From NCBI GenBank assembly GCA_964447495.1, contig CAYUTF010000001.1, positions 64,870 through 128,869 of the forward strand: a stretch of DNA of 64,000 nucleotides, given 5' to 3'. Position numbers and translations under genes: made by a program. The stretch is from an uncultured archaeon. Its GTDB lineage: Archaea; Asgardarchaeota; Lokiarchaeia; Sigyniarchaeales; SOKP01. Below are positions 1 to 64,000 of the stretch, one piece after another; position 1 is the stretch's first letter, and each line of letters begins with the position of its first letter. The notes below the pieces were generated by a model. The model was given only the letters and a program-made list of their open reading frames with translations, made no database searches and had not been told where the DNA came from.

Positions 1-185
1 TCGGAATAGGAAAATTACTTTTAGAAAAAGCGATAGAACATCTTCAAAAGATAAAAGTAGAAAAAATTAAAGTAAATATAAAAGAAAAGGCGAAGCAAGC
101 AGCTAATCTATATTCGACAATGAATTTTAAGAAAGTATATGAAGTCTTAGAGTTAGATCTGTCTAAGGATAACCAGGTTGGATAA
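1..185 (+). CDS. 3' end of a GNAT-type N-acetyltransferase (partial, runs off window start)
   Basis: Frame 3 is open from the window edge to TAA at 183-185. It translates to GIGKLLLEKAIEHLQKIKVEKIKVNIKEKAKQAANLYSTMNFKKVYEVLELDL, which resembles GNAT motif A (GxG) followed by the C-terminal LY..GF-type segment. Confidence 0.45.
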   Translation, partial: GIGKLLLEKAIEHLQKIKVEKIKVNIKEKAKQAANLYSTMNFKKVYEVLELDLSKDNQVG

Positions 186-188
186 TTA

Positions 189-1163
189 ATGCATTCAGAA
201 TTGATTCCTTGGGTTGAAAAGTATAGACCTAATTCATTTAATGATATTGTCAGTCAAAATGTGGCTATCAATAATCTAAAAGGTTTTGTTGAAAGTCCAA
301 GTATGCCTCATATGATATTAACTGGTCCTGCAGGTACAGGTAAAACCAGCACAGCTTTAATAATAGCGAAAGCAATTATTGGGAATGAGTTGTACCATCG
401 AAATGTGTTAGAATTAAATGCTTCTGACACTGTAAGGATGGATTATGTGAGAAATGTCATTAAAGAATTTGTTGCTCAAAAAATGATTTTAAATAAAAAG
501 GTATTAAAAGTCATAATCTTAGATGAAGCGGATAATATTCCAACCCAAGTTCAGCAAGCATTGAGGAGGATAATAGAGAAGTCTTCTGAGGACGTAAAAT
601 TTATTTTATTATGTAATTATATTAATCGAATTATAGATCCGATAATCTCCAGATGTGCTGTATTTAGATTTGTGAAGCTTTCGAAGGAGAAGATAATTGA
701 GCGCTTAAAATTTATTGTTAAAAACGAAAACTTACATATTCCAAAAGATACAGAAGAAAAGTTTTATGACACTCTGTTCTTTATTTCAGGAGGAGATTTG
801 AGAAAAGCAATTAATACCTTACAAATGGCAGTTGCATTAGAAATAATTGAGAACTTAAACATTGATGAATTACTAAGAATAACGGGTTTTTTAGATGAAA
901 AAACGTTGAATATTTTAAAAAAAATGATAATAAATCGAGATTTCAAAAGTATCAGAGAATTAATTGGAAACTTAGAAAAAATTGATAGTAGAAATTTAAT
1001 TAGACAATTATTTGAGAATTTAAACGAATTGAAATTCAGAAAGGAAAATTATAATCAATTAATTTCATATTTTGGTGAGATTGACTATAGGATAAGTCAA
1101 GGTGCAGATGAAAAATTTCAGATCATAGCTCTTGTGGCAAATATAATAGAAAAATTAACTTAA
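189..1163 (+). CDS. rfcS: Replication factor C small subunit
   Basis: 324 aa. RFC box PWVEKYRP, Walker A GPAGTGKTS, Walker B ILDEADNI (DEAD) and SRC arginine-finger motif ISRCAVFRF. Confidence 0.93.
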   Translation: MHSELIPWVEKYRPNSFNDIVSQNVAINNLKGFVESPSMPHMILTGPAGTGKTSTALIIAKAIIGNELYHRNVLELNASDTVRMDYVRNVIKEFVAQKMILNKKVLKVIILDEADNIPTQVQQALRRIIEKSSEDVKFILLCNYINRIIDPIISRCAVFRFVKLSKEKIIERLKFIVKNENLHIPKDTEEKFYDTLFFISGGDLRKAINTLQMAVALEIIENLNIDELLRITGFLDEKTLNILKKMIINRDFKSIRELIGNLEKIDSRNLIRQLFENLNELKFRKENYNQLISYFGEIDYRISQGADEKFQIIALVANIIEKLT

Positions 1164-1178
1164 CTAAAGGTGTTATAA

Positions 1179-2225
1179 GTGAGTGATACGATCCCGATTT
1201 GGCGCATAAAATATTTACCACATTCATTAAAAGAGATTTGTGGAAGAAAAGACTTAATTGAAAGACTTTCAGATATTATTAAGGAACGGAATTTTCCTCA
1301 TTTATTATTTGTTGGACAAGAAGGAATAGGAAAAACAACAATCGCAACATTATTTTCTGAGGCGTTCTTAGGGAAATATTTTAAAAGTAATTTTCAGAAA
1401 GTTTATGCTAATGTTCCCCTAACTAGTGAAGAATTGAAGCAAGCTCGTTCTGAAGCGTATGTTTCTACGAGTAAATTAGGAAGCTTAGCCGGTAAAACAA
1501 TTACGACGCCTGCCTTTATACAAATAAAAGTCAAACCATTTATAGAATTAAAAGCACTGGGAGATGTCCCATTTAAAATATTAATTGTGAAAAATTTTGA
1601 AGCTCTAGGATCAAATCAACAAGCTTTTAGAAGATTGATGGAGATTTATGGAACCAATTGTCGTATGATGTTAATTACTACAAAGATATCAGCCATTATA
1701 GATCCAATTATAAGTAGATGCCAAATCTTCTTGATATCACCTCCTAAATTTGAAGCGTTTGATGGTTTGATTCGATATATCGTGGATAAAGAAGATTTAG
1801 ATATCGAGGAGAATACTATTAAGTTACTCTATAATATCACTGGCGGAAGGATTTCGAATGCTCTTGATTTGCTACAATTAGCGAGTATCAGTGGGAAAAA
1901 AATTGATAGTGATAAACTATATGAAAATTTAATGACTTCTCAGAGCGATTTAATAAGAAATCTCTTATTAATTTGCTTAAAAGGAGATTTTCCAAAAGCA
2001 AGAGAATTATCAAGAAAAATTCAAACAAGTTATAAATACAATTCTAAAGAAGTGTTTAATTTCTTGTTGAAAGAATTGTTTAAACTTCCTATTAGTCGTT
2101 ACGCTCGAAATCATATTATTAATCTTATTGCTGAGGCGGATTATAGAGCTATAGATGGTATGGATATAGATATTCAAATATCAAATTTAATGGCTAAAAT
2201 TTGTAATTTTGCAGAACTATTATAG
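1179..2225 (+). CDS. Divergent second RFC small-subunit paralogue (Walker B lost)
   Basis: 348 aa. GTG start 15 nt after the rfcS stop, preceded by AAGGTG. IWRIKYLP aligns to the RFC box. Walker A is GQEGIGKTT and the SRC motif is ISRCQIFL, but the DEAD position reads VKNFEA. About 25 extra residues lie between the P-loop and that position. Confidence 0.8.
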   Translation: MSDTIPIWRIKYLPHSLKEICGRKDLIERLSDIIKERNFPHLLFVGQEGIGKTTIATLFSEAFLGKYFKSNFQKVYANVPLTSEELKQARSEAYVSTSKLGSLAGKTITTPAFIQIKVKPFIELKALGDVPFKILIVKNFEALGSNQQAFRRLMEIYGTNCRMMLITTKISAIIDPIISRCQIFLISPPKFEAFDGLIRYIVDKEDLDIEENTIKLLYNITGGRISNALDLLQLASISGKKIDSDKLYENLMTSQSDLIRNLLLICLKGDFPKARELSRKIQTSYKYNSKEVFNFLLKELFKLPISRYARNHIINLIAEADYRAIDGMDIDIQISNLMAKICNFAELL

Positions 2226-3590
2226 GTGAAAAGATTGGAAGCTAATCAAAATATCCCTTGGGTCGAGAAATATCGTCCAAAATCTATAAGAGAGATGGCA
2301 ATACCTCAAGCTAAAGTTAATGGCCATAGAGTAGCGTTAGATGATGAATTAAGGACTTTCATTAAGAATTTCTTCAATGATATCCATAAAATTAATGAAG
2401 AAAACAAAAAAATCCGAACCTTTAATCGAAATACTGATGATAAGCACCAAAAGGAAGAATTAAAAATTCCTCCAGAAAAAGCAGCGGTATTATTAGAAGG
2501 TCCCCCTGGTATTGGTAAAACTTCTATAGTATATGCTTTAGCAAATGATTTAAATATGGAGGTCGTTGAAACAAATGCCTCGGATACAAGAACAAGGGAT
2601 GCCTTAGAATCCAAATTAAAAGAAACGACAAAATCAAGAGGGATTATGGATTTTATTGTTATATCAAAAGATAAACTAATTCTTATAGACGAAATTGATG
2701 GAATTTATGGCGTGACAGACAGAGGAGCAGTTCCTACCATTTTGGAACTAGTTGAAAATACACAATTCCCAATAATTATGTGTTCAAATGAATACAAAAA
2801 GAATCTTCAACCCCTTTATAATAAAATACGCAAATTTGAAATAAATCCATTATCCAAAGATGAAATACTTAAAATCATAAAAATCATTATAAAAAAAGAA
2901 AAAATTACTGAATTGAAATTAGAGGATTTAGATTTAATAATTGAAAAAAACAATGGAGATTTAAGGGGAATTATTAATGATCTTCAAGGAATAACTCAAG
3001 GAGGGATAGATAAAGATAATAAGGATTTAATTTCTCATTTACATAGAGATAGTAATGAAGAAATATTCTCTGTAATCCGAGATCTGTTTCAAAAAGCAAG
3101 TACATTACAAGAGGCTCGAAGGATCACTGATAAGTCAGATGTCGACTATAATTTTCTCTATAAATGGGTCAATGAAAATTTACCCACTTTTATCAGGAAA
3201 AATAAGGAATTAGAAAATGCATATGAAAACTTATCATTAGCAGATGAAATATTTGGTCGAATTCGGAAAAATCAATACTGGTCACTTTTACCATATTTTT
3301 ATGATCTCTTCTCAGGAGGAGTCATATTATCCCGAAAATATCATCCAAAAAATGAAGGTTTTAGAAGAATCGTGTTCCCCCGATTTACTTCGACAGGGTT
3401 TTTCTCTCTATCAACTGCTGAGCAATCATTTGTTGATAAGGTAAAAGAAAAATATAATATCTCTGAAATTGAAGTAATTCAAAATTTATTACCGTTTTTA
3501 AAAAAACTATCTTCTAATTCAAGAAAACACCTTAAACTTATTAGTGATTGGCTTGAATTAGATGCTAAGGAAAAAAAATTATTGAAATAA
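2226..3590 (+). CDS. rfcL: Replication factor C large subunit
   Basis: 454 aa. GTG start directly abuts the preceding TAG. PWVEKYRPKSI, Walker A GPPGIGKTS and Walker B LIDEIDG, with a long helical C-terminal domain typical of archaeal RfcL. Confidence 0.85.
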   Translation: MKRLEANQNIPWVEKYRPKSIREMAIPQAKVNGHRVALDDELRTFIKNFFNDIHKINEENKKIRTFNRNTDDKHQKEELKIPPEKAAVLLEGPPGIGKTSIVYALANDLNMEVVETNASDTRTRDALESKLKETTKSRGIMDFIVISKDKLILIDEIDGIYGVTDRGAVPTILELVENTQFPIIMCSNEYKKNLQPLYNKIRKFEINPLSKDEILKIIKIIIKKEKITELKLEDLDLIIEKNNGDLRGIINDLQGITQGGIDKDNKDLISHLHRDSNEEIFSVIRDLFQKASTLQEARRITDKSDVDYNFLYKWVNENLPTFIRKNKELENAYENLSLADEIFGRIRKNQYWSLLPYFYDLFSGGVILSRKYHPKNEGFRRIVFPRFTSTGFFSLSTAEQSFVDKVKEKYNISEIEVIQNLLPFLKKLSSNSRKHLKLISDWLELDAKEKKLLK

Positions 3591-3836
3591 TTATCTACTC
3601 ATAAATTAGTAGTTTTAAATATCAAAAATGTTAATTTTAAAAAGCATAATTTCAAAGAATAGAATTATATTTGTGAAAACTTAGTTGAGTTCATGTTTAA
3701 TACTAAAAGGGATATAGATGTAAAATATAAGCCAAAAAACGTCTTAATTTTTCTCAATTTTTGACCTAATCTTTAACCCATTAACCTTTTAAATAAATTG
3801 AAATTTCAATTAACTAATAAAAAGTAATTAGAACTC

Positions 3837-4529
3837 GTGATAAAAATGTCTAATTTAGAAGGAAAGGAAATATTTGAAGAAAAAGAATCATTTATGGCTA
3901 AAAGATCACAATTAACCTTACAAATTGTAGGCGCTGCGTTATTTAGTGCGCTTTCGATAGTAGTTGGGACTTTATTAACTCCCACTTTAACAAATCTGTT
4001 AAGAATTCCGGGTTGGTTTATTGCAATCATTGATTTAATATCTCTTGTATGGATCGTCTGTTTTTATCTATTTGGAGTAAAGGCTGGCATTTTATGTTGT
4101 ATTATTGGAACTATAGGTTTAATGCCATTCGATCCTACAGGAGTAATTGGCCCTCTTATGAAATTAGCAGCAACTTTATCTTTAATTAGTGTCCCTATTA
4201 TCTTCCTAAGGTTATATAAACGAAGTGAAGGAACAAGAAATAGTAAAAAATTAAAAAACCCTCGTAATTTAATGATTTATGGAGCTTTAGGAACTCTATT
4301 GAGAATTTTTGTTATGGTTATACTTAATGTAGTAGTATTTTTAACCGTTTTTTCACTTTTTCTCGATCAAATTAGTTTAGAATTTTTAGGTTTGCCTCAG
4401 ATTACCGGGTTGACAGCAGTCCTTATAGGTGCACCAATAATTAATGCTTGGCAAAGTGTACTTGATCTTGGAATCCCTTATCTTCTTGTATATAGTACTA
4501 ACTTGGATGAAAAATTAAACGTGTGGTAA
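3837..4529 (+). CDS. Polytopic membrane protein (possibly ECF S-component-like; function unknown)
   Basis: 230-aa ORF with about 5-6 hydrophobic helices. An ATG at 3846 is an alternative start. No catalytic motifs recognised. Confidence 0.55.
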   Translation: MIKMSNLEGKEIFEEKESFMAKRSQLTLQIVGAALFSALSIVVGTLLTPTLTNLLRIPGWFIAIIDLISLVWIVCFYLFGVKAGILCCIIGTIGLMPFDPTGVIGPLMKLAATLSLISVPIIFLRLYKRSEGTRNSKKLKNPRNLMIYGALGTLLRIFVMVILNVVVFLTVFSLFLDQISLEFLGLPQITGLTAVLIGAPIINAWQSVLDLGIPYLLVYSTNLDEKLNVW

Positions 4530-4730
4530 AATATTAATATTTAAAAAATCTCTTTCTTTTCTTATTCAAATTATACTTTTTTTATGACAAAAATATCACG
4601 ATAGTTGATTTTGGATAAAGTATGACTCCTTTTAGAGAAAATGAAGAAGCAAAAGTTAAGAGAAAATGATTAATTTACTAAAATATTTTTAATTATTAGT
4701 CAAAATCTCTTTTATTTAACACGATAAATT

Positions 4731-5987
4731 ATGATTCACCAAGAAATTAAAGATTTTATATTAGAGGATGTGATCAGTCGTTTTTTAAGATATGTTCAGG
4801 TGTGGACTACCTCGGATGAGAATTCAACGACTTTTCCATCAACTAAAAATCAATATGAATTAGGAAAATTAATAGTTAAAGAATTAGAAGAGTTAAATTT
4901 AGCAAATATAATTCAAGATGAATATAGCTATGTCTACGCAGATTTACCAGCAACTAAAGGAGTGGAAAATATAACCCCAATAGGACTAATAGCACATTTA
5001 GACACATCTAATATGGTTAGTGGAAAAAATGTAAAACCAACCATCCATAAAAATTATGATGGTAAACCAATTCTTTTTTCTCATGATAAGGATTTATTTT
5101 TAACCTTCGAAGATTCTCCGGAATTAGAAAGCTATATTGGATATGATATCATTACCTCTGCGGGAGATTCTTTATTAGGTGCTGATGATAAAGCAGGTAT
5201 CGCAGAAATTATAACAGCATGCTCGGTATGGAATAAATATCCTGAACTAAAGCACGGACCGATTACACTATGTTTTACACCAGATGAAGAGGTGGGAAAA
5301 GGAACTTTAAAAATAGATAAACAACGATTACCTAAAATATGTTATACTTTAGATGGTTCTGATGCGGGAGAGCTAGAGATTGAATGCTTTGATGCACGTA
5401 AAGCAACTTTAACTTTTAATGGTGTTAGTGTTCATCCGGGATATGCAAAGAATTTAATGATAAATGCTATTCATGTTGCGAGTAGATTTATGAGTGATCT
5501 TCCCGAATTCCAATCCCCTGAACATACGGAAGAAAAAGAGGGTTTTTTTCATTTAATGCAATTGCAAGGAACAGAAGAAAAAGCGACTGGATTAATATTA
5601 TTGAGAGACTTTGCTGCAATGAATAATGAAAAGAAAAAGGAATACCTAAATCAGTTAAAATCTGTATATGAATTGAAGTATCCTGGATTAAAAATAGATC
5701 TCAAGTATGAATATCAATATAAAAATATGTTGACTTATTTAGAAAAACAGCCAAAAGTAGTCGATTTAGCAAAAGAGGCGATAAAAATGGCAGAGCTAGA
5801 GATCAAAATGCATCCAATAAGAGGTGGCACCGATGGTGCGAAATTAAGCGAGATGGGAATACCTACTCCCAATCTATTCACCGGCGGGATGTTATTTCAT
5901 TCAAAAAAAGAATATATTCCAACCATCTCAATGCAGAAAGCATGTGAAGTGATTTTATATTTAGCAGATCTATGGACAGATACGTGA
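4731..5987 (+). CDS. pepT: Peptidase T (tripeptide aminopeptidase, M20B)
   Basis: 418 aa. M20 metal-ligand motifs IAHLDTS, GADDKAGIAEI and TPDEEVG, with PepT-typical length and a C-terminal IRGGTDGA segment. Confidence 0.9.
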   Translation: MIHQEIKDFILEDVISRFLRYVQVWTTSDENSTTFPSTKNQYELGKLIVKELEELNLANIIQDEYSYVYADLPATKGVENITPIGLIAHLDTSNMVSGKNVKPTIHKNYDGKPILFSHDKDLFLTFEDSPELESYIGYDIITSAGDSLLGADDKAGIAEIITACSVWNKYPELKHGPITLCFTPDEEVGKGTLKIDKQRLPKICYTLDGSDAGELEIECFDARKATLTFNGVSVHPGYAKNLMINAIHVASRFMSDLPEFQSPEHTEEKEGFFHLMQLQGTEEKATGLILLRDFAAMNNEKKKEYLNQLKSVYELKYPGLKIDLKYEYQYKNMLTYLEKQPKVVDLAKEAIKMAELEIKMHPIRGGTDGAKLSEMGIPTPNLFTGGMLFHSKKEYIPTISMQKACEVILYLADLWTDT

Positions 5988-6005
5988 AGATAGAGAAAAA
6001 TAAAA

Positions 6006-7238
6006 TTATTTTTTGATTATTTTTGAAAAATCCGTAATGGTAAAAATAATAATGCATAGGAGTAATAAGATCGATACATAAATGAACGCCACTGTGTAAG
6101 AGAAAGAGTTATAGATAAAACCAAATATTAGAGATTCACCGAGTGAGATTAACCCCACCGAAAAATAATAATATCCATAAGCCCTTCCCCTTTTATTTTT
6201 TCCGACAAGGTCAGCAATATAGGCTCTTGAAATAGGATCAACGGAGGCCATATAAAATCCAAACATTATCCATATTATTATAATTAAGATTAATGAAAAG
6301 AGGGTAATTTCAACGGGAACTGCCAGTATGATCGATAATACTAATAATATGGACAAACCCGTTATTATCACTGGTTTTCTCCCTATTTTATCCGATAAAG
6401 AACCCATGAATGGTGAGAGAGCCATATAAACAATATTTGAAATCAAATATAGAACTGGTATGAAGAAATCTGCGAATAAGTAATCGATGGACCTGAGTTG
6501 TAAAAAGGAAATATTAATGGATGCAAATTCGATTACACCAAGGATGATTATTAACTTTATAAAGTTCTTATCAATTCGATCAACTCTCGTTGACGTAGTC
6601 TGAAATTTCATTATCTCCTTCAATTTTGCTGAATCCACGTCCTTTACAAAAAGGATCAAAATAATGGCACAGATACCGGGTATTATTGTGAACAAGATGA
6701 TTTGCTGATATGTCCATGCAAAATATAATAAAATAAATGCCATAATTGCTCCAAGAACTGCCCCTAAAGTATCCATGGCTCGATGAATACCAAATGATTT
6801 TCCCTTCTCAATAGCATAGTAGGAAATAAGCGTATCTCTCGCAGAAGTTCGAAGTCCTTTGCCAGCTCTATCTATAGCTTTCAATCCCAATACCATTTCC
6901 CAAGAAGGACTGAAAGCCATTAATGGTTTTGAAAGATTAGAAACTGTATAACCAGCTACTACAAACGGTTTTCTTCTATTAATTTTATCGCTCATCCATC
7001 CCGATAATCCTTTTAGAATGTTTGAAATGGCTTCAGTTATTCCCGAAATGATCCCGATTACAAATGCCGTTCCTCCTATCGAAATTATAAATAAGGGGAA
7101 AAAACTTTGAATTGATTCACTTGAGATGTCAGTAAATAGTGAAACTAACCCCATTATGAATATAGGCAATGCTACTCCGAATATTGTTCTTTTACTATTA
7201 CTTCCTTCTTTAGGTTCACTCATAAGTCCTTGAATCAA
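6006..7238 (-). CDS. MFS-type transporter
   Basis: 410 aa with about 12 predicted TM helices in two halves. Basic loops such as DKINRRKP and DKIGRKP resemble the MFS D-R/K-x-G-R-R/K motif. Confidence 0.75.
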   Translation of the reverse strand: MIQGLMSEPKEGSNSKRTIFGVALPIFIMGLVSLFTDISSESIQSFFPLFIISIGGTAFVIGIISGITEAISNILKGLSGWMSDKINRRKPFVVAGYTVSNLSKPLMAFSPSWEMVLGLKAIDRAGKGLRTSARDTLISYYAIEKGKSFGIHRAMDTLGAVLGAIMAFILLYFAWTYQQIILFTIIPGICAIILILFVKDVDSAKLKEIMKFQTTSTRVDRIDKNFIKLIIILGVIEFASINISFLQLRSIDYLFADFFIPVLYLISNIVYMALSPFMGSLSDKIGRKPVIITGLSILLVLSIILAVPVEITLFSLILIIIIWIMFGFYMASVDPISRAYIADLVGKNKRGRAYGYYYFSVGLISLGESLIFGFIYNSFSYTVAFIYVSILLLLCIIIFTITDFSKIIKK

Positions 7239-7272
7239 AAATATTTTTATTCTGTTAATAGAATTTAATAAG

Positions 7273-8994
7273 TTATATATTGAGTAATGGTTTTAAAACT
7301 GTACTAATTCCTAACACGTTAGAAACTACTGCGGCAAAAAATAATTGTATTATATTAAAGGAGCTTAAAATAGTAAGACTAAAGCTCTTCGTATTTTCAT
7401 ATATTAGGGTATTTTGAATAATTACAACTGAAAAAATCGCATACAAAAATATTACTGATGGAAAAAACAACCATGAAGAGGTTAGTGAAATCAGAAATAT
7501 TTGAATGAAAATTGAGATGGCTATAATCCACAAAGACTTCTTTCTTTCAGTTTTTAAGAAAGTGAGCTGGGGATATAGTATTTTTCTGTAAAAAATTTCG
7601 ATTGAAAAATATATGGGAAATGCGAGTTCAGCAACAAGAATCTGTATAAAATTTGAGGGCCACATAAAAGCAAATGGATATGAGAAAGAAAAGAGTATAT
7701 AAATTCCAATGAAATAAAAGCTCGCAAAAAGAGCAAAAATAACATGCTTTAAGCGAAATTGAAATTTCAATAAAGTTTTAAATTGAAGCCACCCAAATTT
7801 AACCTTATCGAGCTTTAGTTTGTTATAGTAATTTATCATTTTAATTAAAAGATAGATTATAGTAATATTTAACGAAGCATAAAAGATACCAATTAATCCA
7901 AAGATTCTTTCAAATATTTCCCAGTTAAGTAGAAACATACCCGTATAGATTACTATTTTGGCTATTTTATATGATTCATGGATTCGGGGGTGTTTTGGAT
8001 TGTTCTCAGTTGGTGCAGTATCTTGGTCCTCATCTTTATAGGTAAAAAATTGAGCCATGTATGAAGTGAGTAATAACACTATCAAAAAGAGTAAAGCCAT
8101 ACAAACTAACAATACAACATAATTGATTATAAACGTAATATATATTGGACCGTTAATTATTTCTGAGTGGAAAAAATAATTTTCAAACCATTCAATAGAT
8201 TCAATTAAGACAACATCAGAAAAAAGTTGATGCCCACCACCTAATAAAGGCGTTGTTATAGGAATAACAGTACAATTAGTCAATTCTTGGGCCTTAATAG
8301 CATTTTCAGTAAAATTTAGCATCTCATCTTCAACATGCATTATGATTAATAGATTATGAGTATTAGTTTCATTTATTAAATTAACTGGAATATAATCCTC
8401 ATAATATTCATTCTGAATAATACCTAATTGCTGAGGTTTGAAATTTACTAATGGTGCCCAAGCAACTGTTATGTTGAATCGAGGATCGAGTGCTTGATTC
8501 ATGAGCACTACCATCCCTCCCATTGAATGACCGATGAGACCGATCTGAGAGAGATTTACATTCAAATAGAATGAATATGTTTCTAAAGTATCTAATAAAT
8601 CTGAACAGGCTTGTGCTATTGCGGGTCTTTTTGTTACTGGATTAATATCAATTACATTACCACCACTCTCACCATGCCCTTGATAATCAAGTGATGCTAC
8701 ATAAAATCCCCTTTTTGTAAATTCAATGGGAATTCTTAAATCAAAATCTCTCTGACTTCCTATTCCATGACAATAAATCAATAAGGGTCGTTTATCTTGA
8801 AAATCTAATGATTTTGTGGGATAATATAAATTTGCATACAGAAAAGATCCAGAGGATTCAAATTGTATTCGTTCATATCGACTATAACTTTGTAATTTGT
8901 TGACATGGAGATAAGTAAGTGAGATAGCTAAAAAAATGATGAGAATGATAATTCTTTTAAAAAATTTTATGTCTGTAGTGGTTAATTTATCCAT
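7273..8994 (-). CDS. Secreted alpha/beta hydrolase fused to a C-terminal polytopic membrane domain
   Basis: 573 aa. N-terminal signal anchor (IIILIIFLAISLTYL), HG oxyanion motif (YCHGIGS), nucleophile elbow GHSMGG and a late GGGH. About 8 TM helices follow from roughly residue 285. Confidence 0.7.
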   Translation of the reverse strand: MDKLTTTDIKFFKRIIILIIFLAISLTYLHVNKLQSYSRYERIQFESSGSFLYANLYYPTKSLDFQDKRPLLIYCHGIGSQRDFDLRIPIEFTKRGFYVASLDYQGHGESGGNVIDINPVTKRPAIAQACSDLLDTLETYSFYLNVNLSQIGLIGHSMGGMVVLMNQALDPRFNITVAWAPLVNFKPQQLGIIQNEYYEDYIPVNLINETNTHNLLIIMHVEDEMLNFTENAIKAQELTNCTVIPITTPLLGGGHQLFSDVVLIESIEWFENYFFHSEIINGPIYITFIINYVVLLVCMALLFLIVLLLTSYMAQFFTYKDEDQDTAPTENNPKHPRIHESYKIAKIVIYTGMFLLNWEIFERIFGLIGIFYASLNITIIYLLIKMINYYNKLKLDKVKFGWLQFKTLLKFQFRLKHVIFALFASFYFIGIYILFSFSYPFAFMWPSNFIQILVAELAFPIYFSIEIFYRKILYPQLTFLKTERKKSLWIIAISIFIQIFLISLTSSWLFFPSVIFLYAIFSVVIIQNTLIYENTKSFSLTILSSFNIIQLFFAAVVSNVLGISTVLKPLLNI

Positions 8995-9189
8995 AATATT
9001 ATGATTGCTTGTTATTATAGTGATTATAGTATTATCCTTTTATATTTAAAATTGTTTCGGGAAAATACAATATATAATATTCTTTTTCGATATTCAGAGG
9101 TTAAATTAATTATTATAGAATCAAACCTTATATGGAGACTTTGCGTTAAATTTATATCAATTCATTGAAATTATATATTGTGAATTCTA

Positions 9190-9873
9190 ATGTCAGATAA
9201 AAATACTTTAAATGTGATTGATGGGACTTTAAGGTCAGTAGAAAAAAACTTCAAAGAATTTATCGAAGTTTTAGAGTCTGCTAAGAATGAATTAATAGCA
9301 TTGGAAAATGATAAAGGGCAATTGAGTCATGACAAAGAATTACTTGAATACGAGAAGGGACAACTTCAAGAAGCAACGAAAATGTTAGAGAAGGAAAAAG
9401 ACAAACTTGAAAGAGATAAAGAATTATTAGAAACGGAAAAATTAAAACTAGAGAAAGAAAAAGAGGAAAAAGAGCAAAAAATTGGCACTATGACTGAAGA
9501 ACAGACACGATTGCTAAAAGAATATGAAAAAGTTAAGGTGGAATTATCAAAATTTGCAAAATTAGCAGAAGAAGCTGAATCACAGGAACTAAATTTTGAC
9601 AAGATACAAGCATTACTTTCAATTTTTCGGGTACTTGTAGAGAAGATTTGGCAAGGTCAGCCTCACTATAAGGTTTTAAAAGTCCTTCATGGTGCAAAGG
9701 AAGTTATGACAAGAGAAGAATTGAAAAATACCACAGGTATTGGTGGAGCTTATATTTTAAGAGCTGTGCAAGAACTAGCAAATGTTAATTTAGTAGAACA
9801 TGATATTGATACTGGAACTGTCACTTTGAGGCAACGATTATATGCGAAGGAAGTATTGGATGATAATATGTAA
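9190..9873 (+). CDS. Coiled-coil protein with C-terminal winged-helix (wHTH) domain
   Basis: 227 aa. Residues about 30-125 are K/E/L-rich heptad-like (LEKEKDKLERDKELLETEKLKLEKEKEEKEQK). The last roughly 62 aa (LHGAKEVMTREELKNTTGIGGAYILRAVQELANVNLVEHD...) look like a MarR/TrmB-like wHTH. Confidence 0.65.
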   Translation: MSDKNTLNVIDGTLRSVEKNFKEFIEVLESAKNELIALENDKGQLSHDKELLEYEKGQLQEATKMLEKEKDKLERDKELLETEKLKLEKEKEEKEQKIGTMTEEQTRLLKEYEKVKVELSKFAKLAEEAESQELNFDKIQALLSIFRVLVEKIWQGQPHYKVLKVLHGAKEVMTREELKNTTGIGGAYILRAVQELANVNLVEHDIDTGTVTLRQRLYAKEVLDDNM

Positions 9874-11709
9874 TTAATAATTTATTAAATATTCACCATC
9901 AACAAATCTTATTTGTTTAGCTCTTATTAATTCTTCTACAAACTCGAGTAATGTAAATTCTAATGTCTTATGATCACTTTCTGAATATAAGATAAGTAAA
10001 TTTTCTATTCTATTATCAGATGGATCAAAATTTTTATGATGAATTATGATATCTGAAATTAAAAATCCATTTTTATCAAGACATTTTTTGGTTAACTCCG
10101 AACTCTTTTGAGATTTTAAAAATTCTTCTATAAGATACTGATGCTCTAATATCCACCCATTGTTTCTTATGGCTGTTGGATTTGAATAATTTTTTGGTTT
10201 AATAAATATACGTCCTTTCTTGTTTATATAACGCTTAAATCCCCATTCCCTACCTCTTGAAACTTCTAAGCGTCTACGCCATGCTCTAGCCTTATCTTTT
10301 GTGATTCTACACAATTCTCCAAGCCGAGAATCACTTAAATTAAATCTTTTATCGTTAACTAAACGGTTTAACCATCCTCTATGCTTGTACAAAGGATTTT
10401 TTTTTGAACAATCTGAATAAGGATCTAAATGTATATCTATGAATGGTGAAAATTGGTTTTGCCTGTATTTAACTATCCAATTTGAATAAAGTTTTTCCCA
10501 ATTAATTTTTTTTATTTCTTCTTTAACATTATTGATATCCTCATAAAAAATCTCTCCTCTAGGCTTTAGGATCTCTTCAATTTTTTTATTGCCTATATGA
10601 GATATATTAAAATCCTTTCTTAGAACATATTTAGCATTTTTAAACATAATTTTGGATAGTTTTATGAGGTCACTAAAACATTTATATAAGCTCTCAAGAG
10701 ATTTATAGTGCTCTTTTTGACTTTCAAAAAGCCATAAGTTTTCTATTCTATTATCTAATTTATTAAAGTTTATATGATGAACTATACAGTCAGTTTTTAG
10801 ATATTTTCCATCAATCATGCAATTTTTAGAGATTTCCAATTGGGGATTTTTTGAAAGATATTCTTCCATTATTACTTGATGTTTTCTCCGTATAAACCTT
10901 CCTTCTCCACGATTAAGAGGGGTAATTTCGGGATGAAAATACTGCTTGGGAGTATAAACGCAAAGGTACCCATGTTTATCAAGCCATTCTTTCCCTGTAT
11001 CCTCCCGTTTAGGTAGTTTATGCTTTTTTGCCCAATATATTATTGTCCCTTTATCTACGTTACATATTTTTGCTATTTGTCTATAGCTTAATTCCTGATC
11101 TTCATAAAGGAATCTTAACCATTCGCTATGCCTATATAATGGATTTTGATCCTTAGAGCATTCTTTCTTTGGATTTAATAACAATCTAGTAATTGGTTCA
11201 GAAGATCTCGCTTGATATTCAATTATCCAATCCGAGGAAATCCTTTCCCATTGAATATTCCTAAGACTTTCTTTTATCTTAATAAATTCTGAATCTTTAT
11301 CATCAACAAGTTGATTTAAATCTTTAAAGTTTAAATTTTGACAAATTCCCGCATCTAAGAATTCACGATAAGCTGAAAAAAGCTCAAAAGCAGAAACCTT
11401 AATTGAAATTTCTGCTGGAGAATTGCCTACTAATAGTAGGCAAGTCTTTGCTTGAAGGAATTTGTCATATTCTTTCTTTTTTGCTATAATAGATGCTTTA
11501 TCTTCATCATTTTCAGTAGGGTTATTGTTTTTAATATTTAGCCTTATAGATTTTAAAAACTCTTCCAACCAATGTTTAATTAAATCTTTATCTTTTTGAG
11601 TAAAAGGTTTTACTTCTTCTATATTGTAAAAGTTTTCGGAAATATCATATAACTTCTTTAAAAACTCAATATATTCCATTTCAATTTTTTTAAAACCAAG
11701 TATGATCAA
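9874..11709 (-). CDS. Tandem (duplicated) HTH + HNH endonuclease protein
   Basis: 611 aa with two homologous modules (aa about 153-335 and 404-580). Each has NPLY(R/K)H..WL, an HTH-like segment and an HNH_3-type motif: HHINFNKLDNRIENLWLFESQKEH and HHKNFDPSDNRIENLLILYSESDH. Confidence 0.7.
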   Translation of the reverse strand: MIILGFKKIEMEYIEFLKKLYDISENFYNIEEVKPFTQKDKDLIKHWLEEFLKSIRLNIKNNNPTENDEDKASIIAKKKEYDKFLQAKTCLLLVGNSPAEISIKVSAFELFSAYREFLDAGICQNLNFKDLNQLVDDKDSEFIKIKESLRNIQWERISSDWIIEYQARSSEPITRLLLNPKKECSKDQNPLYRHSEWLRFLYEDQELSYRQIAKICNVDKGTIIYWAKKHKLPKREDTGKEWLDKHGYLCVYTPKQYFHPEITPLNRGEGRFIRRKHQVIMEEYLSKNPQLEISKNCMIDGKYLKTDCIVHHINFNKLDNRIENLWLFESQKEHYKSLESLYKCFSDLIKLSKIMFKNAKYVLRKDFNISHIGNKKIEEILKPRGEIFYEDINNVKEEIKKINWEKLYSNWIVKYRQNQFSPFIDIHLDPYSDCSKKNPLYKHRGWLNRLVNDKRFNLSDSRLGELCRITKDKARAWRRRLEVSRGREWGFKRYINKKGRIFIKPKNYSNPTAIRNNGWILEHQYLIEEFLKSQKSSELTKKCLDKNGFLISDIIIHHKNFDPSDNRIENLLILYSESDHKTLEFTLLEFVEELIRAKQIRFVDGEYLINY

Positions 11710-11751
11710 CTTATCTCTCTTTTTTAAGGACGTATCAGTACTGATTAATTT

Positions 11752-12159
11752 TTATTGCTTTTTTGTGAGAGATTTAATATAAGCTCTAGATAAAGAATCT
11801 AAATACTTGTGAACCATATCAGCCCCTCTCCCTATCGGAGAACAGTATAACCACTTGTGGAACAGGGATGTATATATCCCAGAACTCGATTCTTTAATCA
11901 AATTTAGCAGATCTATTGGAGGTAAAACTGAAACATCAAATAAACAAGCCTTTACCGATTGAAGGAAATCACCAATAAATTCATCAACAAAAACTAAGTG
12001 AATTTTATGTTCTATACATTTAGGATATTTTCGGATACCGAATAACCCAAATTTCAATGGTTTTAACTTTACTACGGTGAGACATCCATATTCTGGACAA
12101 ACTGCCACTCTATCTCCCTTTAATCCTTTTCGTGTTGCTTGAATAGCCTTATCTATCAT
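11752..12159 (-). CDS. Hypothetical protein (possible Cys/His metal-binding knuckle)
   Basis: 135-aa ORF. Its start overlaps the upstream gene's stop by 4 nt, and it contains CPEYGC...KCIEH. No recognisable family. Confidence 0.5.
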   Translation of the reverse strand: MIDKAIQATRKGLKGDRVAVCPEYGCLTVVKLKPLKFGLFGIRKYPKCIEHKIHLVFVDEFIGDFLQSVKACLFDVSVLPPIDLLNLIKESSSGIYTSLFHKWLYCSPIGRGADMVHKYLDSLSRAYIKSLTKKQ

Positions 12160-12764
12160 TTTCTAACTATCACCTTACTCTTCTTAAGATGAATCTGTTC
12201 TTTGTCTATACCAAGGCATAATCTTGCATATTCTTGGTCTAATTGTTGATAATTCAACTTAATTTGCTTTATAAAACCTGGTATAACCTCATTTATTTTT
12301 TCTTCATCTTGATATAAACGAGTTAATGTATTAAGTACTAATTTTAATAATTGAGGCCTCTCGTGAATTTCTAAACCAGAAAGTATATGCAATATCTGCC
12401 ACAATCTAATTTTATTTCTTAAGAAATCGTTGAATAGTTTAGCTTCTAAACAGCTTGGGGATGATTTCGCCTTTTCTGCAATTAATATAATTTTTAATTT
12501 AATATCTTCATTTTGTCCAATAGTATTTTTTAAATATTTAGAATATTCCTGGATTCGTAAATTCAGTTCCACTTCCCATTTATGAATTGAATTTATAGAA
12601 GAGAGATTTGGAGTTTCATTATAATCACTGCATATTGCACGAATCGTTGCCTTTCTATTATTTAAATAGGTTTGCAAGTGACGAGAAAGCTCAGTTATCC
12701 TATTCTGAGTAATTTCAAGAATTTTATCAAAATAATTGGGTTCTTCCTCATAAAATTGTTCCAT
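12156..12764 (-). CDS. Hypothetical helical protein, first gene of the HNH operon
   Basis: 202-aa ORF, predicted all-helical, with a 4-nt overlap onto the next gene. No recognisable motifs. Confidence 0.5.
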   Translation of the reverse strand: MEQFYEEEPNYFDKILEITQNRITELSRHLQTYLNNRKATIRAICSDYNETPNLSSINSIHKWEVELNLRIQEYSKYLKNTIGQNEDIKLKIILIAEKAKSSPSCLEAKLFNDFLRNKIRLWQILHILSGLEIHERPQLLKLVLNTLTRLYQDEEKINEVIPGFIKQIKLNYQQLDQEYARLCLGIDKEQIHLKKSKVIVRK

Positions 12765-12878
12765 TTTAAATCATCTTGAAAATATTTAATTTAACTTTTT
12801 ATTCTTAAATATTCATTTAGCTACTTATTTATAAATAAAAAATACTTTAATCGTACAGAAAAATACTACAAAAATGCC

Positions 12879-13073
12879 TTGCATGGTGATAAAGAAGAGA
12901 TGACTCGCGATCAAATTAAAAATACGACTGGAATATCTGGAGCAATGGTTTTAAGAGCTGTTCACGAATTGGTCAAGATTGATGTATTAGAATATGACGA
13001 AGAGCGATCTCTTGTTAAGCTGAAAAAGAGATTATTCGATAAAAAAGCATTAGAGAAAAAAGATAAAGAATAA
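12879..13073 (+). pseudogene. Isolated wHTH fragment homologous to the 3' end of the 9190-9873 gene (displaced gene end, or a stand-alone mini-wHTH)
   Basis: TTG-initiated 64 codons. LHGDKEEMTRDQIKNTTGISGAMVLRAVHELVKIDVLEYD... aligns with residues about 166-223 of the 9190 product, with about half of 58 positions identical by eye. There is no coiled-coil part, and an in-frame stop lies at 12792. Confidence 0.5.
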
Positions 13074-13128
13074 ATTATTTTACCTTATTTAGTATAAATT
13101 GTATTTATTGCTTTAATATTACTAATTC

Positions 13129-13521
13129 ATGCAATGTTTTTCCTTTTTCTTTATATGTAACTCCATTATCCTCAATAACAATTTCGAAACTGGAGAGGAA
13201 CTCTATAATATTTGGAAAGCATTGCCATTTAGTCCCAAAGAGACAATGAGTTGGTTTATTCCAATGTTCATGGAAGCGTTAGGAGGGATTTATGACTGGT
13301 CACAACCACATGCGAAACGAGTTCGTCAGATTGCTGCATCTATAAAATCTTATATGCCAAAAGCTTTACCATTTATTATGACGTTCGTGTTTCCTCTTAT
13401 CGCCAAAATTTTTGAGTATGATATTGATAAAATAATGGATCCTCAGAAGTTAATGTCAGCAATACCTAAAATTATAGATTTACTCCCTAAAAAGAAAATA
13501 GTAAAGAAGAATGATTTATGA
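13129..13521 (+). CDS. Hypothetical protein
   Basis: 130-aa ORF whose stop overlaps the ferredoxin start by 4 nt (ATGA). The true start may be an internal Met (MSWFIPMF). Confidence 0.45.
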   Translation: MQCFSFFFICNSIILNNNFETGEELYNIWKALPFSPKETMSWFIPMFMEALGGIYDWSQPHAKRVRQIAASIKSYMPKALPFIMTFVFPLIAKIFEYDIDKIMDPQKLMSAIPKIIDLLPKKKIVKKNDL

Positions 13522-13787
13522 ATATTAGAATTGATGAGTTGATAAAACATATTCCAGGAACTGGTGATTTTATTTCAATTGATAATAATAAATGTAATAA
13601 TTGTGGTAAATGTATTCTTGTTTGCCTGGTAAACTTATGGTATAGAGAAGATAATATGATTTTTATTTCTAAAGATTATAAAGATAAATGCTTAGAATGT
13701 GCTGCTTGCTATCAAGTTTGTGTTGCTGGTGCCATACATTTCCAGTATCCTGCCGGGGGTACAGGGATCATTTATAATAAAGGTTAA
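13518..13787 (+). CDS. 2x[4Fe-4S] ferredoxin-like protein
   Basis: 89 aa with two CxxCxxCxxxC motifs (CNNCGKCILVC and CLECAACYQVC). Confidence 0.8.
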   Translation: MNIRIDELIKHIPGTGDFISIDNNKCNNCGKCILVCLVNLWYREDNMIFISKDYKDKCLECAACYQVCVAGAIHFQYPAGGTGIIYNKG

Positions 13788-13851
13788 AATATTTTTCACA
13801 AAAATTATTAAATATTTTAAAAGCAAATTCAATTTATTAATTTAATTCACT

Positions 13852-14262
13852 TTGGAATCATCGGTGTATAACATGGAAAAAAGAATTTATTACAAATTTT
13901 TGTTTTTAATTGGTGGAATATGGAATATACTTGCTTCAAGTAGCCTAATTGTTATGTCTATATTTCTGGAGTCTATTTTTCCTATCTTCGGTATAACAAT
14001 TCCTCCTAGTAAGATTTGGCTTCACAGTACATTATTCTTAGTCGCTGTATTAGGTATTGGATATTTTATTGTTAGTAGGGATACTAGTAAGAATCATGAA
14101 ATTGTGATTTTAGGGACTATCGCAAAGATCGGTTTTTTCCTCTTATGTTTAATATACTTTATATTAGGTGACATAGGAGTTCTTACTCTTATGGTTGCTG
14201 GCGTAGATATAGTTTTCGCTGCGCTCTATATCGAATTTCTAATCTATTCTAAAAATCTATAA
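13852..14262 (+). CDS. Small membrane protein (4 TM)
   Basis: 136-aa hydrophobic ORF with a non-ATG start in the ORF track. No motifs recognised. Confidence 0.5.
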   Translation: MESSVYNMEKRIYYKFLFLIGGIWNILASSSLIVMSIFLESIFPIFGITIPPSKIWLHSTLFLVAVLGIGYFIVSRDTSKNHEIVILGTIAKIGFFLLCLIYFILGDIGVLTLMVAGVDIVFAALYIEFLIYSKNL

Positions 14263-14530
14263 ATTACCCAATGACCCTTATCTCTTAGGTTTTATGATGT
14301 AATAAATCGGCCAAATAACAAATTGAACTTTTTTTTTTCTTATAAACTTTTTATTAGTGATTTTCCTTTTGCGCATGAAACCAATCTTTTTTGACAGAAA
14401 AGTATTAATAAAAAGGAAAAAAGTTAACTTATTATTTAACTTATAGATAACAACTATCGGACTCCAAATTATTATTTAATTACTAAAAAATCATAATAAA
14501 TATGAAAAATTTAGAAAAAGGGAAAAAAAC

Positions 14531-15334
14531 ATGGAATTAATTAATAACGAAAAATTAAAATCAAATTCAGAAGAAAAAGTTGAATCATATACAGAAAAAG
14601 CAATTATAGTTAAAAATCTTGAGAAAAGATTCGATGAGATTATTGCTGTTAATGATTTAAATCTTGAGATAAGAAAAGGAGAGCTTTTTGGGCTTTTAGG
14701 ACCTAATGGTGCAGGTAAAACCACTACAATTAATATGCTAGTTGGATTATTAAAGCCAACAAAGGGTTCTATCATTATCGATGGTCTAAATATCAAGAAT
14801 GAATTGCAAAAAATTAAACAATTAATTGGACTATGTCCACAAGAACCTTCTGTCTTTAAATTCCTTAATGGAAGAGAAAATGTACAACTCTTTGGAAATC
14901 TTTATGAAATGGATAAAAAAGAAATGCAAGAACGTATGGATAAGCTTTTTGAGATAACAGGGCTAGCAGAAGCAAGTAAAAGGAAAGCAAAAGGATATAG
15001 TGGGGGGATGTTACGTCAATTAAATCTTATCATTGCTTTAATAAATGATCCAAAAATACTTTATCTTGACGAGCCTACAGTTGGAATGGATCCTCGAGCT
15101 CGTCGTAAATCTTGGGAATTTATTGGAGCGCTTAAAAATCAAAACAAAACAATTGTCTTAACAACTCACTATATTGAAGAAGCAGAGGTCTTATGTGATA
15201 GAGTCGGTATTATAGATTATGGAGAATTAATAGCTCTTGGTTCTCCTAAAGAACTAATGAAACAACATCAAGCCAAGAATCTAGAAGAAGTATTTTTGAA
15301 AATAACCGGTAGAAGAATTTTGGAGGGGATGTAA
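14531..15334 (+). CDS. ABC transporter ATP-binding protein (ABC-2/CcmA-like)
   Basis: 267 aa. Walker A GPNGAGKTT, Q-loop CPQE, signature YSGGMLRQL, Walker B LYLDEPTVGMD and H-loop TTHY. Confidence 0.9.
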   Translation: MELINNEKLKSNSEEKVESYTEKAIIVKNLEKRFDEIIAVNDLNLEIRKGELFGLLGPNGAGKTTTINMLVGLLKPTKGSIIIDGLNIKNELQKIKQLIGLCPQEPSVFKFLNGRENVQLFGNLYEMDKKEMQERMDKLFEITGLAEASKRKAKGYSGGMLRQLNLIIALINDPKILYLDEPTVGMDPRARRKSWEFIGALKNQNKTIVLTTHYIEEAEVLCDRVGIIDYGELIALGSPKELMKQHQAKNLEEVFLKITGRRILEGM

Positions 15335-15337
15335 AAG

Positions 15338-16063
15338 ATGATACAAAGAGTATTTGCATTAATTAACATGCAATTAAAAAAAGTGATTCGAGAACCTGCG
15401 AACTTATTTCTCAATTTACTTTTTCCAGCAGTGTTAGCATTAGTGTTTGGATTGAGTTTTGCGGGAATTGGATTTGAAATGTTTGCTCCTGGTCTTTATG
15501 CATATGCTTGTATTTTTATAATTATGACCGTAGCTCAATCCTTTACTGATGATAGAGAGTTGGGATTACTTAAAAGAATAAATGTTACACCTACTACTTC
15601 TGGGCAATTTATAGGAAGTCATATTGTTTCAAATTTAATCCTTTCAATTATCCAAGTTATCATAGTTTTCATTTGCTCTATTTTGATAGGGTATCGCCCT
15701 CTTGGAGGAATTTATGGAATACTATTGGCATTTGTTTTTATTATGCTCTTATCTATATGCTCTGTAGGACTTGGTTTAATTACAGCGTCAATATCAAAAT
15801 CAGCTGGTGTTGCAACAGGACTATCATTTATTTTCATCTTACCTCAAATGTTTTTTGGTACCTTCATACCTCTTACTCCTACAACTGAGGTAATTGCTGC
15901 GTTTCTTCCAAGTTATTACGTAACTAGTGCAATAGAATCAATATTTGGTGGCGCTGCTATTTTTAACTTGGAAATAATAAGTAAACTAGGAATAGTCGCA
16001 CTAATGGCAGTAATTATAATCATATTAGGAGTAGTAATCTTCAAAAAATATGGTAAAAAGTAA
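15338..16063 (+). CDS. ABC-2 type transporter permease
   Basis: 241 aa with 6 TM helices, starting 3 nt after the ATPase gene's stop. Confidence 0.8.
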   Translation: MIQRVFALINMQLKKVIREPANLFLNLLFPAVLALVFGLSFAGIGFEMFAPGLYAYACIFIIMTVAQSFTDDRELGLLKRINVTPTTSGQFIGSHIVSNLILSIIQVIIVFICSILIGYRPLGGIYGILLAFVFIMLLSICSVGLGLITASISKSAGVATGLSFIFILPQMFFGTFIPLTPTTEVIAAFLPSYYVTSAIESIFGGAAIFNLEIISKLGIVALMAVIIIILGVVIFKKYGKK

Positions 16064-16087
16064 CAAATTTTTGTAAGAAAAATATTC

Positions 16088-16111
16088 TTTTTTTCTTTTT
16101 TAATTAAAAAA
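16088..16111. terminator. Bidirectional oligo-T / oligo-A terminator region between convergent genes
   Basis: T7-C-T6 run at 16088-16101 on the + strand, downstream of the permease. An A6 run at about 16106-16111 gives T6 on the - strand just downstream of tfb. Archaeal RNAP terminates at oligo-T tracts. Confidence 0.4.
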
Positions 16112-16135
16112 TAGAGATATGATAACTTTAAAGCC

Positions 16136-17062
16136 TTATATTTGGATTTTAAGTTTGGATTTTAATTCTTTAGCTCGGGAACGGAGAGTAACTTCTGTAA
16201 TTCCAACTGTTTCGGCGATTTTTTGTTGTGTAAGGTCCAATCCTTTAATTTTACATGCTATATAAAGTGCTCCAGCAACAATTCCTTTTGGATCTTTTCC
16301 GCTGCTTGAGACGAATTTAGAGATATAAGCTTTGACGATTTTAGTAGTTAAATTCAAAATTTCATTATTCAAGCCTAAATCAACAATAAATCTTGGAATC
16401 AACGATATGGGATTAGTATTAGGCGCTTTCAGATTTAATTCATGCAAAATGACACGATAGCACCTGCGAACATCTTTTGGATTCTCTGACGATTCCTCTA
16501 AAACTTCTTGCATAGTACGCGAGAGTGTAAATTTTCTTATCGCATAGTATAAACAAGCAGCAACCATGGAATTGATAGATCTTCCCCGAAGTAGATTTCT
16601 CTTATGGATTTCTCGATAAATACGCATTGCTTCCTCTTTCACATGATTGGGTAAGTTTAATTTGCTGCCTATTCTTTTTAATTCAGTAGTAGCGATTAAT
16701 ATATTCCTTTTTTCCCAATTCATTCTTGTGTTCCATTTGGCTGCTCTTTTCAAATCAGGGTTATTTATTTTGCTTTTATCAATTGTAGTGGTCAAACCAA
16801 TATCTGGTAATAATACAGAGATTGGAGCGCCAGTTCGTTCTCTACTATTCCTTTCATCATTAGTATAAGCTCTCCTTCCATTATGTGTAAAATCAACTCG
16901 CTTTTCATCGATTACCAATCCACACTCATTACAAATAATATCTCCTGTTTCTATTAGAGATATTATACTGCCTCCACATTCAGGACAGAGATTTGAAATG
17001 GTTTTTAAATTATTTACTTTTGCATCCACGTTAATCACTCCTCTTTGTTCCAGTTTTTTCAA
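16136..17062 (-). CDS. tfb: Transcription initiation factor IIB (TFB)
   Basis: N-terminal zinc ribbon CPECGG...CNECG followed by two cyclin-like repeats. The track's TTG start at 17062 overlaps clpB by 32 nt. GTG at 17038 or GTG at 17029 are more plausible starts, the latter lying 8 nt after AGGAG. Confidence 0.9.
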
Positions 17063-19643
17063 AACTTAAATTTCCAGTTTTATCTACATCAACTTTTATT
17101 AGATCCTCATCCCCAAATTCTCCCTCTAAAAGTTTAAGCGATAAAGGATTTTGAATATATTGTTGAATGGCTCTTTTCAATGGTCTTGCTCCATAATCTG
17201 GATCAAAACCATTTTTGGCAAGCAACTCTTTCGCGGATTCTGTCAATTCTATCTTAATGTTATGTTCAACTAATATTTTATTTAGGTTTCTAATTTGGAT
17301 ATCAACGATCTTTTTAATCTGTTCTTCATCTAAGAAATTAAATACTACTATTTCATCAACTCGATTGAGAAATTCAGGTCTGAAGTAGCTTTTAAGAGTT
17401 TTCAGTATCTCTTCTTTATGTTTGGTTTGATCTTTTTGACGAGAATCTAAAATATATTGACTTCCGACATTACTTGTCATAATAATTATTGAGTTTTTAA
17501 AATCAACTGTTCTTCCATGACCATCAGTTAATCTTCCATCATCCATGATTTGGAGCAGAATGTTAAAGACATCGGGATGTGCTTTCTCTATTTCATCAAA
17601 TAATATTACTGAATAAGGTCTTCTCCGAATAGCTTCTGTTAAATAACCACCCTCATCATAACCAACATATCCGGGAGGTGCGCCTATTAATCTAGCTACA
17701 CTATGCTTTTCCATATATTCAGACATATCAATCCTTATCATCGCATTTTCATCGTCAAAAAGAAATTCAGCTAAAGCTTTTGCGGTCTCTGTTTTTCCTA
17801 CTCCAGTTGGTCCCATAAATATAAACGTACCAATTGGGCGATTTGGGTCTTGAATTCCAGCTCTTGCTCTTCTAATAGCATTGGATATTATCTTTAAAGC
17901 TTCATCTTGACCAACTACCCTTTTCTTAAGGCGTCCTTCCATTTTTAGCAGCTTTTCGCGTTCTCCTTCCAACATTCGTGATACAGGAATCCCTGTCCAT
18001 TGAGATACTATTTTTGCTATATCCTCTGAATCAACTTCTTGTTTCAACATTGTTTTATTCTCTTGAATTTCTGCTAGTTCCGCATTATATTGCTCTAAAT
18101 CTTTCTTTTGTTGATTTAACACACCATATGTTAATTCTGCAGCTTTTCCAAGATCTCCCCGCTTTTCTGCTTTTTCTGCTTCTATCCTTGTCTCTTCCAT
18201 CTTTTTTTTAATATCATTAATTTTTTGAATTAAATTCTTCTCATTATTCCATTGAATCTTTAATTTATCACTTTCTTCTTTGAGATTCTCTAATTCTTCA
18301 TCTATTTTTTTAATCTTCTCTTCACAAGATTTATCGTTTTCTTTCTTTAATGCTTCTTTTTGAATTTCTAGCTGTATTCTCTTTCTTTCAATTTCATCAA
18401 TTTCAGTTGGCATACTGTCTATTTCTATTCTTAATCGTGAAGCTGCTTCATCCATCAAATCTATAGCTTTGTCTGGTAAAAACCTATCAGCTATATATCT
18501 ATGAGACAGTGTTACTGCACTGATAATTGCGGAATCTGTTATCCTTACTCCATGATGGATTTCATATTTTTCTTTTAAACCCCTTAAAATCGCAATTGAA
18601 TCTTCAACAGATGGTTCCTCAACCAATACCGTTTGAAATCGTCTTGTTAATGCAGCATCTTTTTCAATATATTTTCGATATTCATCAAGTGTGGTTGCAC
18701 CTACAGCTCTCAGTTCACCTCTCGCTAATGCTGGCTTTAACATGTTAGATGCGTCAATTGCACCTTGAGCGGCTCCAGCACCCACTAACGTATGTAATTC
18801 ATCGATAAAAAGGATATATTTTCCAGCTCCTTTCTCAACTTCTTTAATAAATGCCTTTAATCTATCTTCAAATTCACCACGATATTTAGCTCCAGCAATT
18901 AATGCTGCTAAATCCATAGCAATAATTTCTTTATTTTTCAGTGATTCGGGCACATCGTTATTAGCAATTCTTTGTGCAAGACCCTCAACTATTGCAGTTT
19001 TGCCTACACCAGCTTCCCCTATTAACACAGGATTATTCTTTGTCCTTCTTGATAAGATATGCATTACTCGCCTAATCTCATCATCTCTTCCAATAACAGG
19101 GTCGATTTTGCCTCTTTTTGCTAAATCTGTAAGATTTCGACTATATTTCTCTATTGCTCGATATTTTCCTTCTGGATCTTGATCTGTAACATTTTGACTT
19201 CCACGAATGCTCGTAAGAGCTTGCATTATCCTTTCACTGGTTATCCCAAAACGTTTTAATATTGCATATTCCGATAAAGTTTCCATTTTCGAAATTGCTA
19301 ACAATAAATGCTCTGTGCTCAAAAACTGATCTTTTAACAACTCTGCTTCTTTCCACGCCATATCAAATAATTTAGCAGTATTTGATGACATTGAAACATC
19401 AGTTGCTCCAGATCCAGTCACCTTTGGTAATTTTTCAAGATCCCTTTTCAAATCAAATAATAATTTGTCAATATTTACACCTAATTTCTGAAAAAGCGGT
19501 TTGGTAATTCCATCCTCTTGTTCTATTAAACTTAATAATAAATGTACTGGCTCAATCTGCTGATTATCATTAGTTTGCGCTAATGACTTTGCAGACATTA
19601 TTGCTTCTTGAACTTTAATTGTAAATTTATCAAATTTCATCAT
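17031..19643 (-). CDS. clpB: ClpB disaggregase (AAA+ chaperone)
   Basis: 870 aa. Clp N-domain, NBD1 [15 protein letters not shown], long coiled-coil middle domain and NBD2 [18 protein letters not shown]. Confidence 0.93.
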
Positions 19644-19669
19644 ACTCTTATCTCCCTCCTATATTATTC

Positions 19670-20692
19670 CTATAAACCTTCTCCTTTTAATTTTTCAATT
19701 AGTTCCTTCTGTTTTCGATTTAATTTTTTCGGAACTTGAATTTTAATCTTAACTAATTGATTACCTCTCTCCTCAGAATTTAACTTATAAAAACCTTTAT
19801 TTTTTAATCGTAAAATAGTGGAATCTTTCGTTCCAGGAGGAACAGTTACACTGCTTGATTTTTCTATTCCAGGTACTTGTACTTTCCCTCCAAGTACCGC
19901 TGTTGTAAAAGGAATTTCTTGTTCTAAAAAGATATCATCCTCATCTCTTTTAAAAATGTCATGACCAGATACATGAAGTATGATATATAAATCACCAGGT
20001 TCTCCACCATTATGGCCAGGTATTCCTTTTCCTTTTAATCGTAATTTTTGATCGTCTCTAACTCCTCTTGGAATAGTGACAGTAAGAGTTTTATTTTCTC
20101 CCGTAAGAGGGTCTTTATATTGAACTCTCTTTTTTCCTCCATTAAAGGCGTCCATAAAACTTATTTCCATATCATAACGTAAATCTTCTCCCTCACGGGG
20201 ATAATTCTGAGTTCCAGAAGGTCTTGCTCTAGTACTGCCTCCATAATTAGAAAATACATCAAAAATATCTCCTAGATCATTAAAAAAGTCATAATTGGCA
20301 GTTCTTTTACCTCGCTTTTTGTTTGAGCCAAAAATCTCACTAAAATCAAATCCTCCAGGACCTCCTGAAGTTGAATAATAATATGTCGATCCATCAGGAC
20401 TTTGATATACCTGTTGTCCTTCTGGATTATTAGCGTACTGTTGATAATTGAATTGCTCTCCATCTACAACTCCAAATTTATCATACATTTCTCGCTTCTT
20501 ATCATCACTTAAAACACTATATGCTTCATTAATTTCCTTAAACTTTTCACCCGATTTTGCCTCATCAGGATTTACATCTGGATGATACTTACGAGCCAAT
20601 TTACGGAAAGCTCTCTTAATTTCCTCTTTTGTTGCACTTTTATCTATTTCTAAAACACTATAATAATCTTTTGGCATTATATACAACCCCAT
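19670..20692 (-). CDS. dnaJ: J-domain co-chaperone, class II (CbpA/DnaJB-like, no zinc finger)
   Basis: J-domain with the HPD motif (KYHPDVNPD), a G/F-rich segment ([13 protein letters not shown]) and two C-terminal beta domains. The 340-aa product contains no cysteine, so CxxCxGxG repeats are absent. The start may be the MPKDYY Met at 20677. Confidence 0.85.
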
Positions 20693-20740
20693 AACAAATT
20701 TTACTAAATTTTAAAAAAAATATTATAAAAATAAAAAAAT

Positions 20741-22639
20741 TTATTCATAATCTGCATCTACTACATTATCATCTTGACCTGTGGCTTTTCGAAATTGCTC
20801 TTCTTCGATTTCATCTTTTGATTTACCTTGATTTCCATGGTTCGCTCCAGGTGGTGCTCCACCCATCCCTCCGGGAGGTGGTCCTTGACTTCCTTGTTGT
20901 TGTCCGTACATTCTTGAAGATACTTCATGTAGTGACTTCTGTAAAGCCTCACTTGTGGATTTAATTCGTTTTACGTCTTCAGCTTCAACGGCACTTCGTA
21001 ATTCAGAAATCTTTTCTAGAATTCTCGATTTCAAATCTCCAATCACTGATTCATTATCTTTTAATAATTTCTCTGTTTGATAAATCAATGCTTCTGCTTG
21101 ATTTTTCGCTTCAGTTAATTCTTTGAATTTTCTATCATCTTCAGCATGTCTCTCGGCTTCACGTACTTTTTGTTCAATATCATCTTCAGACATTTTCGTT
21201 GATGCAGTTATCGTGATTGATTGCATTTTTCCTGTACCTTTATCTTGTGCTGATACGTTAAGTATTCCATTTTGATCAATATCAAAAGTGACCTCAATCT
21301 GAGGAACGCCTCGAGGTGCGGGAGGGATTCCCGTTAAATGAAATTTACCTAAAGTAATATTATCTAAGGCTTTTGGTCGCTCTCCTTGTAATACATGAAT
21401 CTCAACGGCGGGTTGATTGTCTGCTGCTGTAGAGAATGTCTCTTTCTTCTTCGTTGGAATCGTTGTGTTTCTATCGATTAATTTGGTAAACACTCCACCT
21501 AAAGTCTCAACTCCTAAGGATAATGGCGTAACATCGAGTAATAGTAAATCTTCGACTTCACCAGTTAGTACTCCTCCTTGAACTGCGGCGCCAATTGCTA
21601 CACATTCCATTGGATCAATGCTTCGCTCGGGTTTTCTGCCTAAAAATGATTCAAACTTATCTTGAACACTGGGCATTCGAGTAGGACCTCCGACTAAAAT
21701 TACTTTATCGACTTCACCCTTCTGAAGACCTGCATCTCTTAATGCTTTAATAATAGGTGCTTCCAAGCGCGTTATAACCGGATCGATTAATTGTTCTAAT
21801 TTTGCTCTCGTAAGGTTCATGTTTAGATGTTTCGCACCTGTATTTGTAGCTGTAATATAAGGTAAGTTGAGATCAGTTGTAATTGAAGTAGACAACTCAA
21901 TTTTAGCTCGTTCTGCTGCTTCTTGTATTCGTTGCATTGCCATCGAATCACTTCGCAAATCAACACCTTCAGTTTTTTTGAATTCATCAACAATGTAATC
22001 TACAAGAATTTTATCCATATCAGTACCGCCTAACTGTGTGTCTCCTGCGGTAGAGATAACTTCAAAAATTTGATTATCCATCTCCATAATTGTAACATCA
22101 AATGTACCTCCACCTAAATCCAATACGGCTATTTTCATATGCGCATCTTTCTTATCTAATCCATAAGCTATTGCTGCGGCAGTGGGCTCGTTAATTAAAC
22201 GTTTAACATCTAATCCCGCGATCCTTCCCGCATCTTTGGTAGCTTGTCTCTGATTATCATTGAAATATGCCGGTACGGTAATTATCGCTTCTGTAACCTC
22301 TTCTCCTAAGTACGCACTCGCATCTTCCCTGATTTTACGTAATATCATTGCTGAAATCTCCTGAGGTGTGTAATCCTTACCGTCAATGGTCACTTTATAT
22401 GAAGTCCCCATCTTTCGTTTAATTGCGGTAATTGTTCTGTCAGGATTGGAAATCGCTTGTCTTCGAGCTGGCTCACCAACAAGTCTCTGCCCGTCCTTTG
22501 TAAAGGCTACTACTGAAGGAAAGGCTTTCCCACCTAATGTGCTTCCCTCAGCACTCGGTATAATCGTTGGTTTTCCACCAATTAATACAGCTGCTGCTGA
22601 ATTTGAAGTTCCAAGGTCAATTCCTATGATTTTACTCAT
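20741..22639 (-). CDS. dnaK: Hsp70 chaperone DnaK
   Basis: 632 aa. Hsp70 signatures [19 protein letters not shown] and [11 protein letters not shown], with a bacterial-type C-terminus ending ...[10 protein letters not shown]. Confidence 0.97.
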
Positions 22640-22733
22640 ACTTTTTCACTCCTTTTTTATTTTTTATTTTTTAATTTTTTATTTAATTATTTATTCAATT
22701 TTTTGTTTTGATTTTTTATTTTAAATTTCATTT

Positions 22734-23414
22734 TTAAATTACATCTTTAATTTTTGATACTTTCACCCTTGCGGGTTTCAATACCTTGTTATTTAAATAA
22801 TAACCTTTATCAATTTCTTCTAAAATAGTATTTTCTGGAAGATCATTATTCTCTTCTACCAAAATCGCATCATGCTTATACGGATCAAATTTTTCCCCTT
22901 TACAATTCATCGGTTTAACCCCTTCCTCTTCAAGAATCTTCTCGAAATTGCTAATGATCATTTTGAATCCTTTTTGTATTGACTCATCACTATTATTGAC
23001 TTCTAAGATTTTTAAAGCTCGCAATAAATCTTCATAATGATTTATTAGCTTTTTAACGATTTTTTCCTTAAGTATCGTGTCATAGTGCTCTTTATCACGC
23101 TGAACTGATTTTTTATAATTTTCAAAATCCGCTTGCGTTCTCACCAGTGAATTTAAGTACTTGTCCGTCTTCTCCTTTAACTCTTTTAGCCGCCGACCGT
23201 CGTCTTTTAAATCGTTAAGCTCCTTATGAAGCGCTGTTTTTTCAGCTTGGGCTTGATCTAACTTTTTTGCTAAAATTTCGTAATTGGTTGCTATATCCTT
23301 TAGTCTCTTGTATTCTTGCCTTGATATAGCCACCTTATTATTAGGATCTTCCAATGCTTTCCTTTGGTTAAAAAAATCTCCATAAAAGTCTTCAAACACC
23401 ATATTTTTTACCAT
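22734..23414 (-). CDS. grpE: Nucleotide exchange factor GrpE
   Basis: 226 aa. N-terminal coiled coil, then GrpE core motifs (RTQADFENYKK ... FDPYKHDAI ... GYYLNNKVLKPARVKV). Confidence 0.9.
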   Translation of the reverse strand: MVKNMVFEDFYGDFFNQRKALEDPNNKVAISRQEYKRLKDIATNYEILAKKLDQAQAEKTALHKELNDLKDDGRRLKELKEKTDKYLNSLVRTQADFENYKKSVQRDKEHYDTILKEKIVKKLINHYEDLLRALKILEVNNSDESIQKGFKMIISNFEKILEEEGVKPMNCKGEKFDPYKHDAILVEENNDLPENTILEEIDKGYYLNNKVLKPARVKVSKIKDVI

Positions 23415-23435
23415 TTTATTTTTCTATTATTTCTC

Positions 23436-23452
23436 GTCAATCCTTAATTGAC
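23436..23452. promoter_or_regulatory. Short inverted repeat GTCAAT-N5-ATTGAC in the grpE 5' region (candidate operator)
   Basis: GTCAAT (23436-23441) and ATTGAC (23447-23452) lie 22-38 nt upstream of the grpE ATG, downstream of a TTTAAATA-like TATA element on the - strand. Confidence 0.2.
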
Positions 23453-23643
23453 AATCATTCGTTAATAACTAAGTATGACAATAAGTATTTAAATGTTTTG
23501 ATTTTATATTATAAATACCTTTTATGCATGCGAAAGTCTGGTATTTCTTTCAAAGTTTCAATAAATTCAACAATATTTAGAGAATTCATTAATTCGTATA
23601 ATAGTATATATTTAAATAGTTTAGTTTCTACATTATTAGTGTA

Positions 23644-25029
23644 ATGCCGAAACCAAGTCCAGAAGAGATAATTAATGGGCTAAAGCGGGGGGATTTAGCA
23701 AAAAGCGATGCCATTGCACTCTTGATCTCCTATATAAAAAACAGTGAAAAGAAGGAAGAGCGAGTCAAAAGTATTGAGCTTTTAAACCAATTAGAGATGG
23801 AAGATGAAGGTTTATTTGATACATTTGAAGAATTGGCAGTATCTGATTCGGATTATGAAATAAGCGCTCTTTCCGCTGAGATAATAATAAAGAGCTATTT
23901 TGAAAGGGGTTTAAAATCGATTAAATGGATTTTAGAGCACTTTAGTTCGCCATATCAGCTTGCGAAGGTGTTGCGTTCACTTCTGAGGTACAAACCAGAC
24001 TTTTTACGGACATTTTTACTAGAGGAGCTGGATAATATTGTTTTAGGGTATATCAAACAGTTTCACCATTTACATAAATCGTTTATCAACGGTCTAATTG
24101 CCGATTACAAAGAAATTTTTAAAAATAGGGAAATATCGGAGTTTTCGACTGAGCATTTAATGGACATACTCATTAACTTTCAAACTGTGGTATTTATTGA
24201 TGTATATTATGAAATTTGGGGCACTCTTGTGGTTTATTTCAAGGACGGGTACGTAGTCGAGTTTGAGATGGAATTTCCTCCCGAAGATATAAAAAAGATT
24301 GGCGATTTCGAAGGAATCTTTAATTTTGAAAGATTAGAGCGAATCTCATTAACATATACGTCTCTTGAAGATCTTGAAGGGATTGAGAAGTTTACTAAGC
24401 TTATACATTTGGGTATTAGACAAAGTGAGCTAAAGGAGATGAAGCATGTTAATAAATTAAAAAATTTAGAGATTTTGGCTTTAATGGGCAGTAAATTGAC
24501 AGAAATAGCTGGATCAGAGGGTTTGCAGAAGTTAAACGAGTTGCACTTAGAGTCGAATGCGATCAGAGAAATTAAGAATTTAGATTCTCTAAAAAATTTG
24601 GAGTTTCTTGCCTTAAATTTTAATAAGATTCAAGAAATTAAGGGTTTGGAAAATTTAACTAATATTAGAACTATATATTTGGCTGGGAATAAGATTACTA
24701 AAATAAGTGGATTGGAGACTTTAACAAATTTAGAAGATTTGGATCTTGCAGAAAATAGGGTAAAAAAGATAGAGGGCCTTGAAGGATTAACAAAATTAGA
24801 AAGGTTAGATTTAGATATGAATGAGATCGAGATTTTAGAAAACATAGCGCAGTTGGAAGCTTTGGAGTCTTTAACTCTAAGCAATAATAGGATTTCGCAG
24901 ATTAAGGGATTGGAAAAGAGAATTAACCACATCGTTATATTTTTAGAGGGAAATCCACTTTCAGAGAATGTAATTAAGTATGTGCAAGAATTCACAAATA
25001 AAAAAAAAAAGATAGTAATTAAATTTTAA
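23644..25029 (+). CDS. Leucine-rich repeat protein (SDS22/internalin-type 22-residue LRRs) with N-terminal HEAT-like helical region
   Basis: 461 aa. Nine consecutive 22-aa repeats of pattern LxxLxLxxNxIxxIxGLExLxx from residue about 231. Confidence 0.85.
   Translation: MPKPSPEEIINGLKRGDLAKSDAIALLISYIKNSEKKEERVKSIELLNQLEMEDEGLFDTFEELAVSDSDYEISALSAEIIIKSYFERGLKSIKWILEHFSSPYQLAKVLRSLLRYKPDFLRTFLLEELDNIVLGYIKQFHHLHKSFINGLIADYKEIFKNREISEFSTEHLMDILINFQTVVFIDVYYEIWGTLVVYFKDGYVVEFEMEFPPEDIKKIGDFEGIFNFERLERISLTYTSLEDLEGIEKFTKLIHLGIRQSELKEMKHVNKLKNLEILALMGSKLTEIAGSEGLQKLNELHLESNAIREIKNLDSLKNLEFLALNFNKIQEIKGLENLTNIRTIYLAGNKITKISGLETLTNLEDLDLAENRVKKIEGLEGLTKLERLDLDMNEIEILENIAQLEALESLTLSNNRISQIKGLEKRINHIVIFLEGNPLSENVIKYVQEFTNKKKKIVIKF
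24334..24927 (+). repeat. 9 x 66-bp in-frame coding tandem repeat (LRR units)
   Basis: Repeat units read from the translation, e.g. LEFLALNFNKIQEIKGLENLTN, IRTIYLAGNKITKISGLETLTN and LEDLDLAENRVKKIEGLEGLTK. Confidence 0.8.
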
Positions 25030-25034
25030 TCTCT

Positions 25035-25148
25035 TTATCTGAATTTCGTTGGGAACAGTTTTTTTCCGATGAACGCAGCGAAAGCAAGTATTAATGCAAA
25101 CGGACCGAATCGTGAGACGAAGTCCAGTTCTCCTGGAGGAGGAGGCAT
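25035..25148 (-). CDS. Candidate 37-aa small membrane protein, or remnant C-terminal anchor
   Basis: Not in the ORF track. Sits in a locally GC-richer patch of an otherwise AT-rich spacer. It translates to MPPPPGELDFVSRFGPFALILAFAAFIGKKLFPTKFR: a proline run, one TM helix and a basic tail. Confidence 0.25.
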   Translation of the reverse strand: MPPPPGELDFVSRFGPFALILAFAAFIGKKLFPTKFR

Positions 25149-25319
25149 TCTGCTATGATCCTTGTCTTTGCTTGGTTCATCATCATCTTCTTGGCAATTG
25201 GATCAAACTCCGTTAAATTCTTCAGGTAACAGATGGGACTGAGGAAAGTTGTTTAGTTTACTATTTAACCATAAATGCAAAAGCTTTTTTAACTAAAAAT
25301 TTTAAACTATAATAGTAGG

Positions 25320-25919
25320 GTGAAATTATTGGAAAGATGGAAAGGTGCATTTTATTCTGGATTATTGCTGGTAATTGTTGGTTTAAGTGTTCCAGTGGTA
25401 GGATTAATCTTTTTTTTTATTGAACCATCAAATCAAGATACTATGTTTTTTGATTACTTATCTCGGTACTTAATCGGGGGGTTGCCGTTATTAATTTGGG
25501 GTATTGTACAAATGTATACTTCTTATAAACATCGGGAAGATATCACATATTTTGCTCATGGTGTTTTGTTTATTGATACGAAAAGTTTGAAAGGTCTGTT
25601 AAACGATGGAATTATTGAGGGAAAAGGAACTTATATGGAACCCTATTATATTGTTAAACGTGAGTATAATATTGGGCTGATTAGGATAAGAGATATTGAA
25701 GATTTTTTACTTATAGAAGGATGGAACATCCCAGTTCTTATTATTTTCAAATGTGAAAACATTATAATTGATTATAATATTTTTAAAAAAGTTAAAATTA
25801 GAGAATCTCACAACCTAACCCTTAAAAACAATACAATCGAATTTTTACATCTCATTAATGCATATTTCGATTTAAGAGAAAATAATGATATTAAAAAGCT
25901 TAGAGAAGTCTTTCCTTAG
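25320..25919 (+). CDS. Membrane protein of unknown function (2 N-terminal TM helices plus soluble domain)
   Basis: 199-aa ORF with a GTG start. A partial paralogue lies at 26681-26851. Confidence 0.55.
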   Translation: MKLLERWKGAFYSGLLLVIVGLSVPVVGLIFFFIEPSNQDTMFFDYLSRYLIGGLPLLIWGIVQMYTSYKHREDITYFAHGVLFIDTKSLKGLLNDGIIEGKGTYMEPYYIVKREYNIGLIRIRDIEDFLLIEGWNIPVLIIFKCENIIIDYNIFKKVKIRESHNLTLKNNTIEFLHLINAYFDLRENNDIKKLREVFP

Positions 25920-26096
25920 TTAAAATAACCAAAAATCATAGTTAAATGAGGATTACTTTATTTTTTTCTTCAAAATAATGATTCTGCTCAAACATTAGTA
26001 TTGAAGTTTTATTCTAAAATGAATCATTTTTAATCATTTAAAGCTCAAGAATAAAATCTTCGTTTTATTTAATAGGTTAATAAACATAATTCTTAA

Positions 26097-26567
26097 TTGA
26101 CTAAAATGAGTGAAAAAAACAATGAAAATTTACCAAACCAAAATGATCAAAAACCTTCAAAACCTAAATGGTGGAAACCGTTTTGGATATTGACTGCTAT
26201 TTCGATGGTCGGTTCGGGAGTTTTTTCTTATTTTTTCTTACATACCGAATTTGTACGTATTATTTTCTATGAAATTCTATTTTCATTAGTCTTGGGTGGT
26301 GCCTATTATTTCCGCGTAAGACCTTCTAAGAAGGTAAATAAAATAGTTTTCATTTTATTTGGAATCACTCCAATTGGGTTTGGATTATGGATAATATACG
26401 CAGTTATGTGTGGTTTATCCAATTTTTGCCAGTTCCTAAACAATCTTAGACCTTATGGGGTTTGGCTTAATTTAACATTTCAAATAATTCTTTTTATTAT
26501 AGGAGGATTTATTGGGAATTGGATTGGTAAAAAAAGAGATTATAGAATTCCTTTCAGCCTATATTAA
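26097..26567 (+). CDS. Membrane protein of unknown function (4 TM)
   Basis: 156-aa ORF with a polar N-terminus followed by hydrophobic helices. Confidence 0.5.
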   Translation: MTKMSEKNNENLPNQNDQKPSKPKWWKPFWILTAISMVGSGVFSYFFLHTEFVRIIFYEILFSLVLGGAYYFRVRPSKKVNKIVFILFGITPIGFGLWIIYAVMCGLSNFCQFLNNLRPYGVWLNLTFQIILFIIGGFIGNWIGKKRDYRIPFSLY

Positions 26568-26680
26568 AATTTTAATAAACTTAAAAATTAAACTGCTCCT
26601 GTCTTATTCCTATACAAGAATTTTCCTAATTCTTAAACCTTTAATTATTTGATTTCTTATTTCGAAGACTAATAGGAGGA

Positions 26681-26851
26681 ATGCCATTTATTATTTTTGG
26701 TCTTATAAATATGTTTCTTTCTTATAAAAAGCGCGAAGATCACACTTATTTTTCTCAAGGAGTAATGCTTATTAATCAAAAAACTCTTTGGAATTTACTA
26801 TACGAAGGAGTTATTTCGATAGGAAAGAAAACAATACCATCAATAAAATAA
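26681..26851 (+). pseudogene. Truncated paralogue of the 25320-25919 gene
   Basis: 56 codons not in the ORF track. GGMPFIIFGLINMFLSYKKREDHTYFSQGVMLINQKTLWNLLYEGVISIGKKT aligns with GGLPLLIWGIVQMYTSYKHREDITYFAHGVLFIDTKSLKGLLNDGIIEGKGT (residues about 53-105 of the 199-aa protein). It lacks the first TM helix and the C-terminal half. Confidence 0.45.
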
Positions 26852-26890
26852 CAGAATTTAAGCCTTGAATTTTTAACCTATCTATAAAGA

Positions 26891-27352
26891 TTATATATTA
26901 TTCCTTTCGCAAACATCCTTAAGCTTATTTAAAGCATTGTTCCATGCTCTATCAAAAAAATTGTAGGCTTCAAGCCAGTTCTCATCATTTCTCCAGCCAG
27001 TATGAAACAATTGCACTAAAGTTTTATTTGGATTATCAACCGCATTATTGAAGGTGATAATCACATGCGTCAGGGGTTCGGCTGTATTCATAAAGGATTT
27101 AAACTGTACTGGTCCTTTCCATTCAAATGAGATAAAGGTATCTTCTTCAAATCCGGTGATTTTGCACCCAATCGTGCTATTAATTTCTTTATTTTCAGGC
27201 TCCCAGAAGAGCTCATATTTCCCTCCTAAATGTGGTTGAACATCGGCTTTTTCTGTGAGCCACTTTTCTAATAATTCATTAGCTGTAAAAAACTCAAACG
27301 CTCGGTGAACATTACACTCAAGCTCTAGCTTAATATGTATGATTTTTTGCAT
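26891..27352 (-). CDS. SRPBCC/AHSA1-like (START fold) protein
   Basis: 153 aa. The pattern WLTEKADVQPHLGGKYELFW...ITGFEEDTFISFEWKG...TGW is typical of Aha1/SRPBCC family proteins. Confidence 0.7.
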   Translation of the reverse strand: MQKIIHIKLELECNVHRAFEFFTANELLEKWLTEKADVQPHLGGKYELFWEPENKEINSTIGCKITGFEEDTFISFEWKGPVQFKSFMNTAEPLTHVIITFNNAVDNPNKTLVQLFHTGWRNDENWLEAYNFFDRAWNNALNKLKDVCERNNI

Positions 27353-27458
27353 GATGCTAAACCATTAACCTTTTGATTGAAAATATCTTCCATAGTATTA
27401 AATTATGTGTTGAATTTAAAATTTTTACTATTAGATAAACCATAAAAGATGGAGTATT

Positions 27459-28676
27459 ATGAAGTATAGAAGGATGGGCAATCTAGATTGGGAGGTTTCA
27501 GCCTTAGGTTTTGGGTGCATGCGGTTGCCAACAATAAACGTAAAAGATGAAAAGACAAATGAAAGTAGGCAAGTAATAAATAAAGAGTACGCAATAGAGA
27601 TGATAAGGTATGGCATTGATAATGGAATCAATTATATCGACACTGCTTGGCCTTATCATGAGGGAGAAAGCGAAATAGTAGTTGGAGAAGCACTTAAAGA
27701 CGGCTATCGGGAAAAAGTGAAGTTAGTTACGAAACTTCCAACGTGGTTAATAAAGGATGAGAACGATTTTGATACGTTCTTAGTAAAACAACTTAAAAAA
27801 CTACAAACTGATTATTTAGATATTTACCTCTTTCATTCTCTTGGGAAAAGCCATTTTGAGATTGTTAAAAAGTGCAATTTAATTAAAAAGATGGAGGAAG
27901 CAAGAGGGAATGGGTTAGTCAAGCATATTGGATTTTCATTCCATGATTCGTTAAAGGTTTTCAAAGAAATCATTGATTATTATGATTGGGACGCCGCTCA
28001 AATTCAGTATAATTACTTCGACATTAATTATCAAGCAGGAGTAAAGGGTTTGAAATATGCTGCGGATAAAGGGATTGCGATGATTATTATGGAACCCCTC
28101 TGGGGAGGAAAATTAACGCGCTCATTTTTCGAAGTAGAGGATGTCATAAAAAAAGCTCATATTAAGCGATCTCTCGCAGATTGGGCTCTCCAATTTCTAT
28201 GGAATCAGCCAGAAGTGTCTGTAGTGTTATCTGGAATGGGGGAATTATGGCAAGTTAAAGAAAACATTGAGAGTGCCAAAAATTCAGCAATTAATTCATT
28301 GAAGGGTGAGGAAATGGACGTAATTTCAAAATTGCGAGTGAATTTTTCCAAGTTTATTACAATCCCTTGTACTTCCTGCGAGTATTGCATTCCCTGTCCG
28401 AATTCTGTAAACATTCCCCTGAATTTACGGATATTAAACGATTTTATTTGGTTTGGAGAAGAACATAGGGAACGATTTAAGGGAATGTATACCAAATTCT
28501 TAAAAACTGAAGAGGAAATGAAGGAATCGGGAGCAGAAGGGGCGGGAAATGCAAGTTTGTGTATAGAATGTGGGGAGTGTCTTGAAAAATGTCCCCAAAA
28601 AATTCCAATTCCCGATGTTTTAAAGAAAGTAGATGAAATTTTAGGGAAAAACAAGAAAATTACTGATTATTTTTAA
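27459..28676 (+). CDS. Aldo/keto reductase with C-terminal 4Fe-4S cluster domain (COG1453-like)
   Basis: 405 aa. AKR N-terminus (LGFGCMRLP, IDTAWPYHEGESE) and C-terminal Cys motifs CTSCEYCIPCP and CIECGECLEKCP. Confidence 0.85.
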   Translation: MKYRRMGNLDWEVSALGFGCMRLPTINVKDEKTNESRQVINKEYAIEMIRYGIDNGINYIDTAWPYHEGESEIVVGEALKDGYREKVKLVTKLPTWLIKDENDFDTFLVKQLKKLQTDYLDIYLFHSLGKSHFEIVKKCNLIKKMEEARGNGLVKHIGFSFHDSLKVFKEIIDYYDWDAAQIQYNYFDINYQAGVKGLKYAADKGIAMIIMEPLWGGKLTRSFFEVEDVIKKAHIKRSLADWALQFLWNQPEVSVVLSGMGELWQVKENIESAKNSAINSLKGEEMDVISKLRVNFSKFITIPCTSCEYCIPCPNSVNIPLNLRILNDFIWFGEEHRERFKGMYTKFLKTEEEMKESGAEGAGNASLCIECGECLEKCPQKIPIPDVLKKVDEILGKNKKITDYF

Positions 28677-28757
28677 ATCAATTTCTCTTTAATTGCTTCA
28701 GAAGATTTATAAATATGAAGCGTCTTCATCTTCAAAAAAGAATTATTGTGAAAAATT

Positions 28758-29642
28758 ATGGGAACTTTCAAAGATCAATATAAGAATATGAATCAAGCAT
28801 ACAAAGCTTCTTCAAAGATACTTGAAAAGCGAATGGAAAAAGAGAGACCGCTGGATTTAGAGATTTTGAAAAAAGTCGACGAGTCTTCCATTATAATTGT
28901 AGCGGGAACTTACGATAAAATAGAGTTAGTATTAGACTTAATCAATATACCTTACGTACTTATTCAACCGCATGATTTTGATAAAATTAATTTAAAGCCG
29001 GATCAAATTTTAATTATCAACTGTCCAGGAAATATTACGGAAGGGCTTGAAAAGATCAAAACCTTTGTAAAAAAAGGGGGGTTTTTGTTTACAACCGATT
29101 GGGCATTATTAAATATCCTAGAGAAAATATTTCCGAGCTACGTAAAATACAATCAGAGACCTACTGCTGACGATTGTGTGCGAGTCGAGGTGGTTGATAA
29201 ATCCAATAAGTTTCTCGAAGGATTATTTCAAGGAGATGCGGATCCGATATGGTGGCTGGAGAGCTCTTCTTATCCAATTGAAATTCTTGATAAGGAAAAA
29301 ATAAAAGTCTTAGTCAGAAGCAAAGAGATGAAAGAAAAGTATGGAGAAGCTCCAATTGTGATAACTTTTGATTATGGGGATGGCGGAACTGTACTGCACA
29401 TGACCAGCCACTATTATCTTCAACGATCAGAGTTAAGAACAAAACGCCACAAATCAAGCGCGAAAGATTATTTAGTATCCGAAATGGGCTTTTCTAAAAA
29501 AGAAGCAGATGAGATTGAAGAACTCGAAGGGCTTTCTCTTGGAGAAGCAGAAAATGCATACTCCACAACTCAATTTATTAGCAATGTAATAGTCGAGCAA
29601 CAGAAGAAAGTGAAAAAAAGAAAAGAACAGAATAAAGAATAA
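28758..29642 (+). CDS. Hypothetical protein, possibly class-I glutamine amidotransferase-like (ThuA/DUF4159-like) fold
   Basis: 294-aa ORF. The pattern IIIVAGTYDKIELVLDLINIPYVLI...ILIINCPGN...KKGGFLFTTDWAL resembles GATase1-like domains. K/E-rich C-terminal tail. Confidence 0.5.
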   Translation: MGTFKDQYKNMNQAYKASSKILEKRMEKERPLDLEILKKVDESSIIIVAGTYDKIELVLDLINIPYVLIQPHDFDKINLKPDQILIINCPGNITEGLEKIKTFVKKGGFLFTTDWALLNILEKIFPSYVKYNQRPTADDCVRVEVVDKSNKFLEGLFQGDADPIWWLESSSYPIEILDKEKIKVLVRSKEMKEKYGEAPIVITFDYGDGGTVLHMTSHYYLQRSELRTKRHKSSAKDYLVSEMGFSKKEADEIEELEGLSLGEAENAYSTTQFISNVIVEQQKKVKKRKEQNKE

Positions 29643-29688
29643 GTAAATATTTCTGTGGAAGAAACTTTAGTTTTTGAATAGTGAGAGG

Positions 29689-29889
29689 CTATAACTCTCT
29701 TAAATTTTTTTTAATTTTGTTATAAAGGTTTTTTAATCCAATATCTTCAATAAAGGAATCAAATTTTGATTTTGGCTGGATTTTATTTTCAGAAACAGGT
29801 TTAGATGCAATAATTAAATCTGAACCACAATACTCGCATACCTTTTGGTTCCTATCGAAATACTCTTTATTACAGTTAGGACAATTCAT
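29689..29889 (-). CDS. Small zinc-ribbon protein
   Basis: 66 aa with CPNC...CEYC at the N-terminus. Confidence 0.5.
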   Translation of the reverse strand: MNCPNCNKEYFDRNQKVCEYCGSDLIIASKPVSENKIQPKSKFDSFIEDIGLKNLYNKIKKNLREL

Positions 29890-29976
29890 TTGATTGAAAT
29901 AATTTTTAGTTAAATAATAGTATATTATTCAAAAATATAAGATTTTCAATTTCAATAAAAATAAAAAAGAAAAAAA

Positions 29977-30480
29977 TTAGTTTGTTGGTTCAGCTTTAGG
30001 CTCAGGCGTAGATTTAGGTTTCGGTGCTTTTTGTTCTGTAGACCATTGATATTCCTTTGGTCCTACGAAAAGCAGTAAAACCGCAGGAAGTAAGATTGCT
30101 AAACCGCCCCAACCGTACCAACCAAAAAGTTCAAAAATTATACCCCAGATTAACATCCAAGGAAGCTTAAATGATCCCAATGGTAAGTACCAGCCATATA
30201 GAGCGTCCCAATCTTTATTGGCGCATTTATTGGAAAATTTAGGTCTAATTATAACAAAACTTACCAAGATCAAAATTATACCGCCAATTATTTGCCAGAT
30301 ATCATAAAATGAAACTGAATAGTAGAGGTACCCATATGGATAAAAAGAAATCCAATACAATGTAGTAGCAATACCAGCAATGCCAAAAATTACAGCTAAA
30401 ATTCCATTTACAAGTCCTAATATCCAAGCCCATTTTCCAATTTTTGATACCAAAGATGCGTGTTGCCATTCTTCACTCAT
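29977..30480 (-). CDS. Membrane protein (4 TM) with P/K-rich C-terminal tail
   Basis: 167-aa ORF, Trp/Gly-rich helices and a KAPKPKSTPEPKAEPTN tail. Confidence 0.55.
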   Translation of the reverse strand: MSEEWQHASLVSKIGKWAWILGLVNGILAVIFGIAGIATTLYWISFYPYGYLYYSVSFYDIWQIIGGIILILVSFVIIRPKFSNKCANKDWDALYGWYLPLGSFKLPWMLIWGIIFELFGWYGWGGLAILLPAVLLLFVGPKEYQWSTEQKAPKPKSTPEPKAEPTN

Positions 30481-30673
30481 AAGATTATTACCTCAATGCT
30501 TAAAAAAGTTTAGATTAAGAAATTAATTAAAATAAATAAACTTTATGTCATAAATATTAAAATTTACATTCTTTAAGTTAAATTTAATTCTATAACAATA
30601 TCTCAAATAACACTATTGAGATATATAACATAAACAGTATATAAGCTACATAAAAAGAATATAAAATTATTTC

Positions 30674-32155
30674 TTAAGCTTTAGATTCTTCTGGTGAGAG
30701 AATTTCGCCCACATAATACAATCCTACCAGGTTTCCTCTACGCTGAAATTTTCTAGAAACCAATAGGATAATGACATGCTCATTTTCATCTAAGTTTCCA
30801 GTTTCAACACCATATTTAACAGACTCTTCGATTAAACTTTCAGCGTCAATTTGAAAGAAATCAATATTCTCGATATGTATGGGTTGTACTCCTCTAATTA
30901 AGTGCAATTCTCGAGCTGTTCTTTTAAAGGGAGTCATCGCTATAATCGGTAATGGAGGGCGGAATTTTGAGATCATTCGTGCACCATATCCTCTTCGGGT
31001 AATGACTAAAATTTTCCCTCGAAAATTGAGTTCTTCCATTTCTTTTGCTAATGAATGGATTGCATGACCTAACGTTTGAGTGTGGGTTAATCTATCAGAA
31101 TCATAATCATCAGGATGCCTTAAAGGAGCATTTTGACTGGCTGTAGAAGCTATTTTATTCATATATTCCACCGAATTAATTGGATATTTACCTACGGCAG
31201 TTTCTGCAGAAAGCATAACAGCATCGGTTCCATCTATGACCGCATTAAAAATGTCGTTTGCTTCTGCCCTTGTAGGAACGGGAGTATTGGTCATAGATTC
31301 AAGCATTTGAGTTGCAACAATAACGGGCTTTCCTTCTTTATTGCATTTATAAATAAGTTGTTTTTGCACAATTGGAACTTGATCTGGAGAAATTTCAACA
31401 CCAAGATCTCCTCTTGCTATCATTATTCCATCTGACACTTCAAGAATCTGGTCGAAATTATCAAGGGCTATGGGGCGTTCAATTTTAGCTATCAATTTGA
31501 TTTCATTGTTTCCATAATTCTCCAGAAGCTTTTTAACTGTAAGCACATCGTCCCCACTAGATACAAATGATATCGCAACATATTCTGGATTTAAGTCTGC
31601 AATAAATTCAAGGTCCTTTATATCTTTCTCTGTAGGAACTTTCTGTTCTAAATCACCAGAGGGGATATTAACTCCTTTATTATTGCTGATTAACCCTCCT
31701 GCAATTATCTCTCCGACAAGATGATCTCTTTCCCTACTTTTAACTTTAATCTTTATTATTCCATCATTCACATAAAAATAATCATCTTTCTTCATTGATT
31801 TCAAAAAGCCTGGTAATGGAATGGCAAATTGTGTATCATCTCCACCATCTTCCAGTTCATTTTCAAATATTTTTACTGTTTGTCCAACGTTCAAAATATA
31901 TGCTTGATCGTCTTTAAACTTCCCAACTCTAATTTTAGGACCTTGGATATCTGCTAGTATCCCTACATAATTGTCAGTTTCACGGATTTTCTCAACTAAT
32001 TCCCCTTTTTCTTCATGAGTACCGTGAGAAAAGTTCAATCTAAATACATCGACTCCAGCATCTATTAACTTTCTGAGTACTGATTTCGAATCTGAAGCGG
32101 GACCTAAGGTGGCAATTATCTTAATTGGATTTTCATTAAACGGCATTATAATCAT
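30674..32155 (-). CDS. pyk: Pyruvate kinase
   Basis: 493 aa. IIATLGPAS, FRLNFSHG, DIQGPKIR, MIARGDLGVE and ATQMLESM. Confidence 0.93.
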   Translation of the reverse strand: MIIMPFNENPIKIIATLGPASDSKSVLRKLIDAGVDVFRLNFSHGTHEEKGELVEKIRETDNYVGILADIQGPKIRVGKFKDDQAYILNVGQTVKIFENELEDGGDDTQFAIPLPGFLKSMKKDDYFYVNDGIIKIKVKSRERDHLVGEIIAGGLISNNKGVNIPSGDLEQKVPTEKDIKDLEFIADLNPEYVAISFVSSGDDVLTVKKLLENYGNNEIKLIAKIERPIALDNFDQILEVSDGIMIARGDLGVEISPDQVPIVQKQLIYKCNKEGKPVIVATQMLESMTNTPVPTRAEANDIFNAVIDGTDAVMLSAETAVGKYPINSVEYMNKIASTASQNAPLRHPDDYDSDRLTHTQTLGHAIHSLAKEMEELNFRGKILVITRRGYGARMISKFRPPLPIIAMTPFKRTARELHLIRGVQPIHIENIDFFQIDAESLIEESVKYGVETGNLDENEHVIILLVSRKFQRRGNLVGLYYVGEILSPEESKA

Positions 32156-32237
32156 CTATCTAGTTTTTGTTTTTCTTTTCAAAAAAAAAAATTACAATAA
32201 TATACTATCTTCTACTTCATTAATTACTTTTTTTGTA

Positions 32238-32729
32238 CTATTTTATGAAATTATTTAGTATCTCAATAAAATTTGATCTTAGTTTCTTTAGTAATTCTTT
32301 TGTCTCATTGATCCCAGTAAATTCATCAAGCTCTATAAGTAAAATCAAGCTCACTCTAAAATGTTTGGGATGAATAGAAAATTGAAGGATTCTAATGTTT
32401 TTCTGTTCTTGAATTATTTTTTTAGCTATTTTTACTAGTAAATCAGAACTCTGAGTTGCAAGCAAAATTGCTAGATAATATTTATTACGTTTTTGCTTTT
32501 TTTTCTCTTTGGTAATAATAAGAAAAAAATTTTTGAACTCGTCTTTTAGTTGATAAATATTCTTGATTTTTTGGATAATAATATTACCATTAAGTCGTTC
32601 GGATATTGAAGGATATTTATACTTTAATTTAGTCCCTTTGGGTATTAATTCTTTTTTAATTATCTCTGAAATATTCATCTTTTTGTTTCCTTTTATTGTA
32701 ATTATTAATACAAATCTTTTATAATCCAC
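32238..32729 (-). CDS. Hypothetical protein (possibly ACT-like C-terminal domain)
   Basis: 163-aa ORF. The first ATG overlaps the aor 3' end by 25 nt, so the Met at 32678 (MNISEIIKK) may be the real start. Confidence 0.4.
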   Translation of the reverse strand: MDYKRFVLIITIKGNKKMNISEIIKKELIPKGTKLKYKYPSISERLNGNIIIQKIKNIYQLKDEFKNFFLIITKEKKKQKRNKYYLAILLATQSSDLLVKIAKKIIQEQKNIRILQFSIHPKHFRVSLILLIELDEFTGINETKELLKKLRSNFIEILNNFIK

Positions 32730-34681
32730 TCCAGATCAAGCTTTTGTAAAGTCTTTTTTAATGGGTAGCCATTTTCTGGATTCCATCCCATTTCTTGGCA
32801 GTAGATCTTATAAAATTCTCTATAATCTACGGTTATTCCTTTATTCGGACCTTTAATATCAGGTGGTACTCCCACTACTCTTCCATGTAATTCATTATCA
32901 CAAATATTTATTCCCTCCCTTATATTGAAAGCTTGTCTGAGGGTTTGAATTCGCAATCCAGATGTTATCAATTCTTCGATATCAACATTCCATCCTGTAA
33001 ACGAGTTAATTAAATCAATAAGGGGATATGCCCCAAATTGAGGGGAAAAAGCACATAATCCCAAACAACTAATTATTTGATGAATGGCAGTGACTTTTTT
33101 TTGTGCTTTCTGCTTTCTCTTGGCACTTTTCTTCCATCTTATAGGGAATTTTAATTCACTAATAAATGATTTCATATTACCTATATCAAAAAAATCGATA
33201 CTTGCTGTTGTATGTCGTCCAGGAGTAGGATCATAAGCATAAGAAAAAGCTAAGGATTGCATCATTCTCGGATTATGCATAGGTAATTCAGAGCCTAATG
33301 ATGTTATAGCATATCTTTCACTTCCTTTACCAATTTTTTGAGATGCTATTCTACAACCATCAGCTAATATATCACCAATACCTTCTCTATTGATTATCTT
33401 TTTTGTTAAAGCAACAATCGATTCTGAATTACCCCATGTTAATTCTAATCCATCTGTATCACCTTTAGTTAGTAATCCGTTTTCAAAACATTCTATAGCA
33501 AAACCAATAGTCGCACCAGTAGAAATGGTGTCAATTGCTGCTCGATTACAAAGATCATTAATTTTAAAAATTGATAATAAATCATCATTTAATAAAAAAG
33601 GACCAAAAGAAGCACAAGTTTCATATTCAGGCAGATGCATCTCCTCGATTCCTAACTCAGGTATTTTTAAAACTGCACCACATTGAATTGGACAACTAAA
33701 ACATCCATAATCTCTAACTTTATATTTAATAATATTGGTTGATGAAATTTTTATTGATTTTTCGAATGGAAAATCGTACATTCCAATACCGTTCCAATTT
33801 TTTATAGGAGTATCCCCATTTTCTGCTGCAATAGTATTTCCCGCAATAGTTCCAAGATGTCTATATACAGATCTGATGATGCTCGAAGGCCCTGACATTC
33901 CAACTTTAAGTCTTCTCAGTGTTTTAGCCATATTGGGTAATTGAAATAGAATGAATTTCATTGCTATTCCTGGATCTTTTATTTCAGCATTTTTATTGTA
34001 CTTTTTTACATGGTTCATAAATTCTGTTTTATTATGCATTTGAAGTTTCTTTTTTCCCACTAGAATTAGTGATTTCAGCTTTTTTGAACCCATAATAGCA
34101 CCTAAACCGGATCTTGCTGCAATTCGTCCCTTATCATTGGCAATTCCTGATATTTTAGATACATTTTCACCTGCCCTCCCAATTGATGCGATTTTAATAT
34201 TGGCTCCGAAATCCTTTTTTAATTTCTCTTCTGCTTTGATAATATCAATCCCCCAATACTTATCAGCATCTAAAATTTGGTGTTCATTTTCTCTAATTAA
34301 AATTATTTTTGGAGATACCGATTTTCCTTTTATTAAAATCCCATCATATCCACATCTTTTAATAGCGGGTCCGAAAGTTCCCCCAGCATTTGCATCCCCC
34401 CAGGTATTGGTTAATGGAGATTTGCCTACGACCATGTATCTACCGGTAAGTGGTGCTACTGTACCTGTTAAAAGACCTGGGAAAAAGCCTAATATTGAGT
34501 CTACTCCAAGAGGATCTGTGTTAGGAGGCATATTTTCATATATTAATTTGCATCCTAAGCCATAACCACCAATATATGCCTTATAATCTTTTTCGGGAAT
34601 GATTTGCTCTTTAAAAATTTCATTTGACAAATCTATCCACAATACTTTACCAAAAAGCCCTGAATTCATATCAAAAGTCAA
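32705..34681 (-). CDS. aor: Aldehyde:ferredoxin oxidoreductase family (tungstopterin) enzyme
   Basis: 658 aa. AOR N-terminal domain (GKVLWIDLS...GGYGLG), the 4Fe-4S ligand region DYGCFSCPIQCG and AOR-family length. Confidence 0.9.
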   Translation of the reverse strand: MTFDMNSGLFGKVLWIDLSNEIFKEQIIPEKDYKAYIGGYGLGCKLIYENMPPNTDPLGVDSILGFFPGLLTGTVAPLTGRYMVVGKSPLTNTWGDANAGGTFGPAIKRCGYDGILIKGKSVSPKIILIRENEHQILDADKYWGIDIIKAEEKLKKDFGANIKIASIGRAGENVSKISGIANDKGRIAARSGLGAIMGSKKLKSLILVGKKKLQMHNKTEFMNHVKKYNKNAEIKDPGIAMKFILFQLPNMAKTLRRLKVGMSGPSSIIRSVYRHLGTIAGNTIAAENGDTPIKNWNGIGMYDFPFEKSIKISSTNIIKYKVRDYGCFSCPIQCGAVLKIPELGIEEMHLPEYETCASFGPFLLNDDLLSIFKINDLCNRAAIDTISTGATIGFAIECFENGLLTKGDTDGLELTWGNSESIVALTKKIINREGIGDILADGCRIASQKIGKGSERYAITSLGSELPMHNPRMMQSLAFSYAYDPTPGRHTTASIDFFDIGNMKSFISELKFPIRWKKSAKRKQKAQKKVTAIHQIISCLGLCAFSPQFGAYPLIDLINSFTGWNVDIEELITSGLRIQTLRQAFNIREGINICDNELHGRVVGVPPDIKGPNKGITVDYREFYKIYCQEMGWNPENGYPLKKTLQKLDLEWIIKDLY

Positions 34682-35061
34682 AAAATTTCTTTAGTAATAA
34701 TTAGTTTCTATTCTATAAGATGAAAATGTAGAATATAATTATTTAAATTTCATTATTCTTTAATTTTTGTTTTAAATAAATATTTTTAATAGAGACTACT
34801 CCGTTTGCATAAAAGTCGTAGCCTAATAGAAATTCTGACAGATTAGAGCCACATTATTACGTCTCTTATTATTAGATATCGAAACCTATAAATATGTCGT
34901 TTTTTAGTAGTATAATGGCTGCAAAAAGTACGGAAAAACATTGTCTAATATCGCTTTCATATAACTTTTTGATGAATTAAGGAAAACTTCAATAGGTTTA
35001 AGAGCGTATCTAACTACTGATTATTTTTATTAAATTTATCATTATTTACAAGAGGAGATTT

Positions 35062-35277
35062 ATGGAAGTAGTACCTGCCTTAAAAGGAAAAGAGTTATCA
35101 GTTAATTTATTCATAGATTGGGATAAATATAAGAACAGATTCTATAATAATTTATATTTGGAAGATTTTAAAATTGTAATTAAAATGCCTCTAATTCATG
35201 AAAAAAAATTAGGAATGGATATAAAGATTAAGAAGTTTGACTTAACAAAGTATACTTATTTAATATCATATGAATAA
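35062..35277 (+). CDS. Hypothetical small protein
   Basis: 71-aa ORF preceded by GAGGAG 5 nt upstream of the ATG. No motifs recognised. Confidence 0.3.
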   Translation: MEVVPALKGKELSVNLFIDWDKYKNRFYNNLYLEDFKIVIKMPLIHEKKLGMDIKIKKFDLTKYTYLISYE

Positions 35278-35285
35278 GTTTCTAA

Positions 35286-35414
35286 TCATTTGTTTTTCTC
35301 GCTATTTATCTCCAATTTATTCCAACAGGTAAAACAAATATATTTTCCTGCTTCTAAATTTACAAGATCTTTAACAGAGCGAATCATTCCACATTTTACA
35401 CATTTTCTTTTCAT
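35286..35414 (-). CDS. Candidate 42-aa zinc-ribbon mini-protein
   Basis: Not in the ORF track. Translates to MKRKCVKCGMIRSVKDLVNLEAGKYICFTCWNKLEINSEKNK, with two CxxC pairs spaced 18 residues apart. Confidence 0.4.
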   Translation of the reverse strand: MKRKCVKCGMIRSVKDLVNLEAGKYICFTCWNKLEINSEKNK

Positions 35415-35476
35415 TTTTTGAGTACTTTCCTAATATATGTCAAAATTTAATGAAAAATGAAATTATATATCTTAGT

Positions 35477-36886
35477 TTATCCAAAATTAATTTTTTCGTA
35501 TTTTTTTGGATTTAATATTTTAATGTCAAAATCTTTTAATAAGGTTTCAAAAAAGTGGGGATTCTCTGTATGAATCGGGATTAGAATCTTGGGATTTACC
35601 TCAACAATAAAATTATAGAGATCATGTGGCATTGCATGACCTGATGCATGAATTTGGTAAGAAGGTATTCCAAATTGCATTAGTTTTCTACTTATAGAAT
35701 TGTTATTGTCTATATATTCTTCCGTATATGGGTCCAAGTGTGAGGAAATGAAAACTCCGTTGAATTTTGTAAAGAGCTGTTTAATCAAACTCATTGGCAA
35801 TCTTGTTACATATAGTATGAATTTTCCATTTAACCTATTAATGTCCTGAGTTTTAAGAATTCTTTTTCCCTTTCCTGCTTTATATAGGTGAGTCCGAATT
35901 TTTTCTTGCCATTTAAATCTTACATCACCATCCGCTATGATGAGAATATGATCATCATCGACTATGTTTGGATGAGTCATTGTAGCATATAATTTATCTT
36001 TGTTCATCAAATAATAAAAATAGGCATCTTTTTCTGTAATGATATAATTCCAACCATTCTTCTTTGCTATTACTGAATAAGTTCTAAATCTATCCCAATC
36101 TAATCTGTCGTATTTTACTAAGGCATAGTCGAAAGACATTTCTTTTAGCAATTGTTTCAAATGTTTTTTTACTTTATTCTCAGATTCCATTCGTCCTTGA
36201 TGAACATGGGTTCCTTCACAAATTAGGGTTTTAACTTCAGATTTCTTAATTTCTTTTAAAAAATCATAAGTCATCCATGATAATGGTCCGTGCATACGAA
36301 AATCCCCGGTATATACCATATTTCCTGCAGAAGTTTTAATGATAAATCCATATGATGCAGGAATTGAATGATCAACATGAAATGGTATTATTTCTAAACC
36401 ATTTATATTGATAATGTCTCCAGTTCGGAATAAATTCCACTTGAGTCCCGTATAATTATTGATATTTGATCTTTTTGTGCATTTATAGTAAGCTGAAATA
36501 ATTTTCTTTGTAAAAACTCCTGTATAAATTGGAATATCTCTGTTAAGAAAGGAAAGGCCTAAAAAATGATCTCTATGTGGATGCGAAATTAAAATTCCAT
36601 CTATATTTGAGGATTTTTCTGACTTTTTGTTTTTAATTTTAATTGAATTTCTTTGATATAAGTTTATATAACCTAATTCTGCTTCATCTGGCATTAAACC
36701 TAACTTAATAAGTTCATCAACTGATTGAGGAGTTTGAGAATATTCATAATACTCATTATAACGTTTAATATTAATGCCAAAATCAATAAACAGTTTGACA
36801 TTATATAAATGATCTTCTAGTAATACCGAATTTCCACCGATTTCCCTTATTCCCCCACAAAAGGTTAAATCAACTTTAGTTGGCAA
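35477..36886 (-). CDS. Metallo-beta-lactamase/beta-CASP ribonuclease (RNase J-like)
   Basis: 469 aa. MBL motif ISHPHRDHFLG, later D/H motifs (FHVDHS, YTGDF) and a C-terminal HASGH motif as in RNase J. Confidence 0.78.
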   Translation of the reverse strand: MPTKVDLTFCGGIREIGGNSVLLEDHLYNVKLFIDFGINIKRYNEYYEYSQTPQSVDELIKLGLMPDEAELGYINLYQRNSIKIKNKKSEKSSNIDGILISHPHRDHFLGLSFLNRDIPIYTGVFTKKIISAYYKCTKRSNINNYTGLKWNLFRTGDIININGLEIIPFHVDHSIPASYGFIIKTSAGNMVYTGDFRMHGPLSWMTYDFLKEIKKSEVKTLICEGTHVHQGRMESENKVKKHLKQLLKEMSFDYALVKYDRLDWDRFRTYSVIAKKNGWNYIITEKDAYFYYLMNKDKLYATMTHPNIVDDDHILIIADGDVRFKWQEKIRTHLYKAGKGKRILKTQDINRLNGKFILYVTRLPMSLIKQLFTKFNGVFISSHLDPYTEEYIDNNNSISRKLMQFGIPSYQIHASGHAMPHDLYNFIVEVNPKILIPIHTENPHFFETLLKDFDIKILNPKKYEKINFG

Positions 36887-37082
36887 ATATTTTCAGATTT
36901 TAAGCTAGGATTCTTATAATTAGGTTATAACTAAACAATAATATTATAAGCTAAAATAATAAAAATTTAAGCAAAGTGGCAAATTTTTTTAAAATTTACT
37001 TATAAGAAGATACAGTCTCCTAATTTGTAAAAAAGAATCAATAAAAATTCTTTACTATCCTTTATGATTTATAGGAAAATTG

Positions 37083-37231
37083 CTCCTTATCATAATTAAT
37101 CTGATTAAGATTAATAAAAAGGATAAGGAGAAAGGCTCCGTAATTTGAGCTAAATTTTAAAAGGGATAGAGAGAATTATACGTTAATATAAACGTATAAT
37201 AGAGGGCGAAATCCAATGTTAAGCTCAAATT
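37083..37231. repeat. Cluster of perfect inverted repeats (hairpin plus nested stem-in-stem); candidate structured RNA or protein-binding element
   Basis: Hairpin 1 pairs CTCCTTATC (37083-91) with GATAAGGAG (37122-30), plus inner ATTAATC/GATTAAT. The outer stem pairs AATTTGAGCT (37142-51) with AGCTCAAATT (37222-31). It encloses the hairpin ATTATACGTT (37175-84), loop AATATA, AACGTATAAT (37191-200). Confidence 0.4.
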
Positions 37232-37560
37232 TTGGAATCCTTCAGTGTTACTAAATATACTATTTTCAAATTATTTAATAATTATATGGTCCGATTTTAA
37301 TTTGTAGCACTAACACGCAAATCGAAAAATAAACCGACAAAAACTAGTATGTAATGAATGGATTTTTTGTTTTTAATTTATAAAGTAGGGCATTAGCAAA
37401 TATAGGATTGTCATCCAATGAAAGCAGTTCAAATTAGGAAAGGAACATTATTTTTTATTAATTGAGAGTCGCAAGATTTTATTTTTTAAAGTTCATACTA
37501 TCAATTCTTCAATAAAATATAAAGCAAACATACATAATTGGTTTTTGAGATAATTATACC

Positions 37561-38166
37561 GTGATTAAGATGTTTGAAAAAGAAATGGTTATGAATGGTT
37601 ATAATACAATTGCAAATGACTATTATACTCATAGAGATTTAAACAAATTTAATGAAGAATTGGAGAAAATTTCTACTCTGCTTCCTGGAGGAGGCCGAGT
37701 ATTAGACGTCGGATGCGGGGCGGGAATTCCTACTGCTAAATATTTGATTAAAAAAGGTTTAAAAGTAACAGGAATCGATATTTCAGATAAAATGTTAGAA
37801 ATGGCAAAAAAAAACGTACCTGAGGGGGAATTCATTAATAAAGATATGTTGCACATTGATTTTAGTGATAATAGCTTTGACGGAATTATATCAGTTTATG
37901 CTCTTTTCCATGTTCCAAAAGAAGAGCATCTTAAAGTTTTTCAATCCTTTTATAGAATACTAAAACCGAATGGAATATTGTTAATTAATACCGGAATTTC
38001 CGAATCTGAGGGAGTAAGTAACTTTTTTGGAGTGCCAATGTTTTGGAGTAATAACACACCAGAAAAAACATTGGATTATATTAAAGAATCTAACTTTTCA
38101 ATTATTTTCGATGGAGTCTTAAGAAGAGGAGGAGAATATCAATATTGGATCATTGCGAAGAAATAA
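37561..38166 (+). CDS. Class I SAM-dependent methyltransferase
   Basis: 201 aa. Motif I VLDVGCGAGIPT, acidic motif II GIDISD and LKPNGILL. Confidence 0.85.
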   Translation: MIKMFEKEMVMNGYNTIANDYYTHRDLNKFNEELEKISTLLPGGGRVLDVGCGAGIPTAKYLIKKGLKVTGIDISDKMLEMAKKNVPEGEFINKDMLHIDFSDNSFDGIISVYALFHVPKEEHLKVFQSFYRILKPNGILLINTGISESEGVSNFFGVPMFWSNNTPEKTLDYIKESNFSIIFDGVLRRGGEYQYWIIAKK

Positions 38167-38250
38167 CCTCACTTAGATATTTTTTCTTTTGAAGATTAGG
38201 TTTTTAATCCAAAAAATAAAAAGAAATATTATTTCATTTAGAGTTATAAA

Positions 38251-39030
38251 TTAATCTCTAAAGCCATAATAAGCGTTAATGAAGAGCAATAACATTTCGC
38301 GGAGTGAAAGTTCAAACAGTCCAAATAAAGGAAGAGTATAATCTAGGTTAAAAGTATAGAACATTAGTCCGGTTGTTACCGCAGCAAATGTTAGGATTGA
38401 TATTAAATTTCTCCAGGATTTTTTCCATAAGCTTGGTTTCCTTGTTTCAATTTTTTCAAGGATTTCATACTTAGATAGTGATTGATAATCAGGTATTAAC
38501 TCTATCTTCTTTTTCATCTTTTTCTTCTGTCTAGAAAGGCCAATTGACCTAAAAAGCGTACCAATAAAGAAAACGATGACAAGTACTAAAATATCCAGTA
38601 TCGTGTTTGTTACTTCAAATGGAACTTTCGGACCATAAAAATTTATAATAACAGTGGCAATTAACAATACAACTAATAAAAATCTAACTGAATATTTTGG
38701 TAGGTAAAGTGGTTTCTTTTCTTTTTTTGTTTCTTCAGCATATTTTTCTGGATTTCGAATTTCTTTAATAAGTTTTATCTTATCTTCCCCAGTTTTTCTT
38801 GCTTCAAAATAAAAGGCAACCAAGAAAAAAATGGAGTTTGTTATCATGCTTGGTATTTCTTGGTTAGTGAGTAAATAATTAAAGGGAAATGCAACGACCA
38901 TTATGGTTATAATCGCTCTTACTGTCCCACGCGGAAAACCGAGAGGAAATTCTTCAATCTTGCCATCCTTACTAAATCTTCTAAATATACACCAAATAAT
39001 TATGATTGTACCTAAAATCCAAGTTATCAT
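38251..39030 (-). CDS. Membrane protein of unknown function
   Basis: 259-aa ORF with about 6 TM helices and K/E-rich loops. Confidence 0.55.
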   Translation of the reverse strand: MITWILGTIIIIWCIFRRFSKDGKIEEFPLGFPRGTVRAIITIMVVAFPFNYLLTNQEIPSMITNSIFFLVAFYFEARKTGEDKIKLIKEIRNPEKYAEETKKEKKPLYLPKYSVRFLLVVLLIATVIINFYGPKVPFEVTNTILDILVLVIVFFIGTLFRSIGLSRQKKKMKKKIELIPDYQSLSKYEILEKIETRKPSLWKKSWRNLISILTFAAVTTGLMFYTFNLDYTLPLFGLFELSLREMLLLFINAYYGFRD

Positions 39031-39146
39031 TTTTGTGATTGAATATTCTAATTAGGATTATCAATAATATGAAACTTAACATTGATAAATTTAATCTTCG
39101 TTTCAAATTATTAGATTAAGATAGAATTAAGATTTAGGATAGAAAT

Positions 39147-39962
39147 TTAAGATTTTGAAAAGCCGCCATGGTGAAATTCAATCTTATAACTTAAATCATA
39201 TTCTTCGCAATAATCCTTAATATCTGCTTCTATTAAATCCCACCTTGACCGATCAATTCTCAATTCTTTATAAATTGGCAATAAATCGGGAAAATGTTTC
39301 CTAATTATGTTTAATATTCGAGGAATATTATGAGGACGAAAATTCAGATTTTCAAACATATAATCTTTTGTATATGCCATTGATTCTTGTATTATGTCTC
39401 TGAAATTAGTAATTCCTGGAAAAAAGGGAGATATGAAAATATAGGACCTTATTCTATGTTCGTATAATTGTTTTATTGCATTCAATCTTTCATGAGGTCT
39501 TGAAGCGCCAGGTTCTAATAATTTAGCGACATCTTTGTTTAGTGTACTAATGGATATGCCTACTTCAATATTTTCAAATTGCTTAAATAGATCAATGTCT
39601 CTGACAACGAATTTTGACTTTGTGAGAATGGTTATTTGAGCTTTTGTCCCAACAAGACTTTCCAGAATCCTTCTAGTATTTTGATATTTTAATTCTAAAG
39701 GAACATAAGGATCAGTTACAGAGCTAAGCAATATCTTTTTCCCATTATATTTACTAGGTTTAATCTTGTTTAGGTCGAATTTCTTGACATCTAAAAAGGT
39801 TCCCCATTTATCACCTTTATGATTGGTGAACCGAATCATAAATTCAGCATAACAATAAATACACCCATGCTGGCACCCAACATACGGGTTTATAACATAA
39901 TCTATATCTGGAATATTACTTTGAACTATTAAGCTTTTAGCTTCTCTAGATTCAACTTTCAT
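39147..39962 (-). CDS. Radical SAM protein (COG1533 / SplB-like family)
   Basis: 271 aa. NPYVGCQHGCIYCYA carries the CxxxCxxC cluster motif in the context typical of the spore-photoproduct-lyase-like family. Confidence 0.82.
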   Translation of the reverse strand: MKVESREAKSLIVQSNIPDIDYVINPYVGCQHGCIYCYAEFMIRFTNHKGDKWGTFLDVKKFDLNKIKPSKYNGKKILLSSVTDPYVPLELKYQNTRRILESLVGTKAQITILTKSKFVVRDIDLFKQFENIEVGISISTLNKDVAKLLEPGASRPHERLNAIKQLYEHRIRSYIFISPFFPGITNFRDIIQESMAYTKDYMFENLNFRPHNIPRILNIIRKHFPDLLPIYKELRIDRSRWDLIEADIKDYCEEYDLSYKIEFHHGGFSKS

Positions 39963-39993
39963 AAGGATATTTTTACATAGATATTGATCAAGA

Positions 39994-41451
39994 TTAACTA
40001 TCTTTATTTAAAGAGATTTTTTTTATATTTTTAGATTCATGTTCATTGTCAGCTATCAGAGATTCTCTTCCACGTTCTATATAATAAAATTCAGATATTT
40101 CCGGATTAAATTTTTCTTTTAAAATTTTCATAACATTTAACCCCTTTGCATACTCGTCGCATACAAAAATATCAATGCTGATATATCCATGTTCTGGCCA
40201 TGTATGGATAGCTGCATGACTTGATTTCAATATAGCTATAGCTGTATATCCGTATGGATGAAAATTATATTTAAATATATCAAGGATAACTATTCCAGAA
40301 GAAAATAGAGCGGTGAGGAATATTTTATGAATCTCTTCATTTTCTAACAGTATTTTTTGGTTTTTAAAACGCATTTCCCCTACAAAATGATGTCCTATTG
40401 GACGAAATGGTAAATTAATCCCTTGTTTTAATTCAGAAGTATAAATTGGACGAGCCTCTAAACTTAATTTACTCTCGTTCTCATGGACTTCTGCTAAGGT
40501 TAGATAATAAAGATCACTAAATTGCCCTAAAATACTTGCTCCTTCATAATGATTGAAATCAGGAATCAATTCTTTAATTACAAATCCATGATCCAATATG
40601 GATAATTGAATCTTTTGCTTATCTTTCGGAGGTTTATTTCCGAAACAAAGAATACACCGTTTCCCTATTAAAGTATAATCTCTATTTTCAATTTTAATTG
40701 ATGTTTTCAAAGCTTGCTTAGCTCTTTTAAGAAATAGTCGTAACCCTTGGTTTGTGTACGGAGGATCCATAATAACAATATCATATTTATTGAGAAGGTC
40801 ATTAGGAAGAGGTTCTCGTAAATCATGCTGTACAAAATTAATATTGTTTATAGAATTCAAATTTGAAATGTCTGCTAAATAATCTAATACTGCTTTATCT
40901 ACATCAATTACCGTAATTTCATCTGCTAATTCGGTTAAACCCACTAAAATGGAAGTAGCATCGTCATCGCCTAAAAAGATAAGTTTTCTTCCTTCAATCT
41001 CACCCTTTTTCACAAGATATAAGGTTCGATTTATAACAGAAGGAATATCAGCGTGTGCTTGATCAAAAGAATAATTCGGATCTGGTCTTTTTTCTAGGTA
41101 ATTATCACTAAATTTAAGAAAATAGAGTTTCTTAGGGAGATCTTCAAGTGAAGTTGTTAAATCCTTAGGAAGAGGATCAAAATTAAAATAAAGATTCACG
41201 TTTTCCTTTACCCAATTTTCCCCTTCTTGACCGAGTCTATTTCGCTTTTCAATAATCCCTGCTTTTACTAATTCTGATCTGACAGCAGCAAGTGCAGGAA
41301 TCGCAATTCCTGTTTTTTGGGCTAATTTTTTATTCTTAAGAGTTGGAAAGCGATACATATAGAGAAGAATTGATCGTAATCCTTCCATTCCTTCAGCTAA
41401 TTGGGCTTTTTCTGCAATTAGAGTAAGTAATTTTTCCGTTTCTATTTGCAT
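39994..41451 (-). CDS. Fusion protein: BpsA-like (DUF43) aminopropyltransferase + pyruvoyl-type S-adenosylmethionine decarboxylase (SpeH-like)
   Basis: 485 aa. N-terminal wHTH-like region, then DUF43/BpsA motifs GRKLIFLGDDDATS, VIDVD, HDLREPLP and IVIMDPPYT. The C-terminal roughly 115 aa match SpeH (HFVGEM...HPYGYTAIAILKSSHAAIHTWPEHGYISIDIFVCD). Confidence 0.8.
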   Translation of the reverse strand: MQIETEKLLTLIAEKAQLAEGMEGLRSILLYMYRFPTLKNKKLAQKTGIAIPALAAVRSELVKAGIIEKRNRLGQEGENWVKENVNLYFNFDPLPKDLTTSLEDLPKKLYFLKFSDNYLEKRPDPNYSFDQAHADIPSVINRTLYLVKKGEIEGRKLIFLGDDDATSILVGLTELADEITVIDVDKAVLDYLADISNLNSINNINFVQHDLREPLPNDLLNKYDIVIMDPPYTNQGLRLFLKRAKQALKTSIKIENRDYTLIGKRCILCFGNKPPKDKQKIQLSILDHGFVIKELIPDFNHYEGASILGQFSDLYYLTLAEVHENESKLSLEARPIYTSELKQGINLPFRPIGHHFVGEMRFKNQKILLENEEIHKIFLTALFSSGIVILDIFKYNFHPYGYTAIAILKSSHAAIHTWPEHGYISIDIFVCDEYAKGLNVMKILKEKFNPEISEFYYIERGRESLIADNEHESKNIKKISLNKDS

Positions 41452-41729
41452 TCTGATTACCTTCAGTTATTACTAATTAAATAGGATGGCTTCCTTAAAG
41501 TTTTTTAGATCTAGAATTACTTTTACTAAATCGATTACAGGTAATTCAAAACCATAAAAAAATGATAATAATATAAAAAAAAATCATGTTATTGCAAGTT
41601 ATGATAAAATACTCCTTTTTTCGATTCTTTTCTTTTTCAAAGAATAATTTCTCTCATAACTGGTGTGTTTTATACGATTATGATATTTTGCGTTTCAAAT
41701 AAAAACTTGTAACTTTTTCCAAGATGCAT

Positions 41730-41798
41730 GTATTTTGTATAAGATTTATAAAATACATCTTATATTAGACAAAATACAAATATGCTTTTTATAGCATA
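41730..41798. repeat. AT-rich imperfect palindromes in the 534-bp divergent intergenic region
   Basis: GTATTTTGTATAAGAT (41730-45) pairs with ATCTTATA-ttaga-CAAAATAC (41757-77), giving 16 bp with a 5-nt bulge. A second hairpin, TATGCT-N6-AGCATA, lies at 41781-98. Confidence 0.35.
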
Positions 41799-41985
41799 AA
41801 ATATTTTTAAATAAAAAATAAAATACTTTTTGTTATTTTTTAATACTTAAAGTAAATTTTTAACTCAAACTCTCGGAAAAATTGAACAAGAACAGAATGA
41901 GTTGAGAAAATATTTGAAGGATGATATTAATTCCGAAGCATAAGATAACAAAAATGTAGAAATAAAATGAGTTTAAGGTGTTTTT

Positions 41986-44226
41986 ATGGAGAAAGTTAGG
42001 ATGATTAGGTTTACAAAACCCTATCTCATAATGATTTTTATATCTATCGGGTTGTTATTTGCTCAAGCAAATTTCGACCTCACATTACCAGACTATCTTT
42101 CTAAGATCGTGAATGTGGGCATTCAACAAGGGGGCGTGGAAGATGCAGTCCCAGAAGCAATCCGGGAAATAGAAATGAACAGAACCTTAATGTGGCTTAC
42201 TCCTGAAAATCAAACGGACGTGCTCAGTGCTTATACATTGGTGCATAATGGAAGTTCAGAAGCTAGCTTGTATGTCGAAAAGTATCCTGCCTTGCTTAAC
42301 CAGTCAGTCTATGTATTGACTAACTCGGAGAGCGCGACAAACACGAATTTAAATCCGATTATGGCTAGAGCACTTTTAATCGTGTCTTTCGTTGAATTAT
42401 TAATGATGAATGACACATTACGAATGCTTGTAAATGCGCAATTAGGACTTTCTCTCCCAGGCAACGGTACAGATTTGTTTGAATATATTAAAACACAACC
42501 TCCTTTGACATTATTACTGATTATGACTGTTGCCAACTCAAGATTTAGTGCACTTGGGGAAAAAATGATTATTCAAGCTGCGACACAAGTTGTTAGAGAG
42601 GAATATAAGGCACTTGGTATGGACATAAACCAATTGCAACTAAACTACATGTTTTACTATGGAGGATTGATGATCCTCTTAACTCTACTCTCAATGGCTT
42701 GTATGATTGCAGTAGGTTACTTGGCAGCAAAGGTTGCTACTGGAATGGCCCGTGATATGCGCCGGGATATATTCAAGAAGGTCGAACAATTTTCGAGCAC
42801 TGAGTTTGACAGTTTTTCAACGGCATCTTTGATCACACGCTCGACGAATGATATAACACAAGTTCAGATGGCGGTAATAATGATTATTCGTCTTGTGTTT
42901 TATGCCCCAATTTTGGGAATCGGTGGGATCATTCATGCTCTTGATTTAGCTCCAACGATGTGGTGGATAATTGCAATGGCAGTGGGCATATTGCTTAGCT
43001 TAATACTTATGGTCTTTTATGTAGCTTTGCCCAAGTTTAAGAGTATCCAGAAGCTGGTGGATCGTCTCAATCTAGTGGCCCGTGAGGGCTTGACAGGGAT
43101 AATGGTGATAAGAGCGTTTAATAAACAGCAATTTGAAGAGATCCGGTTCGATAAGGCTAACATCGATCTCACCAAGGTATCCTTATTTATCAATCGTGTT
43201 ATGGTAATTATGATGCCCGTGATGATGATGTTGATGAATGTTCTCGTGATCATAATCATATGGGTCGGATCGCACGAGGTAGCTAATGCAAATCTCCAAG
43301 TTGGTGATATGATCGCCTTTATGCAATATGCTATGCAAGTGACTATGGCCTTCCTCATGTTGTCAATAATGTTCATTATTTTACCGCGTGCTTCCGTATC
43401 TGTAAATCGTATTGCTGAGGTCCTAAAAGTTGATATTCTAATCCGTGATCCCGAGAATCCAAAACATTTTGATGAACCATTTAGAGGAAAAGTCGAATTC
43501 CGGAATGTTTCTTTCCGCTATACTGGTGCATTAGAGGATGTCCTACATGATATTTCATTTACCGCCCATTCAGGACAAGTCACGGCTTTTATTGGACCTA
43601 CTGGCTCTGGTAAATCTACACTTGTAAACTTGATACCACGTCTTTATGATGTCGTAACGGGAGAAATTTTAATCGATGATGTTGATATACGTGAAGTAAG
43701 CCAGCACGAATTACGTGATAAAATTGGTTATGTGCCACAGAAGAGTGCGTTATTCTCTGGGACTATCGCGAGTAATCTTCTTTTTGCGAATGAAAACGCG
43801 AGCGAGGTCGACCTTAAATCTGCGATACAAACCGCCCAAATTACCGAGTTCGTGAATGGTAAAACCGAAGGGATGGCTACTGAGATTGCCCAAGGCGGGA
43901 TGAATGTGTCTGGAGGTCAAAAACAGCGACTCTCAATCGCTCGAGCCTTAGTTAAAAAAGCTCCAATTAATATTTTAGATGATAGCTTTTCCAATTTAGA
44001 CTTTAAAACCGATGTTGCTTTGCGTAAAGCCCTCCGAGCATCCCTCTCAGTGAGTACAGTGCTTATAGTTACACAAAGAGTTTCCACTATTAAAAATGCA
44101 GACCAAATAATTGTTCTCAACGAGGGTAGAATTGTCGGGAAGGGAACACATGTTGAACTGATGGAAAATTGTGCTATATATAAGGATATAGCAATGTCAC
44201 AACTTAGTTTGGAGGAATTATTATGA
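41986..44226 (+). CDS. ABC exporter half-transporter (TMD-NBD), subunit with non-canonical Walker B and a large extracytoplasmic insert
   Basis: 746 aa. 6-TM type I exporter fold. Walker A GPTGSGKST, signature VSGGQKQR and Walker B INILDDS, with Asp in place of the catalytic Glu. An insert of about 165 aa lies between TM1 and TM2. Confidence 0.9.
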   Translation: MEKVRMIRFTKPYLIMIFISIGLLFAQANFDLTLPDYLSKIVNVGIQQGGVEDAVPEAIREIEMNRTLMWLTPENQTDVLSAYTLVHNGSSEASLYVEKYPALLNQSVYVLTNSESATNTNLNPIMARALLIVSFVELLMMNDTLRMLVNAQLGLSLPGNGTDLFEYIKTQPPLTLLLIMTVANSRFSALGEKMIIQAATQVVREEYKALGMDINQLQLNYMFYYGGLMILLTLLSMACMIAVGYLAAKVATGMARDMRRDIFKKVEQFSSTEFDSFSTASLITRSTNDITQVQMAVIMIIRLVFYAPILGIGGIIHALDLAPTMWWIIAMAVGILLSLILMVFYVALPKFKSIQKLVDRLNLVAREGLTGIMVIRAFNKQQFEEIRFDKANIDLTKVSLFINRVMVIMMPVMMMLMNVLVIIIIWVGSHEVANANLQVGDMIAFMQYAMQVTMAFLMLSIMFIILPRASVSVNRIAEVLKVDILIRDPENPKHFDEPFRGKVEFRNVSFRYTGALEDVLHDISFTAHSGQVTAFIGPTGSGKSTLVNLIPRLYDVVTGEILIDDVDIREVSQHELRDKIGYVPQKSALFSGTIASNLLFANENASEVDLKSAIQTAQITEFVNGKTEGMATEIAQGGMNVSGGQKQRLSIARALVKKAPINILDDSFSNLDFKTDVALRKALRASLSVSTVLIVTQRVSTIKNADQIIVLNEGRIVGKGTHVELMENCAIYKDIAMSQLSLEELL

Positions 44227-46070
44227 TGCAACGACCTGGAGGTCCAATGAGAGGGCGTGGTCCGATGGGAGCAACGGGTGTTGCTCGTGAAAAGGCTACC
44301 AACTTTCGTGGGACGATGGGTAAACTATTCCGTTATATGGGTAGGTATAAAGGGTTAGTATTGCTGGTCTTCATATTTGCTGCAGCATCTACAACTGCAA
44401 ACATTATCGGTCCAAAGATTCTCGGAACTGCCACAACAACTCTTGTTACTGGCGTGATAGCCCAAATTAGTGGTACAGGCGTAATTGATTTTGCTAGTAT
44501 TGGCGTAATTTTACTTGAAGTACTAGCAATATACGTTATCTCAGCAATTTTTGGCTTTATACAAGGCTGGATTATGGCGGGTGTTTCAACTAATATTGCT
44601 TATCGATTCCGTCGGGATATTGCGGAAAAGATCGACCACTTACCACTTAAATATTTTGATGGGACTACTTACGGAGAAGTACTTTCTCGTATTACAAATG
44701 ATGTCGACACAATCAACCAGTCATTAAGCCAAAGTCTCACGCAGATTATTACATCAGTAGTAACAATCGTGGGAGTCTTGATCATGATGCTTAGTATAAG
44801 TTGGGTCATGACATTGGTAGCGCTTGCGATGCTTCCATTGTCATTATTACTAATGGGTGTAGTTATTGGTCGCTCACAGAAGTACTTTAAACAACAACAA
44901 GATAATTTAGGGCATGTCAACGGTCATGTCGAAGAAATGTATGGTGGTCATATTGTGATAAAGGCATTCAACGGGGAAGAAAAAAGCGTTGAAAAATTCA
45001 ACAAATTTAATAAAAATTGGTATACAGGCTCTTGGAAAGCAAATTTCTTCTCAGGATTGATGATACCAATCATGTTATTCATTGGAAATTTGGGATATGT
45101 GGCTGTTACAATTTTCGGCGCATGGTTGGCAATTCAAAACGTAATTACAATAGGGGATATTCAAGCATTCATTCAGTATGTCCGCTCGTTCACCCAACCT
45201 CTCAGCCAAATTGCTAATATTTCCAATGTTCTTCAGCAAACAGCTGCTGCTGCTGAACGCGTATTTAAATTTCTTGAAGAAGAGGAAGAGACTCCCGATG
45301 TAACTAACCCTATTAAGCTAGAACGCGTCAAAGGATTAGTGGAATTCCGAAACGTGCATTTTGGATATGATCCTAATAAGATTATCATCCAAAACTTCTC
45401 CGCTATAGCCCAACCTGGTCAAAAGGTTGCGATAGTTGGACCAACAGGAGCAGGAAAAACCACTATTGTCAAACTACTTATGCGTTTCTACGATCTGAAT
45501 AGCGGAACAATTTTAGTAGATGGTCATGACACTCGAGATTTCACACGAGCAGATCTTCGCCGTATGTTTGGAATGGTGTTGCAAGATACTTGGCTTTATA
45601 ATGATTCCATAATGAATAATATTAGATATAGCAATCAAGATGCAACTGACGAGGAAGTGCTTGCGGCTGCAAGTATTGCCCACGTTGACCCTTTCGTCAA
45701 AATGTTACCCGATGGATATAATATGGTGATCAATGAGGAAATAACAAATGTCTCTCAGGGTCAAATGCAGTTATTAACGATTGCCCGTGCCATCCTTGCG
45801 AATCCACCAATACTGATCCTTGATGAAGCTACCAGTTCCGTCGATACGCATACGGAGATCTTGATACAAGAAGCCATGGATGCACTAATGCAGAATAGAA
45901 CTAGTTTCGTTATAGCTCATCGTTTATCCACTATTCGTAATGCAGATCTGATCCTCGTAATGCGGGATGGAGACATTGTAGAGCAAGGCAACCATAATGA
46001 GTTGCTAGCACGGGGTGGTTACTACGCTGAGTTATACAATAGTCAATTTGAAAAGTTGAATAATGACTAA
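44223..46070 (+). CDS. ABC exporter half-transporter (TMD-NBD), partner subunit with degenerate signature motif
   Basis: 615 aa. ATGA start/stop overlap with the upstream gene. Walker A GPTGAGKTT, canonical Walker B ILILDEATS and signature VSQGQMQ instead of LSGGQ. Confidence 0.9.
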   Translation: MMQRPGGPMRGRGPMGATGVAREKATNFRGTMGKLFRYMGRYKGLVLLVFIFAAASTTANIIGPKILGTATTTLVTGVIAQISGTGVIDFASIGVILLEVLAIYVISAIFGFIQGWIMAGVSTNIAYRFRRDIAEKIDHLPLKYFDGTTYGEVLSRITNDVDTINQSLSQSLTQIITSVVTIVGVLIMMLSISWVMTLVALAMLPLSLLLMGVVIGRSQKYFKQQQDNLGHVNGHVEEMYGGHIVIKAFNGEEKSVEKFNKFNKNWYTGSWKANFFSGLMIPIMLFIGNLGYVAVTIFGAWLAIQNVITIGDIQAFIQYVRSFTQPLSQIANISNVLQQTAAAAERVFKFLEEEEETPDVTNPIKLERVKGLVEFRNVHFGYDPNKIIIQNFSAIAQPGQKVAIVGPTGAGKTTIVKLLMRFYDLNSGTILVDGHDTRDFTRADLRRMFGMVLQDTWLYNDSIMNNIRYSNQDATDEEVLAAASIAHVDPFVKMLPDGYNMVINEEITNVSQGQMQLLTIARAILANPPILILDEATSSVDTHTEILIQEAMDALMQNRTSFVIAHRLSTIRNADLILVMRDGDIVEQGNHNELLARGGYYAELYNSQFEKLNND

Positions 46071-46081
46071 TATATTTTTAA

Positions 46082-46090
46082 TTTTTTTTT
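46082..46090 (+). terminator. Oligo-T (T9) candidate terminator after the ABC exporter pair
   Basis: T9 run 12 nt after the stop codon, followed by further T-rich tracts. Confidence 0.4.
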
Positions 46091-46202
46091 ACATTATCTT
46101 TAATTTTCTTTTATGTTTATTTTTCTTTTATGATTTTTGCTATAAAGTATGCTGTTAAAAATATAAATAAAGTAATTGCTGAAAGAACTCAAAAAGGAGG
46201 TT

Positions 46203-46535
46203 TCAAATTCCCATTACTGCGTTATTCAAAAATCCAATACCTCTAGGGGTCGCTTTCCAACCATTTTTTGTATTCATGATATAAAATAATTGCTCTAACA
46301 TGGATAAGTGATATCTAATTTGACTCTCTTCTTCTTGAAAGTTACTCTTTATTTGTTCAAGTGTTCTTGTATTAGTCCCAATGAATTTTAATAATTCTCT
46401 CCTAGTTTGATTCATCATCGTTCTATAAGCACGACGATGATCTTCTTTATGGTCCATATCTTTTGTCATTTGTAAATACTCTTTCATCTCTTCTTCATTA
46501 AGTTGGCATAATTCCATAATTTCTTTCATATTCAT
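46203..46535 (-). CDS. Small wHTH (ArsR-like) transcriptional regulator
   Basis: 110 aa. RRELLKFIGTNTRTLEQIKSNFQEEESQIRYHLSMLEQ resembles an ArsR/SmtB-type HTH. Confidence 0.55.
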   Translation of the reverse strand: MNMKEIMELCQLNEEEMKEYLQMTKDMDHKEDHRRAYRTMMNQTRRELLKFIGTNTRTLEQIKSNFQEEESQIRYHLSMLEQLFYIMNTKNGWKATPRGIGFLNNAVMGI

Positions 46536-46759
46536 TTGTGTTTCCCCTTCAATTCCTTCAAAGTAATTTTAATTTGTTTTTTTCCTAATTTATGTAATTC
46601 ATTATCACATAAATAATCAATATTTAAGGAATATTGAATTGAAATAGACCCTTAAAAATCTGTTTTCATTATAATGGAGGAGCGATATATTTAAATATGA
46701 TTTTTGATATATTCCTACATGGGATTATTCCCATATGAGACTATTAAAAATTGAAATAA

Positions 46760-47368
46760 ATGATAACTAATATGAAAAATGAATTGCAAAATGAACTAAC
46801 CCATAAACAATTTACTCTGTTAGGTTTAGTTGCAGAAGGGGACCCTGAATATGGATATCGAAGTACATATCCATATATGATTAATAAGAAGATAAAGGAG
46901 AGAGGAATGGAAGCTTGGACAAAAATAGGTGAGATGGGAAGATCCTCCATTTATAGAATTCTAAAAGAGTTAGAGTCAATTAAATTGATTACTCATTATA
47001 CTGAAGAAGTAGATAATAGAAAGCGAAAAATATATTCTATTACCCACTTAGGAATTAAGGCTCTTAAAAAAAGAATATTTGAAGTTTTAAGTAATTTTAA
47101 GGGAAAAAATGATGAGGATTTTTATGTTGCATTTTCTATGCTTCCACTTATATCTCAAGAAGAGCAAACTGAAGCATTAACTAAATCAATCGAACTAATA
47201 TCTAATAATATAAAGGAACTAGAAGAAATGCTAGAACAAAATTCTCGATTACCTATTAATGTAACTGGATTATTTATCCATCCAATTGAAATATTAAAAA
47301 CAGATGTTAAATTTCTTAATTGGGTTATAGACGAAATAAGAAAAGGAAAGGAGAGAATCTCGAAATGA
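46760..47368 (+). CDS. PadR-family transcriptional regulator
   Basis: 202 aa. LLGLVAEGDPEYGYRS...SIYRILKELESIKLITHYTEEVDNRKRKIYSITHLG is a PadR-type wHTH, followed by a helical C-terminal domain. Confidence 0.8.
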   Translation: MITNMKNELQNELTHKQFTLLGLVAEGDPEYGYRSTYPYMINKKIKERGMEAWTKIGEMGRSSIYRILKELESIKLITHYTEEVDNRKRKIYSITHLGIKALKKRIFEVLSNFKGKNDEDFYVAFSMLPLISQEEQTEALTKSIELISNNIKELEEMLEQNSRLPINVTGLFIHPIEILKTDVKFLNWVIDEIRKGKERISK

Positions 47369-48501
47369 AAATTATAGTTAGGGATTTTATACACAGAATT
47401 GGACACCATTGCGAATCTTCTTCAATGAGGGACTTATTTGAATTTTATGGATTTCCTATGTCTGAAGCAATGGCATTCGGACTAGACGGTACTCTAGGTT
47501 TTGGTTTTTTTAAAAATGATGTTCAAATATCTTTTATATCAGATTCTAATCTTCCTTTCTTTCTAGGAGGCAAACAGGGAACCATCGAACCTAATAGTTT
47601 GGCATGTCGTTTATTAGGGATAACAATTAGAAAGCAATCTTTTAGCAATGCAGATAAAGCTTGGGAGGAGTCTAAAAAGATATTAAATCAGAATCAACCT
47701 CTTATTTTAAGAGTAGATATTGCTTATATGCCATATGAGGGATTTGATCAACAACTTAATGAAGCTCATTTTGGGGGCCATGCAGTTACCTTAGCGGGAT
47801 ATGATGAGGAAAAGAAAGTAACTTTTATAGGGGACACCGAATTTGAGGGTTTTCAAGAAGTCAGTTTTGATGTTTTAAAGTTAGCGAGAAGCTCTACTTA
47901 TGGACCAAAGTTTTTACATCCGAACAACACTCAATTCTCTATGATTCCTCGTCCTGATGGCAAACATCCACCTCTTGCTGCGGGTGTAAAAGTCGCAATC
48001 CAACAAGTTGTCAATAACATGCTTAGACCTTCGATGAATAATATTGGTATACAAGGCTTAAACCTTTTTGCAAAATCTATTCTTAATTGGAATGTAAAAT
48101 TAAATAAAACTATTAAGAATTCACGAAATGAAGTGCATTCATTAGCTCAGGTTATGTTTGAGCTTACTTATGCTTATATTGAGACGTGGGGTACTGGAGG
48201 TGCGTTATTCCGGAAATTATATAAATCATTTTTAGAAGAAATTCTGAATCACCCTGAGATTAAAGATGGTCAGAGGGCATGGAAGAATGAGGAATTTGCA
48301 TTAGTAAGCGATGCTATCCCACATATAACCCTATCTTCAGAGAAATGGACAGCAATTGCGAATATTCTTAAAAATGCAGCTATTAATTATAAAGAAGAAT
48401 GTTTAAATTATGTAAATCTTAATGATTTGCACACAATAATTCTGGAAATTATTTCAGAAGAAGAACAATTATGGAAAATATTATCAAAACTAAAAATATA
48501 A
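47365..48501 (+). CDS. BtrH-N (C39-peptidase-like) / DUF4872-type protein
   Basis: The start is taken at MKIIVRDF, which gives an ATGA overlap with the padR stop. The track ORF begins upstream at 47320. GHHCESSSMRDLFEFYGFPMSEAMAFGLDG matches my recollection of the BtrH_N family N-terminus with its catalytic-type Cys. Confidence 0.65.
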   Translation: MKIIVRDFIHRIGHHCESSSMRDLFEFYGFPMSEAMAFGLDGTLGFGFFKNDVQISFISDSNLPFFLGGKQGTIEPNSLACRLLGITIRKQSFSNADKAWEESKKILNQNQPLILRVDIAYMPYEGFDQQLNEAHFGGHAVTLAGYDEEKKVTFIGDTEFEGFQEVSFDVLKLARSSTYGPKFLHPNNTQFSMIPRPDGKHPPLAAGVKVAIQQVVNNMLRPSMNNIGIQGLNLFAKSILNWNVKLNKTIKNSRNEVHSLAQVMFELTYAYIETWGTGGALFRKLYKSFLEEILNHPEIKDGQRAWKNEEFALVSDAIPHITLSSEKWTAIANILKNAAINYKEECLNYVNLNDLHTIILEIISEEEQLWKILSKLKI

Positions 48502-48521
48502 GTTAAATTGGTCGTTAATTT

Positions 48522-49541
48522 ATGGAAAAATTAAGTGATATTATTAAATCTGATACTATTGATTGGTTATTAGAAGAAAATAATCCTTCTGTTAGATATT
48601 TTGCATTGAAGGAACTCTTAGGAAAAGAAGATAATTCTAGTGAAGTAAAAGAGGCAAAAGAAAAAATTATGGTAGAAGGGATTGTCCCAATAATTTTACG
48701 CAAACAATATAGTGGTGGTCATTGGGGCATTTCTGAAAATTTTTATGTAAGTGCGAAATATAAGGGAACAGTATGGCAAATTATCATACTTGCTGAACTT
48801 GGCGCAGATGGTAATGATACACGCATACAAAATGCTTGCGAATTCATCCTTAGGATTTCACAAGACCCTACGAGTGGAGGTTTTGCGTACCGTTGCAATA
48901 ATCAAGGTACTGGCGATCACTTAAAAGTTCTGCCATGTTTAACCGGCAATATGCTCTGGTCTTTAATTAAGTTTGGATATTTAGATGATCCGAGAGTTCA
49001 GAGTGGTCTCGATTGGATTATTAAATACCAACGTTTTGATGATGGTAATGAAGAAAATCCAAAAGATTGGCCGTATAATATCGGATCAAAAAAAGGGGAA
49101 GCATGTTGGGGAAAACACACTTGTCATATGAATGTAGTAAAGAACCTGAAGGCTCTCGCTGAGATCCCTTTGGAAAAACGATCAAGAGGAGTTAAAAAAG
49201 TAATTGGAGAAGCAGTTGAATTCATGCTTAAACATCGCATTTATAAAAAAAGTCACGCGCCCTTTACAGTAGCTAAGGATGAATGGACACAATTTGGATT
49301 CCCACTGATTTGGAAGGTTGATGCCTTGGATGTTTTAGGGTTAATAACTAAATTAGGATATAAAGATGATCGAATGCAGGATGCTGTTGATTTGGTTATT
49401 TCAAAACAAAATGAACATGGGAGATGGATATTAGAAAAAACATTTAATGGAAGGATGATAACGAATATTGAACAGAAAGGTAAGGAGAGTAAATGGATAA
49501 CTTTACATGCACTGAATGTGTTAAAGCGATATTATAAATAA
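48522..49541 (+). CDS. Alpha/alpha-toroid repeat protein (prenyltransferase / squalene-cyclase-like repeats)
   Basis: 339 aa. Repeated a..fl...Q...GGF/GxW-type units: ACEFILRISQDPTSGGFA, GLDWIIKYQRFDDG and AVDLVISKQNEHGRW. Confidence 0.55.
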   Translation: MEKLSDIIKSDTIDWLLEENNPSVRYFALKELLGKEDNSSEVKEAKEKIMVEGIVPIILRKQYSGGHWGISENFYVSAKYKGTVWQIIILAELGADGNDTRIQNACEFILRISQDPTSGGFAYRCNNQGTGDHLKVLPCLTGNMLWSLIKFGYLDDPRVQSGLDWIIKYQRFDDGNEENPKDWPYNIGSKKGEACWGKHTCHMNVVKNLKALAEIPLEKRSRGVKKVIGEAVEFMLKHRIYKKSHAPFTVAKDEWTQFGFPLIWKVDALDVLGLITKLGYKDDRMQDAVDLVISKQNEHGRWILEKTFNGRMITNIEQKGKESKWITLHALNVLKRYYK

Positions 49542-49564
49542 ATTTTTCATAAAGTTGAGAGAAA

Positions 49565-50236
49565 ATGATTAAAGATTTCGAAAGTGAAATAAATATAGAA
49601 GATTTTAGAAAAATCTTCCTGAAATTTACTAGGGAGGCATTTCAAATGTTGCCAAAGATGGCGAATATGAAAATTCTAGATATTGGATGTGGTTCAGGAA
49701 CACCAAGCATGGAATTAATTAAATTATTTGATGGAACAGTTGTTGGAATTGATATTGATCAAGATGCTTTAAATAAGTTCAATTTAAAAATTAAAAGAGA
49801 GAGATATTCCAATAGGATATCTACTTTACATTGTTCTATTTACGAGACACATTTCCAAGATAATAGCTTTAATATTCTCTGGGAAGAAGGCGTATTACAT
49901 TTACTTAATTTAAAGAAGGCGTTAAAAGAATGTAATCGATTATTAACTGTTAATGGTTTCTTAGTTATGAATGAAACGATTAAATGGTTTGATAAAAATA
50001 ATGAGGTTTTTCTTGAATATGATTTTAAGCTCAATGAAAAGTTTTTATTACCAGAGAGATTTTGGTGGACGGATTATTATGAACCACTTGAAAAAAAGAT
50101 CAAGCAATTACGTTATAAATATAAAAATAAAATAAATTCTAATTTATTCAAGAAGTATGAAAGAGAGATTAAAATGGTAAAGAAGAACCCTACAGAATTT
50201 GATTGTGGTTTTTATATTATGAAGAAGATTAATTAG
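49565..50236 (+). CDS. Class I SAM-dependent methyltransferase
   Basis: 223 aa. Motif I ILDIGCGSGTPS and GIDIDQ. Confidence 0.8.
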   Translation: MIKDFESEINIEDFRKIFLKFTREAFQMLPKMANMKILDIGCGSGTPSMELIKLFDGTVVGIDIDQDALNKFNLKIKRERYSNRISTLHCSIYETHFQDNSFNILWEEGVLHLLNLKKALKECNRLLTVNGFLVMNETIKWFDKNNEVFLEYDFKLNEKFLLPERFWWTDYYEPLEKKIKQLRYKYKNKINSNLFKKYEREIKMVKKNPTEFDCGFYIMKKIN

Positions 50237-50248
50237 GATAAATGGAGA

Positions 50249-52753
50249 GTGAAAATGGACAAAATTAAAGTAGTCGGGGCAAGAATTCATAATCTTAAAA
50301 ATATAGATGTAAATATTCCAAAAGGAAAAATAGTCCTTATTACCGGAGTTTCAGGCTCAGGCAAATCAAGTTTAGCATTTGATATTTTATTTGATGAAGG
50401 AATGAATAGATATCTTCAATCGATTGGATTTCCCCCTAAATTTGAAGATGAGAAACCGTTTGATATTATTGAGGGATTAAGCCCAACCGTAGCAGTAGAG
50501 CAGAGAACTACACGCGTATTCAATCCCCGCTCAACAGTTGGGACTAAAACAGGTATTTACAGCCTTTTACGAATGCTTTTTGCGATGGAGGGAATTCTAA
50601 TCTGCCCTATTTGCAAAGAACCTGTGAATGAAGCCACTTTAGAATGCAATTTGTGTGGAATGATTGTTGATCGTAAACAAATTAAGCATTTCTCTTTTAA
50701 CGAGCCGTCAGGAATGTGTTTAGAATGCAAAGGGAGAGGGTATAAAATGTTTATTACTGAAGAAATGATTGTTCAAGATTATAATAGAACTCTTATAGAA
50801 ATTACGAAAGCTGGTTCGGGAGTTTTTGCCGATCAAATCCGGTTTGTAGAGCAATTACCGAATTTTTACCATTTTGATATCAACACCCCTTTTAAGGATT
50901 TACCAGAAGAGGTCAAACAAGTATATTTATATGGCAGTGGAAAGAAACTCAAATTTCAATGGGAATCAAAAACTTTTAGCGGAGAGTTAGCCCGTGTTTT
51001 TGAAGGAATTATTCCACATGTGAGAAGAGCTTTAGCAGAGAGTAAGAGCGATTACAGGAAGCATAAGATACACAAGAATTTTATGGCAAAAAAGAAATGT
51101 GAGGAATGCAATGGATATAGAATTAATGATCAAGCTCGCGAGATAAAAATTAGAGAAAAACATATAGGAGAATTAGCGATGATGCCAATTGATGACTTAA
51201 AAGATTTTTTAGAAACTCTAACGGATAAAGAGATTAAAAGTCTGCAAGGTAAATCTATATTAGAAAGTATTTTACAAGGGCTTAATCGTTTAATTCATGT
51301 GGGTTTAAAATATCTCAATTTACATCGTTCATTACCAACATTAAGTGGAGGAGAACTACAAAGACTCTCTTTAATGACGCATTTAGACGCAGGACTTGAT
51401 TCATTAATTTACATCTTAGATGAACCAAGTATGAGCTTGCATGAAAGTGAAAAAGAGTCATTGATTAACATTTTGAAACAATTGAAACAATTAGGAAATA
51501 CCGTTATAATTGTCGAACATGACAAGCGATTTATTAATATTGCTGATGAAATAATTGATATTGGTCCTGGGGCGGGGGTAAATGGCGGCCAAATTGTTTT
51601 TCAAGGAAGTGTAAATGAGATTAAAAAGATTAAGGAATCACTAACTGGGCAATTTCTTGCTAAAAATATTATTTTACCTAAAAAGTCTGATGAGGATCGC
51701 AGATTTATTAATAGTAATACAAAATTCATAACAATTGAGAACGCAAACACTAATAATCTCAAAAATGTGAAAGTAGATATACCCTTAGGTATGATGGTTG
51801 GAATAGCAGGGGTCTCTGGTTCGGGGAAAAGCTCTCTTGTATTAGATACTCTAGTTCCCCTGCTTAAACCACTTTTTAAGAGAGGAGGAAAAAAGGATAC
51901 TAAAAAGAGGAATGATAATGCATACAATGAAGAGAATGATGAGGATATTTTGGAATATTCCGGAAATGTGGAAGGCTGGGAAAATTTAGATGGAACTGTA
52001 GTGGTTAATCAAAAACCAATATCTAGGGTAAAAACATCAACACCATGTTCTTATATCGGTATTTGGGATAAAGTACGTGATTTATTTGCTAAAACGGCGG
52101 AAGCAAAAAAAAGAAACTATAAGGCTGGACATTTCTCCTATAATTCCGAAAATGGAAGATGTCCAGTATGTAAAGGAAGTGGGGAACAAGATTTACAGAT
52201 ATCATTCCTCAGCAGTTTTTCCATTCCCTGCAAAGAATGTAAAGGTTTAAGATATAAACCAGAAATATTGGAAGTAGTGTATAAAGGAAAATCAATAGCA
52301 GAAGTTCTTGATATGACTGTAAGTGAAGCACTAGAATTATTTAAAACCCAATCCAATATCTCTAATGTTCTCGAAGTATTGAATGATATAGGTATGGGAT
52401 ATATTACGCTTGGACAACCCGCTCCAACTTTAAGTGGTGGGGAAGCACAACGTATTAAGTTAGCAAAAGAATTAGGAAAAATACGTAAAGGAAATTCACT
52501 ATACATATTAGATGAACCGACTGTTGGTTTATCATTTTATGATGTAGTTAAATTAATAGAACTTTTAGAAAAATTAGTCCAAGATGGAAATAGTGTTGTC
52601 ATTATTGAACATGATCTTAAAATTCTCTCATATTGTGATTATATTATTGAATTAGGTCCCGAAGGAGGTCCTAAAGGAGGAAAAGTAATTGCTGAAGGTA
52701 CTCCTGATGAAATTAAACAAAATTTGAAATCAAAATCGGGTCCATATTTATAA
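50249..52753 (+). CDS. uvrA: UvrA-family ABC ATPase, short (class II-like) form
   Basis: 834 aa, GTG start (an ATG lies at 50255). Two ABC modules (GVSGSGKSSLAFD and GVSGSGKSSLVLD; signatures LSGGELQRL and LSGGEAQRI) and zinc modules (CPICKEP...CNLCG, CLECKGRG, CEECNGYR, CPVCKGSG, CKECKG). Confidence 0.9.
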   Translation: MKMDKIKVVGARIHNLKNIDVNIPKGKIVLITGVSGSGKSSLAFDILFDEGMNRYLQSIGFPPKFEDEKPFDIIEGLSPTVAVEQRTTRVFNPRSTVGTKTGIYSLLRMLFAMEGILICPICKEPVNEATLECNLCGMIVDRKQIKHFSFNEPSGMCLECKGRGYKMFITEEMIVQDYNRTLIEITKAGSGVFADQIRFVEQLPNFYHFDINTPFKDLPEEVKQVYLYGSGKKLKFQWESKTFSGELARVFEGIIPHVRRALAESKSDYRKHKIHKNFMAKKKCEECNGYRINDQAREIKIREKHIGELAMMPIDDLKDFLETLTDKEIKSLQGKSILESILQGLNRLIHVGLKYLNLHRSLPTLSGGELQRLSLMTHLDAGLDSLIYILDEPSMSLHESEKESLINILKQLKQLGNTVIIVEHDKRFINIADEIIDIGPGAGVNGGQIVFQGSVNEIKKIKESLTGQFLAKNIILPKKSDEDRRFINSNTKFITIENANTNNLKNVKVDIPLGMMVGIAGVSGSGKSSLVLDTLVPLLKPLFKRGGKKDTKKRNDNAYNEENDEDILEYSGNVEGWENLDGTVVVNQKPISRVKTSTPCSYIGIWDKVRDLFAKTAEAKKRNYKAGHFSYNSENGRCPVCKGSGEQDLQISFLSSFSIPCKECKGLRYKPEILEVVYKGKSIAEVLDMTVSEALELFKTQSNISNVLEVLNDIGMGYITLGQPAPTLSGGEAQRIKLAKELGKIRKGNSLYILDEPTVGLSFYDVVKLIELLEKLVQDGNSVVIIEHDLKILSYCDYIIELGPEGGPKGGKVIAEGTPDEIKQNLKSKSGPYL

Positions 52754-52836
52754 TAATTTTAATAAATAATGCTAACATTTTTGATGAATTAGTTATAGTT
52801 TGATTAAAAATTATTAAAAAATATCGCGAAAACATC

Positions 52837-53451
52837 ATGGAAGATATAAATAAGAAAGAGTTTTTACCTCAGAGTCTTGTTGCTGAATCAATAAACAATC
52901 CGAAGATTCTTAAAGAATTAGTTAATAACCTACTCGTAAAAGAGGATACAATCAGATACAATAGTCATAAAGTCCTACTTCTAGTTAGTGAAAGTAATCC
53001 TGAACTTCTCTATTCTGATTGGGATTTTTTTGTAGATCTTTTAAAAAGTAAAAATAATTTTCAAAAAGTAATTGGAATTCAAATTCTTGCCAATTTAACT
53101 AAATCAGATACCAAGAACAAATTTAATGATATCTTCGAGCTATATTGTGAATTGATTGATTCTAAAAGTGTAATGACAGCAGCGCATATAGCTTTGAATT
53201 TAGGAAAGATTGCTAAATTTAAACCAAAATTTAGAGAGAAGCTAGTAGAGGTATTATTGAATATTGATAAAACACATCACGAGTCAGGTCGAAAAGATTT
53301 AATAAAAGCATCGGTAATCGAAGCATTCATGGAATTCTATACTGAAATTAAACAAAAGGAAAAAATTTTAAATTTTGTGAAGGATCAATTAAATAGCTCA
53401 AGCCCCAAAACGAGAAAATTAGCAGAGACGTTTGTGAAAAGATTTGCCTGA
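52837..53451 (+). CDS. HEAT/ARM-like helical repeat protein
   Basis: 204-aa all-helical ORF with repeating amphipathic helix pairs. Any relation to AlkD-like DNA-binding HEAT proteins is speculative. Confidence 0.45.
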   Translation: MEDINKKEFLPQSLVAESINNPKILKELVNNLLVKEDTIRYNSHKVLLLVSESNPELLYSDWDFFVDLLKSKNNFQKVIGIQILANLTKSDTKNKFNDIFELYCELIDSKSVMTAAHIALNLGKIAKFKPKFREKLVEVLLNIDKTHHESGRKDLIKASVIEAFMEFYTEIKQKEKILNFVKDQLNSSSPKTRKLAETFVKRFA

Positions 53452-53483
53452 TTTTATTGAGTGCAATTTTAAAAATAAAATAA

Positions 53484-53948
53484 TTAGTAAAGAGGAATTT
53501 CAGGATGCTTTTTTGCTTCCTCATAAATTGGCCCTTTAGCAATAAATCCAAGAGCTATCCCACTACCCCTTCCAACTAACAATTTAGTATTAATCTTAAA
53601 ATTGAAAACTTTTAATAAAGACTCTGATAATTTAATTGATCTATTTTGGTTTATTCCTACCCAAGAAAATATTCTTTTATTTATTTGTTTTATCTCACCC
53701 TCAGTGAGCTGATAATTTAATACATCTGGGTAATTAATTAGCATTTTTTCTATAGGGGTATTTTTTAAAAGACGTTCAGAACTTAACCCAAATCCACCTG
53801 AACGCTTACTACCTGACATTAATATGCCCTTATCATCATAATTGAAAGCATATTCTAAAAATGCTTCATCGGGAATGTTTATCACTCCCTTATTACTAAC
53901 CGCTGACCATCCAAATATATATTTTCCACCTTTAACAAGTTGAGGCAT
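53484..53948 (-). CDS. Hypothetical protein with two AbrB/SpoVT-like half-domains
   Basis: 154 aa. Two segments resemble swapped-hairpin barrel motifs: SNKGVINIPDEAFLEYAFNYDDKGILM and NQNRSIKLSESLLKVFNFKINTKLLV. Confidence 0.4.
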   Translation of the reverse strand: MPQLVKGGKYIFGWSAVSNKGVINIPDEAFLEYAFNYDDKGILMSGSKRSGGFGLSSERLLKNTPIEKMLINYPDVLNYQLTEGEIKQINKRIFSWVGINQNRSIKLSESLLKVFNFKINTKLLVGRGSGIALGFIAKGPIYEEAKKHPEIPLY

Positions 53949-53964
53949 TCAATCACATTTTTTA

Positions 53965-54657
53965 TTACTTATTATGAATCGTAATATCAAATAAATCAGC
54001 ATTGATTACGTAATTACCTTTTAAATCAGTTTGATCAACTATATGCTTAACTTCATTAGGAGTATAACTTGCCATAATTGAACTTTTCCAGTAATAGCTC
54101 ATAATATTGGATATGAACGGTTTGGCTAGGTTAAAAATAATTTTAGCTCCTAAACCTATATCTCGTCTTCCATCACCTATACAAAAGACTCCCTTTTCTT
54201 TCAAAACTCTGGCAATTTCATTTAAAATTTGAATGGGCTCTTCCCAGTGATGGAGACTATCATGAGAAATAACGGCATCAAACGAATTATCTTCAAACAT
54301 ATGCATATTATTAGCATTACCATTAACAAAAGTAATATTATTTTGCACTTTTTCATTATTTATATTCTGTTTTGCCACTCTTATCATATCATTAGATATC
54401 TCTAAACCAGTTAAATGAATAGTTGGATTTTCTTTAACTAATATGATGCTAATCCAAGCTGGACCTGGCCCGATTTCTAATACTTTTGCTCTATCTTTAA
54501 GATCTAAATCATTTAGAATATATTTCGCAAAATGTTTATATTCTCTCATTCGCTTTTTAAATTGTCGGTTAAGCTCTTCCATTGACATTTCTTCATGATC
54601 GTCAATAGATTCTCCCTCTGGGATTCTAGGTGGTATTTTCTTCATAGTTATTTTCAT
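53965..54657 (-). CDS. Class I SAM-dependent methyltransferase
   Basis: 230 aa. Motif I VLEIGPGPAWISI, GLEISNDM and FDAVISHDSLHHW. Confidence 0.85.
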   Translation of the reverse strand: MKITMKKIPPRIPEGESIDDHEEMSMEELNRQFKKRMREYKHFAKYILNDLDLKDRAKVLEIGPGPAWISIILVKENPTIHLTGLEISNDMIRVAKQNINNEKVQNNITFVNGNANNMHMFEDNSFDAVISHDSLHHWEEPIQILNEIARVLKEKGVFCIGDGRRDIGLGAKIIFNLAKPFISNIMSYYWKSSIMASYTPNEVKHIVDQTDLKGNYVINADLFDITIHNK

Positions 54658-55457
54658 TTTAACTTTACCTCCGTGACGTAAAATCGCATATAATGGGATG
54701 TAAACTTAGCAATTAGACCCTTCATCAACATTATAGGAATCATCTTCCATAATTGTTGAATCATTGGTTGCATAACAAGTCCTGAAGGTAAAACGACCAT
54801 AGATTCTCTCAAACCGGGTAATACTTTATATGGCGCTTCCAGTAATTTGGCTCCTCCTTCTAAAAGGTGATTTGTAGCCACTTCGACATCAATACATGCT
54901 AGACTAATTCGATGCCAACCTGCAACGTTATGAGCTGTGTCTCGGAGACTTTTCACAATTTGATTTTCTAAGAGCCTATGCTGTGTATTTTTCAAAACAA
55001 ATCGGATACCGGAGAATTCTAATATATCTTCATGGTTATTTGAGTTGAAACCACATTGATTTATTAAAAAATCTCTATCTATTTCGATATTAATAGACTT
55101 TAGTTTGAGTTCTATAATTTTTGGTTTTTTAATTTCCGAATTTTTACGTATTTCTATTTTAAGATTTGTTGAAAGCTCAAAGGACCCAAAATCATCATAA
55201 GGACTCTCAAATATCACTTTATCTATGCAACTTATTCCACTTGGAATTTCTATATCTGAAAATTCCAATAATTCAATGGTGTATTTTCCACAGTTAATTA
55301 ATACTACAGGGATAACAATTGATTTGGATACTAAAAGCTCAAACCTAACGAAGGGTTTTAATTTTAAAAGTTCATATATTCTTTTCAAGGCAACTTCTAA
55401 GTTATTTACATTACCCACAATGCTATCCAACCTAAATGGAACTATATTATTATTCAT
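54654..55457 (-). CDS. Hypothetical protein (possibly VOC/glyoxalase-like halves)
   Basis: 267-aa ORF with a 4-nt overlap onto the downstream methyltransferase. No firm motifs. Confidence 0.45.
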   Translation of the reverse strand: MNNNIVPFRLDSIVGNVNNLEVALKRIYELLKLKPFVRFELLVSKSIVIPVVLINCGKYTIELLEFSDIEIPSGISCIDKVIFESPYDDFGSFELSTNLKIEIRKNSEIKKPKIIELKLKSINIEIDRDFLINQCGFNSNNHEDILEFSGIRFVLKNTQHRLLENQIVKSLRDTAHNVAGWHRISLACIDVEVATNHLLEGGAKLLEAPYKVLPGLRESMVVLPSGLVMQPMIQQLWKMIPIMLMKGLIAKFTSHYMRFYVTEVKLK

Positions 55458-55574
55458 AACATCACATATCTTTATAATTTTAAATCATCTTAATATCTAA
55501 ACTAAGAAAGATAAGATTCATATTTAAGGATATGGAAGTTGTCAAGAAGATATGACAACTGAGATTGTATATTA

Positions 55575-56489
55575 ATGAAGAATGAATTATATAAATTAAT
55601 GGAAAATGATTTTAACGATACTGAAGAAGACAGATCCGAAGAATTTATCCGAAATTTACTGAACTTTGGACTATCTGAAGAAGAAGCTAAGGTTTACTTC
55701 TCTCTATTAAAGCGAGGCAAGAGAGGTGAAATTGTAGGACGAATTAAAGATGAATTAGAAATCGGGCGAACTACTATATATGCAGTTATGGAACGATTAA
55801 ATCAGAAAAAGTGGGTATATTCCGAAGAGATTTCAGATTCCCCGAAAAGAATAAAATATATCGCTAACCCTCCAATGGAAATGCTAGGAAACATAATAAA
55901 AGAAAGAGAAGACAATTTAAGGAATTCAAAGGATATTAGTTTAAAAATTAGAGACAAATTGGACCTAAAATATCAAGGGGCTAAAAAACTTACAATTAAT
56001 ACCATTCATGTTGGAGGCTATAAATACTTAAAACCGCTTGTGGAAAAAGGATGGAAAATCAAATCAGAAGTAGTTGAGCATATAGAATCACTTGAATATT
56101 TGGTTCTTGATTATGAACTTAAAGGGAGCAAAGGTATACCAAAAGATAGTGGGCTAATTATCTTTTTTTATAATAAGAATATTGAAGATGACACTAAAAT
56201 CGTACAAGAGGCCGTAGAAATGTTTAAAACAAAAACCGAATATGAAATTCGAAGGGATAAAATACCTGGTTTTCAAGATGTCAAGTTAGATGATACTAAA
56301 TTCGGAGAGTATCCAGGAGCAGAAGTATATATTAAATTGAAATTTAAAAAAAGTTGGTGGAATGTTGGACATCAAGCAGTAATTCCACTTAAGAATAAAA
56401 TATTTTTAATTTTTGGTGCCCATGAAAATTTCCAAATACTAATGGATACGATTCTTAATGCTGAGAAATTCCATCATTTGATGGAATAA
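55575..56489 (+). CDS. TrmB-family transcriptional regulator
   Basis: 304 aa. N-terminal FGLSEEEAKVYFSLLKRGKRGEIVGRIKDELEIGRTTIYAVMERLNQKKWV is a TrmB-type wHTH, followed by a large C-terminal effector-like domain. Confidence 0.75.
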   Translation: MKNELYKLMENDFNDTEEDRSEEFIRNLLNFGLSEEEAKVYFSLLKRGKRGEIVGRIKDELEIGRTTIYAVMERLNQKKWVYSEEISDSPKRIKYIANPPMEMLGNIIKEREDNLRNSKDISLKIRDKLDLKYQGAKKLTINTIHVGGYKYLKPLVEKGWKIKSEVVEHIESLEYLVLDYELKGSKGIPKDSGLIIFFYNKNIEDDTKIVQEAVEMFKTKTEYEIRRDKIPGFQDVKLDDTKFGEYPGAEVYIKLKFKKSWWNVGHQAVIPLKNKIFLIFGAHENFQILMDTILNAEKFHHLME

Positions 56490-56511
56490 TTAAATAATCA
56501 ATTTGAGCGTC

Positions 56512-59500
56512 TTAATATTTTAATTCTACCCAATTTTCTAGTTCAAGATAGAGTTTTTTCAAATTGTTAATTTGATTATCATCTGCATCCCAGTAGCCTC
56601 TATTATTCGCTTGAAGCATATTTTTAATTATATCCATCATTGCAAAACGGTTATTCTCTTCTAACTTTTCTCTCAATTCTTCATTATGAATATATTGATC
56701 ATAAGCTTTGTCCCAAATCCAGTTATCTACTTTATGTGTTGTAGCAGATAAGCCAAGAAGATTCTCTACGCGTTCAGCTATTTTTTGACCACCATGATAT
56801 TTATGTTCGAGTAGACTCTTGATCCATTTAGGATTTAAAGAACGTGTAATTGCCCCTTCTCTGATACTTTCTTGTAGTGTGTTTACTTTTATCTCTTTAC
56901 TAGAAGAATCTGCAATATATATATTTGCCTCCTTTCCACTTATTTCTTTATAGGTACGCGCTAGTCCACCAGTAAATTCATAATAGTGGTCTAAATCTGT
57001 TATTGAATATTCACTAGAATCCCGAATTTGGCTCATAATTTCAATTTCATTTATATTTTGGGAAAAATTCTCTACTAATTGCTTTACTTTTTGGTTTTTC
57101 ATATAAGCAAAACTCATATTTCTAAGATAATCCTTTGCTAATTCATTCTCCTCATCCCACTTTCCAGCAGATATAATCTCTGTTAAATTTGTATTATATT
57201 TCCCGGGAGGTGGTCCAAATACACGTGCATCAGCATTCTCTAATCCTTTATTTTTCAATGTTAAAATTGATTTTTTCACATAGTTATGTTCAAGACTTTC
57301 ATCTAAATCTGCTACTAATTCAATTGCTTTATTAATTAATTCTAAATGATAAGGAAATGTATCCCGAAAGATTCCACATATAGTAATTATAACATTGATT
57401 CTAGGATGGGTCATTTCTTCTAATGGTATAACCTCTAACTCAGTAGTCCAAATAGATTTATTTTTAACAGGTTTAACTCCTAAATAATTAAAAATTTGAC
57501 CAATAGTTTCTCCTCCAGTTTTCATAGTTTCAAACGCCCATAGAACTACGCTTACTGTCTCGGGCCAGCTATTGTGACTATTCTTATATTCTTGGATTAA
57601 CTTTTCTGCGATTAGATCTCCACGTTTTAGTGCGGTAGAATTAGGGATAAGTCGGGGATCAAACCCATAGGAATTTTTCCCTGTTGGATAAATATGTGGA
57701 GAACGGATAGGATCTCCTCCTAATCCGGGTTCAATATAACCCCCTTCTAATGCATGGATAAGATTGTCTAATTCTAAAGTTTCATCGATTTTATTTGTTA
57801 AATCTTGTATCCAGAAAGTAACAAGTTCAATTAAACCATCGGCAATATCATAAAGGGTTATTAAATTTTGATTAATATCTCCTAATGGAGTTTTCAAGGA
57901 ATATAGTTCATAGTAATCTTTCAAAAAGCTTTCTAGTTTTTCCATATTTATAGATCCATTATCTATCCTAAAATAGAATAAAAAATCCTCTATATATGAA
58001 GGTTTTTCTGAAGAGTGAATTATGATATTTTTTATAAGATTCAGTTTTTGTTGAAGTGTGTATTGAATTCCTAAAGTATGTAAGCCCATAGGTATTATGC
58101 TTTCTTTGTATCGATAGAGTTTATCTTCTAATTCTGAAATAGTATTATAATCAAGATTCATGGAATTAGCTAATTCTCTAACTTCTTGGGTCAAATCATT
58201 GATTCTTGTATCTTTTTGATCGGGTAATAAATAAGAGTCTGAAGAAGGAACAATCTTCTGAAATTCCGATATTAATTCTTCTAATTTATCGAATTCATCG
58301 TATAATCCTGACTCTTGGAAGGTAGGTCCTGCATGGTTTATAATCAATGCGTTACCTCTTCTCTTTGCTATAGCAGACTCACTTGTGTTTGTTATATGGT
58401 AATAATATATATTTGGGAGTGACCCCAGTAACTTTAAATTATAATCATCAATCCAACCAGCACATTCTTTCCCAGGGAGAAATTCCTCAGTTCCATGTGT
58501 ACCCACATGGACTAATGCATCTATTTTTAAAATCTTTTCAAGATAATAATAGAAAGCCAAATATTGATGATGAGGTGGTAAATTCTTATTATGATATTCA
58601 TTACTATCACCTGCCACTTTACTTCTTGATGGCTGAACGCAGAGATATACATTGCCAAATTGAATTATAGGTAATTTAATATGCGAGTTAATCGTCATTA
58701 TATCTCCCGGTGGTTTACCCCAATATTGAATAATCTCGCTTTGTTTTTCTAAAGAAAAAGTTTTAAAGAATTGATTATAGAGTTGAAGATCTAATTTTAT
58801 CCCTTTATAATCCTTAATATCAGTATATTTTGGTAGATTTACTATACCAAAATTTATAAATAAATCCATTAAGTTGCTATCATTCGAAAAATCTTCTATA
58901 TGATATCCTTCGTCAATCATTTTTGTTATGAGTTTCTTTATGGATTCTGAAACATCCAAATATGCTGCATTTCCGATTTTATCTTCCCCTGGAGGGTAAT
59001 TATACACAATTATCGCTATTTTTTTATCCCCATTTTTTTTTAGTCTTAGTGCCAACCACTTTTTAATTCTTAGGCAATAGGCTGCTAAATTTTCTTTTAA
59101 TGGCTTTACTTCTAAAATATTAGAGTTAACTTGATCTGAAAATCCTAAATCTTCAAGCAATCCTACAGTTGTCATCTCCAATCTGCCGTCTAATTCAGGC
59201 ATAACAATTGCTATTAACTGATTAATTGGTATAATTCCTTCCTTTGATTTGGAGTATTCTTCAAAAGACATATCATACTGAATAATTGGATTAAATTGAG
59301 GTACGTCCATTTTTTTAAATAAATTTAAAGTTTTCGAACTATCTCCGCCAAAAGGTCCACCATTTAATTGAAAATACTGAAGGTTAATGATAGCACTAAC
59401 TAAATTTTTTCCGTCTTGGAAGAATAAAGTTTCATAAGCTTCCACGTTGGTTAATACATCAGAAAAAACGGGAAGAATATTAAATTCTGAAAGATTATCG

Positions 59501-60321
59501 ATAAATTGCTCAACAATGGGGAGAGATTGTTCAAAATATAAACCACCGTAGTAAAAAATTCCTATGGTTTGTTTGGTAGGGTTAAATTTTTTCTTTTGAA
59601 AATACTCTTCAGAAGATTGAAAGTATTCATTTAATAATGGATCAAAGATCCCATATGGAGGAATTTTTTTTGGTTTCTCAACTTGAATACTTTTATGCCC
59701 AAGATAGTTTTTTAAAAGGAAAAGAAGCATATTTTTATGATTAGCGGCAATACCACCTAATCCATGTACCCAATAATCCATCATCATAACCCAGGATCGG
59801 GCATGTTTAAGTGTTTTTACCGGAAATACTTTACCTAAGAATTTCAAGAAATTGGTCATTCTCTGACCAAATCTTACAGCATTAGTTAAATCAGGGACTT
59901 CATCAATGGAATATCCTTTAGTGCTTGGAGATGGAATTTTGCGTGCTTGAAATGACCCCATTTTAGTTAGTCCTCTTATCTCACTATTTCCACCTACAAG
60001 AGCGATGATTTGGATTCTTTCAAATAAATCAGGAGTTTCTTCTTCAATTGTTTTGTATGTGTTTACCAAAACTTCGACTGTGGGGGTATTTCCACGAATA
60101 TCAAGGAGCATAATATTCGATTTATAGATGATATTAATTAATTCCTTCTCTGATATCCTTCCTGAGTCTAGATCTTTAAGAAAATAGATTTTAAACTCAA
60201 AAATCTTGCCTAATTGTCTATAAATATCATCAATTGCCTCGGTTAGCCATTTTAAAAAAACAGAAGCTGTAATTAAGGTTATTTGGGGCAACGTTTTTGA
60301 TTTAATATCACTAGCACTCAT
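56512..60321 (-). CDS. cobN: CobN/ChlH-family chelatase large subunit
   Basis: 1269 aa. CobN-family length and blocks such as NHAGPTF, HVGTHGTEEFLPGKE and GGYIEPGLGGDPIR. Confidence 0.88.
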   Translation of the reverse strand: MSASDIKSKTLPQITLITASVFLKWLTEAIDDIYRQLGKIFEFKIYFLKDLDSGRISEKELINIIYKSNIMLLDIRGNTPTVEVLVNTYKTIEEETPDLFERIQIIALVGGNSEIRGLTKMGSFQARKIPSPSTKGYSIDEVPDLTNAVRFGQRMTNFLKFLGKVFPVKTLKHARSWVMMMDYWVHGLGGIAANHKNMLLFLLKNYLGHKSIQVEKPKKIPPYGIFDPLLNEYFQSSEEYFQKKKFNPTKQTIGIFYYGGLYFEQSLPIVEQFIDNLSEFNILPVFSDVLTNVEAYETLFFQDGKNLVSAIINLQYFQLNGGPFGGDSSKTLNLFKKMDVPQFNPIIQYDMSFEEYSKSKEGIIPINQLIAIVMPELDGRLEMTTVGLLEDLGFSDQVNSNILEVKPLKENLAAYCLRIKKWLALRLKKNGDKKIAIIVYNYPPGEDKIGNAAYLDVSESIKKLITKMIDEGYHIEDFSNDSNLMDLFINFGIVNLPKYTDIKDYKGIKLDLQLYNQFFKTFSLEKQSEIIQYWGKPPGDIMTINSHIKLPIIQFGNVYLCVQPSRSKVAGDSNEYHNKNLPPHHQYLAFYYYLEKILKIDALVHVGTHGTEEFLPGKECAGWIDDYNLKLLGSLPNIYYYHITNTSESAIAKRRGNALIINHAGPTFQESGLYDEFDKLEELISEFQKIVPSSDSYLLPDQKDTRINDLTQEVRELANSMNLDYNTISELEDKLYRYKESIIPMGLHTLGIQYTLQQKLNLIKNIIIHSSEKPSYIEDFLFYFRIDNGSINMEKLESFLKDYYELYSLKTPLGDINQNLITLYDIADGLIELVTFWIQDLTNKIDETLELDNLIHALEGGYIEPGLGGDPIRSPHIYPTGKNSYGFDPRLIPNSTALKRGDLIAEKLIQEYKNSHNSWPETVSVVLWAFETMKTGGETIGQIFNYLGVKPVKNKSIWTTELEVIPLEEMTHPRINVIITICGIFRDTFPYHLELINKAIELVADLDESLEHNYVKKSILTLKNKGLENADARVFGPPPGKYNTNLTEIISAGKWDEENELAKDYLRNMSFAYMKNQKVKQLVENFSQNINEIEIMSQIRDSSEYSITDLDHYYEFTGGLARTYKEISGKEANIYIADSSSKEIKVNTLQESIREGAITRSLNPKWIKSLLEHKYHGGQKIAERVENLLGLSATTHKVDNWIWDKAYDQYIHNEELREKLEENNRFAMMDIIKNMLQANNRGYWDADDNQINNLKKLYLELENWVELKY

Positions 60322-60330
60322 AATTATTAT

Positions 60331-62307
60331 TCATGTTTTTGTATTCATAATTCCTTCATTTGCTAATATTCTGCTCACACTTTCTTTATTCATGCTATCG
60401 ATATGATAATATAATGCATTTGATGACTCTGCAAGCTTTTTATTCATTTCTAGTTTTATATCCGTAGTTTCAGTATCAATAATTATCATATCTATCTTAT
60501 TTTTTTTAATTTCTTTTCCAATATTTAGTATATCATCGATTGGATCCTTAAAAAAGACATTTCCCCGCGCATCAGTTATAAGTGTAATCATTGGGATATA
60601 TCCAGTATTCTTTCGTTTCTCTTCGAGAGCAATATTTAAAGCTTTACTCAAACCTGTTACTAAAGGCGTTGTACCACCTGTTGGGATTTCCTTTAATAAT
60701 TTATAAGCTAAATCAGTACTTTTAGTGGGAGGCAAGATAATTTCGGCAGTTTCTCCTCGAAAAACTACTAATGAGACCTTATCTCTATAGACATAATTAG
60801 ATTGAAGGAGTGAAAAAATTACGCCTTTAACTGTTTCCATCCTTTCATTTGCACCCATTGAACCTGAAGCATCTACACAAAAGATAATCAAATAACTTGA
60901 TTTTCCGCTTCTATTTTTAATATGGATATGGTCATCTTTTACCTTTATTTTTCCACCATTTTTAATAATTTCTTTATTTTCAGATTCTAATGCCGCAGCA
61001 TTAATGGTCTGAAGAACGGCAATATCTGTTGATGTTTTAAAATTGAAATTTTTTGGCTTCTGTCCACTAATATATTTACCCTTTTTATCTTGAGTGGGAT
61101 GTAATAATCGTTGACCAGAAGTGTTCATATTCTTTTTAATTCTTTTTTTTTCCAATACATCATCTGTTCTTATGCTTCGATTAATTCCAAATACTCTTTC
61201 TTTAATATTTATGATTTCCTTTTCATCTCCTTCATCAGAATCATACTGTATATTAGTTTCTTCCTCGATTTTTAGTTGTTCATCAAAAAATTTATCAATC
61301 TCATCTTCATTTATTGTATTTTCCTCAAAGGGAAGTTTTCTTAAGCGGTGAGCTAAAGCCAATTTAGTAGCAATTTTAATATCTTCATCCCATACTGTAA
61401 TCCTCCCATTAAAAGCGGCAATAGTTTTTGCTGTTAAATTAATTGTAATATCTGCTCTATGACTGTCAATATCTAATTGAACTGATAGTTGAGCAATCCT
61501 TTTTAATTGTTCTTCAGTAATTTGAACCTTATCCAAGATTTTACGAGCATTTATAATTCTAGAGCTCAATTCTTTTTGGCTATTCTCAAACTTATCATAA
61601 AATTCATGAGGATCGTTATGATACTGCTCTGCATATTTAATAATCTGGACTCGTTTATCTATATTTAAAATAGGTTTTGCTTCCATGCTTAATCCAAACC
61701 TGTCTAAAAGTTGAGGCCGTAAATTTCCCTCTTCTGGATTCATTGTTCCTACTAAGATAAAATTAGATGGGTGATGGACACTAATTCCCTCCCGTTCAAT
61801 AATATTTATCCCCATCGCAGCACTATCTAGTAAAACATCTGCTACATTATCAGCTAGGAGATTTACTTCATCTATATAAAGAATATTTCTATTTGCCTCA
61901 GCTAAAATTCCTGGTTCTAATGCCTTCAAGCCTTCTTCTAAAGCTTTCTTGATATCAATTGTTCCGACGACTCTATCCTCAGTAGCATTTATGGGTAAAT
62001 TAATAACACGCATTTTTCGCTTTTCTATATCATTATCAGTTAATTTATTGTCAATTATTTTATGTTGACAAGAATGACATGACTCCTTAAGATTGTGAGG
62101 GTTGCAATTGAAAGGACAATCCTTAATTATTTCAATTTCGGGGAGTAGATCAGCTAGTGCTCTAACAGCAGTTGATTTCGCAGTTCCTTTTGTTCCCTTA
62201 ATTAGAACGCCACCAATTTTTGGATTAATTGCGTTTAAAATCAATGCAAGTTTCATAAGGTTTTGTTCTACTATAGCAGTAAAAGGGTAGGCTTTAAAAT
62301 GTGTCAT
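60331..62307 (-). CDS. Chelatase ATPase subunit, ChlI-type AAA+ fused to ChlD-type vWA domain
   Basis: 658 aa. Walker [10 protein letters not shown], Walker [10 protein letters not shown] and GTMNPEEG. The C-terminal vWA domain has [14 protein letters not shown] Cys-rich insert ([19 protein letters not shown]) follows the LLPEIE segment. Confidence 0.88.
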
Positions 62308-62445
62308 TTTCGATCATTCTGACTCTTTAGATTAAATTTAATATAAATTTATAAATTTTTCATACTTTATGAAAATGAACAAATCGTAGTTAAAAAAATT
62401 ATTTTTTTTTAAAAATAAGTTTTAGTTATCTAATTTGAATAACTG

Positions 62446-63036
62446 CTAGATTTCACTCTTAATCTCTTTATAAAATAAATTTAAAATTTCAAGTCTTTTT
62501 TGAGCGATTTTTTTTGAAATATCAAGAAAAAGCATTTCTCTTAATTTGAAAATTTTATTTTCGAGATGATTAATAACATCATGGAGATTACCATTATTTT
62601 TTATGGTAAATCCAATGGTTCTGTATAATCCAATAGCACCAAGGGCATCTAATTTATCTGCATCTGAAAGAATTTTGGCTTCAAGTGTTTTTGGTGTAAT
62701 TTTATTTGAAAATGAATGCGATTGAATGCTATGATATATGTTTTCAATGTCACTTTTTTGAAAGGGAAAATTAGATGTATTTATATACTTCAAAGCTATC
62801 TCTGCGGAAACCTCAGCATGATTTTTATTTTTTTGGTTAAAATTCTCAGTGTATCGACCAGTATCATGCAATAACGCAGCTATTCTAAGAAGAAATAAAT
62901 TTGCTTGCAATTTATGACCAATATATATACACATATTATAAACTCTTTCTGTATGCCCAAAACCATGAATTTTATTAGAATCAGTTGAATTTTGGACAAA
63001 TCTTCTAATATTATTTATGATTTCTTCTTCATTCAT
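62446..63036 (-). CDS. HD-domain phosphohydrolase
   Basis: 196 aa. HGFGHTERV, LLHDTGR and DADKLDALG. Confidence 0.85.
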   Translation of the reverse strand: MNEEEIINNIRRFVQNSTDSNKIHGFGHTERVYNMCIYIGHKLQANLFLLRIAALLHDTGRYTENFNQKNKNHAEVSAEIALKYINTSNFPFQKSDIENIYHSIQSHSFSNKITPKTLEAKILSDADKLDALGAIGLYRTIGFTIKNNGNLHDVINHLENKIFKLREMLFLDISKKIAQKRLEILNLFYKEIKSEI

Positions 63037-63144
63037 ATCTTATCATAATGAATTATTCGCTAGCAAAAGAAAAAGATTGTCATAAAAAATGAAAATAATG
63101 AAATATATATTAAAAAATAAGCAGAAAATAAAGATATGAAGAGC

Positions 63145-64000
63145 TTAGACTTCCTCTCCCCGCCTTCTTGCTTCTATTTCTTTTAAATCTTTTCTTAAAA
63201 CTTTCCCTACGAGAGTTTCAGGAAGTTCTTTTCTGAATTCAATAAATTTTGGTATTTTATAGGGCGCAACAACTTTTCTACAAAACTCTTTTATCTCTGC
63301 TATCATCTCATCTGATTCTTTAAAACCATCCTTAAGGACTATGTATGCTTTCACTTTTTCACTGCCAGGTAGATTAGGATCTGGAACACCTATAACTGCT
63401 GCATTTTCTATAGCTTCATTTTCAAATAAGACATCTTCAAGTTCTCTGGGATATACTTTAAACCCACTTACATTTATCATATCTTTCTTTCTATCTACTA
63501 TGTAGAAATAGCCATCATCGTCCATCTTAGCGATATCACCTGTTAATAGCCAACGATCCTTTATCTGATTATCAGTTTCTTCGGGTTTATTCCAGTATCC
63601 TTTCATAACTTGAGGACCTTTTATCATTATTTCTCCTGATTCTCCTAATGGCATAATTTTAGTATAATCTTCAATATCAACAATTTTTACTTCTGTATCT
63701 GGAATAGGCATGCCTACTGATCCAATTTTTCGCTCTCCTTTAAATGGATTAGTGTGTGTTACTGGAGATGATTCAGTCATACCATACCCTTCAAGAATTT
63801 TACTTCCTGTTCTTTCCTCAAAATCTTTAAGTACCTCTGGTGGCATTGGAGCTGCTCCTGTATTGCAAATTCTTATAGATCTCATATCTTTTGCATAATC
63901 TTCGAGATCATCCCTTTCTAATAATCGCATATACATTGTAGGCACACCAGGAAACATAGTTGGACTTGTTGATTTGATCATCTCGAATAATGATTTTTGA
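63145..64000 (-). CDS. AMP-dependent acyl-CoA synthetase/ligase (partial, continues past window end)
   Basis: The frame stays open to position 64000 (upstream residues QKSLFE precede the track's Met). Motifs FPGVPTMY, EGYGMTE, GDIAKMDDDGYFYIVDRKKDMI and the terminal LPETLVGKVLRK are typical of the adenylate-forming superfamily. Confidence 0.88.
   Translation of the reverse strand, partial: QKSLFEMIKSTSPTMFPGVPTMYMRLLERDDLEDYAKDMRSIRICNTGAAPMPPEVLKDFEERTGSKILEGYGMTESSPVTHTNPFKGERKIGSVGMPIPDTEVKIVDIEDYTKIMPLGESGEIMIKGPQVMKGYWNKPEETDNQIKDRWLLTGDIAKMDDDGYFYIVDRKKDMINVSGFKVYPRELEDVLFENEAIENAAVIGVPDPNLPGSEKVKAYIVLKDGFKESDEMIAEIKEFCRKVVAPYKIPKFIEFRKELPETLVGKVLRKDLKEIEARRRGEEV

Follow-up and report, generated by a model that had tools for sequence, protein, structure and literature searches.

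A probable homing-type HNH endonuclease cassette beside a replaced gene end in a Lokiarchaeon chromosome

Introduction

The window, a 64-kb stretch of DNA from a Lokiarchaeon, carries the 3′ end of a coiled-coil/winged-helix gene twice on the same strand, with endonuclease-coding DNA between the two copies. A sequence-only reading of this locus had proposed an integrated or selfish element bracketed by two copies of the gene end. We asked which of the two ends is the resident one, how the DNA between them came to be there, and whether the displaced copy is still a gene.

Results

The locus is made up of the following features, numbered along the window.

9190-9873, plus strand: chimeric coiled-coil/winged-helix gene, 227 aa (resident 5′ part 9190 to ~9460, foreign A-type 3′ part ~9470 to 9873)
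9685-9873, plus strand: copy A, the last 62 codons (189 nt) of this gene, duplicating copy B
9874-12159, minus strand: HNH endonuclease gene, 762 codons (Cys-rich N-terminal domain, linker, two tandem HTH+HNH modules)
9874-11709, minus strand: 611-aa ORF, the two tandem HTH+HNH modules of the HNH gene
11752-12159, minus strand: 135-aa ORF, the Cys-rich N-terminal domain of the HNH gene
12156-12764, minus strand: p202, accessory gene of 202 aa upstream of the HNH gene, overlapping it by 4 nt
12765-12876, no strand: spacer carried by the cassette, upstream of p202; the insertion ends on the right at 12876/12877
12877-13073, plus strand: copy B, the displaced resident 3′ end (ORF 12879-13073, 64 codons, still open)
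13074-13189, minus strand: resident spacer and last ~27 codons of a convergent AttH/tocopherol-cyclase-like neighbour, the native downstream context of B
13183-13189, no strand: deletion junction with the 7-nt microhomology TTCGAAA, joining the AttH-like remnant to oxidoreductase codon ~363
13183-13521, plus strand: 3′ remnant (last ~113 codons) of a FAD_binding_3 oxidoreductase gene, inside a spurious 130-aa ORF at 13129-13521

The repeat itself was as first described, with about half of 58 residues identical from LHG onwards: BLASTP paired residues 166-223 of the 227-aa protein with residues 1-58 of the 64-aa ORF, beginning at L/M-H-G, without gaps and with 29/58 identities (50%), 76% positives and E = 2e-19. 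Over its length, copy B is 61% identical to copy A in nucleotides and 52% in amino acids, and a tblastn search of all 64 kb of the window turned up no further copy. The 13-nt identity TTTTAAGAGCTGT was also found at 9755-9767 and 12949-12961, as reported. Of the two meanings offered for it, conserved LRAV codons and an att-like core, only the former holds, since the 13-mer lies 73 nt inside copy B, away from the 12876/12877 junction, and occurs in L045 too, where the allele is uninterrupted.

Related genomes revealed which end is native. In L045/P0083 and L013/P0098 the gene is uninterrupted, of B type, in conserved synteny and free of the cassette; these are the empty sites, continuous with B-type sequence, that an insertion had been expected to have. 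Relative to L045, nucleotide identity of the window was 89-93% over 9168 to ~9460 and 50-69% over ~9470 to 9873, whereas relative to the distant L004 and L001 it climbed to 84-98% from ~9460 on to 9873. At the protein level, residues 1-50 were 98% identical (49/50) to P0083, and residues 100-227 only 50-57% identical to P0083 yet 87-97% identical to P0004/P0005; the nearest proteins to residues 1-99 were all of B type (0.81-0.88) and those to residues 100-224 all of VLK type (0.88-0.94). The resident B type reads ...YRILLTLHG and the foreign A type ...YKVLKVLHG. Similarly, pS against L001 dropped from 0.80 to 0.31 in the 5′ to 3′ direction along the gene, neighbouring genes standing at 0.73-0.75. 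The flanking genes of the genomes that match copy A so closely share just ~61-66% amino acid identity with those of the window, the hydrolase of L004/L001 being 61% identical to the window's and that of L013 83%.

Copy B, on the other hand, matched the uninterrupted L045/P0083 gene at its 3′ end in 181/197 nt (92%) and 61/64 amino acids and still lies against the 3′ end of the gene that neighbours it natively, which identifies it as the resident end. Homology to L045 begins at 12877, within the Thr165 codon, and positions 516-850 of L045 align with 12877-13211 of the window at 85.8% nucleotide identity. The L045 neighbour protein aligns to 13215-13108 (67% amino acid identity, E 6e-12), and residues 314-348 of the L001 AttH protein match the same remnant stretch downstream of B. 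Copy B is followed by an intact neighbour gene in L007, L011 and L030, L011 displaying the layout of the window with its neighbouring genes intact. Altogether, these comparisons show that the resident gene was of B type, that its codons ~100-165 were overwritten, that its 3′ end from codon 165/166 was pushed downstream intact together with the native neighbour, and that ~3.4 kb (~9470-12876) is foreign, consisting of an A-type 3′ end, which continues the resident 5′ part in frame, and then the cassette. The proposal of an element bringing a replacement 3′ end was thus sound, except that the replaced tract is not limited to the duplicated part and starts ~200 nt earlier, at ~9470. GC content, suggested as a further means of telling the insert from its flanks, was 0.28-0.31 in both alike and did not set it apart.

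Between the two copies, three minus-strand genes of 202, 135 and 611 aa with a 4-nt overlap had been counted. The ORFs and the overlap are as described; however, the 135-aa and 611-aa ORFs share one frame, the sole break in their single-frame translation being a TAA at 11752-11754, and the homologues P0163, P0165 and P0169 (766-771 aa) are unbroken and carry Gln where the window has TAA. The two ORFs are therefore one HNH gene with a nonsense mutation, and the cassette holds two genes. HNH genes are also split or truncated in L021, L018 and L030. Homing endonuclease genes usually decay after fixation, and the nonsense mutation is consistent with this course. The tandem HNH arrangement noted earlier was confirmed by an internal duplication in the 611-aa protein (residues 145-363 versus 395-609, 32% identity, E 7e-37) and by Pfam matches to HNH_3 in two stretches (2.5e-11); against PHROG, the protein matched HNH endonuclease (8e-19). 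Residues H311, H312, N320, N324 and H334 of the first module and H557, H558, N570 and H580 of the second are invariant across 15 family members, and the catalytic residues are conserved in the two modules alike. The stop codon of the HNH gene directly touches that of the chimeric gene. Neither the window cassette nor about ten related cassettes contained an integrase or transposase.

The accessory protein p202 is predicted to be all-helical and had no Pfam, NCBIfam or PHROG match; its sole PADLOC line was a weak match to ZorA (38 residues, E 0.0019), and its single-sequence AF2 model (pLDDT 44) was unusable. Searching for co-occurrence, as had been suggested, placed p202 and the HNH gene together in six other loci, L011, L015, L016, L017, L046 and L047 (p202 at 64-72% amino acid identity), with diverged p202 versions in L007 and L021, the latter cassette lying in another context. 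Viral contigs yielded no relatives. The spacer upstream of p202 carries an A/T element, TTATTTATAAATAAAAAAT, at about 12825-12843, which is probably a TATA-type promoter and is kept in 7/7 aligned cassettes, with or without copy B.

Replacement of the gene end was not confined to the window. L017 and L128 are an independent second case: their flanks are 98.4% identical in nucleotides, codons 1-147 ~99-100% and codons 148-220 67-80%, and L017 bears a 3,029-nt insertion followed by a native 13-codon remnant identical to L128 at 41/42 nt. The proteins P0054/P0051/P0057 and P0102/P0107/P0084 are accordingly 98-99% identical over residues 1-140 and 72-74% over residues 163-224. VLKVLHG occurs in 8/8 cassette-linked intact genes, and 6/6 IL(L/M)(T/S) alleles are cassette-free (Fisher p 0.007, computed over loci that are not phylogenetically independent). 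Six remnants start within 2-13 nt of the Leu166 codon. Relatives of the HNH gene were found at other gene ends too, beside a displaced, frameshifted ~200 codons of a radical-SAM gene (L019), beside displaced, frameshifted stretches of 40-45 codons of an AAA ATPase gene (L031, L057, L058), and at an M28 peptidase duplicate (L025). With empty sites in relatives, the cassette also present in L021 and HNH relatives at other gene ends, the locus departs from what the sequence-only reading had held to be the mark of a simple local duplication. Outside the simple model, and speaking against it, are the inversion of the cassette relative to B in L007, L012 and L030 and the lack of a full-length gene in the ~2 kb of contig upstream in L030. 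In addition, the nearest known A-type sequences (L001, L004, P0003) have no cassette, and the cassette proteins of the nearest cassette-bearing loci are only 65-78% identical to those of the window; the cassette may have come in a different event from the replacement end.

Just outside the interval first considered, the ORF at 13129-13521 is a truncated gene remnant. AttH-side homology stops at ~13189, and homology to the oxidoreductase (FETGEELYNIW) begins at 13183; the remnant matches the L001 protein of 474 aa over residues 360-472 at 78% identity (E 4e-64). Next comes an intact ferredoxin gene of 89 aa (13518-13787), which shares 71% identity with its counterpart in L001. Compared to L001, ~7 kb comprising five and a half genes is absent here, and the missing genes were not found elsewhere in the window.

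Discussion

The early view of an integrated or selfish element between two copies of a gene end was essentially right, given the empty sites, the mosaic gene and the resident nature of copy B. We consider it likely that a free-standing, homing-type HNH cassette, made of p202 and the two-module HNH gene, entered this locus by recombination with DNA of a diverged Lokiarchaeon, and we infer that the endonuclease drives its mobility. The enzyme would cut IL(L/M)T-type alleles that lack the cassette, at a place near codons ~148-166 where the winged-helix domain begins. On the left, the broken end would then be repaired by homologous invasion of a cassette-bearing VLKV-type allele, at a variable junction (about codon 100 in the window, about codon 148 in L017), and synthesis would proceed through the replacement end and then the cassette. 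On the right side, illegitimate joining would account for the junctions, which lie at codon 165/166 in the window and, in L017, 13 codons ahead of the stop. Since the host gene stays whole thanks to the replacement end, insertion would cost little, and the VLKV variant of that end would probably resist re-cutting. The nonsense mutation in the endonuclease gene and a ~7-kb microhomology-mediated deletion of neighbouring genes would be later events.

Most probably, copy B is a remnant of recent origin whose reading frame is still open, and not a working gene. It might instead be retained and expressed as a mini-gene for a 57-64-aa partial winged helix, for instance a cassette regulator or a modulator of the full-length protein, a reading compatible with the insertion history but one that we find unlikely. 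Transcription would come from the promoter region of the cassette, 40-50 nt before B, where the TATA-like element is conserved; however, the element is equally conserved in cassettes devoid of B (L016, L017) and thus belongs to p202. The ORF is unbroken in the window, L011, L015, L007, L012 and L030, and every copy has a possible start codon (in the window TTG or ATG; in L011 and L015 a new ATG further upstream, the internal Met being gone in L011). Against this reading, B begins at residue 166, within helix 1 of the winged helix (158-168 in a low-confidence model), so that it would probably be missing a core element of the fold. The B copies differ from one another by a pN of 0.07-0.19, pS being saturated, and the polarisable changes on the window branch are 6 synonymous to 1 non-synonymous, but most of the divergence between B copies may predate each insertion, when the sequence was part of a full-length gene, so the low dN/dS is no proof of present function. 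Elsewhere, the remnants are 7-13 codons long (L016, L017) or frameshifted (L019, L031, L057), and in the fungal analogue the native atp6 and cox2 ends are untranscribed (PMC3630166).

That the HNH cassette is a passenger, the A-type end having come in through gene transfer or homologous recombination of the ordinary kind at a variable hotspot 3′ of the gene, strikes us as quite improbable. The HNH/p202 pair would then have another role, such as a defence or restriction-like function, for which no meaningful PADLOC match was obtained. The region 3′ of the gene is indeed highly variable among relatives, with AttH-like genes in L001 and L004, an aldolase on the P0003 contig, TFIIB in L013 and the ~7-kb deletion in the window; VLKV-type ends without a cassette exist in L001 and L004; and cleavage by the HNH enzyme is a prediction from its sequence. 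Yet the order of intact gene, HNH gene and displaced end recurs at unrelated radical SAM and AAA ATPase genes, the replaced tract always adjoins the cassette, in two independent host clades, and HNH_3 is a family typical of phage homing endonucleases, the best PHROG matches being HNH endonucleases.

Integration by a since-lost integrase or transposase is very improbable: integrases classically leave a duplicated target-gene 3′ end when they integrate an element, and a 13-nt identity exists, but that identity is misplaced for an att core, recombinase genes are missing from all cassettes inspected, homologous exchange grades off at the left boundary at different codons in different events (~100 and ~148) with no fixed core, and the right junctions differ between the window and L017. 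A local tandem duplication, diverged in place and later split by the cassette, would explain direct repeats of old-looking divergence, but is contradicted, and carries hardly any weight with us, since in-place divergence cannot produce the mosaic, with copy A closest to genomes of distant flanks, copy B closest to a close relative's single-copy, uninterrupted gene, and foreign sequence upstream of the duplicated part.

Comparison with known systems

The cassette-borne replacement of a gene end favoured here has a precedent in the mORFs of fungal mitochondria, mobile endonuclease ORFs that create gene hybrids by bringing a foreign C-terminal end and displacing the native one in atp6 of Allomyces macrogynus and in atp6, atp9, cox2 and nad3 of Glomus sp. 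(PMC3630166). In both settings an endonuclease ORF interrupts a conserved gene in its 3′ part, and the native C-terminal end is displaced downstream. The native mORF end is about 91-98% identical to that of a close relative, and the duplicated ends about 64-81% identical to each other (PMC3630166); the corresponding figures here are 92% (B versus L045) and 61% (B versus A). Unlike the fungal cases, the host is an archaeal chromosome instead of an organelle, the enzyme has two HNH_3 modules and a Cys-rich N-terminal domain and is neither a LAGLIDADG nor a GIY-YIG protein, a second conserved gene (p202) is present, the endonuclease gene lies on the opposite strand, convergent with its target, rather than fused in phase, and the overwritten tract reaches upstream of the duplicated segment.

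Like the seg and mob genes of T4-like phages ("intronless homing"), the HNH gene is free-standing beside a conserved gene, with no intron or intein, and shows co-conversion and presence/absence polymorphism. For phage mobE, a predicted HNH endonuclease gene, a double-strand break in endonuclease-less genomes is described as leading to unidirectional gene conversion that mobilises the gene and its flanks (PMC2790892). Phage homing takes place during co-infection; here, transfer would be between cellular genomes of diverged Lokiarchaea. To our knowledge, a displaced second copy of the target's end is not a normal trace of free-standing phage endonuclease genes, nor is a tandem two-HNH architecture typical of these phage enzymes.

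With integrases that target tRNA genes or gene ends, the locus shares the succession of intact target gene, element and orphaned 3′ copy, but it differs in having no recombinase, no shared junction core, a homologous-recombination gradient at its left boundary and junction positions that vary between events. We found no report in the literature of the same layout in Asgard archaea; a layout known from fungal mitochondria is found here in the chromosome of a Lokiarchaeon, an Asgard archaeon.

Layout of the repeated gene end and of the genes between its copies

The 3′ end of a gene encoding a 227-aa coiled-coil/winged-helix protein (copy A, 9685-9873) recurs further along as a displaced gene end (copy B, 12877-13073). 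Alignment of the 227-aa ORF (9190-9873) with the 64-aa ORF of copy B (12879-13073) yielded 29 identities over 58 gapless positions (E 2e-19) from L/M-H-G onward, in agreement with the sequence-only reading, which had put the identity at about half of 58 residues starting at LHG. No third copy was found anywhere in the 64-kb window. The 13-mer TTTTAAGAGCTGT is present in both copies, at 9755-9767 and 12949-12961. Between the copies lie the minus-strand ORFs that the same reading had described:

12156-12764, minus strand, 202-aa ORF (p202)
11752-12159, minus strand, 135-aa ORF, overlapping the 202-aa ORF by 4 nt
9874-11709, minus strand, 611-aa ORF with a tandem HNH repeat

The three-gene operon proposed for this interval turned out to comprise two genes. 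The 135-aa and 611-aa ORFs share one frame, their sole separator being a TAA at 11752-11754; homologues of 766-771 aa (P0163, P0165 and P0169) carry Gln at this position and read through, and the copy at the related locus L011 is likewise uninterrupted at the equivalent point. The endonuclease gene of the window (9874-12159) has thus been nonsense-mutated, the premature TAA sitting upstream of both HNH modules. The encoded protein consists of an N-terminal Cys-rich domain, a helical linker and two tandem units, each made of an HTH and an HNH motif. The 611-aa part matched Pfam HNH_3 in two stretches (2.5e-11) and a PHROG HNH endonuclease (8e-19), and its residues 145-363 aligned with residues 395-609 (E 7e-37). 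The His and Asn residues of both modules are invariant among 15 family members, placing the protein in a homing-endonuclease family with its catalytic motif intact. Two HNH modules on one chain could cut both DNA strands. A search of PDB sequences with the HNH-protein profile returned coiled-coil noise only.

The accessory protein p202 had no match in Pfam, NCBIfam or PHROG and a weak one to ZorA in PADLOC (38 residues, E 0.0019); its single-sequence AlphaFold model reached a pLDDT of 44. Searching the cassette proteins against the PADLOC defence models revealed no significant system, the hits being short HTH/HNH-motif matches to mad1 (6.6e-07, 39 residues) and ZorE (2e-04). A conserved A/T element, TTATTTATAAATAAAAAAT, precedes the p202 start by 60-80 nt in the window (12825-12843) and at L011, L015-L017, L046 and L047, and is probably the TATA/BRE promoter of the cassette; it is also located ~40-50 nt upstream of copy B. 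The region around the cassette is AT-rich (GC ~0.28-0.35), and the suggested comparison of GC content with the flanks left the insert unmarked. Homologues of the window proteins are labelled Lokiarchaeota, Promethearchaeota or Hodarchaeota; the source is accordingly a Lokiarchaeon-type Asgard archaeon. An exact database look-up of the 227-aa protein found no record, yet a 100% identical cluster representative exists.

The target gene and its neighbourhood

The 227-aa protein belongs to a family of at least 586 homologues, the best 120 of which share 65-83% identity. An AlphaFold model built from 17 sequences predicted a confident helix over residues 2-98. The C-terminal elements (H158-168, E172-174, H175-182, H186-197, E202-205 and E210-213) follow the H-S-H-H-S-S order of a winged helix over residues 158-213, at a low pLDDT of ~46-63. 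Profile matches were weak (MCM5_C, 0.044; Sta1, 0.03), and no hit beyond coiled-coil noise was obtained against PDB sequences.

Upstream synteny is kept in relatives (RFC subunits, AAA protein, ECF component, MFS transporter, hydrolase). At the related loci L001 and L004, a convergent AttH/tocopherol-cyclase-like gene directly follows the target gene, and cassette and fragment are both absent. The downstream region differs in almost every relative (L013 10698-11639, the P0003 contig, window 13788 onward), the variants being an AttH-like gene with an oxidoreductase block, an aldolase, TFIIB or a deletion; this variability points to a rearrangement hotspot beside the cassette site. The neighbouring membrane-anchored alpha/beta hydrolase (window 7273-8994; L001 5917-7875) is 573 aa long in the window, 572 aa in L013 and 652 aa in L001 and L004, and tblastn of the window and L001 genes gave two partial matches that overlap, suggesting that the clades differ in the internal length of the gene.

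Empty sites in relatives and a mosaic target gene

Comparison with relatives, as had been proposed, revealed presence/absence polymorphism at the same site. The site is empty at L045, L013, L128, L129, L001 and L004, and occupied in the window and at L011, L015-L018 and L046-L048. Four full-length proteins end in a B-type C-terminus: P0083 (from L045), P0098 (from L013), P0112 and P0119. P0083 is identical to the window protein at 49 of the first 50 residues and to copy B at 61 of 64.

At the nucleotide level, identity between the window and L045 amounts to 89-93% from 9168 to ~9460 (22/22 upstream), falls to 50-69% over ~9470-9873, which includes copy A, and is 92% (181/197) in copy B. Over ~9470-9873 the window is instead 84-98% identical to the distant loci L004 and L001. 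How distant they are can be judged from the hydrolase, which is 83% identical to that of the window in L013, where the target gene is uninterrupted and B-type, and 61% identical in L001. Along the target gene, pS between the window and L001 drops from 0.80 to 0.31 in the 5′ to 3′ direction, against 0.73-0.75 in neighbouring genes. The switch in identity, the match to P0083 and the fall in pS show that the window gene is a chimera, in which a resident 5′ part reaching to about codon 100 is followed by a foreign A-type 3′ part, the 227-codon frame of the hybrid being continuous.

On the far side of the cassette, homology to L045 resumes at 12877, within the Thr165 codon. Window positions 12877-13211 are 85.8% identical to L045 516-850, a stretch that spans copy B, the intergenic spacer and, on the opposite strand, the last codons of the AttH-like gene; copy B is thus the resident gene end. 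The insertion has a net extent of 3.19 kb (9685-12876), and codons ~100-165 of the resident gene have been overwritten. The earlier suggestion of an insertion that brings its own replacement 3′ end is supported, the A-type end being the foreign one and B the resident one; the corrections concern the number of cassette genes, the 13-mer, the reach of the foreign tract upstream of the repeat and the adjacent deletion.

A deletion adjoins the insertion. Homology on the AttH side stops near 13189, and homology to a 474-aa FAD_binding_3 oxidoreductase starts at 13183, the heptamer TTCGAAA (13183-13189) being common to both sides of the junction; residues 360-472 of the oxidoreductase match the window at 78% identity (E 4e-64). 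Relative to L001, ~7 kb are missing, namely the AttH-like gene, a 135-aa gene, two FAD_binding_4 genes, a CCG-domain gene and the 5′ 360 codons of the oxidoreductase gene, and the missing genes are absent from the rest of the window. The switch of homology at 13183-13189 and the missing ~7 kb identify the 130-aa ORF at 13129-13521 as a 3′ remnant of the oxidoreductase gene (its last ~113 codons). The 135-aa ORF of the cassette was considered as the counterpart of the relatives' 135-aa gene beside AttH and rejected, the sequences being unrelated.

Related cassettes and a second invasion

L011 and L015 have the same layout as the window, and the genes downstream of copy B are intact in L011. At L016, L017, L046 and L047, the cassette lies between the AttH-like gene and a target gene with the A-type motif VLKV before LHG, and the native remnant is only 7-13 codons long. 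Six remnants start 2-13 nt from the Leu166 codon.

L017 and its un-invaded relative L128 document a second event. Their flanks are 98.4% identical at the nucleotide level; in the gene itself, codons 1-147 are ~99-100% identical and codons 148-220 only 67-80%. L017 then carries a 3,029-nt insertion, after which the native last 13 codons are kept (41/42 nt identical to L128). The proteins P0054, P0051 and P0057 are likewise 98-99% identical to P0102, P0107 and P0084 over residues 1-140 and 72-74% identical over residues 163-224. Flanking host sequence has thus been co-converted, declining away from the insertion, as far as ~9470 in the window and codon ~148 in L017.

The motif (K/R/Q)VLKVLHG was found in 8/8 intact genes linked to a cassette, and the alleles with the B-type motif IL(L/M)(T/S)LHG were cassette-free (6/6); VLKV also occurs without a cassette, at L001 and L004. 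This association (Fisher's exact p 0.007, among loci that are phylogenetically non-independent) would fit a cleavage-resistant, cassette-linked allele or cassette loss after fixation. A simple homing model leaves unexplained L007 (931-3754), L012 (3-1594) and L030 (2246-3244), in which the HNH gene is reversed and immediately precedes a B-type remnant; in L030, the HNH gene retains a single module, and two MscS-like membrane genes, rather than the rest of the target gene, occupy the ~2 kb of contig upstream.

Other targets of the HNH family

The HNH protein has ~90 homologues, and every source name given is Promethearchaeota. Several distant homologues lie between diverged, directly repeated copies of genes to which Pfam assigned a family:

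L019, intact 379-aa radical-SAM gene convergent with the HNH gene; ~200 displaced codons, frameshifted, beyond the HNH gene
L031, L057 and L058, 284-aa AAA ATPase; its last 40-45 codons, frameshifted, after the HNH gene
L025 (7992-12655), M28 peptidase; two full-length copies (385/386 aa), 40-56% identical, either side of the HNH gene

At L056 (5921-14612), an HNH relative lies between two FAD-oxidase-like genes that share 79% identity over 502 aa. From the full-length duplicates at L025 and L056, the replacement copy may sometimes be a whole gene. At L021, a p204 gene and a split HNH gene are flanked by a thiolase-like gene on one side and a DUF35/ChsH2-like gene on the other, and the cassette therefore occurs in other contexts. 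The proposed check on co-occurrence elsewhere came out positive for the p202-type gene and the HNH gene, of which the 135-aa and 611-aa ORFs are parts.

Status of the displaced gene end

Copy B is open in six lineages, and the window branch carries 6 synonymous changes against 1 non-synonymous one. The open frame and the mostly synonymous change would fit either recent insertion or retained function. We favour copy B as a young remnant, since its start falls within the first predicted helix of the winged-helix domain (in a low-confidence model) and remnants at other loci have decayed; its retention as a mini-gene seems unlikely. The dN/dS among B copies, considered as a sign of a functional stand-alone gene, was set aside because full-length B-type genes show that the divergence could predate insertion.

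P0123 (84 aa) and P0124 (88 aa) were considered as longer remnants with other breakpoints and rejected, both being 3′ parts of full-length B-type genes. Each of these cassette-free genes has one in-frame stop, TAG for Lys at ~1898 in L126 (P0124) and TGA for Leu at ~1035 in L127 (P0123); pseudogenes and assembly errors are among the possible explanations.

Discussion

Taken together, the comparisons show that the foreign DNA comprised the cassette and a replacement gene end, that the left side entered by homologous exchange at variable positions, that the right junction is non-homologous, with the native end left behind, and that the endonuclease gene decayed later. The enzyme would cut cassette-free alleles somewhere in codons ~148-166, an interval overwritten in both documented events and at whose right edge most remnants start.

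Integrase-mediated insertion does not match the data. No tyrosine or serine recombinase domain turned up among the cassette ORFs of the window, as the sequence-only reading had stated, and related loci hold only p202 and the HNH gene between the same host genes. Nor was an identical att core found at both junctions; the 13-mer earlier considered as att-like, the sole identity of that length, lies 73 nt inside copy B, also occurs in the allele of the empty site, and was rejected as a core. The integrase model fails on both of its defining features. A viral vector is unsupported, as no close relative turned up in the viral contigs searched with the HNH protein and p202.

The empty site and the nucleotide-level mosaic document a selfish endonuclease cassette rewriting part of a highly conserved Lokiarchaeal gene. 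In the donor lineage, the neighbouring genes share only ~61% protein identity with those of the window. Diverged Asgard archaea, for which, to our knowledge, almost no mechanisms of genetic exchange have been described, must therefore exchange DNA with one another and use it in homologous repair. The same HNH family has marked several other genes in this way, and the mechanism may therefore hold for the lineage as a whole. We rate as just short of probable the broader proposal that Lokiarchaea (Promethearchaeota) possess a lineage-specific family of homing cassettes with two HNH modules, which invades several conserved chromosomal genes (coiled-coil/winged-helix, radical-SAM and AAA ATPase) in their 3′ parts, each time with a replacement end, and overwrites host coding sequence across lineages that are ~60% identical elsewhere; in its strongest version, copy B would be kept as a functional mini-protein. 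If true, this would be direct evidence of endonuclease-driven interspecies recombination in Asgard archaea, and a source of chimeric 'core' genes able to mislead phylogenies.

In practical terms, the target family mixes native and transferred 3′ ends, and trees and annotation built on targeted genes need care. A small ORF beside a cassette of this type may be the displaced end of a gene, and a '130-aa gene' may be what a deletion has left. The two-module HNH enzyme, being a single chain, might also serve as a compact tool for site-specific double-strand cutting.

The literature searched contained no description of cassettes of this kind in Asgard archaea; the sole Asgard paper found to mention HNH homing-like proteins deals with PacI-like viral proteins. 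Like the cassette, the free-standing phage endonuclease genes described in PMC2790892 combine co-conversion with the lack of an intron. The closest analogue is provided by the gene hybrids that mobile endonuclease ORFs (mORFs) make in fungal mitochondria (Allomyces atp6; Glomus atp6, atp9, cox2 and nad3), where an in-phase insertion supplies a foreign C-terminal part and displaces the native one (PMC3630166). The window has this hybrid structure, copy B being the end that resembles L045 and copy A the one that resembles L004 and L001. The element is an archaeal, chromosomal, tandem-HNH form of a known type of selfish element, and the principle is already known; what sets it apart is its reach across diverged Asgard lineages and several host genes.

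Follow-up and report, generated by a model that had tools for sequence, protein, structure and literature searches.

A PF01861-AdoMet decarboxylase fusion in Asgard archaea: a predicted self-processing enzyme that would make and spend its own aminopropyl donor

The gene described here encodes a PF01861 (BpsA-family) aminopropyltransferase-like domain fused to a small pyruvoyl-dependent S-adenosylmethionine (AdoMet) decarboxylase. We think it probable, with some reserve, that its product is a self-processing bifunctional enzyme that makes decarboxylated AdoMet (dcAdoMet) and spends it in aminopropyl transfer, forming a product probably other than N4-bis(aminopropyl)spermidine. A first-pass annotation of the window (the whole 64,000-nucleotide stretch that was analysed) had proposed a branched-chain polyamine synthase joined to a SpeH-like decarboxylase. 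Pfam, NCBIfam, sequence and fold agree that this is a genuine one-gene fusion of a PF01861 domain with a small SpeD/SpeH, while the branched-chain assignment finds no support in the form proposed.

The class 1b SpeD domain would cleave itself between S410 and S411, turning S411 into the pyruvoyl cofactor. The predicted mature enzyme is a 46.9 kDa chain (winged helix, transferase and the first half of the SpeD sandwich) non-covalently bound to an 8.8 kDa pyruvoyl chain, so that after self-cleavage the transferase would remain on the decarboxylase beta chain. The SpeD domain is then expected to decarboxylate AdoMet to dcAdoMet, which would be bound by the GDDD motif of the PF01861 domain, itself joined to SpeD by a flexible, lid-like linker of ~30 residues. 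From the sequence, and from the fusion itself, we infer that the PF01861 domain moves the aminopropyl group onto an amine acceptor; a di- or tri-amine that is taken up or made by other enzymes might, for example, be extended in this way to a linear tri- or tetra-amine. Synthesis and use of the donor would be expressed 1:1 from a single gene that stands alone, not in a polyamine operon.

The open reading frame has exactly the coordinates that the first-pass annotation had given, and runs on the minus strand from an ATG to a TAA. Its features are as follows:

39994..41451, minus strand: whole gene, encoding a 485-aa three-domain proenzyme (winged helix-turn-helix (wHTH), PF01861 aminopropyltransferase-like, class 1b AdoMet decarboxylase; ORF list, Pfam, NCBIfam).
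41167..41451, minus strand: residues 1-95, N-terminal helical/winged-helix domain, counterpart of the BpsA N-domain (profile, model, weak HTH matches).
40492..41100, minus strand: residues 118-320, PF01861 (BpsA-family) Rossmann-fold aminopropyltransferase-like domain (PF01861, 5xnc, Foldseek).
40960..40971, minus strand: GDDD (G161-D164), compare Tk-BpsA G157-D160 (invariant in 27/27 orthologues; 5xnc chain residues 177-180).
40753..40767, minus strand: DPPYT (D229-T233), invariant, D229 being the counterpart of Tk-BpsA D225 (5xnc alignment, clade table).
40627..40635, minus strand: K273-P274-P275, invariant, at the position of Tk-BpsA E259 (aligned to 5xnc and 6j27 via the intermediate P0133).
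40405..40491, minus strand: residues 321-349, flexible linker with P-I-Y-T-S-E, equivalent to the flexible acidic lid at the C-terminus of BpsA and tethering the decarboxylase domain (pLDDT, alignment).
40432-40449, minus strand: residues 335-340, P-I-Y-T-S-E linker motif, with I336, Y337 and T338 invariant.
40057..40404, minus strand: residues 350-465, class 1b pyruvoyl-dependent AdoMet decarboxylase (SpeD/SpeH) domain (PF02675, TIGR03330, structures).
40219..40224, minus strand: S410/S411, predicted autocatalytic cleavage site, S411 being the putative pyruvoyl precursor, compare T. maritima S63 (1tlu alignment).
40159..40206, minus strand: H416...C431 (HTWPE...C), including P419, compare T. 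maritima H68 and C83 (alignment).

The junction between the two enzymatic domains lies in a single uninterrupted frame in which inspection of the sequence found no homopolymer, and an independently assembled Logan contig encodes an identical protein. In the orthologue alignment, mean column identity is 74-85% in all three domains, as against ~54% in the linkers and 29% in the C-terminal tail, which argues that each domain is under selection. The best-conserved region is the winged-helix N-domain (85% mean column identity, 28/70 columns invariant). It gives weak HTH_24/MarR matches in Pfam, is modelled by AF2 with helices over residues 3-84, and is aligned by the family profile with the N-domain of 5xnc/2qm3 from residue ~70. 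Substrate channelling between the two halves of the fusion is plausible; the model lends it no support, since its inter-domain geometry is unreliable (pTM 0.65; pLDDT <50 for residues 323-349).

Both domain searches scored far above the Pfam gathering cut-offs. The decarboxylase half matches PF02675 (AdoMet_dc) with 85.7 bits (cut-off 25; E 3.5e-24), residues 355-461 covering the full model (1-107), and reaches 88.6 bits against the NCBIfam equivalog TIGR03330 (adenosylmethionine decarboxylase, Bacillus type; cut-off 75.65). The likeness to T. maritima SpeD that the first-pass annotation had seen by eye is borne out, with 1tlu/1vr7 matched at ~1e-17 and the catalytic residues intact. The motifs that it quoted are in place (HPYGY 398-402, SSH 410-412, IHTWPEHGY 415-423, IDIFVC 426-431), 2iii is also matched by sequence, and model residues ~350-460 form an alpha-beta sandwich that superposes on 1tlu with a TM of 0.85 and an rmsd of 1.8 A. 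In T. maritima SpeD, S63, H68 and C83 are required for processing and catalysis (PMC10407285), and their equivalents S411, H416 and C431 are invariant in 27/27 orthologues. E359, the equivalent of T. maritima E11, is invariant as well, and so are both prolines of the central region, P399 (FxPxG) and P419 (HTWPE), within a stretch close to the AdoMetDC consensus (FxPxG...SH..IHTWPE...D.F.C). One central-region proline is described in PMC10407285 as fully conserved in bona fide AdoMetDC and not in SpeD-derived arginine decarboxylases; this diagnostic proline is one of the two. Immediately before the cleavage Ser, at -1, members of the Loki family have Ser or Thr and thus lack the canonical Glu-Ser dipeptide; most other fusions have Glu there, Glu-Ser being retained in those of Odin, Heimdall, Hod and bacteria. 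The E. coli class 1a AdoMetDC is cleaved at Lys-Ser. The canonical Glu at -1 is probably not essential for cleavage, and Ser or Thr there is not known to prevent it.

The transferase half matches PF01861 (BpsA_C) with 140.7 bits (cut-off 27; E 6.3e-41) over residues 118-310, a match that spans only model positions 9-191 of 243. Tk-BpsA (5xnc) is matched at 2.3e-32 with the family profile, and BpsA structures are the best Foldseek matches (5xnc, E 3e-17 over ~349 columns). METTL5 and PH1948 come next behind BpsA, and the domain has weak matches to N6-adenine MTase, RsmD, HemK and METTL5. All motifs that had been quoted as BpsA hallmarks were located (GDDD 161-164, VIDVD 181-185, DLREPLP 210-216, DPPYT 229-233), and part of the comparison with BpsA stands, as the equivalents of D159/D160 (GDDD), D225 and Y290 are kept. 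In Tk-BpsA, GDDD positions the aminopropyl amine of dcAdoMet, and the acceptor site consists of D225, E259, Y290 and Y316, with E259 as the acceptor-activating residue (PMC12979288). Here, Y302 (the FNxY Tyr) corresponds to Y290, whereas the E259 equivalent is lost to KPP and the Y-x-N-W-G-Y motif of BpsA has become Y-E-G-A-S-I. In BpsA, the aminopropyl group is moreover carried by a cluster of acidic residues in the flexible C-terminus (Tk E339, D342-E345; DEE in Tth) (PMC12979288). This carrier cluster is missing from the window protein: in the family alignment, P-I-Y-T-S-E lies against ELYEDED of the Thermoflexus fusion with one conserved acidic residue, Y316 and the exact register of the acidic tail being placed solely via that homologue, as the phmmer alignments to Tk-BpsA end at chain residue 319. 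With E259 and NWGY changed and the acidic lid absent, the ping-pong chemistry of BpsA may not apply.

DPPYT itself turned out not to be a hallmark of BpsA. Tk-BpsA has DPPET and Tth-BpsA DPVEG, while DPPYT marks another, much larger clade, in which the Tyr in place of Glu gives the classical amino-methyltransferase motif IV (DPPY). In a neighbour-joining (NJ) tree of the catalytic domain, which is crude, distance-based and without support values, the window protein groups with other Asgard fusions, and Tk- and Tth-BpsA group with the Thermoflexus protein P0204. On these motifs, we assign the transferase half to a large, uncharacterised DPPYT / [KR]-x-P / I-Y-T-x-E clade of PF01861 and not to BpsA proper, so that the thermophile compound N4-bis(aminopropyl)spermidine is not its likely product.

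How far the fusion has spread was surveyed at several levels. A protein search gave 270 relatives at E <= 1e-5, the best 120 of which are all full length with both domains. As a single ORF, the fusion occurs in 63 independent species genomes, all Asgard save one probably misbinned contig, and it is conserved across Loki-, Odin-, Heimdall- and Hodarchaeia. Among the best 150 clusters at 50% identity, 31 have the fusion architecture and nearly all have the DPPYT motif; carriers include Odin-, Heimdall- and Hodarchaeia, Vagococcus, Erysipelothrix, Xenorhabdus, Lachnospiraceae, CPR bacteria and Thermoflexus. The whole fusion query matches 5,205 representative clusters at E <= 1e-3, SpeD-only matches included, and 1,022 at E <= 1e-10. 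Several PF01861 clades that differ in sequence (Asgard, Bacillota, Xenorhabdus, CPR, Thermoflexus) share the architecture, and by a Rosetta-stone argument this recurrent fusion to SpeD suggests dcAdoMet as the substrate of the PF01861 domains in the DPPYT clade. Fitch parsimony on the crude NJ tree gave 15 changes, a figure that we do not trust, given the fragments in the set and the lack of support values. The DPPYT clade is found mainly in mesophiles. In line with the first-pass annotation, the window host, an AT-rich Asgard archaeon, is probably not a thermophile either, since its relatives come from marine sediment and, by their isolate labels, from cold-seep MAGs. UniRef and NCBI label the relatives 'bis-aminopropyl spermidine synthase family'. 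A degenerate paralogue, P0126, is found elsewhere; its motif reads GDAD, and the Ser, His and Cys of SpeD are gone.

Clustering the ORFs of 65 oriented loci (+/-10 kb each) revealed no conserved polyamine operon around the fusion gene. Recurrent upstream neighbours are PadR, BtrH_N/DUF4872, DUF3795, a methyltransferase and a UvrA-like ATPase, with variable unknowns downstream, and no polyamine-type gene is apparent among ten neighbour families judged by eye. A Pfam scan of the 50 ORFs of the 64 kb window found no SpeE, agmatinase, PdaD, deoxyhypusine synthase or second AdoMet_dc. With no further polyamine gene in the window and none apparent in these ten neighbour families, the fusion gene looks self-sufficient. 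The 64 kb gave 0 Rfam matches at gathering thresholds, and hence no riboswitch upstream of the gene. Elsewhere, a GNAT adjoins the Vagococcus homologue and another homologue, P0129, is GNAT-fused, both arrangements resembling polyamine acetylation. The full-text literature outside subscription journals yielded no description of a PF01861/BpsA-AdoMetDC fusion, of Asgard polyamine synthesis or of the bacterial homologues.

Several other readings of the two halves deserve consideration. That the transferase half should be orthologous to BpsA proper after all, with the fusion converting spermidine into the branched penta-amine N4-bis(aminopropyl)spermidine in a mesophile, we regard as unlikely. 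Tk- and Tth-BpsA are indeed its best PDB matches by both sequence and fold, the GDDD, D225 and Y290 equivalents are retained, the UniRef and NCBI family names agree, and Thermoflexus has a true-BpsA-type domain fused to SpeD; yet the changes of E259 to KPP, of NWGY to GASI and of the acidic carrier cluster to PIYTSE, the partial coverage of the Pfam model (9-191/243), the position apart from Tk/Tth BpsA in the domain tree and the report of bpsA orthologues and branched polyamines from thermophiles only (PMC12979288) all speak against it. Instead of a free polyamine, the PF01861 domain could also aminopropylate another target, for instance a small metabolite, or a nucleic-acid or protein amine recruited by the winged helix, given that the DPPY motif IV is the mark of N-methyltransferases that modify adenine N6, rRNA or the glutamine amide, that METTL5 and PH1948 follow BpsA among the structural matches, that the wHTH is the most conserved region, and that the acidic Glu which binds the acceptor has given way to an invariant Lys. 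We find this quite improbable, as characterised BpsA, which acts on free polyamines, has a wHTH-like N-domain too, the GNAT associations of the Vagococcus homologue and P0129 resemble polyamine acetylation, and we know of no dcAdoMet-dependent macromolecular aminopropylation. We strongly doubt the broader claim that the DPPY clade makes no free polyamine and modifies a nucleic-acid, protein or other non-polyamine amine recruited via the wHTH. If modification of a non-polyamine target were nevertheless true, it would be a new dcAdoMet-dependent chemistry across Asgard archaea, CPR bacteria and some Bacillota.

On the decarboxylase side, neofunctionalisation of the SpeD-like domain, by which it would act as a pyruvoyl decarboxylase of L-arginine or L-ornithine (SpeDA/SpeDC) and supply the acceptor (agmatine or putrescine) and not the donor, is very unlikely. 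The TIGR03330 equivalog cut-off is exceeded, the central region is near the AdoMetDC consensus with both prolines invariant (one being the AdoMetDC marker of PMC10407285), the E11 equivalent E359 is invariant, and a transferase fused to the producer of its own donor has experimental precedent (PMC12803844). These points outweigh the observations that such neofunctionalisation is widespread in bacteria and archaea, that the arginine versions are hard to separate by sequence (PMC10407285), and that the unusual Ser/Thr at -1 shows lineage divergence. Finally, there is next to no chance that the gene is two adjacent genes joined by a sequencing frameshift, as the first-pass annotation had considered, or an inactive relic: nothing supporting this was found for the window gene, the one degenerate relative noted, P0126, lies elsewhere, the ORF is uninterrupted in the 63 species genomes and at least 120 protein clusters with a conserved linker length, and the catalytic residues are invariant. 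A frameshift or assembly artefact was accordingly rejected on the relatives, the independent, identical assembly, the orthologue conservation and the clean junction.

If the preferred reading of a self-processing, donor-making transferase is right, the fusion would identify dcAdoMet as the donor substrate of a PF01861 clade that is very large and uncharacterised. The mostly mesophilic DPPYT clade also qualifies the current view that only thermophiles have bpsA orthologues (PMC12979288). The Asgard fusion further touches on the origin of the eukaryotic pathway, a point raised in PMC10407285: were the fusion the main aminopropyl pathway of Asgard archaea, eukaryotic SpeE and class 2 AdoMetDC would not come from the archaeal host. 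Cultured carriers (Vagococcus fluvialis, Erysipelothrix, Xenorhabdus and Thermoflexus) make the question directly testable.

Among known systems, BpsA (EC 2.5.1.128; T. kodakarensis TK1691, 5xnc/5xnf; T. thermophilus 6j27) shares PF01861 with the window protein, along with a wHTH-like N-domain followed by a Rossmann domain, the GDDD, D225 and Y290 equivalents and a flexible segment after the catalytic domain. Identity by structural alignment is ~21-22%, and close relatives reach 33-38% over a core of ~140-180 residues. The window protein differs in its KPP, DPPYT, GASI and PIYTSE motifs followed by a whole SpeD domain, in its separate tree clade and in its host, a sediment Asgard archaeon and not a thermophile. 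The Thermoflexus hugenholtzii fusion (507 aa; P0204/P0329) has the same PF01861 + SpeD architecture; unlike the window protein, it comes from a thermophile, clusters with Tk/Tth BpsA and carries true-BpsA motifs (DPTET, ITRIES, YANWE, ELYEDED).

SpeD/SpeH (T. maritima TM0655, 1tlu/1vr7; Aquifex 2iii; B. subtilis type) corresponds to the full length of the decarboxylase domain, with 31-32% identity to 1tlu/1vr7, 24% to 2iii, TM values of 0.83-0.86 and S63, H68, C83, E11 and HTWPE all conserved. It is a free-standing protein of ~130 aa, whereas here it forms the C-terminal domain of a 485-aa protein, the beta chain of which would carry the whole transferase, with Ser/Thr and not Glu at -1. A parallel in domain content is offered by the bacterial AdoMetDC-SpeE-type fusions (AdoMetDC-SpdSyn and AdoMetDC-SpmSyn), the ancestors of animal spermine synthase, for which both activities have been shown experimentally (PMC12803844). 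Like these, the window protein combines, as judged from its domains, a class 1b AdoMetDC and a putative dcAdoMet consumer in one polypeptide. Its transferase, in contrast, is an N-terminal PF01861 domain, with no match to the Spermine_synth/spermidine-synthase family in the Pfam scan of the protein, and its decarboxylase is C-terminal, reversing the domain order. With another transferase family in the opposite order, the fusion is independent of the SpeE type and convergent with it, a second route to an AdoMet decarboxylase-aminopropyltransferase fusion in which the BpsA family takes the place of the SpeE family.

The gene that the first-pass annotation had read as a single-gene polyamine module, a BpsA-like aminopropyltransferase fused to a SpeH-like AdoMet decarboxylase, is present as one open reading frame, which confirms the observation; its interpretation holds up in part. 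The gene is listed here with two nearby features:

39994-41451, minus strand: fusion gene, ATG to TAA, 485 aa
39147-39962, minus strand: radical-SAM gene, 271 aa, weak DUF5131 match
41986-46070, plus strand: ABC exporter pair, 746 and 615 aa, ABC_membrane and ABC_tran

The quoted motifs GDDD (residues 161-164), VIDVD (181-185), DLREPLP (210-216), DPPYT (229-233), SSH (410-412) and HTWPE (416-420) lie in the protein, as does C431. Pfam searches confirm PF01861 (BpsA_C) at residues 118-310 (E 6.3e-41) and a complete PF02675 (AdoMet_dc) at residues 355-461 (E 3.5e-24), along with weak winged-helix matches at residues 26-70. The protein also scores 88.6 bits against TIGR03330, the NCBIfam equivalog for Bacillus-type AdoMet decarboxylases (cut-off 75.65). 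Sequence comparison with solved structures pairs the first two thirds of the protein with the BpsA of T. kodakarensis (Tk; 5xnc) and a P. furiosus homologue (2qm3), and the last third with SpeD of T. maritima and Aquifex (1tlu, 1vr7, 2iii). An AlphaFold model (mean pLDDT 76.8) contains a disordered linker at residues 323-349. Foldseek ranks BpsA as its top matches (E 3e-17, about 349 columns), followed by DPPY-type N-methyltransferases (METTL5, PH1948) and then SpeD 1tlu (TM 0.85, rmsd 1.8 A).

The fusion is real and conserved. Among 5.8 billion proteins searched, 270 relatives were found; the best 120 all measure 471-489 aa and contain both Pfam domains. These bear names from Promethearchaeota/Lokiarchaeota and Hodarchaeota MAGs, and one is a protein of the original Loki's Castle sediment metagenome. 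An identical protein is encoded on a second, independently assembled contig. With each GTDB species represented by a single genome, 63 species genomes proved to have the gene in uninterrupted form, two of them closed chromosomes and all Asgard bar one contig. This exception (L065, DATKTW010000089.1) is a 6-kb contig of an actinobacterial MAG, labelled Candidatus Nanopelagicaceae bacterium; it holds a fragment of the fusion gene of Asgard type (64% identity) and was most likely misbinned in the public assembly. An exhaustive HMMER search against 1.84 billion 50%-identity representatives yielded 5,205 matches, with the PF01861 plus C-terminal SpeD architecture in 31 clusters among the best 150. 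Named archaeal carriers are Odinarchaeota, Heimdallarchaeota and Hodarchaeales; bacterial ones are Vagococcus fluvialis, Erysipelothrix, Lachnospiraceae, Xenorhabdus spp., candidate division WWE3/Patescibacteria and Thermoflexus hugenholtzii.

In the orthologue alignment, the winged helix (wHTH) has a mean column identity of 85%, the transferase 77-79% and SpeD 74-80%, against about 54% in the linkers and 29% in the C-terminal tail, so selection maintains all three domains. The wHTH (residues 1-95, window 41167-41451) exceeds both catalytic domains in conservation, with 28 of 70 columns invariant. One conserved stretch reads LKNKK..QKTGIAIPALAAVR.ELVKAGIIEKRN; candidate roles are oligomerisation, nucleic-acid binding or regulation.

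In T. maritima SpeD, S63 is the pyruvoyl precursor, and S63, H68 and C83 are essential for processing and catalysis; a central-region proline separates true AdoMet decarboxylases from SpeD-derived arginine decarboxylases (PMC10407285). Residue by residue, S411, H416, C431, E359 and P419 of the fusion protein align with S63, H68, C83, E11 and P71, and neither these five nor a further conserved proline (P399) vary across 27 orthologues. As a lineage-specific oddity, the Loki family has Ser or Thr immediately ahead of the cleavage serine. The canonical Glu-Ser-His is retained in Odin, Heimdall, Hod and bacterial fusions, and x-Ser-Asn occurs in the CPR group. Cleavage between S410 and S411 is predicted to yield a 46.9 kDa beta chain (wHTH, transferase and half of the SpeD sandwich) and an 8.8 kDa pyruvoyl alpha chain. 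A paralogue with the same three-domain build (P0126, Promethearchaeota, 478 aa; L068 4666-6102 and L069 3859-5295) has degenerate sites, with GDAD for GDDD and DPPFT for DPPYT, and lacks the SpeD Ser, His and Cys ('DQGLISLQAWPE'). It is possibly a pseudoenzyme or regulatory subunit, recalling the dead AdoMetDC-like domains of animal spermine synthase and the trypanosomatid prozyme.

The transferase half departs from BpsA at several sites. In BpsA, D159/D160 of the hallmark GDDD position the aminopropyl group of decarboxylated AdoMet (dcAdoMet), D225, E259, Y290 and Y316 form the acceptor site, and an acidic cluster in the flexible C-terminus (E339, D342-E345) acts as aminopropyl carrier in a ping-pong mechanism, according to a 2026 review on branched-chain polyamines (PMC12979288). 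With 5xnc chain numbers equal to Tk numbers plus 20, the fusion protein keeps GDDD, D225 (as D229) and Y290 (as Y302, in FNHY). However, where E259 lies in RRESS in Tk and HVEAS in T. thermophilus (Tth) BpsA, it has an invariant K273-P274-P275; the subsequent Y-x-N-W-G-Y is replaced by Y-E-G-A-S-I, DPPET (Tk) or DPVEG (Tth) by DPPYT, and the acidic cluster in the flexible segment behind the domain by P-I-Y-T-S-E. DPPYT, [KR]-x-P, FNxYxGA and IYTxE recur in nearly all of 140 tabulated representatives, fused or not, and true BpsA motifs (DPTET, ITRIES, YANWE, ELYEDED) occur in this table only in the fusion of the thermophile Thermoflexus hugenholtzii (P0204/P0329, 507 aa), which would be the natural positive control for an experiment on single-protein conversion of AdoMet to a branched polyamine. 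A crude neighbour-joining tree of the catalytic domain places Tk and Tth BpsA with Thermoflexus, and the window protein with other Asgard fusions. Judged by these residues, the transferase half is BpsA-family yet not BpsA: the PF01861 assignment stands, and the proposed link to branched polyamines is not supported. E259 and the acidic lid are gone and an invariant lysine has been gained, changes that speak against N4 branching of spermidine in the manner of BpsA. The DPPY motif and weak matches to N6-adenine, RsmD, HemK and METTL5 methyltransferases show that the domain retains classical motif IV, the element that presents a nitrogen nucleophile to the sulfonium.

The fusion gene is a loner. 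Pfam searches of 50 ORFs across the 64-kb window found no spermidine synthase, agmatinase, PdaD, deoxyhypusine synthase or second AdoMet_dc, and no Rfam match reached its gathering score anywhere in it. The window also holds three consecutive replication-factor-C-like AAA+ genes (189-3590, plus strand), a 611-aa ORF whose sole Pfam match is an internal HNH_3 endonuclease motif (9874-11709, minus), a GrpE-DnaK-DnaJ-ClpB chaperone cluster (17031-23414, minus; GC 33-36%, slightly over the background of about 30%) adjoined by genes for TFIIB (16136-17062) and an LRR protein (23644-25029), and adjacent genes for CobN/Mg-chelatase (1269 aa) and a ChlI/VWA subunit (56512-62307, minus). Clustering of ORFs from 65 oriented loci gave an upstream block that is conserved in part (PadR, BtrH_N/DUF4872, DUF3795, a methyltransferase and a UvrA-like ATPase) and variable downstream genes; judged by eye, none of the 10 recurrent neighbour families listed looks polyamine-related. 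The block adjoins the fusion gene in other genomes but is split from it here by the ABC exporter pair, whose GC content is 40.5% against about 30% around it. Among 63 related loci, the pair recurs in just 3 (L034, L052, L060), with exporter proteins about 80% identical versus 57-60% for the fusion protein of those loci, and resembles a laterally mobile insert or a hotspot of insertion. The radical-SAM gene shares the strand of the fusion gene, 31 bp downstream of it; none of 63 other genomes has a homologue within 10 kb either side of the fusion gene, which makes the adjacency peculiar to this genome and probably not functional. In Xenorhabdus, the fusion gene stands alone, close to a resolvase and an MFS transporter. 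In Vagococcus fluvialis (CP122523.1, L066 11362-11796), a GNAT acetyltransferase gene follows it by 24 bp, and one homologue (P0129, 549 aa) has, going by its JGI name, a RimI-like acetylase domain fused on; by analogy, the product may be acetylated. Acetylation of branched polyamines has been reported in T. kodakarensis.

We propose that the SpeD domain would cleave itself and then produce dcAdoMet, which the PF01861 domain would bind via GDDD, passing the aminopropyl group to an amine. This domain would be tethered by a lid-like flexible linker, placed where BpsA has its aminopropyl-carrier tail. The gene structure implies stoichiometric coupling of both activities; channelling, suggested by the first-pass annotation, is only a possibility. 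Recurrent SpeD fusion in several distinct PF01861 clades suggests, as a Rosetta-stone argument, that the whole clade marked by DPPYT uses dcAdoMet. Existing database names read 'adenosylmethionine decarboxylase' or 'bis-aminopropyl spermidine synthase family', and a full-text literature search found no description or test of these PF01861-SpeD proteins; cultured carriers make the fusion directly testable. Whereas bpsA orthologues are reported to be restricted to thermophiles (PMC12979288), the DPPYT clade is mostly borne by mesophiles. Bacterial AdoMetDC-aminopropyltransferase fusions are known, functional, and the ancestors of animal spermine synthase (PMC12803844). These, however, combine a SpeE-family transferase with an N-terminal AdoMetDC; with its different transferase family (PF01861) and reversed domain order, the fusion described here is therefore a convergent variant.
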